From the NCBI GenBank assembly GCA_030599585.1, contig JAUVNS010000009.1, forward strand, positions 1-64,000: a DNA stretch of 64,000 nucleotides, read 5' to 3'. The position numbers and the translations under genes are program-made. This DNA is from Promethearchaeota archaeon. GTDB taxonomy: Archaea; Asgardarchaeota; Lokiarchaeia; Sigyniarchaeales; SOKP01. The number at the start of each line of letters is the position of its first letter. The stretch's first letter is position 1. Positions 1-64,000 of the stretch are shown in pieces. A model generated the notes under the pieces. The model was given only the letters and a program-made list of their open reading frames with translations, did no database searches and had not been told where the DNA came from.

Positions 1-66
1 ATTTTAAATAGGAACTTTGTGTATTATAAGCTAGTCCAATACTAATAACTTAAGAAGATACACAAA

Positions 67-723
67 ATGAGAGAAATTAGGTTTTCAAAACTTGGTATCC
101 TAATAGCGATATTTGTGATAATAGCAATTATTCTCTCATCCCTATTTCTCATTCTTTATCCTTATTATCCTGGTTATAGAGATGATGCTGTAGCCCTTAA
201 ACCTGCTATTTACTTATATCCCCAAGAAACAATGAAGATTAAAGTTTCTCTTTCAATTAATGGTGAAATTACAACAAGTGAGCCAGAATATAATAATGGA
301 TGGGATGTAGTAGTAGGACCGGGAGGTACTATTGACGATAGCTATGATTACTTATTTTACGAAGCGCGATTGAACTATTTAAAACCACCTGACGATGGTT
401 GGTGTGTTGAATACGACCATCTTGAAATATGGATGAATACCACGTTAAAGGAACTTGGATTAAATGAAAAAGAAAGTAGAGATTTTAAGGATTTTTGGTT
501 AGATTTTCACCCCATTGCTAATTATTACGAGATTAAATTATTATCAAAAGACTATTTAGATTTACATATGGGTTTAATTGTAGATCCTCAACCCGAGACA
601 ATAATCAGGGTTCTGCTAACATTTTCTCCTTACCAAAATGCAGTTGAAATAGATACTCCATTAATAACGACACCTATTCGTTCAGGTTTCACAGTCGTAG
701 AATGGGGTGGATTTATAATTTAA
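67..723 (+). CDS. Membrane-anchored conserved hypothetical protein (KPxIYLYP...VEWGG family)
   Basis: N-terminal TM helix; KPAIYLYP and C-terminal VVEWGG motifs of a widespread uncharacterised family. Confidence 0.7.
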   Translation: MREIRFSKLGILIAIFVIIAIILSSLFLILYPYYPGYRDDAVALKPAIYLYPQETMKIKVSLSINGEITTSEPEYNNGWDVVVGPGGTIDDSYDYLFYEARLNYLKPPDDGWCVEYDHLEIWMNTTLKELGLNEKESRDFKDFWLDFHPIANYYEIKLLSKDYLDLHMGLIVDPQPETIIRVLLTFSPYQNAVEIDTPLITTPIRSGFTVVEWGGFII

Positions 724-930
724 TTTTTACCAATGATAATTATATTATCAATGAAAATTCCATTAAAAAATAAAAAAAAAATTATTAAGCTTATTAAAGT
801 CTTTAATAAGAAGATAATGTTTTAAGATAATTCGAGCATTTTGTAATTAATAAATACCTACAATGAAAATTAGCTCTCGATTAACTATTGCTGATATTGT
901 AAAAAATAACACTAAAATAGGGGATTTAGG

Positions 931-2142
931 TTGGGATTAGATGTTAATATTGATGAAAAGAAAGTTCCAGAGTACATACTTCCAGATCCTCTAACTTGTC
1001 TTGATGGAACAAGAGTTAGTAGTAAAACTCTATGGTTCGAGAAAAGGGAACCTGAAATACTTGACCTTTTTGAGCGTTATATATATGGAAAGATGCCGGG
1101 AAAACCTGAAAAAATGTCCTTTGAAATTACATCCATAGATAAAAATGCGCTTAAAGGAAAGGCAACTCGTAAGGAAGTTTCTGTCGTTATGGAAAATTCC
1201 CAATCTACACTACAGATGGAAATTCTTATTTATATTCCTAATTTTCATCCAAAACCAGTTGCTAATTTTTTGGCTTTAAATTTTTATGGAAATCATTCAA
1301 TACATCAAGATCCAAATATTACACTATCAAAGCAGTGGGTGCCTAAAAGAAAGGCATACGGAATAAGAAAAAATCAAGCAACAGAAAATTCGCGAGGCGT
1401 GCTTTCTTATCGATGGCCTATTGAACTTATTATTGATCGCGGTTATGCTCTATCTACAATATACTGTGGCGATCTCGATCCGGATTTTGATGATGGGTTT
1501 CAAAATGGGGTACATCCATTATTTTATAAAAAAGGTCAAACCAAACCTGCTGCTGATGAATGGGGTACTATCGGAGCATGGGCTTGGGGATTAAGGCGGG
1601 CAATGGATTATTTTGAGGTTGATAACAATATAGATAACAACCGTGTAATTGTAATGGGTTTTTCACGTCTGGGAAAAGCAGCATTATGGGCAGGAGCAAT
1701 CGATAAGCGGTTTGCGTTAGTAATTTCTAATAATTCAGGTTGCGGAGGAGCAGCATTATATCGTCGAAAATTTGGTGAAACGATTTCACATATAAATAAC
1801 CAATTTCCCCATTGGTTCTGTGAGAATTTTAAGCAATTTATCGATAAGGAGGATGAACTCCCTGTAGATCAACATATGTTAATCTCATTAATAGCCCCTC
1901 GACCTGTTTATATTGCTAGTGCTGAAAAAGATCTTTGGTCCGACCCGCGAGGAGAATTTCTCTCTGCCAAATACGCAGACCCCGTATATAAAATGCTAGG
2001 AACCACCGGTCTTCAAGTAGATGAGATGCCGAAAACTCATCGGCCAATATTATCGGCTATAGGATACCATATCCGTGAGGGGGTGCATGAAGTTCTTAAA
2101 TATGACTGGGAAAGATACCTTGATTTTGCCGATTATCATTAG
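931..2142 (+). CDS. Carbohydrate esterase family 15 (glucuronoyl esterase-like)
   Basis: [14 protein letters not shown] nucleophile motif, [29 protein letters not shown]; TTG start after GGGG SD-like sequence. Confidence 0.85.
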
Positions 2143-2187
2143 CACATTCCAAAAATACTATCATTTTCAGACAAGTATTCAAACCTC

Positions 2188-4626
2188 TTACATAAAATCC
2201 AACATATCTGCGGTTTTAAATATCGCTTTTGATTCGTAGATTTCGGTATTTTGAGCTTCCCAAAAAATTTGAATACGCTTGATAAGATCTGGGGGCTGTT
2301 CAATTTTCCAATCGTTTGGAAGAACACTATTATAATAGGTTGTTCTAAACCTATGCCCAATTAACATCACAAATCCGCGATCAGTAGAAGTTCGAAAAAT
2401 TCGACCAGCAGCTTGAATTACTTTCATCATCCCAGGGTTTCGATAAGCGTATTCGAAACCTTTTTTCCATTTGAGATCATAATATTCTCGCATTAACTCT
2501 TGTTCCTTTGAATACGCGGGGAGCCCAGGACCAATAATAAATGCTCCAATGGCCATATCTCCTGTAAAGTCTACACCTTCGCTAAAAATTCCCCCATGGA
2601 CAGCGAGAAGAAGATGTTTATCGTCAGGATTTTGGAGTTTCTTTAAGTAATTTCTACGTTTGGCTTCACTCATTTTTCGTTCTTGCACTATGAGCTTAAC
2701 TGAGAGCGGGAGAGTTTCAATCTCCCTTTGGACAGCTTTAAGATAAGCGAATGAAGGAAAAAAAGCCAAATAGTTTCCTTCTTTAACATTTACGGTTTCA
2801 AAAATAATTGAGGCGATAAGACCGTACGATTCTCGACGGTCTTCATATTTAGTTGAGAGTTTGGGCATAATAAGATAAAGTCGGTTTTGTTGAGCAAAAG
2901 GAGAGAGATATTGAATTTTACGTGCTGAGGATGGATACCCTAACATTTTTTGGAAATATTCTAGAGGAAACAGAGTTGCTGATTGCATGATTACAGAGTG
3001 AAAACCTGCGATTTGTTTTTCGAGTTTTGGTGCTGCCGATTTACATAATATTTTGATTTTTCCATCTTTTATATACAATAATTCACTAAATTCAGGAGAG
3101 TTACTTTCTTTTAAGATAGTTGTGAACTGACGAAAATTTAAAACAAATTCCAAGACTTTTTCTTTTTTTCCAGGTTGAAATCCTTGTCGAGATGTGTAGG
3201 CTTGAATATAAGAAAAGATAAAATCTTCCAAGTCTTTTACTACTGCTCGGAAGAAGGTTTTATCAAATTTTACCAGAATTGGCTTTTTTATTGTTTTATC
3301 GGAGTATGGTTTAATCAAATCCAAAATGTAATTAGTTATCTGTTGATATATGTTAATTCCTATTTTCTCAATAGATTTTGGCATATGAAGTGATTGTAAA
3401 TAATTGCCAACATTAGAGAGGGATTCCATCGTTATTTCTGGAGAATAGTAAGTCATCGCTCGGAAGGGTAGATTATGAGCCTCGTCGACAATCAGTATGA
3501 TATTGTCATATTTTTGGTCAAAATATCGCTTCAATCTGATGAAAGGATGGAATACATAATTATAATCCCCCACTATTACATCGCAATGAAGAGAACAATC
3601 CAAAGAGATCTCAAAGGGGCAAACGGTATGAGCTTTTGCTACTTTTCGAATATATCGCGCATCTATGACTTGTTTAGTGAGCATTTCAGACACGATCTTA
3701 CCCAATGAAGCCTTATTGTAATTATCGAGGTAAGGACATAATGATCTTTCACAAGTAAAGGCACTATTTATGCACAATTTCTCTTTTGCAGTGAGAATAA
3801 TCGAATTAAATTGTGCCTTCTTTTTTGCAAATATCCGTAAAGTATCCCTGTAGATATGTTGTTGAGTAGTTTTTGAGGTAATCACGAATACATATAAATT
3901 ATTCTTTAACGCATATTTTAAAGCGGGAAAAAGAGTTCCAACGGTCTTTCCTACACCGGAGGGGGCTAAGAGCATTAATCGTTCTCTCTTCTGAATACAC
4001 TTAAGTACTTTTTTTATGATTTCCTCTTGATTAACTCTATGTTTCTCAAATGGAAAGACAACTGTTTTGTAACGTTCTCGCTGCTCAGATTTGATTTTTT
4101 GTGCCATTTCCCACTCGTTTAAGATAGTTTGACACTGTTTTATAATATATTCTACCAGATCTTGAGGAGGAACATCAATAATTTTGACTTCTTTAGTAAA
4201 AATGTCAATTAACACCAAATGACACCGAATCTTTTTCCCCAGCTGGAGAAAATAATGCCCATACAATAACAACTGTAGGCGATATTCCTCAGCAATTTCT
4301 GATTCAAGATCAAAGCCATCAAGATTCGTTACCGACTTAATTTCTTCAACAACTAAGATTCCCTTGCTTTCATAGGTGATGTCAGCACGCCCAGAGATTA
4401 TAAAGTTCCACCCTTGAACTTTTGTCTTCAACTTCACCAAGACTTCACGTTGGAAGGACTTTTTATTCTTTTTTTGATCTTTTTGATATAGCTGGTGAAT
4501 TTCAGTTCCTTTTGAGGCGCGAATGCGAGAAGGAATCCCCGTATTAGAAAAATTACGCTTTCTAGTTGCAAAAATTACATCTTTTATTGAGATATGGAAT
4601 TCTTTACTCTCCTTGATGACTTTCAA
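2188..4626 (-). CDS. Rad3/XPD/DinG-family Fe-S helicase with N-terminal PD-(D/E)xK (RecB/Cas4-like) nuclease domain
   Basis: APSGVGKT Walker A, DEAH box, four Fe-S Cys, QAAGRIFR motif VI; N-terminal GTEIH...GRAD...EIKS...QLLLY nuclease motifs. Confidence 0.85.
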   Translation of the reverse strand: MKVIKESKEFHISIKDVIFATRKRNFSNTGIPSRIRASKGTEIHQLYQKDQKKNKKSFQREVLVKLKTKVQGWNFIISGRADITYESKGILVVEEIKSVTNLDGFDLESEIAEEYRLQLLLYGHYFLQLGKKIRCHLVLIDIFTKEVKIIDVPPQDLVEYIIKQCQTILNEWEMAQKIKSEQRERYKTVVFPFEKHRVNQEEIIKKVLKCIQKRERLMLLAPSGVGKTVGTLFPALKYALKNNLYVFVITSKTTQQHIYRDTLRIFAKKKAQFNSIILTAKEKLCINSAFTCERSLCPYLDNYNKASLGKIVSEMLTKQVIDARYIRKVAKAHTVCPFEISLDCSLHCDVIVGDYNYVFHPFIRLKRYFDQKYDNIILIVDEAHNLPFRAMTYYSPEITMESLSNVGNYLQSLHMPKSIEKIGINIYQQITNYILDLIKPYSDKTIKKPILVKFDKTFFRAVVKDLEDFIFSYIQAYTSRQGFQPGKKEKVLEFVLNFRQFTTILKESNSPEFSELLYIKDGKIKILCKSAAPKLEKQIAGFHSVIMQSATLFPLEYFQKMLGYPSSARKIQYLSPFAQQNRLYLIMPKLSTKYEDRRESYGLIASIIFETVNVKEGNYLAFFPSFAYLKAVQREIETLPLSVKLIVQERKMSEAKRRNYLKKLQNPDDKHLLLAVHGGIFSEGVDFTGDMAIGAFIIGPGLPAYSKEQELMREYYDLKWKKGFEYAYRNPGMMKVIQAAGRIFRTSTDRGFVMLIGHRFRTTYYNSVLPNDWKIEQPPDLIKRIQIFWEAQNTEIYESKAIFKTADMLDFM

Positions 4627-4782
4627 TTTTTGTGATCACTAGCTCTAACAAATTTATTTACTATATTAAAAAGATGCCCCTCACTGAAATTTTAAATTAT
4701 TAATAAGAGATTAAGTCCCTAATTAACTACCAGATGTTTACTTCTATTAGGATTCGAGGTTTTACGAAAATGCGAGGTGGAG

Positions 4783-4804
4783 TGTGTTCCGGAGTTTTTA
4801 CTCC
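4783..4804 (+). repeat. Dispersed 22-bp repeat, copy 1 (TGTGTTCCGGAGTTTTTACTCC)
   Basis: Exact match to 5841-5862 and 9204-9225; internal inverted repeat GGAGT-TTTT-ACTCC. Confidence 0.9.
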
Positions 4805-4864
4805 AATTTTCTATTTTTTTCTGAAGTTATTAGTAAGGAAGAAATGTGAAGCCCGTAGGTCTTC

Positions 4865-5740
4865 TTATGATCGTTTCTTTTTACGTCTTTCTATCCATAA
4901 TGCTATGACACTTATTATTGCTACATATCCTAGGATGTTGGAAACGATCAATTCAATAGGGATAAATTCGGGAGTAGATCCGTAAAACCTAATTCCAATC
5001 TGTACGGTGTAGTTTTGTGCATCGTTCCATTCGCAGATAAACTTTTTTCCCCCTGTAATGTCTATAACTTGTCGTAAAATTTCTTGATTCCCCGTTATAC
5101 CAAATATGGGATTTCCACCGAATGCTTTATATTCCACTCTTTCCGTCGCGTTTCCTTTCCATAATTTAGCCGTATCTGAAGAATAGATCATGTAGAATAA
5201 ATTCCGAAAGCTTAATGGTTTATGTATCGAACCTTCGAACTGATATTTAACGACATATGTTTTATTTTCCAAAAGCGTTAAATTAGAAGTAATTAAGGTT
5301 ATTGGGCAATGGAAGTCAAATGCGGGTATAAAATCGATATTTACTCCCATACTTGGTAAAGCGTCTCCAGCAGTACTTACGATTTCAAAAGGGACTAGCG
5401 TGTCGTTTACAGACACTCCAAAAGTAGTATTTTCAACATCAAAACATAACGAGAACGGCAGGTTTATAGTGAGATTGGTTGGATTTTCAGGGTTGAATAA
5501 AGTATATGTCCCCTTAAAAGTTATTCCAATTTCGTTGATAAGATCTGTGGCGTTTAGGGTTATAGCTACGCTGGTGTTTAACAACAGGATGTTAGTATTA
5601 TTATTTTTAGGAAAAATATCTGCGATAAATTGGTCTGGTATAGGTGGAATGGAAGCGTTTAATTTAGGGTAAATTTTGATATTTACGGTGAGAATAAAGA
5701 GAGCGATGAGAATTACAGCGGTAAATTGAGATTTTTTCAT
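4865..5740 (-). CDS. Secreted/surface hypothetical protein with signal peptide and C-terminal TM anchor
   Basis: Hydrophobic N-terminus, many N-x-S/T sequons, C-terminal TM followed by RRKKKRS; GGTGA SD. Confidence 0.7.
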   Translation of the reverse strand: MKKSQFTAVILIALFILTVNIKIYPKLNASIPPIPDQFIADIFPKNNNTNILLLNTSVAITLNATDLINEIGITFKGTYTLFNPENPTNLTINLPFSLCFDVENTTFGVSVNDTLVPFEIVSTAGDALPSMGVNIDFIPAFDFHCPITLITSNLTLLENKTYVVKYQFEGSIHKPLSFRNLFYMIYSSDTAKLWKGNATERVEYKAFGGNPIFGITGNQEILRQVIDITGGKKFICEWNDAQNYTVQIGIRFYGSTPEFIPIELIVSNILGYVAIISVIALWIERRKKKRS

Positions 5741-5840
5741 AGTATCACCCTTACTACTCAGCTATTATGATGCATAAAGTCTTAATAAATCTATCGTTAG
5801 TAGGCTGAGGTATTTCAGATATGTAATCGCTTTATTAAAA

Positions 5841-5862
5841 TGTGTTCCGGAGTTTTTACTCC
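5841..5862 (+). repeat. Dispersed 22-bp repeat, copy 2
   Basis: Exact TGTGTTCCGGAGTTTTTACTCC. Confidence 0.9.
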
Positions 5863-5912
5863 CGATTTTATTGTATTTTTCTAGTTCATTAATAAAGAGT
5901 ATAATACTCGTT

Positions 5913-6413
5913 CTAATCCGGTTTTTTCTTCTTTAACCATTTTGGAACTTTAAAGTCACGAACGACAATGCAGATTCCTTGTTCCCAATCAGGATACGGC
6001 TTAATATCCAAAACAGGAGTGTCATTAAAAGCGTCAAGACCTCTAACCATAAGAATATTTTCCTTGCGATTTATAAGTTCAACTAAAGTTAAACCAATGG
6101 GATTTGTATGAATTGGGGCCCTTGTGGCAAAAATTCCTATTGGCTTTGCTCCTAGTTTTTTATTCGGATGATGTAAATATGCCGTATTCTTGATTTTATT
6201 CATCATAAAAATCACATAAATGTGTGAAAAATCCTCAATTCCATCCAAAGCCTTCGTAAGATTCTTATTGATAACTATCTTTGAAATTTGATTTCGACCC
6301 TTTATGTCGTCGTCGATAATATCTGATTTAATCAAGCCTATTGGAGTAATTAGGATGCTTTTTAAAAGTTCATGAGGAATTTCTTTCATAAGAATATTTA
6401 AGATTATCCTCAA
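5913..6413 (-). CDS. trmO: tRNA (t6A37)-N6-methyltransferase TrmO/TsaA family
   Basis: GIFATRAPIHTNPIGLT and GLDAFNDTPVLDIKPY signatures; true start probably downstream of the listed one. Confidence 0.85.
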   Translation of the reverse strand: MRIILNILMKEIPHELLKSILITPIGLIKSDIIDDDIKGRNQISKIVINKNLTKALDGIEDFSHIYVIFMMNKIKNTAYLHHPNKKLGAKPIGIFATRAPIHTNPIGLTLVELINRKENILMVRGLDAFNDTPVLDIKPYPDWEQGICIVVRDFKVPKWLKKKKPD

Positions 6414-6778
6414 AATATAATTTACTGGAAAACTTTATTTTCATAACTTATTTCTAAACTTCTAGCTTAACCTTTTTATTTTATTTTATTTATCTATTTC
6501 ACTACTAAGCTTAAAATAGGAAATTTCGCATTGATTGGTAAATTCAGTGTCTGATTTTCTTGAAAATTCCTTTGAAAAGACGAGAGAGAAAGTAAAAATA
6601 TTGGGATTTTCTCTGCTACGCCACTTTTTTTATAGTAAAGTCATATGAACTAACATATTATCACGATTCTTAGTGAAATTATTTAGTACCTCGAAAAGCT
6701 AAGAGTTTTAAATCAAAAAAAATAAATCACCTTTATGTTAGATGAAGAAATAAGATTAATCAGAGGTGAAATATTCTC

Positions 6779-7993
6779 GTGAACACGGAATCTAAGAAAC
6801 AACGGTTCCTCTTTCTCGATACTATAAAAGTCTTATTTACTATTCTCGTGATATTCCAGCACGTGAGGGTTACTTATGGTGGGTCGGGTGTGTGGTATTA
6901 TATTGAGGCACCTCCAGTAGATACTTTCAGTCTTATATTCTTTATAACTTTATCCTCGATTGGAGGTCTTTTTCAAGCCTCACTCATGGGATTATTCTTT
7001 TTAATGGGAGGTTATTTTACTCCTAAAAGTTACGATCGAAAAGGCGTCCGTTCCTTCTGGAAAGAACGACTTCTTCGTCTCGGTATTCCTCTCTTATTGT
7101 ATATTTTTCTAGTTAATCCTCTTTTGATTTATATTATTCATTCTTTAGGAATTCCAAATTATGGTTCCTTCCTAACACCGCAAGGAACTTTTGTAGACTA
7201 TTATTTAAGTCAATTCCAATCGCTCGAAGCATTTATACGCTTTCTTACAAGAACTGGTCCAATGTGGTTTCTCTACGTTTTATTAATTTTTACCGTAGTT
7301 TATACTCTTTGGCGTCAGGTAACAAAGATTGACTCAGTACAACGACGCATCCCAAAGGAGTTTTCAATCCCAAAATATTTCTATTTGCTCCTTTTCGCTA
7401 TTAGCTTAGGATTTCTTACTTTTTTAGTTCGCTTATTCTCTCCCATAGACAAATTTCCGCTGGGAATACCATTCGGATTTTTCACCATTTATCTCATGAT
7501 GTTCAGCGTTGGTGTCATCGCTGTTCGATATAATTGGATCGGAAAGATGACTAGACATCAAGTCAAAGTTTGGGCTATTACGATATTAGCTGCTTTTATA
7601 TTGCTTTATCTCTATGTCTTTCTTTTTCTGGGATTTGATTCAGATCTTAGTGTTTTCTTAGGAGGGCCCACTTTACACGCTCTTCTATTTGCAGTCGCAG
7701 AAAATGTCGTTGCTATGGGAATGATTTTTGTGTTACTTAAGATTTTTTACGCAAAATTCAACGATCAAGGAAAAATACTACGAAACCTATCCTCTAGCGC
7801 ATTTTATATGTACCTCATTCATCCTCTCGTCCTTGTCCCTGTATCCCTTGGATTTGCATTCATACCCCTTTTTCCTGCTATAAAACTAGCCATTGTATTT
7901 CCTTTAACAGTCATCCTTTGCTATTTGATAAGTCATTTTGTCCTCGAAAAAATTCATTTGAAAAAACACACGAGAGTTACTCAGAATAGTTAG
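6779..7993 (+). CDS. Acyltransferase family 3 (OpgC/MdoC-like) membrane protein
   Basis: FLDTIK...H, MGLFFLMGGYF, ERLLRLGIP, GPMWFL, YLIHP; about 10 TMs; GAGGTGA SD before GTG. Confidence 0.85.
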   Translation: MNTESKKQRFLFLDTIKVLFTILVIFQHVRVTYGGSGVWYYIEAPPVDTFSLIFFITLSSIGGLFQASLMGLFFLMGGYFTPKSYDRKGVRSFWKERLLRLGIPLLLYIFLVNPLLIYIIHSLGIPNYGSFLTPQGTFVDYYLSQFQSLEAFIRFLTRTGPMWFLYVLLIFTVVYTLWRQVTKIDSVQRRIPKEFSIPKYFYLLLFAISLGFLTFLVRLFSPIDKFPLGIPFGFFTIYLMMFSVGVIAVRYNWIGKMTRHQVKVWAITILAAFILLYLYVFLFLGFDSDLSVFLGGPTLHALLFAVAENVVAMGMIFVLLKIFYAKFNDQGKILRNLSSSAFYMYLIHPLVLVPVSLGFAFIPLFPAIKLAIVFPLTVILCYLISHFVLEKIHLKKHTRVTQNS

Positions 7994-8035
7994 AACATCT
8001 AAGCTATTCCAAAAACACGAGAAGTTATAGTGGTG

Positions 8036-8047
8036 GGAGTGTGTTCC
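8036..8047 (+). repeat. Half-copy (left arm) of the dispersed repeat
   Basis: GGAGTGTGTTCC identical to 4779-4790, then diverges after TTCC. Confidence 0.55.
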
Positions 8048-8063
8048 TGGTGTTAACAGTTTT

Positions 8064-9062
8064 TTAGTTGCTTGTACTTTTTAAAAAATCTAATAGCACT
8101 TTTGCTAATTCTTCACCCTTATCTTCTTGTAGAAAATGTCCAGCTCCTTTTATAGTAGTATGAGGTTGGTCTTTTGTTCCAGGTACACGAGCGTGAAACT
8201 CTTTATCCTGTCCCCGAGTGATTGGATCCATATCACTGAAGGTTGTTAAGAAAGGTTTATTCCATTTGGAGAAGACCTCTTTCCATGTTTTGTGATTTTC
8301 CTTTAGCTGAGTAGGTACTAAACTGGGCATTATTCTTGCACCTGCTTTATAACTATCATTAGGGAAAGGAGCATCATAGGCAGCCAAAACATCTGGAGTT
8401 AATTCAGTTTCAGTCCCATTTTGAATAATTTCACTAATTGGAAATTCTGGAGCAGTTTGAGAGTAGGCTACCCACCGAAGAAATGGTTTAATAGATTTTT
8501 TAGATGAATATTCATCACTATCCAAATCTTCTCGAGTTATATTACCTTGTCGTTTAACTAAAAAACGAAATAGAGATGGAAAGATTAAATTAATTAATGT
8601 GCCAAAATCTGGTAAACCAGTGTTGGCAGCTACGATTCTTGTGAACCGATCTGGTTCATTGGCAACAACTCGAAGTCCTATTAATCCCCCCCAATCCTGG
8701 CAAAATAAGGTGATTTCAGTTAAATCGAGTTTCCTTACGAAATCCGTGAATATATCTACTTGCATCTGATAAGTATAATCTTCTATACGTGTAAATTTAT
8801 CTGAACGTCCAAATCCTACTAAATCGGGAGCAATAATATGGTGTCCTGCTCCGGTTAAAATTGGAATCATCTTGCGATATAAATAACACCAAGAGGGTTC
8901 TCCATGCATGAGTAATATAGGTGCTTTTTCTGAGTTTCCTTCTTCCACATAATGAATTCTTATACCCTCAATTTCAACATAATGAGGAGCATAATTAAAT
9001 CCCGATAAATTCTCAAATCTACTATCTGGAGTCCTAAGTATTTCTCGATCCATTTTAATCAT
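8064..9062 (-). CDS. Haloalkane dehalogenase (DhlA/HLD-I-like alpha/beta hydrolase)
   Basis: LRTPDSRF, HGEPSW, QDWGG (Asp nucleophile), DMDPI, GHFLQED. Confidence 0.88.
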   Translation of the reverse strand: MIKMDREILRTPDSRFENLSGFNYAPHYVEIEGIRIHYVEEGNSEKAPILLMHGEPSWCYLYRKMIPILTGAGHHIIAPDLVGFGRSDKFTRIEDYTYQMQVDIFTDFVRKLDLTEITLFCQDWGGLIGLRVVANEPDRFTRIVAANTGLPDFGTLINLIFPSLFRFLVKRQGNITREDLDSDEYSSKKSIKPFLRWVAYSQTAPEFPISEIIQNGTETELTPDVLAAYDAPFPNDSYKAGARIMPSLVPTQLKENHKTWKEVFSKWNKPFLTTFSDMDPITRGQDKEFHARVPGTKDQPHTTIKGAGHFLQEDKGEELAKVLLDFLKSTSN

Positions 9063-9203
9063 TCAATTTTTTTTATTTGAATTATAGTTTTTCATAAATA
9101 ATGTTGGATTATCATTCACATGACCAACATACTCATAAATTGCTGTCTATTAATTTAACTTTTACTTTCTTGTCTAAAAATAAACAAATGAGAAATTATG
9201 GGT

Positions 9204-9225
9204 TGTGTTCCGGAGTTTTTACTCC
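9204..9225 (+). repeat. Dispersed 22-bp repeat, copy 3
   Basis: Exact TGTGTTCCGGAGTTTTTACTCC. Confidence 0.9.
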
Positions 9226-9425
9226 AAGCATTTTATATTTTGCCGATATCATATAGACTTTATTTCTGTTAAGATGTTCCGTTTCCTCGAAGAATGTCAG
9301 TTGAATATGTTCTTTTAATGCAGATTTATTACGTTTGACATAAGTTTAAATATCAACTTAACCGTTTAATTCTTATCGGAACGGTTTATCACTCCGTGGC
9401 GAATTAAGTATTGAGGTGAAATCTA

Positions 9426-10391
9426 TTGGAAGATTCTTTAATATTTTATGAAAAGGAAGGGGAACCTGCAGAAAAAACGTATAAAATTTTGTTCACTGGG
9501 TTGGATGGAGCAGGTAAAACAAGTATAATTTCAGCTCTCCATAGGGAATTCTCAAAAATTGCTTTACTTGAACCAACAAGGGGTGCTCAAAGGAGCAGTT
9601 TTAAATTGTTGGGAAGAGAAATCTCCGAATGGGATTTAGGAGGTCAAAAGAGTTATCTCATTTCCTACTTGAAAAACCCCAGCAAATATTTTGATGAGAC
9701 AGAAATCGCGATTTACGTTATTGACATATTAGATGGTTCTCGTATTAAAGAATCTCTTGGTTATTTGTATGACGTTGTTGATAAGTTCAAAGAATTGAAA
9801 ATTGAACCCCAAATCGTTATTTTCTTTCATAAATACGATCCTAAATTAATCCAAAGCGTTGAAAAACAAATAAAATCTGAAATACTTGCGTTAAATAAAG
9901 AAATTATCAAGAAAGTGGATTACGAGAAGCTCCAATTCTTTAGAACGTCAATATATAATCCTTATACAATCATGCATGCGATGTCTAAAATTCTACTTAA
10001 TTTATATCCAAAATCAGAGTTATTACAAAAAACGATTGATGAATTTACGAGAAAACTAGATTGTGAAGGGTTAATCATTGCCGATAAAAATTCGATTATT
10101 TTAGGTTCCTGCTTCAAAGATGATGAATCAAAAAAACTTTTGAGTAGCACAATTGCTTATTTTTTGACGCTTAACGATGTTTTTGAAGATATGGGACTAG
10201 AACAACAAGAAGATCAAATAGTTGTCAGAAAAATGGGAAAATATTTCTTGTTCAAACCAATCACCTTAAAAAAAACCCCTTTACCATACTATATGCTTGC
10301 ATTAAAAAGTCACGATCCGCTTGGACTCTATTTTCTTAACAAAGATTTTAATGCGTTTGTGAATATGTTCAACGATATTGTTAAGAGTTAA
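9426..10391 (+). CDS. Arf/Rag-like small GTPase with C-terminal roadblock/longin-like domain
   Basis: GLDGAGKT, WDLGGQ, HKYD, TSIY motifs; C-terminal alpha/beta domain; GAGGTGA SD before TTG. Confidence 0.85.
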   Translation: MEDSLIFYEKEGEPAEKTYKILFTGLDGAGKTSIISALHREFSKIALLEPTRGAQRSSFKLLGREISEWDLGGQKSYLISYLKNPSKYFDETEIAIYVIDILDGSRIKESLGYLYDVVDKFKELKIEPQIVIFFHKYDPKLIQSVEKQIKSEILALNKEIIKKVDYEKLQFFRTSIYNPYTIMHAMSKILLNLYPKSELLQKTIDEFTRKLDCEGLIIADKNSIILGSCFKDDESKKLLSSTIAYFLTLNDVFEDMGLEQQEDQIVVRKMGKYFLFKPITLKKTPLPYYMLALKSHDPLGLYFLNKDFNAFVNMFNDIVKS

Positions 10392-10392
10392 T

Positions 10393-10410
10393 TTCCGGAG
10401 TTTTTACTCC
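10393..10410 (+). repeat. Dispersed repeat, copy 4 (18-bp right part TTCCGGAGTTTTTACTCC)
   Basis: Exact 18-bp match starting 2 nt after the GTPase stop codon; followed by a T-rich tract. Confidence 0.88.
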
Positions 10411-10581
10411 AAACTTTTCTCTTTTTATTTTTTTTTTTAAATTCCAAATAATTATCGTTTTCTGACAAAAACGTACAAGATTTAAATACCTACTAAACTA
10501 GTTATTACTCACATCGAAATCTAACTTAAAAACCAGCTCAAAAACATATTTAAATTAAAAATTAAAATAGAGGTGAAAAAT

Positions 10582-10911
10582 ATGCCATATTTAATTAGTT
10601 TTGCGAAATGGCCGAGTCACAAATCGGCTGAAGTGATGAAAAAAGCTATTGAATCTGCTAAGAAATTTCCTGAAGATAAGTCCTTCGGAGAGGATTTAGT
10701 TTCTGACAATGCGATTAAAGCATCTGAAGATGGGGTAAGATCCCTGTCTGTTCTCAATGTAAGTAAAGGCAAACTTGAGGAGGCGTATCTACGTGGGCAA
10801 GCTGTTGGGAATTTATTTGCTTTGGGTATTGACGGTTTTGAATATACACTAGAGGTTTGGTCAACGCTAGAGGAGGCTTATGGGTCGATTGGTCAAAAAC
10901 CACCTGAATAG
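10582..10911 (+). CDS. Hypothetical protein (small alpha/beta)
   Basis: ORF 10573-10911; GAGGTGA SD at 10570-10576 favours ATG at 10582. Confidence 0.7.
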   Translation: MPYLISFAKWPSHKSAEVMKKAIESAKKFPEDKSFGEDLVSDNAIKASEDGVRSLSVLNVSKGKLEEAYLRGQAVGNLFALGIDGFEYTLEVWSTLEEAYGSIGQKPPE

Positions 10912-11076
10912 ACTTCAATTATTTAATAAAATTTTAATCTTTTTTTTCATATCTTTTTTAAATTTATGAATAATAACGATATAATCATAGATTTCTCATA
11001 AGAGCCAAGAAACTAGTTTCGTAGGAAAGTAAAAAAAAAAATATTCTAATTTAATTTCTAGGTTTTCACATACTTT

Positions 11077-11286
11077 TTATCTTTTAATAAGGTGGAAAGC
11101 GTACACTGTATCTGAACCCGCCACATTTACGAGATCGTATCCGTTTTTTGTCGCATAATTTTCTATATACGCTAGAGCTTCGGAATAAAAACCTTTTTTA
11201 TCGAATTTCATAGTTTTAACTTCGGTGGAACTGGCGTGGCTTAAAGAACGAGCAAGCAAATTTATTGTGATAGTATCAATTTTCAT
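11077..11286 (-). CDS. Small hypothetical protein (69 aa)
   Basis: GGGAG SD upstream of ATG at 11286; NGYDLVNV...FHL pattern resembles small DUF4177-like proteins. Confidence 0.55.
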   Translation of the reverse strand: MKIDTITINLLARSLSHASSTEVKTMKFDKKGFYSEALAYIENYATKNGYDLVNVAGSDTVYAFHLIKR

Positions 11287-11474
11287 GTTAAATCTCCCTT
11301 GATTTTGGTTAAATATTTTATAAAATACTTTAAATTTTAACTTCAAATTAAGCAGAAAAAGAATTTAACACTTAGCATTATAACAATTAAAAATTAGCAA
11401 TTAGAAATTCAAAAAAAAAAAAAATTAAATTGATATATTATATTTCGATACATCTAATGCGTATTTTTTGGGCA

Positions 11475-12506
11475 TTAGATATATCTTTGGCTTACATTTG
11501 TTTGAAAAACTTGTTCTTGCCGATCAGAGCTACTGCTTCCTCCTCTTTTTGAAACGATATAGAACTGGACTAAAGAATTTTCGTGAACTAGGGTGTTGCC
11601 TCTCCATTTTTTGTCTTTCGACTCAAATTCGACTACTTCACCGAGTCCTATACCTTTTCTTTCGGAAAAATTCAACTTTAACTTTTGTAATGCCTTTATC
11701 AAGTGCTTATCGTATTGGCCTGACATTTCCTTATAGGATTTATCTTTAAATCTCAGCGATTCTATCGCAAAAGCTTTAAGGATGTCTTTGTTCATTGTTT
11801 CCCATACTTTAGGATTTGCGTAAAACTCTATGCCAATAAACTCACCGTTGATAAAAGTTGCTATTCCGCATTGTTTTTCTTGGTTTTTAAAAGAATTTAC
11901 TATCTCGTCTGTTTCCTTATCAATATTTTCTGTCATTTCAAGATAGCTTTGAGATGGGGCAATATTAGCGTTATAGTTCATTTCAGTTCTATAAGCTTGT
12001 ATTTCGTTCCAAACCGACCCCTGACCTACAGAAGATATAGCTGAGTAGGCAACATTAGGATGTAATCTTGTATTAGAAGATTTAAATCCTTTTTCTTTGC
12101 GATAACTCCATCTAGATTGTTCGACACACTTAGCTGGAACGGTATATTTTTGTTCCATAGGACCGTTATTGCCACCAGATAAGTTTTGTTTTCTTCCAGC
12201 AGCTAATAGGATTGGTTCCCATATTGTCCTATCTTGTTTTCCACCATGGACTGTTACGCCGAAAGGGATCAATACTTGTTTATCGCTATTATTAACTACT
12301 TCTAATTGACTGACGGTATCTGTTTCGTTTATACTTACTAATCCAAGGTCCTCAGCTTCTTTAACGCTAATAAAATCTAAGGTTTTACCCTTATAGATAA
12401 TTGGGACAACTGTCATATTACCGTGAGATTGAGGTTTTCCAAGTTCTAACATTTCTGAAGGATTTTCAAAGAGCATTTCTACTATTTGAACGCTTACATT
12501 TTTCAT
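11475..12506 (-). CDS. ARPP-1 (DUF6569) domain protein
   Basis: GGKQDR, CVEQSRW and QGSVW motifs typical of the family. Confidence 0.75.
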   Translation of the reverse strand: MKNVSVQIVEMLFENPSEMLELGKPQSHGNMTVVPIIYKGKTLDFISVKEAEDLGLVSINETDTVSQLEVVNNSDKQVLIPFGVTVHGGKQDRTIWEPILLAAGRKQNLSGGNNGPMEQKYTVPAKCVEQSRWSYRKEKGFKSSNTRLHPNVAYSAISSVGQGSVWNEIQAYRTEMNYNANIAPSQSYLEMTENIDKETDEIVNSFKNQEKQCGIATFINGEFIGIEFYANPKVWETMNKDILKAFAIESLRFKDKSYKEMSGQYDKHLIKALQKLKLNFSERKGIGLGEVVEFESKDKKWRGNTLVHENSLVQFYIVSKRGGSSSSDRQEQVFQTNVSQRYI

Positions 12507-12931
12507 AATTTACTTTCCTCCTTTTTTTTTTTACTAACACTTTTTGCTTTATGCTTTTCTTCCACCATTACTTTTTCGTAAAGGGGGTCTACAAATTGTT
12601 TTACGACGTCTTTACCGTTCTTAGTAAGTTCGACACCATAAGAGATTTTTAATTTTCCTTCCTTGGTTACTTTGTTAACTATCGCACCTTTAAATTTTAA
12701 TGCGTCCTCTTGGGACACTTCCATTTTTTGCGTTTTGATAATTCCTCCTCTCTTTAAGGCGCCTAAGTGATAATTAATGTTCTGACGATCAACTTCTAAT
12801 TTATTTGCTAAGTCTATTGGTCTTTGAGAGCTTGTAGATAATTCTCTTACTATATCTACTCTCATAGAATTTCGAAACACGAGACCGACCTTTTCGAAAA
12901 TTGGTTTTTTTTTTTCTTTTTTTTCAGGCAT
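12503..12931 (-). CDS. ArsR-family winged-HTH regulator
   Basis: MRVDIVREL...RPIDLANKLEVDRQNINYHLGALKRGGII; 4-nt overlap with the ARPP-1 gene. Confidence 0.8.
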   Translation of the reverse strand: MPEKKEKKKPIFEKVGLVFRNSMRVDIVRELSTSSQRPIDLANKLEVDRQNINYHLGALKRGGIIKTQKMEVSQEDALKFKGAIVNKVTKEGKLKISYGVELTKNGKDVVKQFVDPLYEKVMVEEKHKAKSVSKKKKEESKL

Positions 12932-12946
12932 AAAGCGATCACAATT

Positions 12947-12979
12947 TTTTTACTGTAAAAATCTTTTTTACTATAAAAA
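12947..12979. promoter_or_regulatory. Tandem palindromic operator candidate upstream of the ArsR gene
   Basis: TTTTTAC-T-GTAAAAA (12947-12961, perfect) and TTTTTAC-T-ATAAAAA (12965-12979), 18 bp apart. Confidence 0.5.
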
Positions 12980-13115
12980 CAATTATTACATTTCTTATTT
13001 AAATGTATGTGTTGAAATTAGGTTTTTTATGGAGAAAAATAGAATACAATTAGGCAAAAGGGAAGAGTTGAACGCATCCTTGGCAAGAATGCTAATCAAT
13101 TAATAAAATTTGAGT

Positions 13116-13337
13116 TTATATTTTGATACTAACCTTTTCTTGAGTTAAGAGCTTCGAAGGATTTAAACTTCTTCTTGTGAAAACTAAGGTTGAAGGGCCT
13201 AAATGTTCTTGATTTGTATCAATTCTGAAATTTGGTCTTTTTAAAAACAAATTCAAAATTTTTAACTCGTTTAATGTTAAATTTAAGGATTGTAGAAATT
13301 TCGGGTGACGATAGTCTTCCCAACTGATATTAAGCAT
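13116..13337 (-). CDS. Small hypothetical protein
   Basis: ATG-started 73-aa ORF filling an otherwise empty gap. Confidence 0.4.
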   Translation of the reverse strand: MLNISWEDYRHPKFLQSLNLTLNELKILNLFLKRPNFRIDTNQEHLGPSTLVFTRRSLNPSKLLTQEKVSIKI

Positions 13338-13542
13338 AATACTATTGTTGTGATCTATTTAAATTATAAACACAATGACTATGAGAGTTTTCTATTATTT
13401 TTACAGAAAGGAACGTAATTATCTCATTTCGAATAATTTAACTTAATTCAAACTTTTTCTAGCGCAGTAGTTTCCCTTTAACATACCAATATTGTAAAGT
13501 AATTTTATTAGATTAAATCCAAAATAATAAACGAAATTTTGA

Positions 13543-15021
13543 ATGAAAATGGATAGTGACAACATAATCGACGTATTCCTACACCCTAAGTCGGTAGCTG
13601 TTATTGGTGCTTCAAAAAAATTAACAAAAGGCGGATTTCGGATTGCTACTAATCTTATTACTAACAATTTCAGAGGTAAAGTTCATCTTATAAACCCTAA
13701 TGCGGAAGGAAAGCTCTACGATATAGAATTTAAAAAGAGTATTTTAGATGTCGATGACGAGGTTGACATAGCAATATTTTACGTTCCAAATCGACTTATT
13801 CCAGACATCATAAAGGATTGCGTGAAAAAAGGAGTAAAAGGAGCGATAATTGAAGCATCGGGTTTCGAAGAAGTTGGCGAAAAAGGTCTCGAATTAAAAA
13901 AAAAAATACTTGAGATAACAGACAATTTTACTAAATTAAGGATAGTTGGTCCTAATTGTATGGGTCTTAGTACTATCAATGGAGACAGCGATAGTAACGA
14001 AAAAGAAGGTTTTTTTTCAGGATTTGGTGTTTTTTCTACGTATAAGAGAGGAAACATTGCGTTGATTAGTCAATCGGGGATGCTTAATGGCGGTTATTTA
14101 ATGCACGTAATGACGAAATATCCAAATTTAGGATTTCGATATTCCTGTTCGATCGGAAACAAGATGGATTTGAGCGAAATTGAATTTCTGGAATATATGA
14201 TCGAGGACGATACCGTAAATGTTATAGCAATATACTTAGAATCGTTTAAAGACTCAAGAAAATTTATTGAATTATGCAAAAAAGCTAGGTCTATGCCAAA
14301 TAAGACCGTTATTCTGCTTAGAGGTGGAGTTACGCCTCAAGGTCAAAAAGCAACTCGAAGTCACACAGGTTCTTTAGCAGAAAATTCTAACTTAATAGAC
14401 GGGATCGTTAAACAATCAGGAGTAATTAATGCTAACAATTTTTACGAGTTATTTCAATATGCGCGCACTTTCTCGTTAATGTACTTATCAAATAAAACGC
14501 TCCCTAAGAAAGGTAACGCCTCGTTTGTGGCAGGATCCGGAGGAGCAGGAACGATTACAGCGGATCTCACTTTTAAATACGGCTTAAAATTTCCTATTCT
14601 TGGCGAGAAAACTTACGCTGCTCTCGTTGAAGTATTTCCCGAGTGGATGCCTCCAAACAACTTTGCGTTTGTAGATATATGGCCGGCAATGGAAAAAGCA
14701 ATGATGAATAATGTAAAACCCGAGGTGGTAACATCTCGAGTGTACGAAGCTTTATTGAAAGACTCTAACATTGAAGGTATTTTCAACATGATGTTTTGCT
14801 CTCGACAGTTTAGAGCTATGAATAATGTCGACGATATCATAGTCAACGCAAATCGAGCTTCAAAACCGATATTCTTTTGGTTAATTGGCGAGGCAAAGGA
14901 AGTTGGGAGAATCTCCAAAAAATTAGCTAAACATAATCTACCTAATTTTCCCAGCTTAGAAGAGATGGTTAAAAATTTTAGTATTTTAGTACACAAATCA
15001 AAGAGTATGAATCTCTCTTAA
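13543..15021 (+). CDS. Acyl-CoA synthetase (NDP-forming), alpha-subunit-like
   Basis: SVAVIGAS CoA-binding fold, GPNCMG, SQSG, SIGNKMD, SHTGSLA phospho-His. Confidence 0.88.
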   Translation: MKMDSDNIIDVFLHPKSVAVIGASKKLTKGGFRIATNLITNNFRGKVHLINPNAEGKLYDIEFKKSILDVDDEVDIAIFYVPNRLIPDIIKDCVKKGVKGAIIEASGFEEVGEKGLELKKKILEITDNFTKLRIVGPNCMGLSTINGDSDSNEKEGFFSGFGVFSTYKRGNIALISQSGMLNGGYLMHVMTKYPNLGFRYSCSIGNKMDLSEIEFLEYMIEDDTVNVIAIYLESFKDSRKFIELCKKARSMPNKTVILLRGGVTPQGQKATRSHTGSLAENSNLIDGIVKQSGVINANNFYELFQYARTFSLMYLSNKTLPKKGNASFVAGSGGAGTITADLTFKYGLKFPILGEKTYAALVEVFPEWMPPNNFAFVDIWPAMEKAMMNNVKPEVVTSRVYEALLKDSNIEGIFNMMFCSRQFRAMNNVDDIIVNANRASKPIFFWLIGEAKEVGRISKKLAKHNLPNFPSLEEMVKNFSILVHKSKSMNLS

Positions 15022-15111
15022 CCTTCCTGAGTAAAAAAAAATCAAAATTCACGATTAAAAAAATGACCACTCCGCTTCATTCTAGCAATTTAAATGACGG
15101 AGGAATATAAA

Positions 15112-15822
15112 TTATAATTTTATTTTATATTTTTGTAGTTTCCAAGCTCCGTATCCTTGAATCAAAAAGCAGATTAAAAAGGAATATTGCGATACTTTTT
15201 GCATGGAAGCTTGTATAATTAGTCCATCTAAAGTGATAGATTTTGGTATGCTTATTAAAACAATAGTGTAAGTAATTCCGACAATTAGTAGGGCAATATA
15301 AACGAACGCATATCGGTTAGGATAATCTTTGTTGTAAAGAACTGCGACGGTAAAAAAAACAATTCCTAAAACGCCGGTAAGATTGAACAAATTGGCGAAA
15401 AGTAGATGAGTATTTGCAAATATATCCCATGGGGTGAGTATCGTACCGATCAGAAAAATTATTGAAGTAAGACACACTAACGAGCCAACTCTTACTATTA
15501 GATATAACTTTCTATCGTTCTTGAAAAACGATGTAATTGCAAAAGCGAAAGGTATGAACGAGATACTTAGAATTAACGCAGTAATCGTAAATATTACGAA
15601 CGAAATATCGTTTGGAGCACCTGATAGTGCGATGACTCGACCTAAATCGCTAAAGAAATTACCCCAAAAAAAATATCCTGGACTAATGGGATTGATAAGG
15701 GTCCCCCCGGCGTAAAACAGCATAGCTACAGCGGTCAAAATAATATATTGGGCGGGACCAAATATTATGAACAGTGAAGCAAATATTTTCCAATTTTTAT
15801 GTATTTTCATTAACATTACCAA
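15112..15822 (-). CDS. DUF998-like membrane protein
   Basis: YAGG...NFFSDLG motif; about 6 TMs. Confidence 0.65.
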   Translation of the reverse strand: MVMLMKIHKNWKIFASLFIIFGPAQYIILTAVAMLFYAGGTLINPISPGYFFWGNFFSDLGRVIALSGAPNDISFVIFTITALILSISFIPFAFAITSFFKNDRKLYLIVRVGSLVCLTSIIFLIGTILTPWDIFANTHLLFANLFNLTGVLGIVFFTVAVLYNKDYPNRYAFVYIALLIVGITYTIVLISIPKSITLDGLIIQASMQKVSQYSFLICFLIQGYGAWKLQKYKIKL

Positions 15823-15962
15823 ATGATTTAACTACTTATATTATTGAATTAATCTTTTTAAAGCTCGAAAATTATTTAAAAAATGTAAAAAAAATTAAGA
15901 AAAAAATATTATTTTTAACTAATCATTCATGGTAACTTCAATTTAGATCGTGTGAAGCACTA

Positions 15963-16775
15963 TCATCTTGCATATTTAGGTTTGGTTATGAATCCTGTAA
16001 ACATTAGTAGGTTTACTCCTACATCGATAATTTCAGCGATTATACTATAATAAATATTGGTTGAGATGAGAATCGTCCTGATTAAACTTGAAGCTATAAA
16101 ACAGATAAACGCTATTCCGATTATTAACCCATTTGCTTGAGAGAGTCGCTTATTTTTGTACATAAATAAAAACATAAACGCAATGCTAACAAAGCTGACA
16201 ATTGTTATTAACGGAGAAACTAGATTAAGGAAACCTAAGGTTGGAGCTAAAACAATTACTGATATTGTAATCAGCACAAAAATTAAAATAACCCTTAACC
16301 TTAGCCTGTTAAATTGCTTTTTCTTCATATCTTTATTCGTGTTCATATTAATGTATACCAGAACCGCATCTAAACCAATATACAATATTGGCATCAAGTT
16401 TGCGATTATTATAAAAAATCTGATTTTTACCAACAATAAAATAAATCCGGTATCAAACAAGCCCGAGATTATAGCAGGATTGTAGATAAGATCGTAAACC
16501 TTTGCCCATGTAAATATTCCAAAAAACGATGCAAATAAGAAGTAAGCATCTGAAATATAAATAGCTTCCTGCTTTAACCATTTACGATAGAGAAAGAACG
16601 ACATAAGACCTAAGATTAAAATCCTAGTAATTATTGCAATTAGACCAATCTCGTTTTCAAATATAGTAGTAGCCAAAATTGGGCCATAAAATGAAAACAA
16701 CAATGCAAATACCGCTAATAAAGCAAGATTTACCGCAAGAATGCGGTACAAAAACTTTTTCTTTTTACCTTCCAT
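15963..16775 (-). CDS. Polytopic membrane protein (about 8 TM), unknown function
   Basis: Eight hydrophobic segments with basic loops. Confidence 0.7.
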   Translation of the reverse strand: MEGKKKKFLYRILAVNLALLAVFALLFSFYGPILATTIFENEIGLIAIITRILILGLMSFFLYRKWLKQEAIYISDAYFLFASFFGIFTWAKVYDLIYNPAIISGLFDTGFILLLVKIRFFIIIANLMPILYIGLDAVLVYINMNTNKDMKKKQFNRLRLRVILIFVLITISVIVLAPTLGFLNLVSPLITIVSFVSIAFMFLFMYKNKRLSQANGLIIGIAFICFIASSLIRTILISTNIYYSIIAEIIDVGVNLLMFTGFITKPKYAR

Positions 16776-16980
16776 TTTTAAATCCCATTTTCAATGAATT
16801 TTAAAATAACAACTAATCTAATCATTATTTTGTAAATTGGTTTAATAAACCCTCTTCTTTTTTAATTATTATAAAACTTAATTTTAAGAACAAGAATTTG
16901 CATTATTTATGAAATAAGACGTTTTTTCGACACAAAAAACTATTCTGTAATTCAAATACTCGTTTAGGATCGAAGTTTGT

Positions 16981-18357
16981 ATGGTTTATTTTAAGATTAA
17001 TGGTTTAGGATATAATTGCGGAGAGATCGAGAGTAACTGCCCACAGAAAGCGCAATCTTGTAGGGAATGTGTTAAAAAGCGATTATTGGATTTAGGGTTC
17101 GAATTTGAAGCAACAGTAGAGCTTATTAAAGTTGAATCTGTCGGTAAACAACTTAAACTAGAAAGGGAAACCATTTGGAAGAAGTTTTTAGATGTTTTGA
17201 ACATAAAACATATTTTATTGATGGATAAGCGTTCAGGGCTAACAATATTAAATTACGCTGTTTCAGGTGTCGATATTGATGCGAATTTATTGAGCGGATT
17301 TATTCAAGCTAACATAACTTTTTCAGAATCTAGCGAGGTCTCGAAAAAACCAGTTGTACCTTCAATCGAGTTTCAATTCTACGAATTTCAGTATAAGAAG
17401 TTTAATCTTCTACTTAAAGATGGAGAAATTATCAGAGTTTGTTTAATTCTCGATCATAAAGCATCCATTAAACTAAGGAATCAAGTATTTCAGTTCTTAG
17501 AAGATTTTGAACCTCAATTTAAAGAAGAACTTATAGATTTTCGAGAAAAGGGAGCCTCTTTTGAATTTCAAGACATGATAAATTATATCGTTGATTTTTT
17601 TAACATTAACCTTATGTTTCCCATGACCTTAGCTCGCTCGATACCACCATATGAATTAGATAATGTAAAAAGAAATCTAGTTCAGAAAGCTATATACAAC
17701 CTCGCAAAAGAGATGTTAACCATAAAGCCCTTTTTTTTCATAAATAACATGCTCATCAGGCTAAAAAAAATAGCTGATATTAAGGACGAAGTTATTCTTT
17801 ATGAACTCTATCAGCTATTAGAGCGTAAAATTATATCTCCAACGCCTATAGAAACAATTGCAAATAACATTGAATCAGTTCAGACCGCAGATCAGAATAA
17901 AATGGTAAAATCGAGTTTAATATCATCAATCATTAATAACAATACCGATCTGAGTGATTTAAAAGAACAATTAACTACAATGGACGTTTACTCCGCGCGT
18001 AGATTGATTAGAGAGATTATGAAAAAAGCTCGAGTTGCAACAAAAGATTCCAAATTTCAAGTAACCTTAAATGAATACAATAGAGCGCTATTTATTGCTA
18101 AAGAACTAAAATTTAAAGAGGAAATTGAGAAGATATCCCTTAAGATTTTTAACATCGAAAGTAAGTCTAAATACATAGAACTTGATTTTAATATAGAAAA
18201 AGCAGAAAATGCTGAAAAAAAGGGCGATGTTTTCAATAGCATCAACTATTATCAACATGCCCTAAAAATTCTTGATGAATTCAAGGTGTACAATGTCGTG
18301 GATCCCCGAATAAGAAAAATTAAAAAAAAAATCCAAAAACTCAGAGAAGATATATAA
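16981..18357 (+). CDS. Longin-like domain protein with N-terminal Cys motif and C-terminal helical (TPR-like) region
   Basis: HILLMDKRSGLTI...LLSGFIQA pattern as in Asgard longin-like proteins; C-x6-C-x6-C-x2-C N-terminus. Confidence 0.6.
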   Translation: MVYFKINGLGYNCGEIESNCPQKAQSCRECVKKRLLDLGFEFEATVELIKVESVGKQLKLERETIWKKFLDVLNIKHILLMDKRSGLTILNYAVSGVDIDANLLSGFIQANITFSESSEVSKKPVVPSIEFQFYEFQYKKFNLLLKDGEIIRVCLILDHKASIKLRNQVFQFLEDFEPQFKEELIDFREKGASFEFQDMINYIVDFFNINLMFPMTLARSIPPYELDNVKRNLVQKAIYNLAKEMLTIKPFFFINNMLIRLKKIADIKDEVILYELYQLLERKIISPTPIETIANNIESVQTADQNKMVKSSLISSIINNNTDLSDLKEQLTTMDVYSARRLIREIMKKARVATKDSKFQVTLNEYNRALFIAKELKFKEEIEKISLKIFNIESKSKYIELDFNIEKAENAEKKGDVFNSINYYQHALKILDEFKVYNVVDPRIRKIKKKIQKLREDI

Positions 18358-18575
18358 AATCGTTTTTGAGATCGAATAAGCTTGATTTATTTTCATTTAA
18401 AATAATCCTTACAGATTTTACTTTGCTTTTAGGAGCGTATCAAATAAAATATACACCCTTTTCAACTTTTTTATAAAAAACTATTGGGTGTGTGATAGTA
18501 AGAAAATTTTTTTACATGCTAATATTTCTTAATTTAGTTTCGTAAATTACTTTTTAAATTAATACACAATCTACA

Positions 18576-19091
18576 GTGATTAAGATGAAAACAGTAAAAG
18601 TTATTGTATCTGGGGATGGAGGCGTAGGAAAAACCTCTTTTTTAGATCGCCTCGTCCACGATAGCTTTTACGAGGATAATAAGTTAACCCGAGGTGTTGA
18701 TTTTTATTCGAAAAACATCACGGTCAATGGGATTGAACTGAATTTTATAATGTGGGATTTTGCTGGTCAAGCTCAATTTAAAACGCTTTTAAATGATTTT
18801 GTAGAAGGTTCTATCGCAGCCGTTATCCTTTTTGACTTAACCCGCATTAATACCATTGAAAATGTATACGAGTGGATAAAAGCATTAGAGCCTTTTGGAA
18901 ACCTTCCTGTATTATTAATAGGAACAAAAAGCGATCTTGTTACGCCATCTGATACCCTAACGATAGATAATTACATCCTCGATATTGTGAATCAGCACGA
19001 AAATATTATTACCTATCTTAAAATATCTTCAAAAACTGGAGAAAACATAAAAAACGCTTTTGAAATTTTAATTGGAAGTCTTTGCCTTTAA
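18576..19091 (+). CDS. Ras-superfamily (Rab/Roc-like) small GTPase
   Basis: GDGGVGKT, TRGVDF, WDFAGQ, TKSD, SSK. Confidence 0.88.
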   Translation: MIKMKTVKVIVSGDGGVGKTSFLDRLVHDSFYEDNKLTRGVDFYSKNITVNGIELNFIMWDFAGQAQFKTLLNDFVEGSIAAVILFDLTRINTIENVYEWIKALEPFGNLPVLLIGTKSDLVTPSDTLTIDNYILDIVNQHENIITYLKISSKTGENIKNAFEILIGSLCL

Positions 19092-19115
19092 TTAGACGTA
19101 AAAACATTTCTAACC

Positions 19116-20141
19116 TTAAATTTTCTCGACCCATCCAAATTCGTCGTCTATATCCAGACGTTGAATGCCAGTTAGTGTTTCGTAAACCTTTCGAGTAATT
19201 TCTCCTGGTTCCCCTTCGCTGAAAATCCGTTTTTTCTCCTCGAGAACAACCGATTTAATAGGAGTAATAACAGCAGCAGTTCCCGAGCAAAAAGCTTCGG
19301 TGCACGATACGTCAAAAAGCTCTTTGTAGGAAATGTCTCTTTCTTCCGTTTTCATTCCAATTTTTTTTGAAGCTAGTTCTAAAATCGATTTTCGTGTGAT
19401 TCCCGGCAAAATTGTGCCAGCAGTTTTCGGTGTTACTAAGACTCCGTCAATCACAGCGAAGAAGTTCGCAGCTCCAACCTCATCAACATATTCTTTATGA
19501 ACTGCATCCAAAAAAATAACCTGCGCAAAACCTCTTTCCTTAGCTTCTTTGGCGGGTAGCATGGAACCTGCGTAATTACAACACGTTTTACTCGAACCTG
19601 TTCCGCCCGGAGCCGCTCTTGTGTATTTCTTCGTGATTTCTAAATCTATACCTTGAAACCCTTCTGGAAAATAGGGTCCTACCGGAACGGTAAAGATTAT
19701 CATTTTATACTCACCAGCGGGTTTTACTCCAACTATAGGGCCCGTCCCAATCATTAATGGGCGAATGTAAAGAGCTCCACCACTATCATAAGGTGGTACA
19801 TAATCCTCATTAGCCTTCACTACTTTTTTTACGGCAGAAACAAAACTATTTGTGTCATAATTGGGTATGAGCATTCTTGCAGCGCTATCGTTGAATCTCT
19901 TTGCGTTCTCCTTAGGTCTAAACAGAACGTGATCGCCCTTTTTAGTTTTTAATGCTTTCATCCCTTCGAAAATTCCTTGGCCATAGTTTAATATGCACGC
20001 TGCAGGTGAAATCTCAAAGTTACCAAACGGGACTAACGTACCCTCGTCCCATCTACCGTCTTTGTAATTTGATACAAACATGGTCTTTGTTTCAATAAAT
20101 TCGAACCCTAGAGCGTAGTAATCTATATCTTTAGCATCCAT
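19116..20141 (-). CDS. ilvE: Branched-chain amino acid aminotransferase
   Basis: LNYGQGIFEGMKA, LYIRP, KTCCNYA (PLP Lys), ILPGITRKS, SGTAAVITP. Confidence 0.93.
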   Translation of the reverse strand: MDAKDIDYYALGFEFIETKTMFVSNYKDGRWDEGTLVPFGNFEISPAACILNYGQGIFEGMKALKTKKGDHVLFRPKENAKRFNDSAARMLIPNYDTNSFVSAVKKVVKANEDYVPPYDSGGALYIRPLMIGTGPIVGVKPAGEYKMIIFTVPVGPYFPEGFQGIDLEITKKYTRAAPGGTGSSKTCCNYAGSMLPAKEAKERGFAQVIFLDAVHKEYVDEVGAANFFAVIDGVLVTPKTAGTILPGITRKSILELASKKIGMKTEERDISYKELFDVSCTEAFCSGTAAVITPIKSVVLEEKKRIFSEGEPGEITRKVYETLTGIQRLDIDDEFGWVEKI

Positions 20142-20341
20142 TAATATCTTATCCTCGTTAATTTTATCAGAATTATTTAATGATTTGTTTCTTAAAAAAT
20201 CTTGTTGATAAAACTTGATCGTCCTTATTTGTTGTTATTTGCATAAAGATCTAAAAATCAATAAAAATAAATAAATTAAATGAGATTTATAAATTAATTT
20301 CAAATAATATCTTCGAGTAAATAGTAATTTTCTAATTAATA

Positions 20342-21286
20342 ATGACAACTAATCCTCACCAATCAAAAGAATTTAAACTTGTTATTGCGGGGCTAGATAA
20401 TGCTGGCAAAACGAGCGCTTTGATAGCTCTTAGGCAGAAGTACAACTTTTATGAGCGAGTTAAAAACCTAAAGCCAACGATTAAGATCGATTATAGTTCG
20501 TTTAAATTCCTCAATACATATCGAATTAATCTTTGGGATATGGGTGGCCAAAAAAAGTTCAGAAAAATCTATTTAACCAATCCAGTATATTTTTATGAGA
20601 CAGATTACATTTATTACCTAATTGACGTTCAAGATGAGCTTAAATTTAAAGAATCAGTGGAATATCTCCACGAGTTGTTAGATATTTATAGAGAACTTAA
20701 TTACGCAAACGAAGTAATAATTTGTTTCAATAAATTCGATCCAAAGTTCAAGAACGACGAAGATTATTTGGATCGAGCCAAAATGGTAACTAATCTAATA
20801 TTGTCGCAAAATAATGATATCAAGTTTAAATTCTTTAACACCTCTTATTACGATATTTCGTCGATCTCTCAAGCATTTTCTTACTCTCTGAATACTATGT
20901 TGCATTTAAAAGAAATCGACGCAGTTTTAAACAGATTCGTTAACAACTATAGTTGTAATTATGCAATACTATATACTGACACGGGTCTAATAATCTCAGA
21001 TCATTATATGGACGTTATGGATAGCCGGGAGTTCGAAGAGAAAATAAGTAATAAACTTAACGATGATCTTGAGTTTTTTCAGAGGATTAAAGACGAAAAA
21101 GTAGATATAAGCGATCGCACGGTATTTTCTAACGCTAAAACCTTTTACGTACGAAAATTTTTAGTAGAAATCGAGACCGTTGAAAATGTATTCTATGTGG
21201 GAATAAGCGCTCTTCGTAATAATTTTAGGGCAATAAAGAACGAATTAAACAATTTTCAGAGCATATTACTAAGAAACCTAGTCTAA
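20342..21286 (+). CDS. Arf/Rag-like small GTPase with C-terminal roadblock/longin-like domain
   Basis: GLDNAGKT, WDMGGQ, NKFD, TSYYD; same architecture as 9426-10391. Confidence 0.85.
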   Translation: MTTNPHQSKEFKLVIAGLDNAGKTSALIALRQKYNFYERVKNLKPTIKIDYSSFKFLNTYRINLWDMGGQKKFRKIYLTNPVYFYETDYIYYLIDVQDELKFKESVEYLHELLDIYRELNYANEVIICFNKFDPKFKNDEDYLDRAKMVTNLILSQNNDIKFKFFNTSYYDISSISQAFSYSLNTMLHLKEIDAVLNRFVNNYSCNYAILYTDTGLIISDHYMDVMDSREFEEKISNKLNDDLEFFQRIKDEKVDISDRTVFSNAKTFYVRKFLVEIETVENVFYVGISALRNNFRAIKNELNNFQSILLRNLV

Positions 21287-21506
21287 AAACTATGGAAAAT
21301 AGATATTTTCACATTCGTTTTCAGAAAAGAAAATGAGCGTTAGGTAAGTTATAACTCCCTCTATTTCCTTAACCGTCACTGCTAATTGAACAAATTAAAG
21401 TAATATATTATAGATTTTTAATAGTGAAAATTATTTTTACAACTAAGAAAGAAAGGTTTATTTAAACAAACAAAACATTTTTCTGAAGTATGGTGTTACT
21501 TTTTAT

Positions 21507-22394
21507 ATGGCTTTACAAAAAATGACTGCTCAAAAAATAATTGAGAAGAAAAAAAAAGGAGAAAAAATAGTAACTATCACTTCTTACGACTATTCGTTTG
21601 CTAAGATCGTTGACGAATGTGGAATTGATTTAATCCTAGTCGGTGATTCTCTTTCTATGGTTATTCTTGGATATAAAAATACATTGACAGTTACGATGGA
21701 AGAAATGATTCACCATACAAAAGCAGTATCTCGTGGAGTTTCAAATGCAATGGTAGTTGCGGATATGCCATTTTTATCTTATAAAATCAATATTCAAGAA
21801 GCTGTTAGGAATGCGGGAAGATTCATTCAGGAATGTGGGGCTGAAGCCGTGAAAGTTGAGGGGGGCATGAAAATTTGTCCCACAATAGAAGCCATGATTG
21901 ATGCTGATATTCAAGTCATGGGGCATATAGGACTTACTCCTCAAGCTATATATGAGTTTGGTGGGTTTTTAGTTCAAGGAAAAACGATAGACGCCGCAAA
22001 AAAACTGATTTTAGACGCAAAAAGCTTAGAAAAATCAGGCGTGTTTTCAATTGTCCTGGAAAGCATTCCTTGGCAAATAGCCAAATTAATCACTAAATCG
22101 ATTGACATTCCAACTATAGGAATTGGAGCTGGTTCTTACTGTGACGGTCAAATTTTAGTGATTAACGATATGTTAGGGCTTTTTACCGACTTCAAACCTA
22201 AATTTATTAAATATTTTGGAGATGTGGGAAAATCCGTCCGAAACGCATTGTTTAACTATAAAAACGACGTAGAAAAAGGGCTTTATCCCGATAGAGAGCA
22301 CTCATACGAATTTCCCCATGAATCGTTAGAACAAATTAACGATTGGTTTGAAAATGTTGACATCGAAGAAGAGACTAACAAGAGAGAACAATAA
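21507..22394 (+). CDS. panB: 3-methyl-2-oxobutanoate hydroxymethyltransferase
   Basis: TSYDY, LVGDSL, DMPFLSY, VKVEGG, GHIGLTPQ, GIGAG...DGQILV. Confidence 0.96.
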   Translation: MALQKMTAQKIIEKKKKGEKIVTITSYDYSFAKIVDECGIDLILVGDSLSMVILGYKNTLTVTMEEMIHHTKAVSRGVSNAMVVADMPFLSYKINIQEAVRNAGRFIQECGAEAVKVEGGMKICPTIEAMIDADIQVMGHIGLTPQAIYEFGGFLVQGKTIDAAKKLILDAKSLEKSGVFSIVLESIPWQIAKLITKSIDIPTIGIGAGSYCDGQILVINDMLGLFTDFKPKFIKYFGDVGKSVRNALFNYKNDVEKGLYPDREHSYEFPHESLEQINDWFENVDIEEETNKREQ

Positions 22395-22667
22395 TACCAT
22401 ACCTTCCAGCTAATATAAAAAATCTCTGTTGAAATCGTTTGTTAAAGGATCGTTAAAAATTTATAAATATTTAATAAGTAGAAGATTCTAAAATTCTCTT
22501 ATAAAGTACCATACAACCACAGATGCCCACACTTAATATAGAAAATATGAATTATAATATCCAAAAGTATAATTAAATAAATTTTTATTAATAATAATAA
22601 TATAAGAACTTTGATTAGTATCTAAATTTCTAATACAAAAACCGAATAAAGTAATGGAAGAATTGAA

Positions 22668-24431
22668 ATGGCTGAAGAATACGATTACCTTTTTAAATCT
22701 ATCGTGGTAGGAGATGGTGGTGTCGGTAAAACAGCACTTACACTCCGATTTTCGAAAGGCTTTTTTACTGAAGATTATAAAATGACGATCGGTGTTGATT
22801 TCCACGTAAAAACGATCTCAATTGATACTCTTGAAGGCCCGATCAAATGTAAACTCCAACTCTGGGATACCGGCGGTCAAGAACGATTTAGTTCTATAAG
22901 ACCCATGTATTATAGAGGATCACTCGGTTCAATCCTCGTCTTCGATCTTACGAATTCTGCAAGTTTTGAACATTTACCACAGTGGATCGAAGAAGTCAGG
23001 GCTAACATAAAATCTGATATACCTGTATTACTAATTGGCAATAAAAGCGATTTAACTGACCAAAGGGCTGTTTCAATTGAAGAAATTAACAATTTTACAA
23101 GAGATTTTAACTTATATTATATGGAGACGTCTGCTAAAACGGGTGACGGCGTCGGAGATTGTTTTTACATTCTCGCTTGCTTGATGATAGGACAAGGAGT
23201 TCCTGACCAATTAATCGATAGCACAACCGTTTTCGCTCCAGGACAGATTATTATAGGAAGTGAACCCATCGAAAAGCCAGAAGTTCAACCTACAATACCT
23301 CAAAAAGCGTTGTCAGCACCATCGGTTCCGGAACCAGTCCCAATTAACACCCAACAAAAACCCGAACCCGAACTTGAATATGAAGCACCTCCAGTACCAG
23401 AACCAAAAATAACGTACCCGAAAGAACCCACACCTAGTTTTGAACCCGAACCCGAGCTTGAATATGAAGCTCCCCCAGTACCAGAGCCTGCTTCTGTGTT
23501 TCGACCTCCAGCTAATCCAGAAATTTTTACACCCGAACCAACAGACATAGAATTTAAAACGCCTGATCAGATTATAGCTGAGAAATCTCAGCCTCCAGAA
23601 CAAGATAGCGAATCTTATAAACCAAAAACTATACCTTTTACATCAAATGTTCCAATCCCGGCACCTACTCCTAAAGAATTTCAAACACGGAAAACAGAAA
23701 AACCCACGGAGAGTTCTTCAATTCAAACTCCATTCCGCGTCACGGAAAGAGAAGATTCACCTAAACCACGACCTGCATCTATGACAATTGAACAAACCCC
23801 CCAACCACAACAAGAAATAGTTGTTGAGCCGCCATTTTTTCAAGACTCCGCTTCCCAACCTGCATCTTCTGAATCGTTAGTCGACTACATGCCCCAAACA
23901 ATGATATCTAAAAAAGAAATGAAAAAATTAGCTAAAGAAAAAAAGAAAGAAGAGAAGGAAAACGCAAAAATCGAAAAAGAAAAGAAAAATTCTAATAAAC
24001 GAGAGAAACAAGGGGAGCTATTTGAAGCGATGAAGACATCAAAAAAAAGTAAAAAACAAAAAAAGGTTGATGGTGACGGTGAGATACCCGAACAGATGTC
24101 GCCTCAAGTATCTCCGAGTTCCGAAACCAGTTCATTGTTCCAAGCTTTAACTAAAAGAACGGAAGAAATCCCAGCGGAAAGTAGCGCATCCTTATTTCCT
24201 TTTACAGCTACAAAAAGGGTTGACGAAGAAGAGAAATCTAAATTACGAATAATTCCTAACGTAGCAGATATAGATAGCAATTTCACATCGTTCACAGCAA
24301 TTACATCCTCTCATTCCGTGCAAGAAGAAAAACAAAAAGAGAAGAAAAAAGATCTACTAATTTGCGAACAATGCGGAACAATGTTATCTTCCGATTACGC
24401 TTATTGTAATAAATGCGGTAATAAACTCTAA
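22668..24431 (+). CDS. Rab-like GTPase with long Pro/Glu-rich disordered tail and C-terminal zinc ribbon
   Basis: YDYLFK, GDGGVGKT, IGVDF, WDTGGQERF, YYRG, NKSD, ETSAK; CEQC...CNKC at the C-terminus. Confidence 0.9.
   Translation: MAEEYDYLFKSIVVGDGGVGKTALTLRFSKGFFTEDYKMTIGVDFHVKTISIDTLEGPIKCKLQLWDTGGQERFSSIRPMYYRGSLGSILVFDLTNSASFEHLPQWIEEVRANIKSDIPVLLIGNKSDLTDQRAVSIEEINNFTRDFNLYYMETSAKTGDGVGDCFYILACLMIGQGVPDQLIDSTTVFAPGQIIIGSEPIEKPEVQPTIPQKALSAPSVPEPVPINTQQKPEPELEYEAPPVPEPKITYPKEPTPSFEPEPELEYEAPPVPEPASVFRPPANPEIFTPEPTDIEFKTPDQIIAEKSQPPEQDSESYKPKTIPFTSNVPIPAPTPKEFQTRKTEKPTESSSIQTPFRVTEREDSPKPRPASMTIEQTPQPQQEIVVEPPFFQDSASQPASSESLVDYMPQTMISKKEMKKLAKEKKKEEKENAKIEKEKKNSNKREKQGELFEAMKTSKKSKKQKKVDGDGEIPEQMSPQVSPSSETSSLFQALTKRTEEIPAESSASLFPFTATKRVDEEEKSKLRIIPNVADIDSNFTSFTAITSSHSVQEEKQKEKKKDLLICEQCGTMLSSDYAYCNKCGNKL
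23361..23488 (+). repeat. Intragenic duplication encoding PEPELEYEAPPVPEP twice
   Basis: About 44-nt near-identical copies at 23361-23404 and 23445-23488. Confidence 0.85.
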
Positions 24432-24466
24432 AAACGAGGACTAAACGCTAAATTTTATAATTATAA

Positions 24467-25273
24467 TTAAAGATTTTTACCGCAAATGGGGCATGTGCTC
24501 CACAAATTTTTGATTTTTGATTTACAAAAAGGACAGATTTTCAAATCTGGATCTATCTGAGTTTGAAGAGTTCCAAAAATCGTTGTTGTATCGTCAACAT
24601 GATATTTTTTTGGTTGAGGGGATGGTACATCGTTTTGATTGTTTAAATGAAGTTCAGAGAGTTGGATTGACTCGTCAAAAATTATTTTATCAAGTTCATC
24701 TTCAAGCTCTACATTGGATTTTTCGATACTTTCTGAGTTTTCAGTAGATTGATCCGATACTTTGGAAGGTTTATATTCTGAAGAAGGTGGAACATTTTCA
24801 GTGGAACGACCCTCATCGTTTCCTAAATGTTCCCCAGATAAGCCAACTTTATAACGAAAGTACTTACCGTCGTTATTTTCAACAATTTTTTCACCGTGGG
24901 CTAATAACACTTCAATGTAATAAATGACTACTGCACCTAACGGAACCTCAACTATTTCGGCAATAAAATAATCTAACTGGTTTTCCATCCTCAAGCTATA
25001 CCACGACACACCCTCATCAGCGCTAAAAATTAGTTGTACCCGTTCAAAAGCGTCGTCAAATTCTTCTTCCGTTATTTTTACGACAATTTTAATTGTTTTT
25101 TTCAATACTTCTTTTTTTCCAACAACCAGGTCTGTTTTATCATAGTCCCAAGCGGCACCGCATTTAGGACAATTAGTAAACCAATTAGGGTATTCGTAAT
25201 TACAACCGGTACATGTTTTCGTATAGTATCTCGTTGTTTTTATTCCAAGCTTTTTTTTTTTATCTTTTGCCAT
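24467..25273 (-). CDS. Double zinc-ribbon protein with central beta-sandwich-like domain
   Basis: CTGC...CPKC at the N-terminus, CPFC...CPIC at the C-terminus; beta-rich middle and acidic linker. Confidence 0.7.
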   Translation of the reverse strand: MAKDKKKKLGIKTTRYYTKTCTGCNYEYPNWFTNCPKCGAAWDYDKTDLVVGKKEVLKKTIKIVVKITEEEFDDAFERVQLIFSADEGVSWYSLRMENQLDYFIAEIVEVPLGAVVIYYIEVLLAHGEKIVENNDGKYFRYKVGLSGEHLGNDEGRSTENVPPSSEYKPSKVSDQSTENSESIEKSNVELEDELDKIIFDESIQLSELHLNNQNDVPSPQPKKYHVDDTTTIFGTLQTQIDPDLKICPFCKSKIKNLWSTCPICGKNL

Positions 25274-25391
25274 TCTCTAACTCATTATTAAAGGGGATTT
25301 TAACCCTACATAATTTTATTACATTATTATACCATTGTTTGACTTCTGATATATAATTAACATATATTATAAAATTCTCTAACATTACTTT

Positions 25392-26567
25392 TTATAATTT
25401 TAGTTTTTTTACGATTTTTTCTAAATCAGAACTAAATTCGATTAAATGGTCTCTTTTTACGTGAGGCATAATGACTACTCTCACTAAATTGAACTCTAGA
25501 AATTTTCCTAACATCCATTTGTTGTTACGTAAAGCTTTTTCAACTTCACATATACTTTTCCCACTTTCAGTGGTGATTCCTACTACATTCATAACTGGGT
25601 CAACCGCTAACCTCAAACCATCAATTTCCGATATTCTTTGTACTAGGAACTTTGTATTTTCCATACATTTTTTCACGATTTCCTTAAAGCCATTAACACC
25701 TAAAAGTTTAAGAGTTGCCCAAAACGCTATGATCGGGCTTCCGGGTCTAGTACCAACTATGTGAAAATGTTTAAAATTCCCACCTGCTAAATAGGGAATT
25801 TCAAACCCTGTTTTTTCTAAAATTGAAGCGTCTTTAATGAGATAACCACCTGATGGTATAATTCCTAAGCCCATTTTGTGAGGATCTGCTGTAATTGAAT
25901 CCACGCTTTTTACTGAAAAATCCCAAGCTGGAACAGGATAACCTAACTCCTTTAGAAAAGGTAACACAAATCCACCAAAGGCAGCATCTACGTGAAAAAA
26001 AATGTCTCGTCCTTGGATACATTCGCCTATCTCTTCAATAGGATCAACCAAACCTAAAGAAGTTGTGCCCGCAACACCAACAACAGCGCATGTTTTATCA
26101 TTAACGAGAGATTCTAAATGATTTAAATCTAATTGAAAATTATCAAGAAGATTCACCTTTTTCAACTTAATATTTAGTAAATCTGCTGCTTTATCAAAGG
26201 AAATATGAGCTGAGCGTGGGAGTACAATCTCTGGTTTTTTAATATGAGGGCGTAAATTTCTAGCAATCCGCATTGCTATTAAATTTGCTTCTGATCCCCC
26301 TGTCGTAAACGTACCATAAATATCACTATTACCAAATAATTCACCAATTTCGCGTATTACTTCATCTTCTAATTCAGCAGTGCCTAAAAAAAGCCCAGGA
26401 TCTCCCAAATTTTTAGATATATACTTATTATGTATTTCTTTAGCGATGCTTAAAGGTTCTGAGCACATAGAACCTAAAATTGAGCCAGAATCGTATGATA
26501 AATCCTTTTTTAGCTTTTTTTCAAGCAGTTCAAATATTTTTTGTTTCTCTATCCCTTCTTTTTGCAT
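25392..26567 (-). CDS. mfnA: Tyrosine/L-aspartate decarboxylase MfnA (PLP group II)
   Basis: ILGSMC, NLGDPGLF, GGSEAN, HVDAAFGG, DPHKMG, GTRPG. Confidence 0.92.
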   Translation of the reverse strand: MQKEGIEKQKIFELLEKKLKKDLSYDSGSILGSMCSEPLSIAKEIHNKYISKNLGDPGLFLGTAELEDEVIREIGELFGNSDIYGTFTTGGSEANLIAMRIARNLRPHIKKPEIVLPRSAHISFDKAADLLNIKLKKVNLLDNFQLDLNHLESLVNDKTCAVVGVAGTTSLGLVDPIEEIGECIQGRDIFFHVDAAFGGFVLPFLKELGYPVPAWDFSVKSVDSITADPHKMGLGIIPSGGYLIKDASILEKTGFEIPYLAGGNFKHFHIVGTRPGSPIIAFWATLKLLGVNGFKEIVKKCMENTKFLVQRISEIDGLRLAVDPVMNVVGITTESGKSICEVEKALRNNKWMLGKFLEFNLVRVVIMPHVKRDHLIEFSSDLEKIVKKLKL

Positions 26568-26699
26568 TCTTTACCAATATAAAACAATTTTAATATTAAT
26601 TCTCATATTTCTTAAAAATTAAAAAGCTTAAAAGAATTAAAATTTTACAAAATATGATATGTGAAGTGAGATGAAGTTTTAATAAAATTTTTTGACTCT

Positions 26700-27014
26700 C
26701 TAGAATCTTTTAGAATCTCTTATTGTATATTTTTCAATCACGGCTTCTAATTCGTAGCTAATATCAATTTTATAAGAATTACCGAGACAAATTAAGGCAA
26801 ACATGACATCTGCGAGCTCTCCACCCAAATTTGACGAAATTATATCAGATTTTTTAGGTTTAAAACCTTCTAAATGATTTATTTCCTTTGCAAGTTCCCC
26901 AATTTCTTCTACAATTGCACTAAGCATAGAAAGAGGTGGCCAATATCCTCCGTGATGTGCGATCCAATCATCTATTTTCTTTTGAAATTCTTGTAGTGAA
27001 ATATTTTTAGTCAT
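26700..27014 (-). CDS. MazG-like nucleotide pyrophosphohydrolase (YpjD-like)
   Basis: GYWPPLS, EEIGELAKEIN, ELADV, RDSKRF. Confidence 0.85.
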   Translation of the reverse strand: MTKNISLQEFQKKIDDWIAHHGGYWPPLSMLSAIVEEIGELAKEINHLEGFKPKKSDIISSNLGGELADVMFALICLGNSYKIDISYELEAVIEKYTIRDSKRF

Positions 27015-27057
27015 ACTTAGAATAATATTTAAAAGTATATAAAAAAATCAAAATAAA

Positions 27058-29196
27058 TTATGTAATCAGATGTTCTCGTTTTCTCGCTTCCCATTCGGCT
27101 TTTTTACCAGGGTTATATCTATCTACTTCGCTATAATACCCCGTAACTCTAGAGTATACTTTTACATCGGTAGAATTGCATTGAGGACATGTGAAACTAC
27201 CACCTCGAAACATCTTTCTACAATGAGGGCAATATGTAAAATCTGGAGTGTAAGCAAAATAAGCCGTATTTGTATTAAGACATATGTTTTTAGTAAGTTC
27301 CCACAAACTGTTTATGTCTGGTTTTTGCTCTCCAAGCCATATATGAGTTATAACGCCACCTTCGACAATAGGATGATAGTCTGCTTGCAATTGTATTCTT
27401 TTTGACAATGGTATGTCAGCGTCGTAACGGATATGATCTGAATTTGTGTAATATGCAGACACTCCATTTGATTGAGGTATAGCTTTTTTGGGGAAATGCT
27501 TTAAATCTAATCTTGCTAGCCTATTCGATGTCGATTCGGAGGGCTGTTCCCATAAAGAGTAAGAAATACCGTCTCTCTCTGTCATGGAATTACACTTAGC
27601 GACCATATATTCTAATATTCTCCTCCCGAAATCGTATGCAGTAGTATTTTCGTGCAGCTCAAAACCTGTAAGACTTTTTACCGCTTCGTTTAGACCCGTG
27701 AAACCTACGGAGAGGTTTTGGCTTTTTAAGTTAAAAATCGGTCGACCATTGATTTCTCCACTACATAAAGGCAAGTGGCCCGATTTAAGACGTTTTTCTA
27801 TTAATTTCCATTTTTTCCTCAAAATTCTAGCCGAAAGTTCCATGTTTTCTTCTAAAACCCTAAAATAATCCCCTTCATCCTTAGAAATATAAGCATAGCG
27901 AGGTAAATTTAGGCTAACGCTTTGTAGTGAACCGATGGATACGTAATTTTCCCATACATTAGATGTTTTTCTCTCTTCAGGGTCTAACACGCACTTTTCT
28001 ATAATTTGGTTTCCGCTTAGGAATTTCCGACAACATTGGCTATGAATTTCGTCTGGCATCCACTCGGGGCACATATTAAGAAAATAAGGAGTACCCATTT
28101 TAGCTACTTCTTCCATTAATTTTATGTACGACGGTTCAAATTCTTTAAGCCACGCTTTTTTGATTTTCACTTCGTGTTTTGGGAACGCGAATAGCTTTCC
28201 GTCGCTATCTCCATGGATATACACATCTGTGAGGGCGTCAAAAAGTTTAAGGCATTCGCTCTTATAATCTCCATATCGCCCATAAAGCTTTCCATGTGGA
28301 CCAACTGCAGGTATGTCTAACAAACCATCAGGAACGGTCGGAGTACACGAAATAGAAGTGAAAGGTACTTGACCGCCTCGTGCCGCAAATATTTGGTTAG
28401 TTTCAAAAATTAAACATTGCATTGATTGCTCGATTTCTCTTTGTGAGAGTCCTTTTGCGTAAGGCGCAAGAAATGTCGTTATATAATCGTATCCTTGACC
28501 CCCACTAAATTCGCCCTGAATCGTCCCTAACCACTTTGCCAAGTGAGTTACAGCCACTCTCAAACTACCTGCGGGACCAGACTTACTACAATGTGCCCAA
28601 CTAGTAACGGGAGGAAGTCCGTGCTCGAGAACCATGCGCGGATCCCATTCCATGCAAAATGGGCGTAAATCAAAATATCTTAGCATGTGGACGTGTAAAT
28701 TGCCATACAAGTGAGCGTGAGCTTCTTCTGAGTCTAATATTCTTAATAGAGCGTATTCTTCAGAGATTCTATTAGCAGCCCAATGATGAATACTTTCAGG
28801 ATTCATGTCTTGATTGGCATTTTCGTTTACACCCTTTTCTAATATAGCTTCGTAATCCATTAAAGGCATTCCTATTCTTGTATATAACTTCCTTTCATCT
28901 TCATAGTGCTGTTCAGATAAAATTGAACATACAATTTCTCTTATATGTGGACCTGAGAGAAAACTAATGCTAGAAGATATAATCCTTCTGACCACTAATT
29001 CAGTAATTTGATCTGCAGATTTTTGATCCAATCCGGTCTCTTTCATAATACTTTGTTTTATTTTTAATGGGTCAAAAGGCACGACATCGCCTTCCGTTCG
29101 GGAGACGTTTGGTAGTAAATTTTTTAGAAAACCACTTTCAAGGCCTTTTTCTTCTTTCCTTGTATCAGATTCTGGAGTTAATATCATATTAATCAT
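27058..29196 (-). CDS. nrdD: Anaerobic (class III) ribonucleoside-triphosphate reductase
   Basis: N-terminal ATP cone, SQCCR, CPHC...CPQC zinc site, YSRVTGYY glycyl-radical loop. Confidence 0.95.
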   Translation of the reverse strand: MINMILTPESDTRKEEKGLESGFLKNLLPNVSRTEGDVVPFDPLKIKQSIMKETGLDQKSADQITELVVRRIISSSISFLSGPHIREIVCSILSEQHYEDERKLYTRIGMPLMDYEAILEKGVNENANQDMNPESIHHWAANRISEEYALLRILDSEEAHAHLYGNLHVHMLRYFDLRPFCMEWDPRMVLEHGLPPVTSWAHCSKSGPAGSLRVAVTHLAKWLGTIQGEFSGGQGYDYITTFLAPYAKGLSQREIEQSMQCLIFETNQIFAARGGQVPFTSISCTPTVPDGLLDIPAVGPHGKLYGRYGDYKSECLKLFDALTDVYIHGDSDGKLFAFPKHEVKIKKAWLKEFEPSYIKLMEEVAKMGTPYFLNMCPEWMPDEIHSQCCRKFLSGNQIIEKCVLDPEERKTSNVWENYVSIGSLQSVSLNLPRYAYISKDEGDYFRVLEENMELSARILRKKWKLIEKRLKSGHLPLCSGEINGRPIFNLKSQNLSVGFTGLNEAVKSLTGFELHENTTAYDFGRRILEYMVAKCNSMTERDGISYSLWEQPSESTSNRLARLDLKHFPKKAIPQSNGVSAYYTNSDHIRYDADIPLSKRIQLQADYHPIVEGGVITHIWLGEQKPDINSLWELTKNICLNTNTAYFAYTPDFTYCPHCRKMFRGGSFTCPQCNSTDVKVYSRVTGYYSEVDRYNPGKKAEWEARKREHLIT

Positions 29197-29603
29197 TATT
29201 TTTTTTTAGTTTAATATTTCTAAATACGTGATAAAGGTACATGATTAGGTTTAAAGTCTAAAATTTTTGTCGGCGCTATGAACCGAAACAATACCCTTAA
29301 CGAATATTTCTTATCGTTTATACTTTGCCTCTTTTGATATAAAAATGTATTTTTTTTTCCGTTATAAAGTTATTTTATTAATACTTTATTCAAAACCTTA
29401 ATACCCAGCTAGAAAGTTCACAGAAAAAACTCTGTTCCCTTCGAAAATTTCATTCGGGTAATTACTATTCTCGATATTTCACGCTATATATTAAAATTGT
29501 CGTCTTTCCCGATTTTGTAATTTTTCATTGATCTCTACTAGATTTAATAACAATTAACTACGAGTACATTTACAGAAAAAGTTGAAATAATCAAAAATTA
29601 TAC

Positions 29604-29942
29604 GTGTTTACTATGAACAAAAAACCAGTAAATAAAAATTCTGTTAATGCTGTTGAAATGCTACCTGGAATTTACAGGAAGACATTAGTGTATAATAATA
29701 ACATGATGTTGTGTTATTTTTCGTTGGATAAAAATTCGTACGTACCATTGCACTCTCATAAGGAGCATCAAATAGGTTACGTCATAACAGGAAAGTTACG
29801 ATTCGAAACTGAAAAAGGAACTATTGTAGTAGGAGCTGGCGATAGTTATGTTTTTGAATCAAATGAAAAACATGGAGCAACAATCTTAGAAGATTCAGAG
29901 GTTATAGATGTATTTAGTCCTTCAAGAGATGATTATAAGTAG
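29604..29942 (+). CDS. Cupin domain protein
   Basis: PLHSH.EHQ...G.L...GDS...H cupin motifs; DVFSPSRDDY. Confidence 0.85.
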   Translation: MFTMNKKPVNKNSVNAVEMLPGIYRKTLVYNNNMMLCYFSLDKNSYVPLHSHKEHQIGYVITGKLRFETEKGTIVVGAGDSYVFESNEKHGATILEDSEVIDVFSPSRDDYK

Positions 29943-29967
29943 TCGTTCAATCAACAGTAATAGGTAT

Positions 29968-30321
29968 CTACCATTGGTAAGCAGAAACAACTAGAATAGC
30001 GATCACGCAAAACAGAAATTCGCCCTTCAACCAATCAACAAAAAATTTCTTTTTTTGATCTCTATTTTTTTTAATTCTCGATGCGAGAGCAAAACTTATG
30101 GCACTATTCGTTCCAGTGAAAATGATCATGCTAAAACTTGATGCGTCTAGCTGCAGTTCAATCAATCCAAAAATAAAATCAGCAACAAAAAACGCTCCGA
30201 GATATACAAGCAAGATCAGTAAAAAAATCCACCCCGAAAAAAAAATAATTCTTTCGAATTTTAGATCTTCTTCTGACAAGCTCCCAACGGATCTAGTTGA
30301 TTTTTTCTTTACTTTTGACAT
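29968..30321 (-). CDS. Small 3-TM membrane protein
   Basis: Three hydrophobic segments; co-oriented with nac. Confidence 0.6.
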   Translation of the reverse strand: MSKVKKKSTRSVGSLSEEDLKFERIIFFSGWIFLLILLVYLGAFFVADFIFGLIELQLDASSFSMIIFTGTNSAISFALASRIKKNRDQKKKFFVDWLKGEFLFCVIAILVVSAYQW

Positions 30322-30406
30322 ATTGTTTATACCATAGTTCTTATAAAAAATGGAATGGTTTATGATTCTTAATACTTTTTTTTTCTAATGGTAAATGATG
30401 CGAATT

Positions 30407-30886
30407 TTATGGTTTGTTTTTTAGGTATATAATAGCTTTCGCAATATCTCCGTCACTATCTATTAACGCCGCATTAGCCTCTTCTTTATCCACTTTTGCT
30501 TGAGCGGCTACTAACATAATATCATTTTCGGTAATAACCAATTTAGAAATACCCTCTTCCGTTGGTTCAAGACTATTCGCATCTACTCCCTCTTCAATTG
30601 TAAATTCTCCTGAGGAATATTCCTCTGCGTCACCAATGATTTGATACATTTCCTGACCCGTCTGCTTCATTAGGATTACCTCTGGCTGATCGATTACTAG
30701 AGTTTTATCTTGACATTCGATAATAACTCGCGTTGCATCGATCTGATCCATCTCAATTCCCTGTTGCTGCATTCGGCGACGCATCTGTCTGGAAGCAAAT
30801 TGCTGACCTTCTCTCTTCTTCGTTGCTTGGGGGCGAGTTGGTTTACTTTTTTCTTTTTTTTGCATCTCTTTCGGTAATTTTACCAT
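30407..30886 (-). CDS. nac: Nascent polypeptide-associated complex protein (aNAC)
   Basis: RQMRRRMQQQGI, RVII, PEV, C-terminal UBA-like DI.LVA.QA...GDIAKAI. Confidence 0.92.
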   Translation of the reverse strand: MVKLPKEMQKKEKSKPTRPQATKKREGQQFASRQMRRRMQQQGIEMDQIDATRVIIECQDKTLVIDQPEVILMKQTGQEMYQIIGDAEEYSSGEFTIEEGVDANSLEPTEEGISKLVITENDIMLVAAQAKVDKEEANAALIDSDGDIAKAIIYLKNKP

Positions 30887-30934
30887 ATTTCAACATTTCC
30901 AAATGTTATTTTGTATCTACTAATATAATTTAGT

Positions 30935-31426
30935 CTATAATTTAGATTTACCTATTCCTTTCCGTATTTTTAGTGCAATTCCCGTTTGAAAACTTCTGAT
31001 GTAAGGGACTGGGATCACTACCTTACCAATTGCTAATAAATCGTTGTTTTGATTAACTACAATAACCTCATCGTTGGGTCTTAATGTACTATCGATATCA
31101 ACTACGTGCTTACAAAAGACATTTCGACCTTTTCTAATGAATTCCGAGACTTCGGTCATAACAACTGCTCTAATTTTAGGTGAGGGGGTGTTATCGATTA
31201 TTCTTCTTGCAGAAAAGAGACTAAGTGTGAAAAATCCATTCGTAGGTCTTAAATTTAGCAATAAAATATTATCTTGGTAAATATGCTTTATTTTTCCTGT
31301 GTTTCTGGAAAAAAAAAATTGAATCTTGTTTTCGTCATCAAACAAGATATTAGTTATCGCTTGCCCAAATTGGTAATCGCAAATAGCTTTAACTTTTCTT
31401 AAAGCCAAAATGAATTTAATATCCAT
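30935..31426 (-). CDS. PUA domain protein (archaeosine TGT C-terminal-like)
   Basis: DYQFG, GRNVFCKHV, LRPNDEVIVV, KIRKG. Confidence 0.85.
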   Translation of the reverse strand: MDIKFILALRKVKAICDYQFGQAITNILFDDENKIQFFFSRNTGKIKHIYQDNILLLNLRPTNGFFTLSLFSARRIIDNTPSPKIRAVVMTEVSEFIRKGRNVFCKHVVDIDSTLRPNDEVIVVNQNNDLLAIGKVVIPVPYIRSFQTGIALKIRKGIGKSKL

Positions 31427-31495
31427 ATTGATTTACTTACAAAAGATTTACAAAAAATAAGGTTTGAGGTAATAAATATATTTGGCTAAAAACAG

Positions 31496-32707
31496 TTAGG
31501 AATATAGCTTCGACTGAGTTGAATTGTCTCTCATCTTACTCATTACTTTATTTACTGCTTCTACAAAATCCTCTTTAACGATCGTTTCTTTGTCTTTTCT
31601 TATTGCGAACATTCCAGCTTCAGTACAAATGGCTTTAATATCGGCTCCAGTAGCACCTTCAGTTAAATTGACTAAAACCTTAAAATTAACCTCACCTTCA
31701 ATGTTTAGATTTCTTGAGTGAATACTAAAAATCGATTCTCTTGCTTTCTCATCCGGCATGGGAAAATCTATCATACGATCAAATCTTCCTGGTCTTAATA
31801 AAGCAGGATCTAAGATATCAATTCGATTTGTTGCGCCAATTATTTTTACATCTCCGCGTTGCTCAAATCCATCCAACTCGCTTAGTAGTTGCATTAATGT
31901 TCGTTGAACTTCCCGATCTCCAGAAGTTGCGATTTTTAATCTCTGAGACCCGATAGCGTCTAATTCGTCTATAAATAAAATTGTAGGGGCTTTCTGTTTC
32001 GCTAAATTAAAAATCTCTCTTACTAAACGAGCTCCTTCCCCTATAAACTTTTGTACTAATTCTGAACCTATTATTCTAATGAATGTTGCGTCTGTTTCGT
32101 GTGCCACGGCTTTTGCTACTAAAGTTTTTCCAGTTCCCGGTGGACCGTAAAGTAAAACTCCTTTAGGGGGATCAATTCCTACTTTTTTAAACAATTCTGG
32201 TTTTAATAGCGGCAACTCAACGGTTTCACGAACTTCCATAATTTGATCGTCCAGTCCGCCAACGTCCTCGTACGATATATCTGGGACATTATCAATAACT
32301 TCCATTCCTTTCACAAAGGGATCTAACTTTGTTGGTAAGATTTCCATTATAGCAAATGTTCTCTGATTTAATGCTACTCTCATCCCAGGAGTTAAATTCT
32401 CGTTTTTTACTTTCCTACTCGGATTAACGACAAAGCTAGGACCGGTAGAGCTTTTTACGATTACTTTCCCGGAATCCTCAAGTAAATCTATTACAGTAGC
32501 TGATACTAAGGGTGGTTCTCTTAGCCTATCAATCTCATTTCGTAAACTGCTTAATTCCTGTTCTAATCTTAAACGCTCAGCATCTAGTAACTGTTTTTCA
32601 GTTTCTAAATTTCTTAACCTTTTTTCTAGATGTCTGGTATATGTAATTAAATATTCTTCATCTTTTGTTTCTTCTTTTTTTTTTCTGCTCTCTTTGATCG
32701 TTGTCAA
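31496..32707 (-). CDS. pan: Proteasome-activating nucleotidase
   Basis: Coiled coil and OB fold, [22 protein letters not shown]-terminal HbYX (LYS). Confidence 0.96.
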
Positions 32708-32934
32708 GTAATTAATTCCCCATCTTTAACATATTTTATTCTGAAGATACTACCTAAATTAATAATAACAATGTATTCATATAAATTTAAGGTAATACGC
32801 TAATATTAGATAGAACATGAGTTTTAAAAAATTTTTGGATTATAAATTATAACGAGCGTTGTCTAAAAACCAAAAATTATAAGAGTTCTCTTTCCCAATC
32901 ATAATATATAGTTAAGTTCCTTGAAAACTAATGA

Positions 32935-33486
32935 ATGCATGGTTATTTTATGTCGAAAAAAATATTGAGTCAATTTGAGAAGGAATGCCCTATTTGTGGT
33001 GGAAAAATATGGGGGCGAGGGCAAAAAGTCTTAATAGAAGGAGCAAAAATTACTGTATGTCAAAGTTGTGCCCAGTACGGTGTTAAAATCAAAAATGTTC
33101 CTAGCGCTGGTAACAAAATCAAGCAGAGCTACGATAAACCTAAATCTTCTGCGAAGAAAAAGGCGTATAATAGACAAATTGACGGCGGATTAGAAATAGT
33201 AGCAGACTATGTTAGTAAGATTAGAAAAGCTCGCAACTCTCGAGGATTAAACCAAGATCAATTTGCTCAAAAATTAAATGAAAAACCCTCCTTACTTCGG
33301 AGAATCGAAGCGGGAAAAGTTGAACCTACTATTAAATTAGCCAAGAAAATTGAACAAGCGTATGGAATTACTCTAGTCAAAAAAGTAGACGAAATTGAGC
33401 CTAGTACCACCCAAGACAAGTATATGAAGAAATCTAGTAGTTCTTCTCTAGGAGATATTGCTATTGTGAAGAGAAGAAAAAAGTGA
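32935..33486 (+). CDS. mbf1: Archaeal multiprotein bridging factor 1
   Basis: CPICG...CQSC zinc ribbon plus Cro-HTH; SLGDI tail; divergent from pan. Confidence 0.9.
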   Translation: MHGYFMSKKILSQFEKECPICGGKIWGRGQKVLIEGAKITVCQSCAQYGVKIKNVPSAGNKIKQSYDKPKSSAKKKAYNRQIDGGLEIVADYVSKIRKARNSRGLNQDQFAQKLNEKPSLLRRIEAGKVEPTIKLAKKIEQAYGITLVKKVDEIEPSTTQDKYMKKSSSSSLGDIAIVKRRKK

Positions 33487-33524
33487 CAATTAAATCTAGG
33501 ATTTTAAAGAAAATCTAACTATAT

Positions 33525-34106
33525 CTAATTGATTGATAAATCAAGTTTTTCAATTACTACAATTTTTTCTTTTAGAAATTGAATCATTTCTTGATTATCT
33601 TGAGCTTCTAATGGACCACTACAATTGGGGCACTTGAAATTTAATTCAAAAGCGGAGTCAAAGTTAAATTTTAAGGTCGAATCTGGGCAATTCTTACATA
33701 CAAAAAAGTAATTATTTTCCTCGAACTTTAACCGTTCCCTTAGTTTTGTCTCAACTGTTCTCTTTTTTTCCATTAGGATTTCTTCGAATAAGTCAAATTC
33801 ATGCCACCAATAATATATAAACCAACCCGTAGATTTATCGCGTATCCTCCTAAATTGAGCTAATTTCCCACTATACAACTTGTAGAGCGTTTTGCGAACA
33901 GTATTTAATTTTAACACTTCAACACCGTTTTCTTCAAAAAATAATTCTGGATTTAACTCTTTCATGCGTGCTTTAATTTTTTCCGTTATTCCCTCATCTG
34001 TGATATCTTCTTCTTCAGAATTTAATAATTCTATCCCGACTTCGATAGCAATATCTCCGGCTATAACGAATAAAAAGGTCCTTAGTAATGGGCTTAACTC
34101 CTTCAT
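33525..34106 (-). CDS. tfe: Transcription factor E (TFE alpha)
   Basis: LNTVRKTLYKLY, RDKSTGWFIYYW, CKNC...FKCPNC. Confidence 0.93.
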   Translation of the reverse strand: MKELSPLLRTFLFVIAGDIAIEVGIELLNSEEEDITDEGITEKIKARMKELNPELFFEENGVEVLKLNTVRKTLYKLYSGKLAQFRRIRDKSTGWFIYYWWHEFDLFEEILMEKKRTVETKLRERLKFEENNYFFVCKNCPDSTLKFNFDSAFELNFKCPNCSGPLEAQDNQEMIQFLKEKIVVIEKLDLSIN

Positions 34107-34209
34107 TATGTTCTGTCTCTTATGATTTCACTATTTAGTATAAATTTTAATCTATTATAAAAGTTAAATTTTGTGAATTGTGTTAAAAAGGACCTAAGGG
34201 TCCAGTTCA

Positions 34210-34992
34210 TTATACTACTATAGAATACTGTTTTTCGATAAGGTCGCCATCAATCTCAACTGACCGAGTCATCTTACCTTTTCTTATAGCCATAATCCTT
34301 AACATTCGAGTATCTTTTACGTTTGTTGGAATCTCGATTTGTTTTATAGTATAATTGTTAAGAATTGTAAGTGATTTCCAATTATTCGGAAGTTCTGATT
34401 TAAAATCAGGGGCTGCTAAATCTAACAGCATTTCGAGATTAGCGTCTGTATTATTGAGCATTCCAACACAAAATTGTATTCGTTTGCTTACGTCGTCGTC
34501 TTCTACCTTTTTTTTCGATGGTTGAGGTATATTTTTTTTCGTGGTAACTTTGCAAGTTGCATTTCTATTATACGACAAAAGTAAATAACTACTTTCTCGA
34601 AATACACCAATAGCTTTGAGCAACAAACCTTTATTAATTTGATCGACGATTTCTGCTTTGTAATTTTTTGTTTTACCCGTGGATTTTTTCAAAACCCAGT
34701 TTAAGCCTATTTCTGATATATTATTTGCTATATCGCTACTAGCTATCAATTTCCCCTTAATCTCGAAATTCTCCTGAGAATTAGAAATTGTTTTTGTTAC
34801 TGCTTCTAAAATTAAATCTTCGTATTCATGGGCACCTTTCAAAGTGAATTTTGCCTTAGTTTTGGTGATTTTTAAAGCAGGGCCAATAAACACTCCCTTA
34901 GAATACCGGTAAAAATGGCGATGGATGTTCAGGTGCTGCTCAAAAGGATCTTCCAAAATTGGTTTTTTAACTAGTTCGCTCAAAAAATGCAT
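34210..34992 (-). CDS. Conserved archaeal hypothetical protein
   Basis: HRHFYRYSKGVF and AIRKGKMTR motifs; basic; co-oriented upstream of tfe. Confidence 0.6.
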   Translation of the reverse strand: MHFLSELVKKPILEDPFEQHLNIHRHFYRYSKGVFIGPALKITKTKAKFTLKGAHEYEDLILEAVTKTISNSQENFEIKGKLIASSDIANNISEIGLNWVLKKSTGKTKNYKAEIVDQINKGLLLKAIGVFRESSYLLLSYNRNATCKVTTKKNIPQPSKKKVEDDDVSKRIQFCVGMLNNTDANLEMLLDLAAPDFKSELPNNWKSLTILNNYTIKQIEIPTNVKDTRMLRIMAIRKGKMTRSVEIDGDLIEKQYSIVV

Positions 34993-35085
34993 TTTTCATA
35001 TACCGTTTATTTTTTTATTAATATAAATCTAAATATGATATTATAATTAGAATATATCTTTAAATTTTAATTTATACAATAAGTA

Positions 35086-35973
35086 GTGAATAAAATCAAA
35101 GAAGTAGACAACATAACTTCAAATATCATTAAATATTTACAGACAAATTTAAAAGGCAATATAATTAGCATCTTTGGTATTGGCAGTTATTTTGATAAAA
35201 ATCTTCCGTCCGGTTGGAGAAATACTGATATAGATGTAATTGTAATTGTTTCTACTTTGGACAAAATTACTAAACTCGATTGGACCGATGTTCGATACGA
35301 AGTTAGAAAAATTGATAACCATTATGTATGGATAGGATATAACACTATTCAAGGACTAAAAACAAAAAAGCTTTTCGTTCAAGAATCCTTCGCAAATTAT
35401 GAATGGAGCCTAATGGATTTAAAATTTAAAGAAAATTCTCATCTTTTATATGGAAAAGATATTAGAGAGCAAGTTCCAGACCCTTTTAGTTTTGTTTTTG
35501 ATTATAACGATATTTTAGCTAGATGCCTTTATCATTTGGATAAAAGCTTAAAAGAGAGCAAAATTCGGGAGAATTCTGTACAAGCTATGACCGAATTTAC
35601 TAAAGCGGTATTTAAATTTGGATTCTACATGTGCCTTTACTTCAGCGAAAAGTATTTTCTTACTTCTGTTCAAAGCATTTCGTTACAACTTAATAAACTG
35701 TTATTGGATAACGATATAAAGAACTCCATGCTTAATTTCATGACTGAATCTATAATTTATAGGAGAACAAATAAATTTTCTAAAAAATTCGAACTCTTAA
35801 GAAAAAATTACGTGTTATTTACGCTTTCTCTACTAAGAAGTGGAATTCTTCATCGGAAGTACGAGTTTCAAGAGTTGTTGATATTTCTTAAAAATAAATT
35901 TAATGGTATGCCTTATCTTATTTCTTACCTCAAAAAAGCAAAAAACATATTTTATTCTACTAAAACAAATTAA
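35086..35973 (+). CDS. Pol-beta-superfamily nucleotidyltransferase domain protein
   Basis: GIGSY...TDIDVIVIV, LLYG; helical C-terminal domain. Confidence 0.7.
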   Translation: MNKIKEVDNITSNIIKYLQTNLKGNIISIFGIGSYFDKNLPSGWRNTDIDVIVIVSTLDKITKLDWTDVRYEVRKIDNHYVWIGYNTIQGLKTKKLFVQESFANYEWSLMDLKFKENSHLLYGKDIREQVPDPFSFVFDYNDILARCLYHLDKSLKESKIRENSVQAMTEFTKAVFKFGFYMCLYFSEKYFLTSVQSISLQLNKLLLDNDIKNSMLNFMTESIIYRRTNKFSKKFELLRKNYVLFTLSLLRSGILHRKYEFQELLIFLKNKFNGMPYLISYLKKAKNIFYSTKTN

Positions 35974-36082
35974 TTATGTTTTTATCTTCCATTTGTTGAC
36001 ATGTTTAAATTCAGATTGATAAAGTTAAAAAAAAATAAATTATAAGATCTTATTCAACCTACAAAAATATAATACGATTTTA

Positions 36083-36310
36083 ATGTTACTTATATTACTA
36101 CAAATCAACGGGTTTCAAGTTCCCTCATTAACTATTTGGATATTAGCGTGGATTTTTCTCGTAATTGGATTAGTAGCTTTGATTACTTTAGTTGTTTATA
36201 CTAGATACGGCAGAGAAATATCCATTAAACTCTCTATTATTTCAATCGGAATTTCTGCCGTATTGTTGGGTTTTTCTTTCCACTTCTTCCTAATTACATT
36301 TGGAATATAA
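36083..36310 (+). CDS. Small 2-TM membrane protein
   Basis: Two hydrophobic helices; ATG start. Confidence 0.6.
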   Translation: MLLILLQINGFQVPSLTIWILAWIFLVIGLVALITLVVYTRYGREISIKLSIISIGISAVLLGFSFHFFLITFGI

Positions 36311-36496
36311 TTCTGCTTGGAATTATTGAGGATTGACCTTCTTTTAATACAACTACGCTTAAAAATATTGTTACGAGTTAGCTCCTATCTCTTAAAAATC
36401 AATATTTTATTTAATAAATATTTATAAAAGAAGGAGAATATGTTTTTCTTAATTTAAAAAATAAACATACTTAAATATATAGGTGGAACGTCAAAA

Positions 36497-36916
36497 ATGT
36501 TATTTCAACTAGAAAATACTTTATTGTTTATTCTATGGTTAATTTTGGCTACTGTCATTGTCGCAATAATCCTTTACATTTCGGTATTACTTATTGCATC
36601 AAAAACTAAAGCTTCAGATAAAAAATTCGTTATAGTCATCTTAGCTTTTATCTTTGTTTTGATATTACCAATAATTTTAGGTGCAATAAATCAAGTGCTA
36701 GGCGTAATAGGTAACTTAGTAGCTTTTAGTGGTTCAAACTATTTAACTCAGTTAACACCAATCATTGGATTTCTAATAATTATGGTATTAACTAAATTTT
36801 TCCTCAGTATTCCGTGGGATCAGGACGTATGGATATCTCTATTAACACTATTTTTCCTGTTCCTTCTCTACACTATGATACCAGAGCTTTATAGTTTCTT
36901 AGGGTTTGGACTTTAA
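36497..36916 (+). CDS. 4-TM membrane protein
   Basis: Four hydrophobic helices; AGGTGG SD; poly-T after the stop. Confidence 0.65.
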   Translation: MLFQLENTLLFILWLILATVIVAIILYISVLLIASKTKASDKKFVIVILAFIFVLILPIILGAINQVLGVIGNLVAFSGSNYLTQLTPIIGFLIIMVLTKFFLSIPWDQDVWISLLTLFFLFLLYTMIPELYSFLGFGL

Positions 36917-36991
36917 TTTTTTTTTTTTAATAAAATCATAATTAAAGCTTCTTTGTTCAACCAATAAAATAGAGTAAAAAAAGATAATTAC

Positions 36992-39900
36992 TTAAATTTT
37001 TTCTTTCAACTTGAGCCTAGGAGCTAATCCAAGAGACATCATTTCTTGGAGAAGAAGTTTGAACGCATACGAGCATACGACCTTAGATATGATCGTTCCT
37101 TCCCCACATACTGGACAATATCTCTTATCTCTATTTCTATCATAAACTGCAAGAAGCCCACACTTCTCGCAAACTAAGACAACAGTTCTGTCGGATTCAT
37201 CAAGAAGTCTCTCCTTTAACAACAAAGCGGATCCGTGTCCTACTAAGCAATCTCTTTCCATCTCACCAAATCGTAACCCACCTTCTCTTGCTCTACCTTC
37301 TGTAGGTTGTCTTGTTAAGATTTGAACCGGACCTCTCGCCCTAGCGTGGAGTTTATCAGCAACAAGGTGGTACAATTTCTGATAATAAATCGGGGCGCAG
37401 TAGATACCCGCTTCATATTTTTTACCCGTAATACCGTTATACATTACTTCTCTACCGTTAAATTCAAATCCCGCATCAACCAGTTGCTCTTGGAGTTTGG
37501 TGATATCTTTCCACTCGAAGGCAGTTGCGTCACCTAAAATACCCGTTGAGCAAGCTATCTTACCACTAATACCTTCAAAAAGCTGTCCAAGAGTCATTCT
37601 CGAAGGCATTGCGTGAGGATTTACAATAATATCTGGAATAACGCCATTGGATGTGAAGGGCATATCTTCAGCTGGCTGAACTAATCCAAGCACTCCTTTC
37701 TGCCCATGCCTTGAAGAAAATTTATCTCCTAATTCTGGAATCCGTAAATCTCTGACTTTAATTTTTACTAATTTATTTCCATCAACAGTTTCTGAAATTA
37801 TGACCGTGTCAACAATGCCTTTTTCGTTATGGCGCATGTTTTTTGATGTTTCCCGCCTGTTAGGCTGCATCAGTTCAAATTCTTCGTAAGATTTAATGAA
37901 TCGTGGAGGGGAAGTTCTACCGATAAGGACATCACCGCCATTAACCGTAGTTTCAGGTTCGATAATACCATCTTCTTCAGATAGTAATCTATAAGATTCA
38001 GCGGATTTAAACCCTCTAACGCCCCTCTCTGGTATCTCAAATTTATCTAATTCTCCTCCCGGATATTTCCTTTCTTCGGCGTCGTAAGTTCTAAAGAAGT
38101 GACTCCGCGCTAATCCTCGCTCAATGGAGGCTTTGTTAATTACTATAGCGTCTTCAATGTTGTAACCCTCAAAACTCATCATCCCGATTATGAAATTTTG
38201 TCCAGCAGGTCTACGATTAATGCCTATTATTTTCATAGGGCTGGTTATAACGAGTGGTGTTTGGGGGTAATGAAGCGTATGACCCCGCGTATCAAGCCGT
38301 AGATGCATGTTTGCCGTGAATAGCCCTAAAGCTTGTTTAACCATTCCTGCTTCGTAAGTGTTTCGTGGAGACTGGTTGTGTTCAGGAAACGGAATAATAG
38401 ACGCGCAAATTCCTAATATGGCTGCCGGGGAGATTTCTAAATGCGTGTGTTCGGCCGTAATATCCTCTTCAAACATCGCAATATAAGCGTTTTCTTCTTC
38501 TTCTGCGTCTAAGTATTCTATAACGCCTTTAAGAATTAAATCTGACCAGTTATATTTACCTTGCTTGATTTTTTCAATATCTTCCTTTACTATCAATAAT
38601 TCATTATTTTTGATGATAAATAGTGGTCGCGTGGCTCGTCCAGCATCACAATTAATTTGAACCTCTTTAGAATCGTAATAATACCCAATATTGACGTGTA
38701 CACCAATTTCACCTTTCCGTCTTTTTTCCCGAAGTTGATTTGTGAATGGGTTATATTTTTGATGAATCCCAACTAGTTTGCCGTTAAGAAAAATGTTTAC
38801 TTTTTCTCCTTTTATGCTTTTTACCTCACTTATTGGAATTACTCCGAGATCAAATAGTATATTTTCTATAATTCTTTCGTCTGCACCAACGGAAATTATT
38901 GAAGCAAGCCCAAGATTTTTAACGAGTCCACAATTTGGTCCTTCCGGCGTTTCTGCAGGACAAATCTTCCCCCACTGCGTAGGATGCAAATCTCTTGCCT
39001 CAAAATGGGGTTGACTTCTGCTTAATGGAGATATAACTCTCCTTAAATGGCTTAAAGTCCCTACATGATTTGTTCGGTTTAATAACTGACTAACACCCGC
39101 TTTTCCTCCAACCCAGTTACCCGTTGCTAAAGCGTGCCTAATTCTTTCGGTAATTACGTCAGCTCTCACAGCAGTTTTAATATTAGGTGCGCGTCCTCGT
39201 ACCGCGGTACGTTCTAATTGATATTTAATATCTTTTACTAAGTTTAAAAACGCAACTCTAAAAAGAGAAGTGAACAATTCTCCCGCTAGTTTCAACCTTT
39301 TGTTAGCGTAATGGTCTTTATCATCCGGTTCTCGAAGCCCTAAGTTAAGTTCCATCACTTTTTGAGCCATTTGACCTAAATAATACGCTTTTTTGATACG
39401 GTCCTCTTCGGCATTTCCAATGTGAGGTAAAAGATACCGATCTAAAACTTGAAGCGCTCTCCGAATACGGTAGTCTTTTGTTTGACCAATTGCGACTCTT
39501 TTTCCAATGTAATCTAATGAGTTTTGTTGGGATTTTTCAGAGTCTTTTAAAACCTGGATTTCGGACGCAACGTCTATAACTGGTATTAACTCTTTTTGAA
39601 TATCTTCATTTTCCGAGATGGCTTCAAAAATTTCTCTATCCGAGTGTAATCCTAAAGCACGCATTAATATTGCGAGGGGAATCTTCCCAGGCACCGAGGG
39701 AAAAGAAACTCTTAAATTACCATCTTTCTTTCTCTCAATAGTTACTGGTGCTCGGAATCCACTTCTCGTTGAAAAAACCTTAGCTTGATGCGTGGCACTC
39801 GAGCTTCGACTTGCCTCTTCTGCCAAAATTCTATTAGGAGCCAAATCTTCTTGAGTAACCAATACGCGCTCTGTTCCATTAATGATAAAATATCCCCCTG

Positions 39901-40363
39901 GATCAAGCGGATCCTCTCCTCGATTAACTAACTCTTGTTCAGTTAGATTTTCCAAAGGGCATCGACAACTTTTTAGCATTATAGGAATCTTACCAATATA
40001 TATATCTAATGTTTCTTCTGCCTCCTCCCTTTGAGTTCGTTCGTCTATAGTTATAGGTGTCATTTCTAGGATAATATCTGCTGCATAACTTAACTCTCGT
40101 ATCCTAGCCTCAATAGGTGTGATTTCCATAGTAGCACCATCTGCCTCTCTAACTTTTGGTATTCCTACTTTGATCTTCCCAAAAGTGATTTTGAAGCCCG
40201 GAATATCTGGTATTACCTCGCCAGACTCAGTGACGATGCCTTGCATTTCGTCTTCAATAAAACTATTGTAAGAATCGAGGTGCTGGCGAACTAAACCTTT
40301 TTCGTCAAATAAGCTTTTTAGCACGACCCACTTGTCGCTATTGGATAATTTTTCAGAACTCAA
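36992..40363 (-). CDS. rpoB: DNA-directed RNA polymerase subunit B (Rpo2), unsplit
   Basis: GYFIINGTERV, ETPEG.NCGL, GDKFSSRHGQKG, GGLRFGEMERD, C-terminal zinc site. Confidence 0.98.
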   Translation of the reverse strand: MSSEKLSNSDKWVVLKSLFDEKGLVRQHLDSYNSFIEDEMQGIVTESGEVIPDIPGFKITFGKIKVGIPKVREADGATMEITPIEARIRELSYAADIILEMTPITIDERTQREEAEETLDIYIGKIPIMLKSCRCPLENLTEQELVNRGEDPLDPGGYFIINGTERVLVTQEDLAPNRILAEEASRSSSATHQAKVFSTRSGFRAPVTIERKKDGNLRVSFPSVPGKIPLAILMRALGLHSDREIFEAISENEDIQKELIPVIDVASEIQVLKDSEKSQQNSLDYIGKRVAIGQTKDYRIRRALQVLDRYLLPHIGNAEEDRIKKAYYLGQMAQKVMELNLGLREPDDKDHYANKRLKLAGELFTSLFRVAFLNLVKDIKYQLERTAVRGRAPNIKTAVRADVITERIRHALATGNWVGGKAGVSQLLNRTNHVGTLSHLRRVISPLSRSQPHFEARDLHPTQWGKICPAETPEGPNCGLVKNLGLASIISVGADERIIENILFDLGVIPISEVKSIKGEKVNIFLNGKLVGIHQKYNPFTNQLREKRRKGEIGVHVNIGYYYDSKEVQINCDAGRATRPLFIIKNNELLIVKEDIEKIKQGKYNWSDLILKGVIEYLDAEEEENAYIAMFEEDITAEHTHLEISPAAILGICASIIPFPEHNQSPRNTYEAGMVKQALGLFTANMHLRLDTRGHTLHYPQTPLVITSPMKIIGINRRPAGQNFIIGMMSFEGYNIEDAIVINKASIERGLARSHFFRTYDAEERKYPGGELDKFEIPERGVRGFKSAESYRLLSEEDGIIEPETTVNGGDVLIGRTSPPRFIKSYEEFELMQPNRRETSKNMRHNEKGIVDTVIISETVDGNKLVKIKVRDLRIPELGDKFSSRHGQKGVLGLVQPAEDMPFTSNGVIPDIIVNPHAMPSRMTLGQLFEGISGKIACSTGILGDATAFEWKDITKLQEQLVDAGFEFNGREVMYNGITGKKYEAGIYCAPIYYQKLYHLVADKLHARARGPVQILTRQPTEGRAREGGLRFGEMERDCLVGHGSALLLKERLLDESDRTVVLVCEKCGLLAVYDRNRDKRYCPVCGEGTIISKVVCSYAFKLLLQEMMSLGLAPRLKLKEKI

Positions 40364-40408
40364 TTTTGATTAACCTATTAAAATATTAGTTTTAAATAAA
40401 AAGTTTTT

Positions 40409-40666
40409 CTACACTTTTTCTTTCTTGACATAGCGATAATAATCTATATTTTTTACTGTTGTGTGAGATTCTCTAACAATTTTTATGATGTCCCCTTCTT
40501 TTGCGCCTATTGCTATTGAAACCGGGTCTTTATCATACATTTGGGGTAAATCAGAAATATTAATTTTGTATTTCTCTAGTAAATTCTGAGATTCTTCTTT
40601 CGTTAAAAGGTAATGTTTCGGGACTAGTTCATGAAGCAGAACATCTATTTTTCTTTTCTTTGTCAA
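40409..40666 (-). CDS. rpoH: RNA polymerase subunit H (Rpo5)
   Basis: HELVPKH, LPQM..KDP, GDIIKIVRES, YRYV. Confidence 0.96.
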   Translation of the reverse strand: MTKKRKIDVLLHELVPKHYLLTKEESQNLLEKYKINISDLPQMYDKDPVSIAIGAKEGDIIKIVRESHTTVKNIDYYRYVKKEKV

Positions 40667-40808
40667 AAAAATCCTCTTTCCTCGCTAATTGTTTCAAAAA
40701 ATATTCTATTTCTAAAAAATTTTTCTATTTTTACGATTATTCTCTTAAATTTTTACAAATACTTACGGTGGTATTGGTATTTTGAAAGATGAAAACTTCA
40801 ACATTCGT

Positions 40809-41447
40809 TTAAATTGATGTTAAACTGAAAATCCAATATCCAGATCTCTTAAAAGTCACATTTATCTTTTCATATAAATCTGAAAGATTTTGGATTAAAT
40901 AATTGTAAATATAATTTGCTCCCATTTTTTTTCTCATTACAAATTGAAATTGTCCATTTCTTTTCAGAAACGATGGGATTTCTTTGCACAATGCGAGAAA
41001 TTCTTTTCTACCGTTTCTTATTGGAGGATTCATGTAGATCGCGTCAAATTGGATATTTTTGTTTTGTAAAGGTTTAAAATAACTACCATTCAAAACTATT
41101 ATTTTGCCTGATCTTTCGGGTAAATTATACTTTATATTCTCCCTAGTGCACCAGAGTGCTCTTTTATTTGTATCAATTAAATGAACAGAGCTTTGTGGAC
41201 TCAAGTACGCTAGAACTATCCCAATGGGCCCATAACCACATCCTAAATCAAGTAAATGTCCTCCATTTTTAGGAATTGTCATATGTTCAATAAACACTTG
41301 TGTACCCAAATCTAACTTTTTATAGGAAAATATCCCCGTGATTGTTTTAAACAAGTATAGATGGCGTCGTAGGCTAACTGGAACAGTAAAGACTTTAACT
41401 CTAACATCAGGAAATTGTGAGGAATAATGTTGGTTTTTTCTCTCCAT
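40809..41447 (-). CDS. Class I SAM methyltransferase (RsmC/MTS family)
   Basis: GIFS..LDLGT, LDLGCGYGPIG, NPPIR.G. Confidence 0.88.
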   Translation of the reverse strand: MERKNQHYSSQFPDVRVKVFTVPVSLRRHLYLFKTITGIFSYKKLDLGTQVFIEHMTIPKNGGHLLDLGCGYGPIGIVLAYLSPQSSVHLIDTNKRALWCTRENIKYNLPERSGKIIVLNGSYFKPLQNKNIQFDAIYMNPPIRNGRKEFLALCKEIPSFLKRNGQFQFVMRKKMGANYIYNYLIQNLSDLYEKINVTFKRSGYWIFSLTSI

Positions 41448-41462
41448 GTCGTCGATCTTTTC

Positions 41463-42473
41463 CTATTTGGTTTTAATCTCGTTCCACCTTGGATATATGC
41501 CACGTTCCATAAAAATTTTATTCGTTTCAGCAATAATTCCCGATTTTGCTTTGTAGATTTTCATGGCATCCATGTTAGCTGTACCAAAACCTATTAATTC
41601 TTTTTTGAGGGTCATATACACAATCTGCATGCCAGTTTGAATTCTAGCATCAACATAACACACTCCGGCAGAAGCTAGATCCGCTCCATGGCATAACGCA
41701 TCAACGGCAGTATCTCTCACATAAATTTTAGGGAGGTGGGATACGATTTTCTCCATAGGAAAAATTACTTTTCTTAAATAAGAATCGTCACTTTCATTTC
41801 TATAAATAGTGTAAGCATCTTTTAGATTTTGCAGAGTTATCAAACTTTCATCTTCTCTGAAATGGCCCACCCTCGTCCGCCTTAGCTCTAACATATGAGC
41901 TCCCGAGCATAAAGCTTCACCAATATCAAAACAAAATTTTCGAATATACGTACCTGCTTCACATCCAACTTTAAACAAGATGTGGTTATTATTTATTTCT
42001 AGGACTTTCGCGTAGTAAATCTCTCTTACTCTTAATCTTCTCACAACTGAGGATTTAATTGGAGGTGTCTGATAAATTTTGCCAGTAAAAATTTTGAATA
42101 CTTTTTCAATTTTTTTTAAATTTTCGGGTGCATGTAATAGCATAACTCCTACATATTCTTTCCCCGCATACAATAATGCCGATAGAACTCGAGTAGCTTT
42201 ACCAAGTGCACATGGTAATATTCCAGTAACTTTTGGATCTAACGTGCCCCCATGTCCTGCGTTATCAGTTTCTATGATTTTACGAGCCCACGAAACTACT
42301 TCATGACTTGTGGGACCACTCGGTTTATCTAAATTTATAACTCCATATTTTAATAAGTCCTCAACCTTTCTCTTGTAAGGTTCACATCCATATTTTTCAT
42401 TAGTAACATCTTGGGATTTTACGAGTAATTGTTCTGATTCGTCAGAAGGCAACCTAAATTCTGAATTTTGCAT
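41463..42473 (-). CDS. cbf5: H/ACA pseudouridine synthase Cbf5
   Basis: LDKPSGPTSHEV, GHGGTLDP, GTYIR, ELRRTR, PUA domain. Confidence 0.96.
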   Translation of the reverse strand: MQNSEFRLPSDESEQLLVKSQDVTNEKYGCEPYKRKVEDLLKYGVINLDKPSGPTSHEVVSWARKIIETDNAGHGGTLDPKVTGILPCALGKATRVLSALLYAGKEYVGVMLLHAPENLKKIEKVFKIFTGKIYQTPPIKSSVVRRLRVREIYYAKVLEINNNHILFKVGCEAGTYIRKFCFDIGEALCSGAHMLELRRTRVGHFREDESLITLQNLKDAYTIYRNESDDSYLRKVIFPMEKIVSHLPKIYVRDTAVDALCHGADLASAGVCYVDARIQTGMQIVYMTLKKELIGFGTANMDAMKIYKAKSGIIAETNKIFMERGIYPRWNEIKTK

Positions 42474-42619
42474 GCGGATTAACTGTAAAGAGAAATAATT
42501 ACGAATAATAATTCTTGGTGAAATTAATGTTTATCGATTGTTGGATTTAAGCTAGAGAACAAAAAACGAACACACATTTTTGATTTAAACTTTTTGTACT
42601 ACGCAATTATAGAGATTTG

Positions 42620-42723
42620 CGGGCCATGTGGGAATTTCGCGTTTGTACTATGCGGACAAACATATCGAACCCACGACCTTCAGGTTAAAAGCCTGCTGCG
42701 CTACCTGCCTGCGCTAATGGCCC
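42620..42723 (-). tRNA. tRNA-Lys(UUU) with a 30-nt intron in the T-loop (position 59/60; intron 42634-42663)
   Basis: Acceptor stem GGGCCAT/ATGGCCC, anticodon loop CTTTTAA, T-stem GTGGG/CCCAC interrupted by a perfect bulge-helix-bulge. Confidence 0.92.
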
Positions 42724-42848
42724 AATTTTTAAGGCTAGTATAAAATACTATTTAAATAAAAATGTAATAGATTAAATCTATAATAATTTATAACTTTTTC
42801 TGTAATCATCTATGTAGTACCTTCTATGAATGATTACCCTAAGTTACC

Positions 42849-43865
42849 CTATTTAAAATGTTCATAGCCTTGATTTTTTAATACAAACCTTTTACCCCTC
42901 TTTAGAAAATAGATTTTCTCGTCAGAAATTGCCTTTCCCACTTTAAATAGCCTCCCTCCTTTAGAGTTAACTAACCGTTGAGCTTTAACATAGTCGTCGG
43001 GATCAATTGCAAATAGATGAATGAATTCCTCTCCCCCTTCAAATATCAATTTTTCTAACGATTTAGAAAATTCTTTTGAGTATTCCATAGCTTTTCGGTG
43101 GATTAAATTATCATTGAAATCAATTTCAAAACCCAAATTAGGATTAGATAAAGCTAAATCTTTCAGAGTTTTTGATAAGCCATCAGAAGAGTCTATACTG
43201 GCCGTAGCTAAATTATTATTTGCTAGAATATAAGCTTCTTTTCCCAAATCGTTTGGTTCCAGAACACTATTTATTGCCACGCGATACTTTAAGAAATCTT
43301 TAACATTCGTATCTTTTTGTAAGAGGATATCAAAACCTACGCCTGTTAGGCCAAATTTGTTGTTTATTGCTAGTATATCCCCTGATTTTATACCTTTTCG
43401 ATAAATTATCTCCTTAGGATTCTTAAAACCAAACACAGTTGGATTTATAATAATCTCTTTAGACGAGTTAAGATCGCCCCCAAGATAATTAAGATTCCAT
43501 TTGTTCGAGTAGTCAACAATGCCCTTTATTAATCGTTTAAAATCCACAACAAGTAAATCATTAGGAAGCCCTAATGAAATTATAATACCTTTAGGTTTTA
43601 CTCCCTTAACAACAAGATCGCTAAGGTTCATGAGAACAGACTTAAGTCCCATCTGGTAGAAATTCATTTGTTTTGGAGCGTCAGTTGTAGCGTTAAACAT
43701 GTCTGAGTTAAGAACAAGACATTCTCCTTCTTTTTGGTATTTATATTTAAAAAAAAAAGAATCGTCTCTTCGTAACCTTTTACCTGTTTTACCGTAAATT
43801 GCATCATCTATTAATTCTATTAGCCCAGTTTCACCATAAAAACTAATATTTTCGTTCTGTTTCAT
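42849..43865 (-). CDS. thiL: Thiamine-monophosphate kinase
   Basis: GE..LI, DDS, NLSDL, GGDL, DSSDGL, GGEEF, GYEHF. Confidence 0.88.
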   Translation of the reverse strand: MKQNENISFYGETGLIELIDDAIYGKTGKRLRRDDSFFFKYKYQKEGECLVLNSDMFNATTDAPKQMNFYQMGLKSVLMNLSDLVVKGVKPKGIIISLGLPNDLLVVDFKRLIKGIVDYSNKWNLNYLGGDLNSSKEIIINPTVFGFKNPKEIIYRKGIKSGDILAINNKFGLTGVGFDILLQKDTNVKDFLKYRVAINSVLEPNDLGKEAYILANNNLATASIDSSDGLSKTLKDLALSNPNLGFEIDFNDNLIHRKAMEYSKEFSKSLEKLIFEGGEEFIHLFAIDPDDYVKAQRLVNSKGGRLFKVGKAISDEKIYFLKRGKRFVLKNQGYEHFK

Positions 43866-43926
43866 TAGTAAAATTTTATAATTTTCTAAAATTTATAATT
43901 TTTATAATCTATATATTAATTAGTTT

Positions 43927-44016
43927 GCCTTTGTGGCTTAGTCGTAGAGCGACTGATTCGTAAAATCTTTGATTCGAATCATCAGTAGGCCGGGGGTTCA
44001 ACTCCCCCCAAAGGCT
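43927..44016 (+). tRNA. tRNA-Thr(CGU) with an 18-nt canonical intron (37/38; 43963-43980)
   Basis: GCCTTTG/CAAAGGC acceptor, ACTGA/TCAGT anticodon stem, BHB TTCG-TAA...CGAA-TCA, GGGGG-TTCAACT-CCCCC T-arm. Confidence 0.93.
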
Positions 44017-44020
44017 CTAG

Positions 44021-45037
44021 TTAAAAGTCTTGAGTTTCTATAAATTTTTTAATTATTTGTAAAGCAAGCATTTTAAAGGCATCGTCTATATTTTCTCCTG
44101 TTTTAGCAGAGGTTTCGACGTAAGTCAATGCCAAATTTTGCGCCAACGCCTCTCCCTCGTCGCGAGACACTACTCTCTTAGACTCTAAGTCTATTTTATT
44201 TCCCACTAAAATTAGTACAATATCAGGGGAAGCTTTTTTAATTTCACGATACCAATTTTTATCAATATTTTCAAAACTTGATCGATTAGTTACATCGTAG
44301 ACTAAAATACCCGCTTCGGCGTTAGCTAAATACGACTGTCTAACGCGTTTAAACTGCGCTTGGCCCGCTAAATCCCATATTATGAATCTTACTGTACTTT
44401 CAAGTTCTTTAAACTTACACTCCTTCTTCATAATAGAAGTCCCAATAGTAGATTTATAATCAGTCTCAAACTCATTTTCGACGTACCTATGCACCATACT
44501 CGTTTTACCTACTGCGCCGTCACCTCCTAAAATTAACTTAAAGGCATACTCTCCTGATTTTATGTTAACTTTTTGAAGTTTATCAAGTTTTCGCTGAACA
44601 TTGTTGCCGCCACTCTCTGCAACTAATTTAGGTATAACGGGGCTTACAGTTCTACCGTCAAAAATCCTCGCGATCTTTTCAGCAGCCAAATATGCGTAAG
44701 GGAAAACAGAATCAACCCCGGCTATAGCATCCAGAACAGTAACTAAAACTGCTTCAGGACCAGATTCGCAAAAAATGAATCTATAATCTTCTGTATCGAA
44801 AGTTCCCGTTCCAAAGGATCCTGAACTAAATTCTTCAGTAATTCTAGTTAAAACTGGCTCTACTAAAGCACTAATTCCACTGATAATTTCATCGTTAAGC
44901 GATCTTTCTGAAGATCCTCCTAAGGAATCCATGATCAATCCGTCTCTATTTACAATAAGCGCAGCAACTAAATTATCACCAAGACTCTGCTTATACCACT
45001 GTAGTAACGCAGCTAATTTTTTTGTATCGACTGACAA
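44021..45037 (-). CDS. Roadblock/LC7 domain-Rab-like GTPase fusion
   Basis: N-terminal LVAALIVNRDGLIM roadblock pattern; GDGAVGKT, WDLAGQ, NKID, ETSAK. Confidence 0.9.
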   Translation of the reverse strand: MSVDTKKLAALLQWYKQSLGDNLVAALIVNRDGLIMDSLGGSSERSLNDEIISGISALVEPVLTRITEEFSSGSFGTGTFDTEDYRFIFCESGPEAVLVTVLDAIAGVDSVFPYAYLAAEKIARIFDGRTVSPVIPKLVAESGGNNVQRKLDKLQKVNIKSGEYAFKLILGGDGAVGKTSMVHRYVENEFETDYKSTIGTSIMKKECKFKELESTVRFIIWDLAGQAQFKRVRQSYLANAEAGILVYDVTNRSSFENIDKNWYREIKKASPDIVLILVGNKIDLESKRVVSRDEGEALAQNLALTYVETSAKTGENIDDAFKMLALQIIKKFIETQDF

Positions 45038-45178
45038 TTTTTTATACTATCTTTTTTTAAGAATTAAATAGCACTACGATATTAATATGTAGATGGTCTT
45101 GCATAAAAATTTTTTTACTAAAAAAAGTTGGGTTTAACTGGTTAAACGATAATATCAACGAGGATAACACCGGGAGGT

Positions 45179-45985
45179 TCATTTACCCTTAAACTTTGGT
45201 TTTCTCTTTTCTAAGAAAGCGTTAATACCTTCTTGAAAATCTCTAGTCCCAGCACAAATCTTTATCTTTTCAGATTCGCTTTTTAAATGCGAGATTAGAT
45301 CGTTTTTATAGGAATGATTTAACAGATCTTTTATGTGTTGATAAGCGATTGTAGGACCTTGGCTTATTTTCAACGCAATTTTTTTTACTTCGCTTAGGAA
45401 ATCTTTATCGTCTGAAATAGTCATTGATACCAACCCAAAAGTCTTTGCTTCTTTTGCTGTAATTGTTCGATTTAACAGAATCATATCTGTTGCAAGGGAT
45501 AAACCTACTAATTTTGGCAAGTGATAAGATGTTGAAGAATCAGGTGACAATCCAATCCCCGAGAATGCGGCTCCAAAATTTGCGTTATCGCTGCAGATTC
45601 TTATATCACAGCTACAAGCGTAACCGAGAGACGCACCAAAACATAAACCATTGATAGCCGCTAAAGAGGGGACCCTCAAAGTCTTCAATAATTTTATCCC
45701 CTCGTGTAATTTATCTGCTAATTTACCCATAAACTCTTGGGGTGCCTTGGCTTCTTTAAATTCCTTTATATCGCCCCCCACCGAAAAGCACCCTCCCATT
45801 CCCGTAATAATCAGGCATTTTAACGATTTTATCGATTTCAAATCTTTAATAGCTAAGCAAAATTCACTTACAAGTTTAAAATTGAAAGCATTCAGTGATT
45901 TCGGGCGATTAAAATAAAGGATTACAATACCATTGGATTCGTTTAACGTAACTTTTATATTTTCGTAATTAAACATAAGAATCAA
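45179..45985 (-). CDS. Enoyl-CoA hydratase/isomerase family (PaaG-like)
   Basis: NRPKSLNA, FSVGGDI, AAINGLCFGA, GLSPD, EGINAFLEKRKPKF. Confidence 0.9.
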   Translation of the reverse strand: MILMFNYENIKVTLNESNGIVILYFNRPKSLNAFNFKLVSEFCLAIKDLKSIKSLKCLIITGMGGCFSVGGDIKEFKEAKAPQEFMGKLADKLHEGIKLLKTLRVPSLAAINGLCFGASLGYACSCDIRICSDNANFGAAFSGIGLSPDSSTSYHLPKLVGLSLATDMILLNRTITAKEAKTFGLVSMTISDDKDFLSEVKKIALKISQGPTIAYQHIKDLLNHSYKNDLISHLKSESEKIKICAGTRDFQEGINAFLEKRKPKFKGK

Positions 45986-46124
45986 TTCAAAAAAATACTT
46001 AAATGATAAAAGAATCTAAACAAATAAAATTTTTAACATTTCATTAATTTAGTTCGATTAAAACAAGTTTTATTTGTATTTAAACCTTATAAAGAAATAA
46101 AACACTTTCTACTCGTAATATCAA

Positions 46125-46209
46125 GCAGGAGTTGCCAAGCCTGGTCAACGGTGCTAGACCGAGGCTCTAGTCTCATAGGAGTTCGAGGGTTCGAATCCCT
46201 CCTCCTGCA
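46125..46209 (+). tRNA. tRNA-Leu(GAG), long variable arm, C at position 33
   Basis: GCAGGAG/CTCCTGC acceptor with A73, CTAGA-CCGAGGC-TCTAG anticodon arm, GAGGG-TTCGAAT-CCCTC T-arm. Confidence 0.9.
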
Positions 46210-46284
46210 CTTCTTATTAAATTTTAATCTGCATAGAACTTAAATTAACATAGACAAATAAAAGTTAAAAGATATATTAAAAAG

Positions 46285-47511
46285 TTGACATGTATTGAGA
46301 AATTTATGAATACTATTTTAAGCTTAGATCTAAATCATTTAGATGCTTCAATGGATCATGTTAAAGCCTTAGCTTTTACTCGTTCGCTTTCATCCACCGG
46401 AGAAACTAAAGCAGCTCTCTATATCAAAAATGAGATGGATGAGGAGAACATTGATTGTTTGATTGATTATTTTGCCTTTACAGGAGCTAAAAGGCTTTTT
46501 ATGAGGTTGACTTATATCATTTTATTTACTTATCTGATCGTTTTTCGTTTGTTATTAATTATATTTGCTTATTTTTCTCTCAAGTATCTTTTTCCACGCA
46601 TTCGAAATTACTCCTTAGTAGGAAAGGAGGGATCAAAAAATGTAATTGCAAAAATTAAAGCCGCTAAAAAGCAGAAGAAACGCTCAGTAGTAATATTGTC
46701 CGCTCATTACGATACATTTTCCACAAACCTTCCGTATGGGATACAAAAGATTTTCTTCTTTTTATTTAGAATTATTCTTATCCCTTATGTTATATTCGCC
46801 GTGGTCATTGCAAATTTCTTTTTTATTGCTGAAAGCTCGACAGAATCAACTCAGTTGATACTTTATTTTACGTTAATTGAATTTGCTATGACAACAATCA
46901 TCTTTTTACTTATATACGACAATAACCGCTCTATGGGATCTGTTGATAACGCTAGTGGAGTTGCCATTTTAATTGAACTAGCAAAATCATTAAAGAGGAA
47001 TCCCCTTGAAAACTACGATGTAATCCTATTATGGAGTGGAGGTGAAGAATGGGGCTTAAAAGGATCAAAAGCATTTTGTAATAAGTACCGAAATTACTTA
47101 GAAGAAAAATATGATTTACATAGTTCTTTCAATATAAATATAGATATGGTTGGTTCATATGTAGGACTTGAAACCCACAGCTCATTACATTTAAGGCGAC
47201 GGATAAAAAAGTTTGACTTAAATAAAAAACTTGAAGAAACCGCAAATGAATTGAATATTCCAATAACTGTATATGATAAAATCTTTGAAACTAAAACAGA
47301 TCACAAATCTTTTCAAACATTTGCAAAAAAAACTAAATCATCATTTCAAGTGGCTAACTTTCATTCCGCAAAGGATTCTAAATTCATCCATTCCTCTAGA
47401 GATACTCCCGATAAATGCTACCCTGAAATTTTGAATGGGTGTTTGGAAATCTGTTATGAAACTTTAAAATCTATTGATTCAACTACTTTTACTTCAAAAG
47501 AAATTAGATAA
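46285..47511 (+). CDS. M28 family metallopeptidase with inserted TM helices
   Basis: SAHYD, GSVDNASG, GGEEWGLKGS, NIDMVG, TDH, IHS..D. Confidence 0.85.
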   Translation: MTCIEKFMNTILSLDLNHLDASMDHVKALAFTRSLSSTGETKAALYIKNEMDEENIDCLIDYFAFTGAKRLFMRLTYIILFTYLIVFRLLLIIFAYFSLKYLFPRIRNYSLVGKEGSKNVIAKIKAAKKQKKRSVVILSAHYDTFSTNLPYGIQKIFFFLFRIILIPYVIFAVVIANFFFIAESSTESTQLILYFTLIEFAMTTIIFLLIYDNNRSMGSVDNASGVAILIELAKSLKRNPLENYDVILLWSGGEEWGLKGSKAFCNKYRNYLEEKYDLHSSFNINIDMVGSYVGLETHSSLHLRRRIKKFDLNKKLEETANELNIPITVYDKIFETKTDHKSFQTFAKKTKSSFQVANFHSAKDSKFIHSSRDTPDKCYPEILNGCLEICYETLKSIDSTTFTSKEIR

Positions 47512-50500
47512 CTTCTGTTGTTTTATCTTAGGATTATTCGTGAGACTTTCAACGTATTCTTTTATTAGTTCCATCCGTTGTATAGCATAGGCGTCTAAAT
47601 TAAAATCTCTGCTAAGCTTTAGAGCTTTTGGGATATATTTTTCAATTCCACCACGATTAACCGTCAATATAACATTACCTCCACATTTTGGGCACTTTCC
47701 AGCATTCGAGAGAGGGGGGCGTCTGTATTTCTCGTTACATTTCACGCACCTAAAAGTCTGTAAGGCATATTTTCTTAGGTTTCCCATTATATCGGGATTA
47801 AAGTGTGTTGTTAAAATCTTCTCAGCAACTTTTTTATCGTTAACTGCTTTTATAATTTTAGCTAGGTGCAGTTGTGCGTTTATCTTATCTTCCATGCTTG
47901 CATAGGTCTTATATGCTGTAGTTGTAGGACCGTTGTTAATATCGCTAGTTGGTATGTTGAAACCCAGATTTTCGTATTGCGCTGATGTTCCTAACCGACT
48001 TTTCACTAAATTCATTTTCTTTTCTAATTCAAATGGCATAAGATATTCTTGTGTTGCAATATAAAACTCTAGAGGATATTTAAACAATGTATCAATATTA
48101 TGAGCTTCACTATCGACTTCATTAGGGTCTAATAAAGAGGATATCACTAAAGTAGCGTCCATTCTACCTCCTATTTTGCTTGGTAAATAATACCTCGAGA
48201 AATTTAACAATGGATCTAAAAGAAGCATAATCCCATCCTCATCTCCATCGCAGTTTCTACGTTTCGCTGCGTGCCAAAAAGGGTGAGCGTAAATCGATCG
48301 CGCAGGCGAAAAACCAATGATTCTTCCGATAATTCCCGCGCTAGTATGAGGGGCAAGTCCTACAGCTAAATGACCAATCAAATCTTCTCTCTTAGTAAAA
48401 TTGTAAAATTTGTCTAGATTATAGAACAATTCTAATTCATCGTCTATAAAGTTAGCAATTTTAATAAAATACTGAGCACAATCGTCTGAAAGGATGACAT
48501 CCTGCACTTTAAGTTCTAAGATCTGATTTTCGTTATTTAATTCGTTAGCTTTATAGTCTAAATCATATCCCAATTCGATTAATCTACTTACAGAAGTTGC
48601 AATTTCTTTGGGTTTGAAATGAGTTAATGGAATATCAGTGGCGTCGTATCGAATTTCCGCAGTTTTATACACCATTAACCCATTTTTGGCTCGAAGTATT
48701 CCCTTCATTAGCGGTTCTGGAACTTTAAATTTATTTGTCAATCCTAGAATTCCTTTAAATTTGTCCGGGATAGACATATTTAATGAGTTGAGTATTGTTT
48801 TTGAATAATTTTCTATATTAAAAGAAGCCTCCTTAGAGAAGTTTAAAAAGCCTCCGCATTGCTGGCATTTTTCTTCATTTTTAGTGTAATATTTGTTACA
48901 TTTTAGACAGATTTTCTGAAATTCGGTATGATATCCACATTTAGGGCACAGATTAAATGGAGTTATGGACGAACAATTCGGGCATTTCTTTCTACATATA
49001 TCAATTTTTATTCTTCCCAGCTTAATCGCCTTCTGTACCAATCTTGTATTTCCAATTTTATCACTGAGAGGAAATAAGCTTTGAACACCCTTCATACTTT
49101 TTCTTTCAGACTTCTCAGGGCGTCCCATGCGAGTCCCCATATAATATGGGGCTTTATTTCTAATTTCGATGGGAGAAATGGTCGAAAAATAATTGAAGAC
49201 ATTGTCTTCATTTTTTATATCAACAAATTCCTTTTGGTTTAAATTGAATATCGTTTCGTATATTTCCGTTGTTGACTCATCAAGAATTAAGCAACCATCA
49301 TTAAGTTCATGGGGAACAAATGCTCTTTCTAGAATTTCCTTAATGGTAGTTCTATTTTTTAAATATATTTTCTTAGTCTTATCATCATAGCCCGAAGTCA
49401 AAGCTTCTCTTAAAGTGCTCAAATCACTTACGGAAATGTTTCCCCAATAATCGGTGTATTTAGGATGCAAGGGCACGGCAAATTTTTTTGCTAAATTGAT
49501 CGCCTCTTTTGCCGAGGGAATGTTATTAAAAGGATCTTCGATAAATTTTTGAGATTCGTTGTTTGATCCTAGTTCACTTTTTAGCGCTTCCTCTAACTCT
49601 AAAGCCCACCATTCTTCAACATAACCAGATGGGACCAGTTTGTGGTTATTTTCAGAAAACTCCCCAAATCCAAAGAGAATATCTCCCAGAAAAAGAATTT
49701 CTTTTATATCATGAAAGAGTTCTTTTGCCTTTTTTCTGCTCGAAATCCTTACTACACTTCCGTTTTTCAGTTTTACAATTGGTGGTTCTATCGAGTTCAC
49801 AGGACAAATACTGGTGCTTTTTCCAGGTCTTTCAATTCTCAATTGTGTTCCAATTGCTATAAAATTGTCTAAAACTGCCATAGTAGCAGGATGCAATCCT
49901 CCCGCAGCTAATCCGGTATTACGCGATCTTCCATAACGCATTCTATGCCCACCAATTTTGGAAGGGTGGCTAAAAACGGGTCTACCTGCGATAATGTCAG
50001 AAACATATTTAGAGTTAGGAGTGATTTTAATAGTAGATTTGCTCTCTAAATCGTCATTTTTGATTACTTTCTCATCCTTTTGTGCTATCTCTTTTAGCTT
50101 TCCTAGCCAATCCCAACCTTCTAATTTCATATTTTGAGCAATCTTAAGAAGTTTTGGCGCTTTAAGTAATATCCCATCGTTTAATACTAAACAAGCACCG
50201 CCTCTAATTTTATTTGTTTTGATTCTAGGTAATCCCCTAAATGCTGATACTTCTTCATCTTCAGTAGAGTCTCCATTTATCTCAACAGGTAGATGCTCTA
50301 CGGCGTATCGAATCTCGTCGTTAGAAGAGGGATATTGTAAGTGAACTCTCCGATCGTATAATTTGACTTCTTCAACGAATCGTCCTATCTCACCCTCAGT
50401 CGCCTCATATTTTGGAATATTTGATCGTTTTCTAACATAATCCGCAATCAGAACGCATAAAGCGGCTGTGGTACCTCCAGCAGCCCTAATCGGACCTGCA

Positions 50501-50928
50501 AAATATAATGATAAGTATTTTTTGTTGTGCTGATCTTCTCGTATTAATATTTTTGATATTCCTTCAAGAGGGGCGCTAACGACACCCATGGTTTTAATAG
50601 CAAGACCCACCCTGATAGCCCTTTCGACCCTTTCCTCTAAAGAGTCAATATTTACGATTTTTTGGCTTAAAATGTCAGAAACTACTTGAAACACAATCTC
50701 ATCTTCGCTTTTTCCTTGTTGTTTTAAAACTCTTATCACATCAGCGACGCCCTTTGGTCCTATAAGTTTTTCTACTCTTCCTGCTAAATCTTTAGCTTGA
50801 GGAGATTCTACAAAAGTTTCAGGATCAAGTCCTTTTTGGCGTGCTTTTTCTGCGATTTCGTAGCAAATATCAACATCTTTTTGTAACAGAGAAAAGTAGT
50901 CTTCCATTTTTTTACTCATTTCTACCAT
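47494..50928 (-). CDS. polC: DNA polymerase D large subunit DP2
   Basis: GPIRAAGGT, RYGRSRNTG, GTRMGRPEK, HAAKRRNCDGDED catalytic motif; no intein. Confidence 0.98.
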   Translation of the reverse strand: MVEMSKKMEDYFSLLQKDVDICYEIAEKARQKGLDPETFVESPQAKDLAGRVEKLIGPKGVADVIRVLKQQGKSEDEIVFQVVSDILSQKIVNIDSLEERVERAIRVGLAIKTMGVVSAPLEGISKILIREDQHNKKYLSLYFAGPIRAAGGTTAALCVLIADYVRKRSNIPKYEATEGEIGRFVEEVKLYDRRVHLQYPSSNDEIRYAVEHLPVEINGDSTEDEEVSAFRGLPRIKTNKIRGGACLVLNDGILLKAPKLLKIAQNMKLEGWDWLGKLKEIAQKDEKVIKNDDLESKSTIKITPNSKYVSDIIAGRPVFSHPSKIGGHRMRYGRSRNTGLAAGGLHPATMAVLDNFIAIGTQLRIERPGKSTSICPVNSIEPPIVKLKNGSVVRISSRKKAKELFHDIKEILFLGDILFGFGEFSENNHKLVPSGYVEEWWALELEEALKSELGSNNESQKFIEDPFNNIPSAKEAINLAKKFAVPLHPKYTDYWGNISVSDLSTLREALTSGYDDKTKKIYLKNRTTIKEILERAFVPHELNDGCLILDESTTEIYETIFNLNQKEFVDIKNEDNVFNYFSTISPIEIRNKAPYYMGTRMGRPEKSERKSMKGVQSLFPLSDKIGNTRLVQKAIKLGRIKIDICRKKCPNCSSITPFNLCPKCGYHTEFQKICLKCNKYYTKNEEKCQQCGGFLNFSKEASFNIENYSKTILNSLNMSIPDKFKGILGLTNKFKVPEPLMKGILRAKNGLMVYKTAEIRYDATDIPLTHFKPKEIATSVSRLIELGYDLDYKANELNNENQILELKVQDVILSDDCAQYFIKIANFIDDELELFYNLDKFYNFTKREDLIGHLAVGLAPHTSAGIIGRIIGFSPARSIYAHPFWHAAKRRNCDGDEDGIMLLLDPLLNFSRYYLPSKIGGRMDATLVISSLLDPNEVDSEAHNIDTLFKYPLEFYIATQEYLMPFELEKKMNLVKSRLGTSAQYENLGFNIPTSDINNGPTTTAYKTYASMEDKINAQLHLAKIIKAVNDKKVAEKILTTHFNPDIMGNLRKYALQTFRCVKCNEKYRRPPLSNAGKCPKCGGNVILTVNRGGIEKYIPKALKLSRDFNLDAYAIQRMELIKEYVESLTNNPKIKQQKLSNFF

Positions 50929-51196
50929 AATTGTGTCAGCACATTGATAGGATAATTAATCTTATTGTTAAAAATTAGGTTACATAATGTTAAATTTCTA
51001 GGTTCAAAATAAAATATTTTATTAATAGGTTAGTTGAATCGAACTATTTGAATTTGAGGAGTTTTAAAGTTTTTGATAAAAGTATGAGAATTAGCATGCC
51101 CTCCTAATAATTATAAACATTGTTTAATCTTTAATAGTAAATAATTTATCTTTATTTTTTTATAGATATAATAATTCTATCAAGGGAGAACCAGAC

Positions 51197-52972
51197 TTGG
51201 AAAGCAGAATCACAGAGCAGAAGAAGGTTATTCTAAATAAACTAATAAATTCAGGAATAAATATTTCTCCTACAATGCTAGACAATATTCTAAACATAAA
51301 TAATCCCCTGAAAAACTTAAATCTCCTTATTAAGGAAACAAGTTTTATACCTTCATTTAAGAGTCACTTAACGGAAACTGTAATAAAAGATATTTCAGAC
51401 GAAAAACTTCAAAGAGTACTGAAACGTAACCTATCTAAAACCAATCATCTGCTATTACAAGAAGAAACCACTACCTCCGAACATTCCAATCTTCAAAAAG
51501 AAGTAGTTACGAGCACCTTAATTGATAAAAATCTCCCAGCAGAATTTTCACCCGTTATTGAAAGCTCTAAAACAGAGTATAAAAGTCAAGAAACTTCCCC
51601 TTCAGATATCTTGCCCAAGCGAATTACTAAAAAGAAAACTACAAAAAGAACTCCAAGGTTCGAATCCACTAAATCTATTTTTACATTTAATCCTATTGCC
51701 AAAGAATACAAATCTAACTACGAAGTTATTCAAGATCCAACAAATAAATTATTTACTAACGGAAAATATGATGATTTTTACGAATTAACGCTTGACAAAT
51801 ATAATAAGCTTAAAACTCTCATCAGAAAAAGACCAGAAGTAAGTTCGGCTACTAACATCAATAACATATTTAGGATATCTAATAGTATTGAAATATCAAC
51901 ATTAGGTTTAGTAGATAAAATTCGCCAAACAAAAAAAGGAAATTATCTCTTTACTTTGGAGGATTTAACTGGCAAAATTAGCGTATTAATTCAAAATAAT
52001 TCGGAGAACTTAGATTTCGTCAAAATTATAGAAAGAACTCTTAACGATCAGATGGTGTTCGTTAAGGGATTCTATAATCCTGGTGAACACGGGAGAAAAG
52101 GAATAATTTTTGCCTCCTACATCTCAAAAATAGATATTCCAACAAATTTTCAGCCTAATTTTTCACCCGATCCTCTCTCAATCGCTTTAATTTCTGACAT
52201 TCACATTGGAAGTAAAGAGTTTGAGGAAGGTTTATTTACTAAATTTATTAATTTTTTAAATGGCAAAAGTAATAATAAACTTCTAAGAGAAAAAGCTGGA
52301 AGAATAAAGTATTTAGTCATTAATGGCGATCTAATTGACGGAATAGGAATATACCCCAATCAACAAGAAGATCTCGTCATCACAGACATTTATAAGCAAT
52401 TTAAAAAAGCTTCAGATATTCTTTTAGAAATTCCGGATTATATTAAAATATTTTTTGTATCTGGAAATCACGAACCAGTAAGAAATGCAATACCCCGACC
52501 CGCAGTACCAAAGAAATATTGCGAAGATTTAGTTAACATGGGGATCAAATGCTTAGGCAACCCTTCTTTAATTAAAACTCATAATGTCAACACACTTATA
52601 TATCATGGGGAGAGCATGCACGATATAACTAGAATAATTCACGATTTAGACATAAATAAACCGATCGAGACCATGAAAGAATTTCTAATAGGTAGACATC
52701 TTGCTCCAACATTTGGAGGAAAAACACAAATTGCTCCTGTAAACACTGATCATCTAATAGTAGAAAAGATTCCTGACATCTTTCATACAGGACACGTACA
52801 TATAAACGGAATAGGAAAATACAGGAACGTAACCCTCGTAAATTCGGGATGTTTTCAAGCTCAAACTGACTTTATGAAAAGTTTTGGGATAATGCCTACT
52901 CCCGGTATAGTACCAGTAATTGAATTGGATTCTTTAGATTTTTTAACACTCGATTTTAAAAAAATTAATTAA
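51197..52972 (+). CDS. polB: DNA polymerase D small subunit DP1 (proofreading exonuclease)
   Basis: OB fold (LEDLTG), SDIHIGS, GDLIDGIG.YP, GNHE, RHLAP, HTGHVH. Confidence 0.96.
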   Translation: MESRITEQKKVILNKLINSGINISPTMLDNILNINNPLKNLNLLIKETSFIPSFKSHLTETVIKDISDEKLQRVLKRNLSKTNHLLLQEETTTSEHSNLQKEVVTSTLIDKNLPAEFSPVIESSKTEYKSQETSPSDILPKRITKKKTTKRTPRFESTKSIFTFNPIAKEYKSNYEVIQDPTNKLFTNGKYDDFYELTLDKYNKLKTLIRKRPEVSSATNINNIFRISNSIEISTLGLVDKIRQTKKGNYLFTLEDLTGKISVLIQNNSENLDFVKIIERTLNDQMVFVKGFYNPGEHGRKGIIFASYISKIDIPTNFQPNFSPDPLSIALISDIHIGSKEFEEGLFTKFINFLNGKSNNKLLREKAGRIKYLVINGDLIDGIGIYPNQQEDLVITDIYKQFKKASDILLEIPDYIKIFFVSGNHEPVRNAIPRPAVPKKYCEDLVNMGIKCLGNPSLIKTHNVNTLIYHGESMHDITRIIHDLDINKPIETMKEFLIGRHLAPTFGGKTQIAPVNTDHLIVEKIPDIFHTGHVHINGIGKYRNVTLVNSGCFQAQTDFMKSFGIMPTPGIVPVIELDSLDFLTLDFKKIN

Positions 52973-53006
52973 ATTCTTCTACTTTTAATAGTAATAGGTG
53001 CTTTAA

Positions 53007-53690
53007 GTGAACTTTTCGATTCCGCGTGGCAATACTTCGGAGATGGTGTTACATATTTGGAAAATTATTGAACTTCCAAGCATTCAACAAGATGATTTTT
53101 TACATATCATTTCTTTTGAATTGTTTCTATTCTCGCCCAAAGAGGCAAAGGAATTCATCAATGGGGCCATTCATAAAGGATATCTAATTCCAGATGGAGA
53201 TGAGCAAATTAAATTATCAGAATCTTTAGCTCTCGAGTTAAACAAATGGCATGAAAAGAGAAAAATTCACATTTCAGGAAAAATTAAAGATGTCAATGAT
53301 TTCAACGATTTCAGCAACGAATCTAAAAATAGCGACGCAAATAAGTTCAAAATTTTATTAAAAGCTTTACTTGATAAAGGAACTATAAATAGAGCGGTAG
53401 CAGAGTCTGATAGCGCATATAAATTTAGCTTTCTAGATTCTGCTCAAAAAATTATTAAAGCTGAAGTTCAAGGTTCTCAGAAGATTCCGTATACCATTGA
53501 AATAAACATACTTGAAAAAATGATAAAACATAATTGCCATGATTTTCGGGCTAAAAGAGCAGAAAACAAAAAATTCTGTAAGCACTTAGCGAAATTATTT
53601 CTCCTATTAAAAATACAAAACGCAGATTTAGCATCGTACTTCCTCGAGAGTATTACAAAAGAGATTAATAATTGGAATTTTCAAGCTTAA
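53007..53690 (+). CDS. DUF2240-like N-terminal domain plus SWIM-type zinc finger
   Basis: ISFEL.LFSPKEAKEFI..A...GYL N-terminus; V.GSQ..PY...HNCHDF...FCKHL. Confidence 0.65.
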   Translation: MNFSIPRGNTSEMVLHIWKIIELPSIQQDDFLHIISFELFLFSPKEAKEFINGAIHKGYLIPDGDEQIKLSESLALELNKWHEKRKIHISGKIKDVNDFNDFSNESKNSDANKFKILLKALLDKGTINRAVAESDSAYKFSFLDSAQKIIKAEVQGSQKIPYTIEINILEKMIKHNCHDFRAKRAENKKFCKHLAKLFLLLKIQNADLASYFLESITKEINNWNFQA

Positions 53691-55012
53691 ATTAGCTTTT
53701 TAAACACCATATTCTTTATCTTAACTTTATCGTTTTGAAGTATTATCGGTTTATAATCCATTAATCGATACTCTTTTATTTTTTTAACCTGAGATAAAAC
53801 ACGTTCTATTAGGTTAAATTCGAGATCAAGTTTTACAATTTTCGTTCGACCATAATGACCCATCGATTTCGTCACTGCTGTTATTAATCCTGACAACGCT
53901 AATTCATTAATATAATCGCTAATTCTTCTATGCGTCAATTGTTTCACATTTGGAATGATTTGCGCCAATTCCGAATGAACTTCATAAATATCACCTGACG
54001 TAATTATTATGTGTTCTTTAGTGTATTTTGACAATAAAAAGATGGCCGTCAAAGTTAGTTTTGCTTGAAGAGGCATCGAAAAGATATATTCAACGATGTG
54101 ATCTTTATCTATATCTTTTTGAGCTTTTTCTACGTGATTTTCCATTATTTTTTTAGTTTGGTTGCGCTCAGCGATTTCTCCAGCTTTTCTTAATAGTTGC
54201 AGAGCTTTTCTCGCATCTCCATGCTCTTTTGCTGCTAGACCAGCACATAGCTTTATAACTCCATCGTCAATAACGGCTTCCTTAAAAGCTACTTCTGCTC
54301 TTAGTTTAAGAATATCGTAGAGTTGGTTAGCGTCATAAGGATGAAAGACTATTGGTTCTTCTTCCCCTAAATTAGATGTAACTCTCGCATCGAGGAATTC
54401 CATGAATTTTAGTTTATTAGATATCCCGATAACACTCGTTCTACATTGATCTAAGTTCTCATTTAACCTCGTTAAGTTATACAAGATTTCGTTTCCTCCT
54501 TTTTTTTCAATTAAAATATCTATTTCATCTAAAACAAGAAAGCATATGCTATCCTTGATATGTTGGTCAAATAAGCCTAGCAATTTCTTGAGGATTACAT
54601 CTTTAGGTAAACCCGTAGATGGGATTTTTTCTTTACCAACTATCGTATTGTAGATATGAGCTAAGATTCTATAAGGTGTAGATACTACTGTACAATTAAT
54701 ATATACCCACCAAGGAGGTTTATTAGAGCAATGTTGCGCAAGTTTTTGTGAGATATACCTTACAGTAGCCGTTTTACCCGTACCAGTCATCCCATAACAC
54801 AAGAAATTAGGAGGAACGTCACCTTTTAAGGCACAAGCAGTTATACCCGCTATTTTCTCGATCTCGGAATTTCTGTGAGGTAATTTATCAGGTATAAACG
54901 ACGGTTCGAGAGCTTCTCGGTTCTTAAAAAGTTTCGGACCTTTTAAGTATTTCCGGTAAAATCTATCGATATTGAATGAATACATTCCTTTTTCATTATG
55001 GTTAGTCAACAC
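53687..55012 (-). CDS. cdc6: Orc1/Cdc6 replication initiator
   Basis: LPHR, GMTGTGKT, LDEID, F.PY.A.QL..IL..RA, HGDARKAL, winged helix with GRT. Confidence 0.96.
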   Translation of the reverse strand: MLTNHNEKGMYSFNIDRFYRKYLKGPKLFKNREALEPSFIPDKLPHRNSEIEKIAGITACALKGDVPPNFLCYGMTGTGKTATVRYISQKLAQHCSNKPPWWVYINCTVVSTPYRILAHIYNTIVGKEKIPSTGLPKDVILKKLLGLFDQHIKDSICFLVLDEIDILIEKKGGNEILYNLTRLNENLDQCRTSVIGISNKLKFMEFLDARVTSNLGEEEPIVFHPYDANQLYDILKLRAEVAFKEAVIDDGVIKLCAGLAAKEHGDARKALQLLRKAGEIAERNQTKKIMENHVEKAQKDIDKDHIVEYIFSMPLQAKLTLTAIFLLSKYTKEHIIITSGDIYEVHSELAQIIPNVKQLTHRRISDYINELALSGLITAVTKSMGHYGRTKIVKLDLEFNLIERVLSQVKKIKEYRLMDYKPIILQNDKVKIKNMVFKKLI

Positions 55013-55034
55013 TCATTTCCACCATATAAACATT

Positions 55035-55047
55035 TTCCACTTGAAAT
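55035..55047 (+). promoter_or_regulatory. Mini-ORB-like Orc1/Cdc6 binding site
   Basis: TTCCACTTGAAAT matches the archaeal mini-ORB core (TCCA-N3-GAAA) just upstream of cdc6, next to an AT-rich gap of about 300 bp. Confidence 0.55.
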
Positions 55048-55314
55048 AATTCTAATATTTGATATTTCGATTCCGCGCTATTTAAATTTATTTATTAATC
55101 GAAAAAGTAGGAATAATATATTAAAGCTTTAATATGCTAATTTTTTGATTTGCAGCGATTACATCGATAATTTATAATATTATTGTCGGAACTTTAAAAG
55201 ATAATTATTTAGGAAGCAATATTATTAAGGGTTTAGTATAACCTATTTTATTTACCAAAATTTAATTTTAATTATAAATTACAGAACACATTCATTTAAA
55301 ATGCGGGAATTTTT

Positions 55315-56085
55315 ATGTCTAAAAATGATAAGGGAGATATTAACAGAAGAAATGTAAGGCTAGCTATTATATTAACTTTGACGTTTATCGGTTTACTCTT
55401 CTTTAACTTTCTGGTTATATCCATCGTGTTCACATGGGCCGATTGGCTAGCAACACTTATTTTTAGCGTTCTTTTTATCGTTCCCGCGTATTTTTCAAAC
55501 GCTGGAATGGTTATTGTTGGTGGCGGTAAACCTTTAGATAAGGGGAAATTTTGGCGTGATGGTCGCAGAATTTTAGGAGATCACAAAACTATTTCTGGAC
55601 TTATCAAAGGACCATTGTACATAGGTATTCCATTAAGTTGCGCGTTATTTTTATTGTTTTTATTATTATGGCCCGTCATACAACAGATTCCAATAGAAGG
55701 AGCTACAATTGGAGTGTATAAATTATACTCTGATATTTTTTACTATCAATATTATTTTATCGGAGGTCCTATTCCAATTGGAATCTTGATGCTTATGTTT
55801 AGAATAGTATTTTGTTCATACGGAGCTGCATTTGGAGATTTAGCAGGCTCATTTCTTAAAAGAAGATTTAACATTAAAAGTGGGGCACCTTTTTGGGTTG
55901 TAGATCAACTAGATTTTGCTGTAGGGGCTCTAATTTTTGCCTTCATCCCTGCCATCTTTTTTCCAGGGTTGTACTTGATCCCCGACTTAAACATTGTTAT
56001 ATTGCTTCTCATATTAACCCCCTCTGTGAGCCTTATAGCTAATACAATCGCGTATCTAATTAATTTAAAAGATGTACCTTGGTAG
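55315..56085 (+). CDS. carS: CDP-archaeol synthase
   Basis: PAYFSN, GGGKPLD.G...DGRRILGDHKT, GDLAGSFLKRR, DQLDF, LKDVPW. Confidence 0.93.
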   Translation: MSKNDKGDINRRNVRLAIILTLTFIGLLFFNFLVISIVFTWADWLATLIFSVLFIVPAYFSNAGMVIVGGGKPLDKGKFWRDGRRILGDHKTISGLIKGPLYIGIPLSCALFLLFLLLWPVIQQIPIEGATIGVYKLYSDIFYYQYYFIGGPIPIGILMLMFRIVFCSYGAAFGDLAGSFLKRRFNIKSGAPFWVVDQLDFAVGALIFAFIPAIFFPGLYLIPDLNIVILLLILTPSVSLIANTIAYLINLKDVPW

Positions 56086-56094
56086 TAAAAATAC

Positions 56095-56613
56095 TCATAG
56101 TTTAACTACATCGCATTTAATTCTAACACGGAATCCTTCGTTATCAATAAATGTAACATATCGTTCGAAAATCTCGTTAACGGCTTTTATGTAATTTCCT
56201 TTGCATCCTACGGCTATTCCTCGATCCTCGTAAGAGAGAAATCCTATGATTACCTCAGCTTTACCAGAATAAAAATTTCTTTCGATTTTTATTGTATGAA
56301 TATAAGGATCTGGAAAAAAACCATACACTAAATTAACAAGTACGTCTTCTTCCCGAACAATTACGATTTTTCTACACCGAAATTTCTTTCTAAGATAAGA
56401 TAATTTTTTGGATGTTGCATAGAAATAATTTTCGTTATTAAGGAAAAAAAATACAAATTCATTTACTATAATCAAATTTTGAGGAAAGACTTGCGTAATT
56501 TCTTGAAAGAAGTGATAAAGTAGAAGTTCTTCATTTGAAAAAATCTTTTTTACAGTTAACTTTTGATAAAAAAGCAAATTATTGATAAATGAGTTAGAAA
56601 CTGTCCTCAACAT
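56095..56613 (-). CDS. Archaeal NusA-like KH-domain protein (divergent)
   Basis: DRGIAVGCKGNYIK KH GxxG loop; N-terminal ELLLYHFFQEITQV resembles aNusA; start uncertain. Confidence 0.65.
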   Translation of the reverse strand: MLRTVSNSFINNLLFYQKLTVKKIFSNEELLLYHFFQEITQVFPQNLIIVNEFVFFFLNNENYFYATSKKLSYLRKKFRCRKIVIVREEDVLVNLVYGFFPDPYIHTIKIERNFYSGKAEVIIGFLSYEDRGIAVGCKGNYIKAVNEIFERYVTFIDNEGFRVRIKCDVVKL

Positions 56614-56734
56614 ATAATTACATTTTCAGACCTATGATTTTAAACTCCTAGAAAAAATAAAGTAAACAACAAAAGGTTTAATTTTAAACGAGACTATTCA
56701 TAGTAAATCTATACTGAAAATAATAACATTTCAC

Positions 56735-57172
56735 ATGAAAAAAGCAGGATTTGAGTTTAGAGATCATACTGCCGACGTTCAGGTACGAAGTTGGGGATCG
56801 TCATTAGAAGAAGCTTTTTCGCAAACCGCTTATAGTTTAATGGCGACAATAACGCCAAACTTAAAAAAAATAACTCCTATAGTCGAAAGAGAAATAATTA
56901 TCGAGGCTGAGGATAAGGAAGCCCTATTATTTGATTTCCTTTCTGAATTTTTATATATTTTTGATGTTGATGAGCTTGTTTTTAACCAAATCTATGTGCG
57001 TTCAATTGAAAAATTTAAAGATAAGTATAAGTTGCGTGCTACTCTAAAAGGTGAAAAATTCGACTTAGATAAGCACGAAATAGGAATTGAAGTTAAAGCT
57101 ATAACATATTCTTTCTTAAATATAGAAGAAAAACACGAAAGTATCGTGATAGATATAGTGTTTGATATTTAA
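56735..57172 (+). CDS. Archease
   Basis: DHTAD, EVKAITY, VFDI C-terminus. Confidence 0.95.
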   Translation: MKKAGFEFRDHTADVQVRSWGSSLEEAFSQTAYSLMATITPNLKKITPIVEREIIIEAEDKEALLFDFLSEFLYIFDVDELVFNQIYVRSIEKFKDKYKLRATLKGEKFDLDKHEIGIEVKAITYSFLNIEEKHESIVIDIVFDI

Positions 57173-57323
57173 CTTCGAATTTATTTTTGGATAATGATAT
57201 CATTCAAAATTTTATGGTATTTATATTGATATCCTATTCATGTTTCTGAGTTTATAGTGAAATCATAAAAAAGATATTACTTCTTTAAAAAACCTAAATT
57301 AAATAATAATAATAAGTAAATAA

Positions 57324-58796
57324 TTATCCTTTTACAACACCTATTGGAACTAACCTTACAATTTTTTCCACAATGCCGAGATCTTGGCTGACTTGTACAA
57401 CTTGATCTATGTCTTTATATGCTCCAGGAGCTTCTTCAGCAATCACTTTAGGAGACGCTGCTCTTATTGTAATTCCTTTTTTTCTAAGATCTTCCCTGAT
57501 ATTAGCACCCCAATATTGTTTCGTTGCCTTGGATCTTGACATAACACGACCAGATCCATGAGCCGTAGAACCAAAAGAGAGGTCCATTGCTTTTGGTCTC
57601 CCCACACATAAATACGAAGCAGTTCCCATAGTTCCAGGAATTAAAGCTGGTTGACCTATACTTTTATAATCACGGGGTATATCTGGATGTTCTGGTGGGA
57701 AGGCTCTAGTTGCGCCTTTTCTGTGGACATTTAATTTCATTTTTTTCCCGTCAACATCATGTTCCTCTATCTTTAAAATATTATGACAAACTCCATAAAT
57801 CAATTTAAAATCCAGATCGTCCAAACTCCTTTTAAAATGTTTCTGGAACGTTTCTCTTAGCCAATGCGTTATTAATTGGCGATTAGTAAACCCAAAATTT
57901 GCAGCACACGCCATAGTTTTCAAGTATTGCATTGCCTCTGGAGTATCGGCTGGTACACACGCTAATTCGCGATCTGGTACTTTTATTTTGTATTTTCTCA
58001 TTGCTTGCTCGATATTTCTAAGTGAATCGGTGCACACTTGATGACCAAGAGCTCGAGAACCAGTATGAACCATGATAGTTATTTGATCTTTACCAAAGAT
58101 TCCCAATTTCTTTGCCACTGACTCATTATAAATCTTGTCAACCTTTTGTATTTCAAGAAAATGGTTACCACTCCCTAAAGAACCAAGTTGTTTTATTCCT
58201 CTTTGCTTTGCTTTTTGTGATACTAATTTTGAATCAGCGTTTTTCAAAAAACCGTTTTCTTCGCAGTGTTCTAAATCCTCTTTTATAGCATAATCATTAT
58301 CTAAAGCCCAATTTAAACCGTTATCTAAAACATCATTTAATTCCGAGGAGTTGATGCTTAATTTTCCTTTACTTCCTAATCCGGATGGTATATTCTTAAA
58401 AATAGTGTCTAGCAAGTTAGGAATTGAACTTTCAATATCTTTAAGGTGAAGATTTGTTCTTAGGATTCTCACACCACAGTTTATATCGTACCCTACACCA
58501 CCTGGGGAAATCATTCCAGAATAAGCGTCTGTTCCTGCCACACCCCCAATACAAAACCCATAACCTTGGTGTGCATCAGAGAGAACAATAGCGTGCTTTT
58601 GTATACCAGGGAGACAAGCTACATTACTAATTTGATCCAGAGTTCTATCGTTTTTAATTTTTTCTAAAATGTAATCGTTAGCATAAATATGGACAGGTAC
58701 TCTCATTTGAAATTTTGCGATCTTTCCTTCCACTCTAGCCATTAAAGTTTTTTGAGGGATTTCGTAGATGTTTTCATCTATTTTATTCACATTCAT
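57324..58796 (-). CDS. rtcB: tRNA-splicing ligase RtcB
   Basis: DAHQGYGFCIGG, GYDINCG, GSGNHF, HRKGATR, HGSGR, EEAPGAYKD. Confidence 0.97.
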   Translation of the reverse strand: MNVNKIDENIYEIPQKTLMARVEGKIAKFQMRVPVHIYANDYILEKIKNDRTLDQISNVACLPGIQKHAIVLSDAHQGYGFCIGGVAGTDAYSGMISPGGVGYDINCGVRILRTNLHLKDIESSIPNLLDTIFKNIPSGLGSKGKLSINSSELNDVLDNGLNWALDNDYAIKEDLEHCEENGFLKNADSKLVSQKAKQRGIKQLGSLGSGNHFLEIQKVDKIYNESVAKKLGIFGKDQITIMVHTGSRALGHQVCTDSLRNIEQAMRKYKIKVPDRELACVPADTPEAMQYLKTMACAANFGFTNRQLITHWLRETFQKHFKRSLDDLDFKLIYGVCHNILKIEEHDVDGKKMKLNVHRKGATRAFPPEHPDIPRDYKSIGQPALIPGTMGTASYLCVGRPKAMDLSFGSTAHGSGRVMSRSKATKQYWGANIREDLRKKGITIRAASPKVIAEEAPGAYKDIDQVVQVSQDLGIVEKIVRLVPIGVVKG

Positions 58797-58940
58797 ACTA
58801 ATTAGACTAGTGATATTTTTTTCATAAATTTTATGTTTACCAGGACAAGCTTATTTAAGTTAATAAAAATAGAAAAATAAACCTACTCAGATTTAAGAAA
58901 TTATAAAATGTATGTTATAGGTTATATGAAAAAAGTTATG

Positions 58941-59675
58941 TTATTTTACATCAATAAACTTGAGCAAGCCAAGATCATCTAAATCGTCAATCATTACGTC
59001 AATCTCCGCCTTTGGAACGCCAGCTTCCTCTGCTATATCTGCTACAGTGTGAAAACCATCAGCCAAATGAGCAATCCTATACTGTTCCTTGTTTAAAAAA
59101 CCCTGAACGATTACTTGGGTAGGAAGACGTTTTGAAGCCCATGCGGGTTTCTGGTCTCGAACTTTCCGTAAATCTTCTTCCGAAAGCACCATACCCTTTT
59201 TAGATAGTAGTTTCTGAGATTTTGCAAAGTCTTTTTCAAAGATTTTTAAGATAGGAATCTTTATTTGGATTTCTGCTATGTGACCGTTTTTTAGCATGTC
59301 ATCCATAACATTTTCAAATCCTTGGAACAACCTAACATCTCCTGACCAATCCTTCATTAGGGTTCCAAACTTATCCAAGAATTTATCAATTATATCGCTT
59401 AAAACTTTGTGTGTTATTTTTGCATCGTCATTCTTGTCAGCAGCTGCTGTACACAGTATCCCTTCCTTAAAAACAAGAAGGAGATAAAATATTTGCATAT
59501 CTATGATTTTTAATTCTCCTGATCCTTTCGAAAACTCCACTGAAAAATCTTTTAAAGCTGTTAAAAAACCAGATACTAAATCCTGATTAAATTCTATAGT
59601 CCCATACTTCCTATGGATTAAACAAATGCCCGTAAAGTTTGATATTAGGTATACATTGTGAAGGATTACAATCAA
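58941..59675 (-). CDS. Longin-like domain protein with C-terminal winged HTH
   Basis: VYLISNFTGICL...DLVSGFLTAL..F longin-like pattern; DG.HTVADIAEEAG...LDDLGLL wHTH. Confidence 0.65.
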   Translation of the reverse strand: MIVILHNVYLISNFTGICLIHRKYGTIEFNQDLVSGFLTALKDFSVEFSKGSGELKIIDMQIFYLLLVFKEGILCTAAADKNDDAKITHKVLSDIIDKFLDKFGTLMKDWSGDVRLFQGFENVMDDMLKNGHIAEIQIKIPILKIFEKDFAKSQKLLSKKGMVLSEEDLRKVRDQKPAWASKRLPTQVIVQGFLNKEQYRIAHLADGFHTVADIAEEAGVPKAEIDVMIDDLDDLGLLKFIDVK

Positions 59676-59950
59676 CTCCTTAAAGCATAATTACATTTTT
59701 TTATTAATAATATAAGTTCTACTATTTATAATTTCATTTAAGTAAAAATAGCATTTCTGAGATATAAAAACATAGAAGAAATAAAAAATTGATATCTGTT
59801 TTTTCTCACTTCTCCAAAAATGGTATATAAATAAATTATAATTAAACCTATTTAGCTTAATTCTTTTTGTTTATGAATTGTTTCTATCGTAATTAGATTG
59901 AAATTGATCTGTACATTATTAGAATCAGATATTATACCAAAGGGAAAAAG

Positions 59951-60265
59951 ATGGATTATTACACATTTTTCGTCACTGTACCTAATTTAGAAGAGGGTAA
60001 GAAAATTGGAAACTTATTAATAGAAAATAAATTAGCAGCCTGCGTAAATATCATACCTGATTTATTTTCAATATATTGGTGGGAAGGAAAAATAGAAAGA
60101 GATAACGAATTACTATTAATAATTAAAACTACTGAAAAAAATTGCGATTTAATAATTCAAAAAATCGGAGAAGTTCATAGCTATTCGAACCCCGAATGCG
60201 TTGGTTTCAAAATCGAGAAGGGATCTCAGAAATTTTTGGATTGGATTGACGACGTTGTAGATTAA
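59951..60265 (+). CDS. cutA: Divalent-cation tolerance protein CutA
   Basis: LAACVNI, SIYWWEG, IKT, HSYSNPE. Confidence 0.93.
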   Translation: MDYYTFFVTVPNLEEGKKIGNLLIENKLAACVNIIPDLFSIYWWEGKIERDNELLLIIKTTEKNCDLIIQKIGEVHSYSNPECVGFKIEKGSQKFLDWIDDVVD

Positions 60266-60289
60266 TATAAATAAGGCATTGTAAATATT

Positions 60290-61102
60290 ATGACATTTGA
60301 CATCTTTCAAGTTGATTGGATTACAGTTGATATTATTATAATTGTACTCTTAATCCTGCTTTTAATCGGTGTAAAGGTACTTAAAGAAATATATAGATGG
60401 CGATTTTTCTTTTCAAACATTTCAACGATTAGGAAAGTTGATAACTTTCTGTATATTAACAATAAAGTCTCGTCTATTTCTATAAAAAAGAGCAATTTGA
60501 CTACATCTAGCGTTTTTCAGCAAGAAGATTTAATAAAACCGACACTAGTCATAATAAAAGGGTATCGAAAACTGATGTTGTTGAAAGCACTCACAGAAGC
60601 ATTTTGTACATCTGGATATAATGTGATAAGCCTACGACTTAAAATAGCAAATAAAAACATATCAGAACGATTGAAATCTAATATAAAAAAAGAGTTACAA
60701 CAAACTTTTCCTAACATTATAATGTTTTACAATCAAGATGTCAACTTATTAAGCCAGAATTATATTGTTATTGATTTTACTAAAAAAGTGTTACCTTTGA
60801 ACCTTCTTTTGAGTGATATTTATTGTAGGAACATAATTTTGATTAATCCCCGCTTAAAATTTTACAATCTGGAAGTGTATTTAAATTTATTAAGTGATTT
60901 AAATCAAAATTCTAAATTTATTACGATATTTAGTGAGAAATTAAATCCATTTTTTAAAAATAAGAAAGTAAAAAAGATACTACACTATAAAGAAACATTT
61001 AAATACACCAACTATACTATTATCCAAAAAACTAAAAGCACATTCAAGTATTACGAAACATTACTTTTAAGCGAAATAATTAGATATATAGAGAAACAGT
61101 AA
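60290..61102 (+). CDS. Membrane-anchored hypothetical protein, possibly a degenerate alpha/beta hydrolase fold
   Basis: N-terminal TM; AF..SGYNVI and IILINP resemble hydrolase strands, but there is no GxSxG. Confidence 0.5.
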   Translation: MTFDIFQVDWITVDIIIIVLLILLLIGVKVLKEIYRWRFFFSNISTIRKVDNFLYINNKVSSISIKKSNLTTSSVFQQEDLIKPTLVIIKGYRKLMLLKALTEAFCTSGYNVISLRLKIANKNISERLKSNIKKELQQTFPNIIMFYNQDVNLLSQNYIVIDFTKKVLPLNLLLSDIYCRNIILINPRLKFYNLEVYLNLLSDLNQNSKFITIFSEKLNPFFKNKKVKKILHYKETFKYTNYTIIQKTKSTFKYYETLLLSEIIRYIEKQ

Positions 61103-61127
61103 TAAAGATAAAAGCGATTAAATTCTA

Positions 61128-61835
61128 ATGAAAGGACCTAAAATTCTAAGAGATCATTTTGATAGCGTTACATACTCTGAAAATCACTTGAAACTATTAC
61201 AACAAAAAAGAGAACGATCTAAAACGTTGCTGGAGATGTTCGTTAAAGAGGGTTTGAATCCATTTATTTATGGTAGTATTGCTCGAGGTGATATTCATAA
61301 CGATAGCGATATCGACATGGTTTTAATACAATCAATCGCACCGTATCAAATAGAAATAATACTTGAAAAAAATGGTTTTAAAAATTACTTCCGAGAAATT
61401 ATTATGGCAACTCCCGCTGACACTTTGAAACTCTACATTTATTTGAACGAATTAGAAAGCATAACAATTCCATTATCTAAGTTCAATAAAAAATCAAGCG
61501 AATTTTACGATTTTGGAGGAAAAATTAATCTAAACCAAATTTTAAATAGTATTCGAGTGCCTGGAATCAATAAAAGGTTAGTTTTTATTCAACCTACTTC
61601 TGATGGTCATGAAGAATATTCGATTATTGGAAATGAAAATTTAGCTGCAAAGCAGTTGAGTGTTGGAATTAATTTGATTAATGAAAGAAAGAGAGTTCTT
61701 TTAAGAAGAGAGAAATTTGGAAAAACAGGCGTATTTTTAAAGAGATCAATAGGGGTGGGAGAGACAACAGAGCTCGTTTTAAAAAAATTAAGCAATAAAA
61801 ACACCATTGTAAGAAAAAAACTATTACAAAGATGA
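61128..61835 (+). CDS. Archaeal nucleotidyltransferase (COG2413-like)
   Basis: YGSIARGDIH.DSDID, EFYDFGG, RVPGINKRL, R.K.GKTGVFL. Confidence 0.85.
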   Translation: MKGPKILRDHFDSVTYSENHLKLLQQKRERSKTLLEMFVKEGLNPFIYGSIARGDIHNDSDIDMVLIQSIAPYQIEIILEKNGFKNYFREIIMATPADTLKLYIYLNELESITIPLSKFNKKSSEFYDFGGKINLNQILNSIRVPGINKRLVFIQPTSDGHEEYSIIGNENLAAKQLSVGINLINERKRVLLRREKFGKTGVFLKRSIGVGETTELVLKKLSNKNTIVRKKLLQR

Positions 61836-62983
61836 GAGATCTAGAGATTTTAGAATCCAAAGCACAGACCTTTTACGTAAAGAAAGAAGGAATTCCTAAA
61901 GGATGCCAACAATGTTTAAAAGGTACTAAAGCAGTATTATTTCTTAATGGAATCTGTCAGAACCCAAAACACTGTTGGTGGTATTGTCCAATTTCTGAAA
62001 AACGAAAAGGTAAGAAAGATACATATATAAATGAGATTCAAATATCTTCTAAAGAGCAGATACTGCACGAACTTAAAGCTATTAATGCGAAAGGTATGAG
62101 CATTACGGGGGGAGACCCATTATATGAACCCAACTTAAAAAAAACGCTTGAATATATTAAATTCATCAAAAAAATTAAAGGAAAAAAGTTTCATATTCAT
62201 CTTTATACCAACGGTCTTAATTTTAGCGAAGAAATTGCGATAAAACTCGCACGAGCAGGGTTAGACGAAATTAGATTCAACCCATCAAAAGATAATTGGA
62301 ATGTGATGAAATACGCATTAAATAAGGGTATGTCTGTAGGAGCTGAAGTACCTGTGATTCCAGAAGTGGAGTATATAGAAAATTTGAAAAAATTCATTTT
62401 TTATTTAAACAAAATAGGCGCAGACTTTATCAATTTGAATGAATTTGAGTATAGTTTACCCAATAGCCAAAATTTACTAGAACGTAATTTCAAATTGGAA
62501 GCAGGTACAATAGCTTCTGTAAAGAATAGTAAAGAGTGTGCAATGAAGCTCATACATGATATCGTTCCAAAAGTTACAATAAAAATTCATTTTTGTACGA
62601 TTATAGCTAAGGATTATTGGCAATTGAGAGAAAGGTACTTGAGACGCGCAAAAACTGTTAAATTAAAATACGAAGAAATCACGAGAGAAGGGTTGCTATT
62701 ATACGCTCTAATAGAAGGCAAGGAGAAGGATATTAAAGAGTTTTGTAATCTTTTATTAAATGAACTAAAAGTCCCTCAAAACTTCTTATCTTGCGAAGCA
62801 ACTTATCTTAAATTACCCATAAAGTTTGCTATGGAAGAAAGATTATTGGATTTACTGAATCAACATAATTTACAAGGATACATAATAGAAATGACACCCT
62901 TTCGAGAAGAAAAATATCAACAAATAACGGAAAAAACACCTATCAAGTTATTCAAAGAAGAGATGCGACTTAATGATTATTGA
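61832..62983 (+). CDS. Radical SAM protein (COG2108-like)
   Basis: PKGCQQC..G.KAVLF, Cys cluster, ITGGDP, HIHLYT, GLDEIRF, NLNEFEYS. Confidence 0.85.
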   Translation: MRDLEILESKAQTFYVKKEGIPKGCQQCLKGTKAVLFLNGICQNPKHCWWYCPISEKRKGKKDTYINEIQISSKEQILHELKAINAKGMSITGGDPLYEPNLKKTLEYIKFIKKIKGKKFHIHLYTNGLNFSEEIAIKLARAGLDEIRFNPSKDNWNVMKYALNKGMSVGAEVPVIPEVEYIENLKKFIFYLNKIGADFINLNEFEYSLPNSQNLLERNFKLEAGTIASVKNSKECAMKLIHDIVPKVTIKIHFCTIIAKDYWQLRERYLRRAKTVKLKYEEITREGLLLYALIEGKEKDIKEFCNLLLNELKVPQNFLSCEATYLKLPIKFAMEERLLDLLNQHNLQGYIIEMTPFREEKYQQITEKTPIKLFKEEMRLNDY

Positions 62984-63419
62984 TACCGTCACTCTTAAGG
63001 ATTTAGACGAAATCTACAATTTAGAAAGAAGATCTTTTAAGAAAGACTCATTTTCTAAAGAATTAATTCTTAATTTGATAATAAAGAACACATGTTTTTT
63101 TAAGCTCATTGATGACGAATCATCGAATAGTATTATTGGGTTCATCATTATTATTCAAGATCGAGAAGAAAGAGTAAACTTAATTAACTTTTTAATTAAA
63201 AAAGGGGAAAGAAAAAGAGGTTATGGGAGTTTTCTCTTAAGACACACCCTGAAAAAAGTAAAAACTATAGATAAGATTAAAACAATTGTATTGAATGTAA
63301 ACTCCAAAAATAAAGCTGCTATTAGTTTGTATCAAAAATTTGATTTTCGAATTGCCCAAAGAATAGAAAATTATTATCGGGACAAGCAAAGCGCTTACTT
63401 AATGATATTGGACATTTAA
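62973..63419 (+). CDS. rimI: GNAT N-acetyltransferase (RimI/Ard1-like)
   Basis: RKRGYGS acetyl-CoA motif, LNV...N.AAI.LY.K, NYY...AYLM. Confidence 0.8.
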   Translation: MIIDTVTLKDLDEIYNLERRSFKKDSFSKELILNLIIKNTCFFKLIDDESSNSIIGFIIIIQDREERVNLINFLIKKGERKRGYGSFLLRHTLKKVKTIDKIKTIVLNVNSKNKAAISLYQKFDFRIAQRIENYYRDKQSAYLMILDI

Positions 63420-63528
63420 TCATTTTCTAAAAACCAAGACTTATAAATAAATTCTATTACAAATTGTGTATAGAACGCATTGATAATGTGCTCATAAAAG
63501 GAAACTAAACAAAAAGGTTTGAATTATT

Positions 63529-63681
63529 ATGTCGTTAGGAAACGAATTAAAAGACGAAATTAAAAAAGGTGTTGCTCTCCAAAAGGTTGACGATGAAGAA
63601 ATGAAAAAACGCGAAGAAGAGAAGAAGAAACGAATGGAAGAATTAGAAAAAGTCAAACAAGCCTTAGGAGCAACAGATTAA
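63529..63681 (+). CDS. 50-aa protein absent from the ORF track, with a WH2-like motif and charged helix
   Basis: Hand translation MSLGNELKDEIKKGVALQKVDDEEMKKREEEKKKRMEELEKVKQALGATD; ATG start after AAAGG, coding-like composition, T-rich terminator downstream. Confidence 0.7.
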   Translation: MSLGNELKDEIKKGVALQKVDDEEMKKREEEKKKRMEELEKVKQALGATD

Positions 63682-63730
63682 CACACACAACAGTGTTTTT
63701 TGTATTTTTATATTTTTTTTCTTTATTCTT
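63680..63730 (+). terminator. Probable terminator (short hairpin plus poly-T)
   Basis: AACAC...GTGTT followed by long T tracts right after the stop codon. Confidence 0.45.
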
Positions 63731-63832
63731 AGTTAACTCACAAAAACCCAAGCAAGATGCAATTTAAGTGTGTTAAACTTAATTGTTAGGGTTAATTATA
63801 ACAATTTAGGAATTTTGAGTTTGAAGTGTCTA

Positions 63833-64000
63833 ATGAAAATTCTGGATATTGATAAGAAGGAGGAAACAGTTTCATTAAGAATCGAAGATTTAAACGATCT
63901 ATGGACGCTCTATAATATTATTGCCAAAAATGACCAAGTAACTTCACGAACAAACCGTAGAATAGTTTTAAAAGAGGGTTCTAAAGGAGAAAGAAAACAA
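63833..64000 (+). CDS. pelA: Pelota/Dom34 (5' part, truncated by the window end)
   Basis: Hand translation MKILDIDKKEETVSLRIEDLNDLWTLYNIIAKNDQVTSRTNRRI, matching the pelota N-terminal E..DDLW.L motif. Confidence 0.88.
   Translation, partial: MKILDIDKKEETVSLRIEDLNDLWTLYNIIAKNDQVTSRTNRRIVLKEGSKGERKQ

Follow-up and report, generated by a model that had tools for sequence, protein, structure and literature searches.

The 22-nt repeat that lies between accessory genes in the window (the whole 64,000-nt stretch of DNA analyzed here) represents the 3′ terminus of the trailer of pre-23S rRNA, in which the processing stem's base is followed by a hairpin specific to the clade and by a T tract. We hold, with moderate confidence, that the region arose as an additive array of cassettes on the 23S tail, in which short-homology recombination would use the conserved rRNA tail as a portable arm. 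This view builds on direct observations, namely the identity of the repeat, its location behind the only 23S gene of the genome, the polarity of its copies, and the exchange of gene blocks at them, from which we infer the mechanism proposed below.

The motif is located about 140 nt past the mature 23S end and pairs with the 23S leader. The stem shows compensatory changes, the G:C and C:G pairs of this genome (G000) being A:U and U:A in four relatives and mixed in G036, and a canonical bulge-helix-bulge (BHB; 3-nt bulge, 4-bp helix, 3-nt bulge) is found deeper in the stem in six genomes. The position just 3′ of mature 23S, the leader pairing, and the BHB are the features of an archaeal pre-23S processing stem and 3′ trailer, and the T tract has a terminator-like sequence pattern. 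The motif is therefore, by origin, a processing-stem strand with a terminator-like end, which the earlier note had missed. BHB-bearing processing stems of pre-rRNA are known in archaea (Juettner et al., PMC7038931); the intact copy here is the outer base of such a stem around 23S, whereas none of the 24 extra copies has a leader partner of its own, and their role is that of exchange points in DNA. The hairpin is dispensable, being missing from many copies. Folding z-scores for three of the four window copies tested range from −1.0 to +0.6, and no Rfam match other than 23S was found within the array.

In the window, the 22-mer is exact at 4783, 5841, and 9204, and its 18-nt right part occupies 10393-10410, as first reported. 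Allowing up to 3 mismatches gives four matches, compared to none in 100 shuffles, and a profile HMM trained on 250 copies from other genomes finds exactly five copies, none of them between 10.5 and 64 kb, in keeping with the original claim that the remainder of the window is free of them. All are intergenic and on the + strand. The 12-bp left arm described at 8036, GGAGTGTGTTCC, is present there but occurs also at 4779, and the 8036 copy is not the broken half it was taken for: its core is complete, and behind it come a right arm of another kind, which lacks the hairpin, and a T tract, both of which travel with the dehalogenase cassette.

The genes between the copies are unrelated to each other, and the domain matches (TrmO_N, Acyl_transf_3, alpha/beta hydrolase, Gtr1_RagA/Arf) bear out the gene context described before. 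An upstream cargo block (67..4626) encodes a 218-aa protein (67-723, +), a glucuronoyl-esterase-like protein (931-2142, +), and a Cas4-like nuclease fused to a DinG/XPD helicase (2188-4626, −). It is followed by trailer remnant 1 (4759..4825, +), with a short left arm, the core TGTGTTCC at 4783-4790, the hairpin GGAG-TTTTT-ACTCC at 4791-4804, and a T tract, and then by a 291-aa cargo protein (4865..5740, −) that is hydrophobic at both ends and has no Pfam match. Remnant 2 (5841..5877, +) has core, hairpin, and T tract and lacks the left arm; behind it lie a TrmO N-terminal-domain protein (5913..6413, −) and an Acyl_transf_3 membrane acyltransferase (6779..7993, +), both assigned by domain match. 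Remnant 3 (8020..8075, +) combines a GGTGGGAG-type left arm, the core at 8040-8047, and the hairpin-less right arm with its T tract, and precedes a hydrolase (8064..9062, −) whose best solved relatives are haloalkane dehalogenases (E 1e-99). The left arm of remnant 4 (9189..9241, +), which also has core, hairpin, and T tract, is of the TATGGGT type found in the genome's own intact trailer. The Rag/Arf-like GTPase that follows (9426..10391, +) carries its own conserved upstream region and is bounded by remnant 5 (10393..10440, +), the shortest, which begins at TTCC and retains the hairpin and T tract. Beyond it lie a 112-aa protein (10573..10911, +) and older distal cargo, an ARPP-1 protein with an HTH regulator (11475..12931, −), found at the same place in many, though not all, relatives.

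The extent first given for the array, 4779-10410, falls far short. The first 126 nt of the window (1..126) match the end of contig C3 with 100% identity, so that window position p equals C3 105183 + p and the window forms the far end of a single array of ~46 kb that follows the only 23S gene in the genome (C3:65805-69172, + strand); the array starts ~41 kb upstream of 4779, and its first 36 kb lie on C3. In this genome it comprises the intact trailer and 24 5′-truncated copies, all on the + strand, and in 81 further loci the orientation of copies is 207 versus 0. The search of genome and relatives that had been proposed thus shows copies that are clustered and strand-polarized rather than genome-wide; with copies restricted to the 23S array and three outliers, a dispersed regulatory motif is ruled out. 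The 23S upstream flank is syntenic among relatives, whereas the downstream flank varies from 3.3 to 49 kb with differing cargo: the stable distal anchor (13116..15021; a 73-aa gene, −, and a CoA-ligase-like gene, +) lies 49.1 kb from the 23S end here and at roughly 3.3-3.5 kb in G008 and G016. In many congeners whose tail is of the same type, no array is detectable within 7-20 kb. No array was found behind 16S, 16S trailer copies being absent apart from a tRNA match, and viral contigs contained no exact match. G112 was considered as a complete genome for comparison and set aside, as it has no full 23S.

The left ends of the copies are scattered from −130 to +143 around the mature 23S end, a spread of ~270 nt; none is fixed, and they do not coincide with the BHB cut. 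A fixed att boundary inside 23S was rejected, since the longest copies begin at −130, −123, −119, −116, −114, −64, −62, and so on. The right end is fixed near the T tract. No identity gradient was found along the G000 array. The intact trailer has not been freshly duplicated to give the first copies, which are of mixed lineage types; foreign-type copies are also present in the arrays of G020 and G016. The cassettes have a median size of 821 nt, and their genes are not generally co-oriented (35 + versus 23 − before a site, 37 versus 28 after).

Gene content compared across relatives shows modules gained, lost, and reordered exactly at the repeats, as the earlier note had suggested, and in this comparative sequence evidence the blocks between copies behave as cassettes. 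The metagenomic contig L261 represents an empty allele, in which 4805-10410 of the window is absent and one site is kept; the right end of the 67..4626 block and the 4783 site recur there with another downstream neighbor, the 112-aa gene lying directly behind that site. In G016, the orthologue of this gene and its upstream region lie directly behind the intact 23S trailer. The block 4760-5869, with the 291-aa protein, recurs in L229 between two sites and with other neighbors (86.6% identity over 1117 nt); the L229/L233 pair, 99.99% identical, may be a short-read chimera at the repeat. The block 8032-9241, with the dehalogenase, recurs in L273 between different cassettes (95.2% over 1211 nt). 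The GTPase gene is followed by the same short remnant in G027 and by no such remnant in G002, G014, G011, and G024, and the acyltransferase gene has a 90%-identical copy in G002, on a 15-kb stretch that carries no trailer copies. Each cassette inherits its left junction; in most, it stays the same in different neighborhoods at 88-99% identity. Shared blocks have both of their ends in copies. Among internal ends of shared blocks with at least 93% identity, 32 of 52 lie within −80..+40 of the core, windows that make up 6% of the sequence, although these counts are not independent and the loci were chosen by the motif.

When related contigs are compared, the change of linkage falls in the shared core TGTGTTCCGGA, and also in other patches that they have in common upstream of it. 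The left arm tracks the upstream cargo and the right arm the downstream cargo, with the switch between −1 and +11, in agreement with the earlier proposal of hybrid junctions: across the TTCC core, left arms of one kind do occur with right arms of another. About seven pairs with long arms switch farther upstream, 20-70 nt before the core. The type of the left arm shows no association with that of the right (21/7 versus 15/6, Fisher P=1.0), and a test for mosaic 23S among four relatives gave P=0.075. Some exchanges, at the GTPase cassette and in L246/L277, apparently need just 11-27 nt of identity. Such lengths are short for RadA-type recombination. Some of the short arms may come from later erosion, as in the F20 cassette. 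No clean native flank with microhomology was found at de novo junctions; an apparent GTGAGAT microhomology at the F20 cassette was not accepted as proof, since the supposedly native flank in G020 lies within an array too and could be a copy that has eroded.

The mechanism that we propose would proceed in two steps. In a rare first step, a promoter and its gene, on one fragment of DNA, would be linked by illegitimate joining to any position within the final ~130 nt of 23S or within the trailer. The resulting cassette would have tail sequence on its right, and its left junction would be fixed and heritable. In a frequent second step, cassettes would excise, integrate, and reorder via recombination between any two tail copies, the intact one included, either by a single crossover with a circle or by a two-ended exchange with a relative's incoming DNA. 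Crossovers would fall wherever the two partners have sequence in common, for the most part in the invariant core. Its invariance comes from the need to pair with the 23S leader, so that rRNA processing would keep a portable homology arm conserved across species. Each insertion would restore a complete trailer, spare the rRNA, and displace older cassettes outward, a course of events already suggested for Rhs C-terminal displacement. A further probable role of the T tracts is to insulate cargo transcription or bring it to an end. Homology alone is insufficient to explain the patchy distribution, given the array-less congeners with the same tail type.

This patchiness, the sharp linkage switch inside the 11-nt core, the independence of the arm types, and the continued mobility of cassettes with short arms would also be expected of a site-specific system, in which a recombinase in trans (host XerA, an integrase from this genome's large mobile elements, or an unrecognized enzyme) uses TGTGTTCCGGA as crossover core while the rest of the tail is passive and eroding. 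The large, mobile-element-like contig C23, which has a gene between two copies, fits as well; its subtilase cassette was dismissed as a link to a relative's array, the sole homologue (G143, 75%) having no nearby core. We consider such a system unlikely. The core is the longest stretch common to all copies, so homology predicts an identical profile; switches occur upstream of it too; conserved inverted binding arms are absent; and the hairpin is dispensable. The nearby dedicated recombinase or HUH gene sought at the suggestion of the earlier note was not found for the array. Profile searches of G000 found no IntI, serine recombinase, HUH transposase, or Cas1, and genome-wide searches with PF00589, PF00239, and PF07508 placed no integrase gene in its array. 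Its two tyrosine recombinases score 95 and 40 bits against the TIGR02249 cut-off of 265, so that IntI is missing both beside the array and in trans; one passes the XerA cut-off. Array-bearing G011, G014, G027, G031, G002, and G034 have a single tyrosine recombinase, as do the array-less congeners, and its G000 orthologue is XerA; in array-bearing G020, none is assembled. Y1_Tnp is absent from G000 and present in 2 of 42 congeners. Scattered left ends, crossovers 20-70 nt upstream, a dispensable hairpin, and the lack of a dedicated recombinase thus leave the earlier reading supported only in part: recombination does take place at the copies, which are unlike attC and enclose modules of one or two genes, while there is no support for mobile-element ends or for a proven site-specific system.

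It is doubtful that the array is an integron analogue without its own integrase, in which the invariant 11-nt end of the pre-23S stem would be a true site-specific core for a host or mobile-element recombinase in trans, and through which Asgard archaea would collect and shuffle promoter-bearing cassettes, including eukaryote-like GTPase and LRR genes, across species, carried by large mobile elements such as C23.

The scattered left ends and fixed right end, together with the mixed lineage types and lack of fresh duplicates among the first copies, and cargo that sometimes has differing junctions, also suit a purely one-step origin, with each copy left as a scar, never reused, by its own event of repair or transformation, either a homology-facilitated illegitimate insertion anchored in 23S or a switch of template at the rRNA terminator. 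Left junctions kept in new neighborhoods and block ends that both fall in copies require, however, that copies be reused, and the empty allele L261 weakens this account further; it is improbable as a full explanation, while one-step insertion may still be the first step of the two-step mechanism that we favor.

An origin or function at the RNA level, with copies derived from reverse-transcribed pre-rRNA ends or kept for leader pairing or cargo termination, is very improbable. The 5′-truncated, 3′-intact copies do look like retro-copies, they can pair with the leader (−19 to −30 kcal/mol, compared to −32 for the intact trailer), genes on the same strand often end a short way ahead of a copy (at a median of 71 nt from the core), and the genome has two reverse transcriptases. 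However, the copies are limited to the rRNA flank and never inverted, their left ends mismatch the BHB cut, the ground for rejecting an origin by reverse transcription or from a BHB product, only one G000 copy includes the BHB strand, and the reverse transcriptase genes are on other contigs. The cargo, which comes in either orientation with 100-250 nt of upstream DNA, is not mRNA-derived. An assembly or binning artefact, to which a MAG contamination of 8.9% and the many contigs ending in or near arrays might point, is hardly credible, as the copies differ from each other, their flanks are unique, and the same architecture and cassettes recur at 85-99% identity in a dozen independent MAGs and 80 metagenome contigs.

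A close analogy is with the C-terminal displacement arrays of Rhs and MafB (Jackson et al. 2009, PMC2935791), although this is not an rhs locus: an intact gene is followed by same-direction 3′ fragments of variable length, each with unrelated sequence attached. Circle excision and re-entry by a single crossover via homologous recombination were proposed there, a dedicated recombinase being absent (PMC2935791). In the present array, a non-coding rRNA tail takes the place of the anchor gene, the stretch in common measures 11-270 nt, and complete genes with promoters, in either orientation, are carried instead of silent protein tips. Additive islands at tRNA/tmRNA 3′ ends (Dehalococcoides ssrA, PMC3146451; Methylopumilus tRNA-Lys fGI-2, PMC10872708) likewise accrete accessory genes in tandem behind a single-copy RNA gene and are bounded by co-oriented direct repeats of its 3′ end. 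Their repeats, however, have a fixed length of ~20 bp and come from within the mature RNA, their insertion point is defined, and ssrA carries serine-integrase modules; the present repeat belongs to the 23S transcribed spacer/terminator region, has variable left ends rather than a boundary set by one crossover point, and borders small cassettes, none with an integrase.

Integrons and CALINs, including archaeal ones enriched in Asgard archaea (Ghaly et al. 2022, PMC9668308, where rRNA is not mentioned), share short accessory cassettes between co-oriented sites, with excision and reordering at these sites, seen here in the comparative evidence. They differ in IntI and the attC-type fold: only the dispensable 5-bp hairpin is found here, with no long single-strand hairpin with R/L boxes, and the cargo lies in both orientations with its own upstream regions. 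REP, IS200-IS605, or HUH elements do not match either, the TnpA/RAYT gene being absent in G000 and the hairpin non-essential, nor do CRISPR/casposon-type arrays, Cas1 being absent and the repeat length variable. HeimM2 of Heimdallarchaeum, a single element of 8 kb that adjoins 16S and carries a homing-endonuclease-like gene (Wu et al. 2022, PMC8813620), is also accessory DNA beside an rRNA gene in an Asgard archaeon, but no array of rRNA-tail copies is described there. A literature search, with most subscription papers outside its reach, found no published description of 23S-tail arrays.

Known gene-capture arrays, at tRNA/tmRNA ends and in integrons, are integrase-driven, whereas in Lokiarchaeia a sequence constrained by rRNA processing is the exchange point, apparently integrase-free. 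The array gives a concrete, findable location for gene gain and shuffling in Asgard genomes and explains the breaks and gene loss next to 23S in these MAGs. The crossover map, core-only or dependent on homology length, is a direct discriminator between a site-specific and a homology-driven system. As to the cargo, a DprA candidate competence gene was discarded, since it adjoins a PRTase and matches ShosA/ShosT; the array cargo includes LRR, TIR, and TPR proteins, a ShosTA-like defence pair, and the Rag/Arf-like GTPase.

The repeat described in the earlier note is real: the 22-mer is found exactly at window positions 4783, 5841, and 9204, with its 18-nt right part at 10393 and GGAGTGTGTTCC at 8036, and no 22-mer matches are expected by chance. 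As had been noted, all window copies lie on the + strand and between genes, and the housekeeping remainder is free of them, a profile HMM locating no extra copy in the other 53 kb of the window. The genes between the copies encode a 291-aa protein without a Pfam match, a TrmO_N protein, an Acyl_transf_3 protein, a haloalkane-dehalogenase-like hydrolase, and a Rag/Arf-like GTPase. The named genomes with exact matches to the motif are exclusively Promethearchaeota (Lokiarchaeia) MAGs.

In the 4.85-Mb source genome (G000), the motif forms one large cluster on contig C3; apart from the window copies, C23 has two more and C22 one, and all are co-oriented. Its identity, position, and polarity are shown. 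The sole 23S rRNA gene (C3:65805-69172) is followed, about 140 nt further 3′, by the first C3 copy, and the 23S leader (5′ spacer) holds an inverted partner of the motif. The trailer (3′ spacer) sequence GTTGTGTTCC of G000 pairs with leader GGAACACAAC, and the leader/trailer pairs are AGAACATAC/GTATGTTCT in the relatives G020, G008, G026, and G016 and GGAACATAC/GTATGTTCC in G036, so that two positions change compensatorily. Deeper in the stem, six of six genomes have a canonical bulge-helix-bulge, which is a known archaeal pre-rRNA processing signal (PMC7038931). The leader pairing with compensatory changes, together with the bulge-helix-bulge, identifies the motif as the outer base of the pre-23S stem. 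The stem base is followed in the motif by a 5-bp hairpin and then by a T tract, which looks like a transcript end. The hairpin is clade-specific, other congeners having the core (an invariant short stretch with TTCC) and the T tract without it, and many trailer copies likewise lack it.

G000 also has two cores arranged as a 128-nt doublet (C3:69315-69474 and 72609-72772). Because GTTGTGTTCCTTTG in the doublet spacer is perfectly complementary to the leader, two alternative stem ends are possible, and the trailer in the G000 lineage may possess both. The 23S gene itself is 3368 nt long, with large variable insertions near its 3′ end and, around C3:67660, a short additional hairpin that is missing in locus L281. 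An Rfam search of G000 did not find a 5S rRNA.

The window opens with 126 nt that are identical to the last 126 nt of C3, so a single array extends from the end of the 23S to window position 10410. It is about 46 kb long and contains the intact trailer and 24 copies (the HMM accounts for 18 on C3, a further one lies at C3:93024, and five are in the window). The copies are 5′-truncated, and across G000 and relatives the left ends are scattered from 130 nt inside the mature 23S up to the core TTCC; no common start was found among these ends and no preference for the bulge-helix-bulge cut. A PRTase and DprA pair matching the ShosTA defence system is located inside the G000 array (C3:76538-78637; L001:10539-12638).

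The blocks between copies (cassettes) are gained, lost, and reordered. In the comparison locus L261, the left flank of window site 4783 (95.7%, 509 nt) is joined straight to the right flank of site 10393 (92.5%, 521 nt), the two matches overlapping within one site; L261 is an empty allele for nearly the exact interval in question. The dehalogenase block, 8032-9241, recurs in L273 (95.2%, 1211 nt), flanked there by two blocks that are about 20 kb distant in G000, and block 4760-5869 is found again between two sites in L229. L229 and L233 are 99.99% identical for 6.9 kb; on the side facing the 23S, this identity ends exactly at a core. Among the internal ends of shared blocks (at least 93% identity), which are mutually non-independent and come from loci selected by the motif, 32 of 52 fall within −80 to +40 of a core, such windows making up 6% of the sequence. 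Sites are separated by a median interval of 821 nt. The cargo-to-tail junction is mostly identical in all copies of a cassette, with few exceptions. Both the exchange of blocks at copies and the inheritance of variable left junctions are shown by the comparisons.

The point of exchange was mapped with 293 sites, pairs being compared by shared upstream versus shared downstream cargo. When upstream cargo is shared and downstream cargo differs, similarity is above random to +10 and random from +11; in the opposite case, similarity is close to random on the left of the core, and the sites resemble each other from +8/+11 onward. These profiles place a switch centred on TGTGTTCCGGA, in agreement with the earlier remark that partial copies break at TTCC. 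Left-arm types are independent of right-arm types. In about seven long-armed pairs, the switch lies 20–70 nt upstream of the core, in other shared patches (L257/L268; L266/L275/L291; L271/L296; G000/L246; L249/L271; L250/L284).

We consider it fairly probable that cassettes are born illegitimately and then exchanged between short tail copies. Rare illegitimate joining would attach a cassette to a tail piece, and recombination of tail copies with each other would then excise, insert, and reorder cassettes, every event restoring a complete trailer behind 23S. Pairing with the leader keeps the core invariant from one species to the next, and this constancy would make it a portable homology arm. 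The same model was put forward for Rhs arrays by Jackson et al. (PMC2935791).

The main alternative is that the 11-nt core is the target of a recombinase supplied in trans. This would account for exchanges with very short identity and for the patchy distribution of arrays, but it leaves the upstream switches unexplained, and we regard it as unlikely. Neither the array nor its surroundings encode Cas1, a HUH transposase, or a recombinase of the tyrosine or serine family. The G000 tyrosine recombinases are XerA (C31:928-1854) and a second one at C32:210 kb, which belongs to a mobile-element-like region about 200 kb from the array; neither comes close to the IntI cut-off. Six relatives with an array carry one tyrosine recombinase each, the same as array-less relatives. 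It is more doubtful still that the copies are scars of independent one-step insertions, which may describe the birth of cassettes but not the reuse of copies. The cargo occurs in both orientations and retains 100–250 nt of upstream DNA, so it is derived from DNA; an RNA-level origin of the copies fits poorly and is very improbable, and an assembly or binning artefact, also a poor fit, is hardly credible.

Exchange between tail copies seems to cross species boundaries. The trailers of G020 and G016 are of the TATGTTCT type, yet each genome has one TGTGTTCC-type copy, an indication of interspecies exchange. Contigs G153:C23 and C175 (L161, L164), assigned by binning to the sister genus, contain TGTGTTCC-type copies together with cassettes shared with the study genus, suggesting either cross-genus exchange or mis-binning.

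On the 5′ side of 23S, four relatives show gene synteny. A stable downstream anchor (window 13116-15021) lies 49.1 kb from 23S in G000, compared with about 3.3–3.5 kb in G008 and G016, and in G016 the intact trailer is directly adjoined by an orthologue of window gene 10573. Arrays are present in G002, G010, G011, G014, G016, G020, G023, G027, G031, G034, and the sister genus; in about ten congeners with an assembled trailer, none was found within 7–20 kb. A looser detector applied to 81 further loci (80 metagenomic and one other) gave 207 sites in the query orientation, one per locus being so oriented by construction, versus 0 in the opposite one, with a background of 6 per Mb. The Rag/Arf-like GTPase cassette occurs twice in one G011 array (C101:25145-26119 and 33888-34853).

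The array works like the additive islands at tRNA/tmRNA ends (PMC3146451, PMC10872708) and like an integron array (PMC9668308), but it differs from them in their defining features, having no fixed boundary, integrase, or attC fold and a mixed gene orientation. Full-text searches, with incomplete literature coverage, returned no description of 23S-tail arrays, and none was found in Wu et al. 2022 (PMC8813620). New here are the joining of the window to 23S, the empty allele for the exact interval, and the crossover map.

Related pieces are found away from 23S. The 99-aa cassette at C3:104679-105155, short trailer copy included, has an 83% copy at C22:126520-126996 in G000, and another copy is present in G002:C56 (L172), both near the same 187-aa gene; we assign this off-23S cassette as a displaced array fragment. 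At C26:126264-126339, a long way from the array, an orphan stretch of 76 nt from the 23S 3′ end (−64 to +10) is fused ahead of a short ORF. On the 89-kb contig C23, two trailer copies enclose a subtilase gene (C23:83844-85981; L003:9845-11982). Together with C12, C49, C52, and parts of C20, C24, and C32, this contig makes up a family of large, mutually related regions that resemble mobile elements and have RPA-like, XPG/FEN1, and Mrr genes; C23 is possibly a cassette carrier, or co-binned DNA.

Within the window, tRNA-Tyr and tRNA-Leu genes are located at 43927-44017 and 46125-46210, with no trailer copies nearby. A DinG/XPD helicase fused to a Cas4-like nuclease (2188-4626; best PADLOC match type IV DinG, E 4e-100) is encoded in a genome without Cas1, and a 46-nt intragenic repeat pair at 23359-23488 encodes a Pro/Glu-rich linker.

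Follow-up and report, generated by a model that had tools for sequence, protein, structure and literature searches.

In the genome of a Promethearchaeota archaeon, an open reading frame of only 50 residues lies between the genes for a GNAT acetyltransferase and pelota, which raises the question of whether so short a frame is a gene and, if so, whether its product acts on actin. The frame lies near the 3′ end of the window, the whole 64,000-nucleotide stretch of contig JAUVNS010000009.1 that was analysed. The original prediction, made from the letters of the DNA, had described a stand-alone WH2-like microprotein (P0001) encoded between rimI and pelota and followed by a T-rich terminator. Coordinates and translation of the frame match that description exactly, and the flanking genes and the T tracts are where it had placed them. 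The features of the locus are listed below; the Pfam names of GNAT and pelota were taken from locus L076, which is 90-94% identical.

62973-63419, + strand: upstream neighbour, a GNAT (RimI/Ard1-like) acetyltransferase gene, from the ORF and Pfam on L076.
63441-63451, + strand: A/T-rich TATA-like element about 80 nt 5′ of the start codon, read directly from the sequence; a possible promoter of the small gene itself.
63529-63681, + strand: ORF of the 50-residue mini-protein P0001, with ATG start and TAA stop, orthologs and purifying selection.
63535-63567, + strand: residues 3-13, N-terminal amphipathic helix (L7, I11), WH2-like; AF2 helix with block-mean pLDDT 83-91, in register with the WH2 helix.
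63568-63591, + strand: residues 14-21, non-helical loop with G14 and L17-Q-K-V20-D21, an LKKV-like motif, from AF2 and conservation.
63592-63672, + strand: residues 22-48, long helix, all-charged in its ER/K core (R28-R35) and amphipathic towards its end; AF2 pLDDT up to 96.
63696-63720, + strand: oligo-T tracts T6, T5 and T8 just 3′ of the stop codon, read directly from the sequence; likely to function as an archaeal transcription terminator.
63833-64000, + strand: downstream neighbour, pelota (eRF1 domains 1-3), starting near 63833 and running past the window end, from the ORF and Pfam on L076.

Upstream of the GNAT gene, positions 61128-62983 hold a nucleotidyltransferase (PF01909-type) gene and a radical-SAM gene with overlapping start and stop codons, and both belong to the conserved gene string around P0001.

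Using a six-frame search, an open frame was found at the equivalent position in 24/24 genomes of the genus, encoding 50-64 residues with one cut to 34, and a match was present in 63 of the 68 genomes of the window's family (f1). A collection of 5.8 billion proteins yielded 237 relatives of 27-88 residues, with lengths of 48-52 residues among the 120 matches listed. Across 42 distinct orthologous DNA sequences, pN/pS was 0.15 and the JC-corrected dN/dS was 0.09, a ratio biased somewhat downward because the sequences were chosen by residue pattern. P0001 was 69-96% identical across loci where the adjacent GNAT was 41-55% and pelota 54-66% identical. Public annotations call the small gene in several MAGs, and an ortholog is called in the genome that we take to be that of the cultured Prometheoarchaeum syntrophicum MK-D1 (G038; GCA_008000775.2, CP042905.2). 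A chance ORF in an A+T-rich spacer might be suspected from the low-complexity composition and from a length below common gene-caller size limits, but the occurrence across genus and family, the dN/dS, the identity above that of the neighbours and the public annotation all argue against it; this explanation is exceedingly improbable and was rejected on conservation and dN/dS. ORF 63529-63681 is a genuine gene under strong purifying selection. Few unannotated microproteins of these genomes are as conserved as its product, which is probably well expressed.

Conservation was read from a 23-sequence ortholog set and from an alignment of 71 diverse members. In the 71-sequence alignment L17 was the sole invariant column, and G14, E31, K32, K34, R35, E38 and L39 were at least 90% conserved; in the 23-sequence set, I11 and G14 were conserved to at least 90%. 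The I..G..L.KV residues, on whose conservation the original prediction depended, are kept, and at the end of this stretch P0001 reads LQKV where many homologs read LKKV. The AF2 model built with the 71-sequence alignment (pLDDT 89.3, pTM 0.46) consists of a helix at residues 3-13, a non-helical segment at 14-21 and a helix at 22-48. The best-conserved part of the family is the charged ER/K-type helix, for which WH2 has no counterpart. Residues 26-35 are all charged with an acid-base pattern at i/i+4, which, as read from the sequence, is an ER/K single-helix signature and not a coiled-coil core, and M36, L39, V42 and L46 form an amphipathic patch at the helix end. A Foldseek search of the AF2 model against the PDB gave no match, and VIA-align over 48,161 chains returned nothing beyond generic helices, either long single ones or coiled coils, with a best Z of 4.3, a result uninformative for or against WH2.

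Scoring with the Pfam WH2 model (PF02205, gathering cut-off 23.1 bits), which the original prediction had proposed as a check, gave a divided answer: P0001 itself had no match at E<=10, but the homolog P0149, 57% identical to P0001 over 42 residues, scored 23.7 bits, just above the cut-off. An ortholog (L024) and the members P0143, P0144, P0158 and P0176 scored 13-16.5 bits, below the cut-off, and among the 71 members a weak WH2 match was seen in 5 and an equally weak DUF3006 match in 22. No match to PF02205 at E<=10 was found in any of the six frames of the window's own genome, whereas the same model matched at that level in 8 of 14 control genomes. Pfam and NCBIfam searches of P0001 gave no match to WH2, thymosin or TMA7 and otherwise only weak noise.

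Comparisons based on family profiles indicated a resemblance. The best PDB match of the 23-ortholog profile among 177,635 sequences was the N-WASP tandem WH2 construct 3m3n_W (E 4.8e-4, a sum over three repeats of which each single one scores only 6-9 bits), and N-WASP 2vcp_D was also among the matches. Through an exhaustive search of 1.84 billion proteins, the family profile retrieved P0181 and P0189, which score as WH2 in Pfam with 80.8 and 27.2 bits. Aligning the family with the ten WH2 repeats of these two proteins by hhalign gave 78% probability (E 1.8e-5), a comparison biased by the retrieval of the repeats with the family's own profile, and put L7, I11, G14, L17, K19 and V20 in register. 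The most conserved residues of the N-terminal half, I, G and L at a spacing of 3+3, correspond to I, G and L positions that are invariant, or nearly so, among the repeats. The hhalign probability to WH2 was 53% for a subgroup of homologs with an acidic, Trp-bearing tail (the W-tail subgroup), compared with 17% for the second-order family described below. The proposal that L..EIKKGVALQKV fits the WH2 spacing was thus borne out by the register in the profile searches.

Like WH2 (N-WASP, WAVE, WIP, MIM, Spire and bacterial mimics), the family has a short amphipathic helix of about three turns in the AF2 model and alignments, a Gly-bearing variable linker and a Leu-x-Lys-Val segment at equal spacing, with conserved I/G/L, and it is modular, occurring singly or in tandem and beside other actin-related domains. 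Unlike WH2, P0001 fails the Pfam model and has one basic residue in LQKV instead of two, and the family carries an obligatory, better-conserved charged helix of 27 residues and is known from two archaeal orders only. Judged on these sequence comparisons, P0001 resembles WH2 and is a candidate, not a demonstrated, member of that family. The original prediction had further likened the second helix to the WH2-central (C) arrangement of WASP/WAVE proteins, and this part found no support: the second helix is of ER/K type, which WH2 lacks, and the acidic tail with Trp that marks the WCA region of WASP/WAVE is absent from P0001, being present in some homologs. ARPC4 was not found in five genomes by a search that is weak, as it gave no match in any control genome either.

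Beta-thymosins (PF01290; thymosin beta-4, ciboulot, tetrathymosin) share other traits with P0001. They are stand-alone proteins of 43-50 residues with a helix, an LKKT-like segment and a second helix, and tandem repeats of them also occur; the same layout of a stand-alone peptide of about 45 residues with helix, extended motif and helix is seen in the AF2 model. In P0001, by contrast, a much shorter linker leads from the motif to the second helix, which has three times the length of its thymosin counterpart and an ER/K character. PF01290 was absent among the P0001 Pfam matches at E<=10, and neither the thymosin model nor the LKKTET signature assigns P0001 to that family. In a cluster of protein-language-model neighbours, Thymosin was named in 52% of members (score 0.83), which serves as a lead only.

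The commonest weak Pfam match was DUF3006 (PF11213), which covered the loop and charged helix in 22/71 members with a best E of 4e-4. Membership was set aside, as scores in the tables shown are about 14 against a cut-off of 32.3 bits and the family's undefined function explains nothing. TMA7 (PF09072) had no match at E<=10 in P0001 or in the six frames of its own genome.

In the literature searched, the main Asgard actin regulators named are profilins and gelsolins (PMC12050087 among the sources), and the WH2-like elements described in Asgard archaea are only four-residue linkers inside gelsolins, whose LKKT-type motif lies on actin in crystal structures (PMC9433394, PMC7444086, bioRxiv 10.1101/2025.11.30.690169). 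These linkers (LRRV, LKHV, LVDV and LKDV) resemble the P0001 segment as LKKT-type motifs of Asgard proteins but are short stretches of four residues that connect gelsolin domains; they lack a WH2 helix before the motif and do not form a module of their own. Arcadin-2 of Crenarchaeota, which depolymerises crenactin filaments as cited in PMC12050087, is likewise a short archaeal element acting on an archaeal actin homolog, yet it has no sequence relation to P0001 or LKKV-type segment and belongs to a different lineage with a different actin. In the searched literature pairing thymosin or WH2 with Asgard, no stand-alone WH2-like peptide was described.

With the family profile, the unit was found in 63/68 genomes of f1 and 7/7 of f2, and with a single protein as query in 1/1 genome of f3 and 4/4 of f4, all families of the same order. 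Applied to 226 genomes from 28 further families of the phylum, the family profile gave two marginal matches. Following up one of these uncovered a second family, with proteins of 57-61 residues, in every genome (19/19) of another order, f16; the MAGs of that order are labelled Hermodarchaeia, Hermodarchaeota, Thorarchaeota or Promethearchaeota at NCBI. Its members are the following.

L111:774-956, + strand (G092:C6), with L113-L124 and L136-L142: second-family small proteins, alignment A5.

The N-terminal helix and a Gly-x-x-Leu segment are common to the second family and the Loki-type family. The second family also has a C-terminal motif in common with the f2 orthologs, whose sequences close with an acidic, Trp-bearing tail. 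Using hhalign, it matched the W-tail (f2) subgroup with 95% probability (E 3.9e-8, 51 columns) and the whole Loki-type family with 83.5%. PDB and Pfam searches for WH2 in the second family gave none, in keeping with its 17% in hhalign. By these profile comparisons the second-order proteins are a diverged homologous family, and the family as a whole spans two Asgard orders, being neither pan-Asgard nor confined to one order. It was not found in the other 27 families of the phylum sampled. Conservation across Asgard genomes, which the original prediction had asked about, was accordingly seen in two orders (f1-f4 and f16), but does not extend across the phylum. Because the family is found in two Asgard orders only, its likeness to eukaryotic WH2 may be convergent. 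Homologs were found in Asgard lineages only, and the window's own genome has a eukaryote-like actin. The gene neighbours of the second family are an FMN reductase and an acylphosphatase.

Beyond these small proteins, the unit occurs within longer ones. A word-indexed search for longer relatives returned nothing, because low-complexity words crowd out relatives, and an exhaustive HMM search found them. The unit of about 45 residues is modular, and P0001 is its stand-alone form, specific to some Asgard archaea. Tandem arrays are proteins of 479-497 residues with up to nine profile-detectable units. The MK-D1 genome encodes one of 479 residues (L021:2312-3748, − strand) with nine detectable units, and also a 55-residue small ortholog (L135:3243-3407, + strand) that has an acidic tail with Trp and adjoins a ZPR1-like zinc-finger gene, not pelota. 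AF2 modelled the MK-D1 tandem protein, from a shallow 8-sequence alignment, with no compact fold (pLDDT 62.5, pTM 0.18) and with 13 helices, mostly of about 36 residues, joined by loops about 8-11 residues long; the majority of the loops overlap low-confidence stretches and carry LKKV-like segments. The model weakly suggests a string of linear motifs rather than a solenoid.

Fusions join the unit to several kinds of domain. Those with profilin (P0162, P0175 and P0193, and L144 and L145 from genomes of the window's family) consist of a profilin domain, one to four units and a C-terminal domain of about 55 residues. The N-terminal domain of P0175 matches solved Asgard profilins (5zza_P with E 5e-8, and also 5yed, 5zzb and 7pbh), and Pfam Profilin scored P0162, P0175 and L144 at 19-22 bits, below its cut-off, which the divergent Asgard profilins are not known to reach. 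The conserved domain of about 55 residues that follows the units in P0162, P0175, P0193, L144, L145, P0166 (44-99) and P0182 has no Pfam match. In two genera of the window's family, a Ras-family GTPase is followed by the unit and an RHH domain (L143:927-1982, − strand; L147:648-1733, + strand; L148:989-1939, − strand), with Ras-family scores of 99-113 bits in L143 and L148 and with L147 near-identical to L143. LRR fusions carry the unit and then a zinc finger or RHH (P0172, P0179, P0185 and L146), and RHH fusions with the unit are found in the window's own genus (L030 and P0192). The unit usually directly precedes the RHH domain. Since in most fusions the family profile aligns only from position 12-19 onwards, past helix 1, the loop and charged helix form the constant core; in the profilin fusions a hydrophobic helix, judged by eye, still precedes this core at equal spacing.

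The actin, profilin and gelsolins that the original prediction attributed to Asgard archaea are all present in the window's own genome, on contigs other than that of the window. Four actin-family genes were found, and the scores of one Lokiactin were 442 bits with the Pfam Actin model and 543 bits against a eukaryotic actin; in the alignment, this Lokiactin keeps the segments that line the WH2 cleft, between subdomains 1 and 3, in rabbit-actin structures. There are at least four gelsolin-domain genes, and two profilin-like proteins, each about 200 residues long, that carry a conserved extension at the C-terminus and no unit (L042:890-1492, − strand, G000:C3; L043:784-1443, − strand, G000:C50), the former matching the solved Asgard profilins 7pbh and 5zza with E 1e-10 to 6e-11. 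In three genomes of the genus, a profilin-like domain is fused to a TrmB-type HTH in proteins of about 400-414 residues encoded directly beside a Lokiactin gene.

L044:1104-2345, + strand (G020): profilin-HTH fusion.
L045:1261-2520, − strand (G005): profilin-HTH fusion.
L046:1292-2494, − strand (G012): profilin-HTH fusion.

The profilin-HTH fusion could be an actin-sensing transcription regulator. With it, a fusion of an actin-binding with a DNA-binding domain already exists in the genus, and the unit-RHH fusions share its layout.

The reading that we favour over the others is that the P0001 unit may be a WH2/thymosin-like actin-docking module with an added ER/K helix, and we give direct actin binding a probability of roughly 40%; for a role of any kind in the actin cytoskeleton, we regard the case as evenly balanced. 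In the mechanism that we infer for the steps involving actin, the unit would be a linear docking module whose N-terminal helix (L7, I11) sits in the hydrophobic cleft on the barbed face of a Lokiactin monomer, with the extended G14..L17-x-K19-V20 segment following the surface of actin in the manner of WH2 and beta-thymosin. The ER/K helix would have one of two roles: it would extend further up actin, like thymosin's second helix, or it would be a rigid spacer and bind a second partner through its amphipathic end. The free peptide might buffer actin monomers or hand them over, units fused to profilin, Ras-type GTPases, LRR or RHH might tie these partners to actin, and tandem arrays could line up several monomers. 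This reading is favoured by the WH2 register, the profilin fusions, the host's own Lokiactin, gelsolins and profilins and the thymosin-like AF2 layout. It is weakened by the Pfam WH2 miss, the charged helix being the best-conserved part, the lack of actin-gene neighbours and the occurrence in two orders only. As WH2 and profilin sites on actin overlap, the profilin fusion would not simply reflect co-binding of one monomer.

The fusions also fit a different account, in which the unit serves as a helix that docks onto, or regulates, something other than actin (such as profilin, a GTPase/LRR system or RHH), the free 50-residue form is a small regulator or competitor of those interactions, and the resemblance to WH2 arose by coincidence. 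RHH domains, LRRs and Ras-type GTPases, and not cytoskeletal proteins, make up most of the fusion partners, the unit usually stands immediately before the RHH domain in protein order, and what the fusions conserve as a core is the loop with the charged helix rather than helix 1. Since domains joined in one protein often interact, the profilin fusion would be accounted for as well. This account, which we consider rather unlikely, leaves the WH2 register of the N-terminal half and the invariant I/G/L unexplained, as well as the arrays of up to nine units and the fact that no other form is as conserved or as widespread as the stand-alone copy. A specific partner might even be dispensable if the protein were a structural ER/K single alpha-helix or short coiled coil serving as a spacer or oligomerisation piece, as the E/K-rich helix with its i/i+4 salt-bridge pattern, the structure search that returned only long helices and coiled coils (best Z 4.3) and weak Pfam matches to coiled-coil families would suggest. 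The wholly charged residues 26-35 would, however, leave no coiled-coil core, and neither the conservation of nearly every residue (69-96% identity against 41-66% for the neighbours) nor an invariant Leu in the loop would be expected of such a piece, which makes it improbable.

The gene neighbourhood could point elsewhere, to a small translation factor working with pelota, ZPR1 or aEF1-alpha, or to a substrate of the adjacent N-terminal acetyltransferase. In the loci examined, the small gene was never beside actin, gelsolin or profilin genes, its neighbours being GNAT, pelota or ZPR1. Across f1 the genes run radical-SAM, GNAT, small gene, pelota, radical-SAM with essentially no variation, and part of this arrangement survives in f2 and f3 genomes where the neighbouring proteins are only 30-45% identical. 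Adjacency to GNAT is kept across f1, in f2 and f3 genomes and on metagenome contig L109, and the small gene adjoins a ZPR1-like gene in MK-D1, in G028 and on L109. A translation role is a live rival because pelota and ZPR1 are both EF1A partners. Nevertheless, the small gene has its own terminator-like T tracts and a gap of roughly 150 nt before pelota, its neighbours in f4 are unrelated (a MoxR ATPase and BtpA), P0001 matches neither TMA7 nor any family of ribosomal or translation proteins, and the fusion partners include no translation protein; we hold a translation link to be improbable.

Should the actin-docking reading be correct, at least two Asgard orders, with MK-D1 among their members, would have a dedicated actin-monomer-binding module of WH2/beta-thymosin type, free, in tandem (up to nine) and fused to profilin, Ras-type GTPases and DNA-binding domains, a broader claim that we put forward tentatively and as distinctly less than probable. 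If true, it would extend the Asgard actin regulators past profilins and gelsolins to a third class, with archaeal counterparts of tandem-WH2 nucleators and actin-sensing transcription factors. Monomer sequestration, tandem-motif nucleation and actin-coupled signalling or transcription would then have arisen in archaea, by descent or convergence, which would bear on the extent of the eukaryotic actin toolkit that was present, or within evolutionary reach, before eukaryotes arose. If the unit does not bind actin, it would be a promiscuous domain with an unassigned role and P0001 a highly conserved microprotein. The proposal is directly testable, as the peptide can be synthesised and the cultured MK-D1 carries genes for the small protein as well as for a tandem-array protein; Asgard actin-binding proteins act on rabbit actin.

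Finally, a 62-kb contig with the Asgard locus (L084; DATKTW010000134.1) is deposited under a MAG labelled 'Candidatus Nanopelagicaceae bacterium'. Its small gene is 86% identical and its radical-SAM, GNAT and pelota genes are 85-90% identical, and the label is probably a binning or labelling error.
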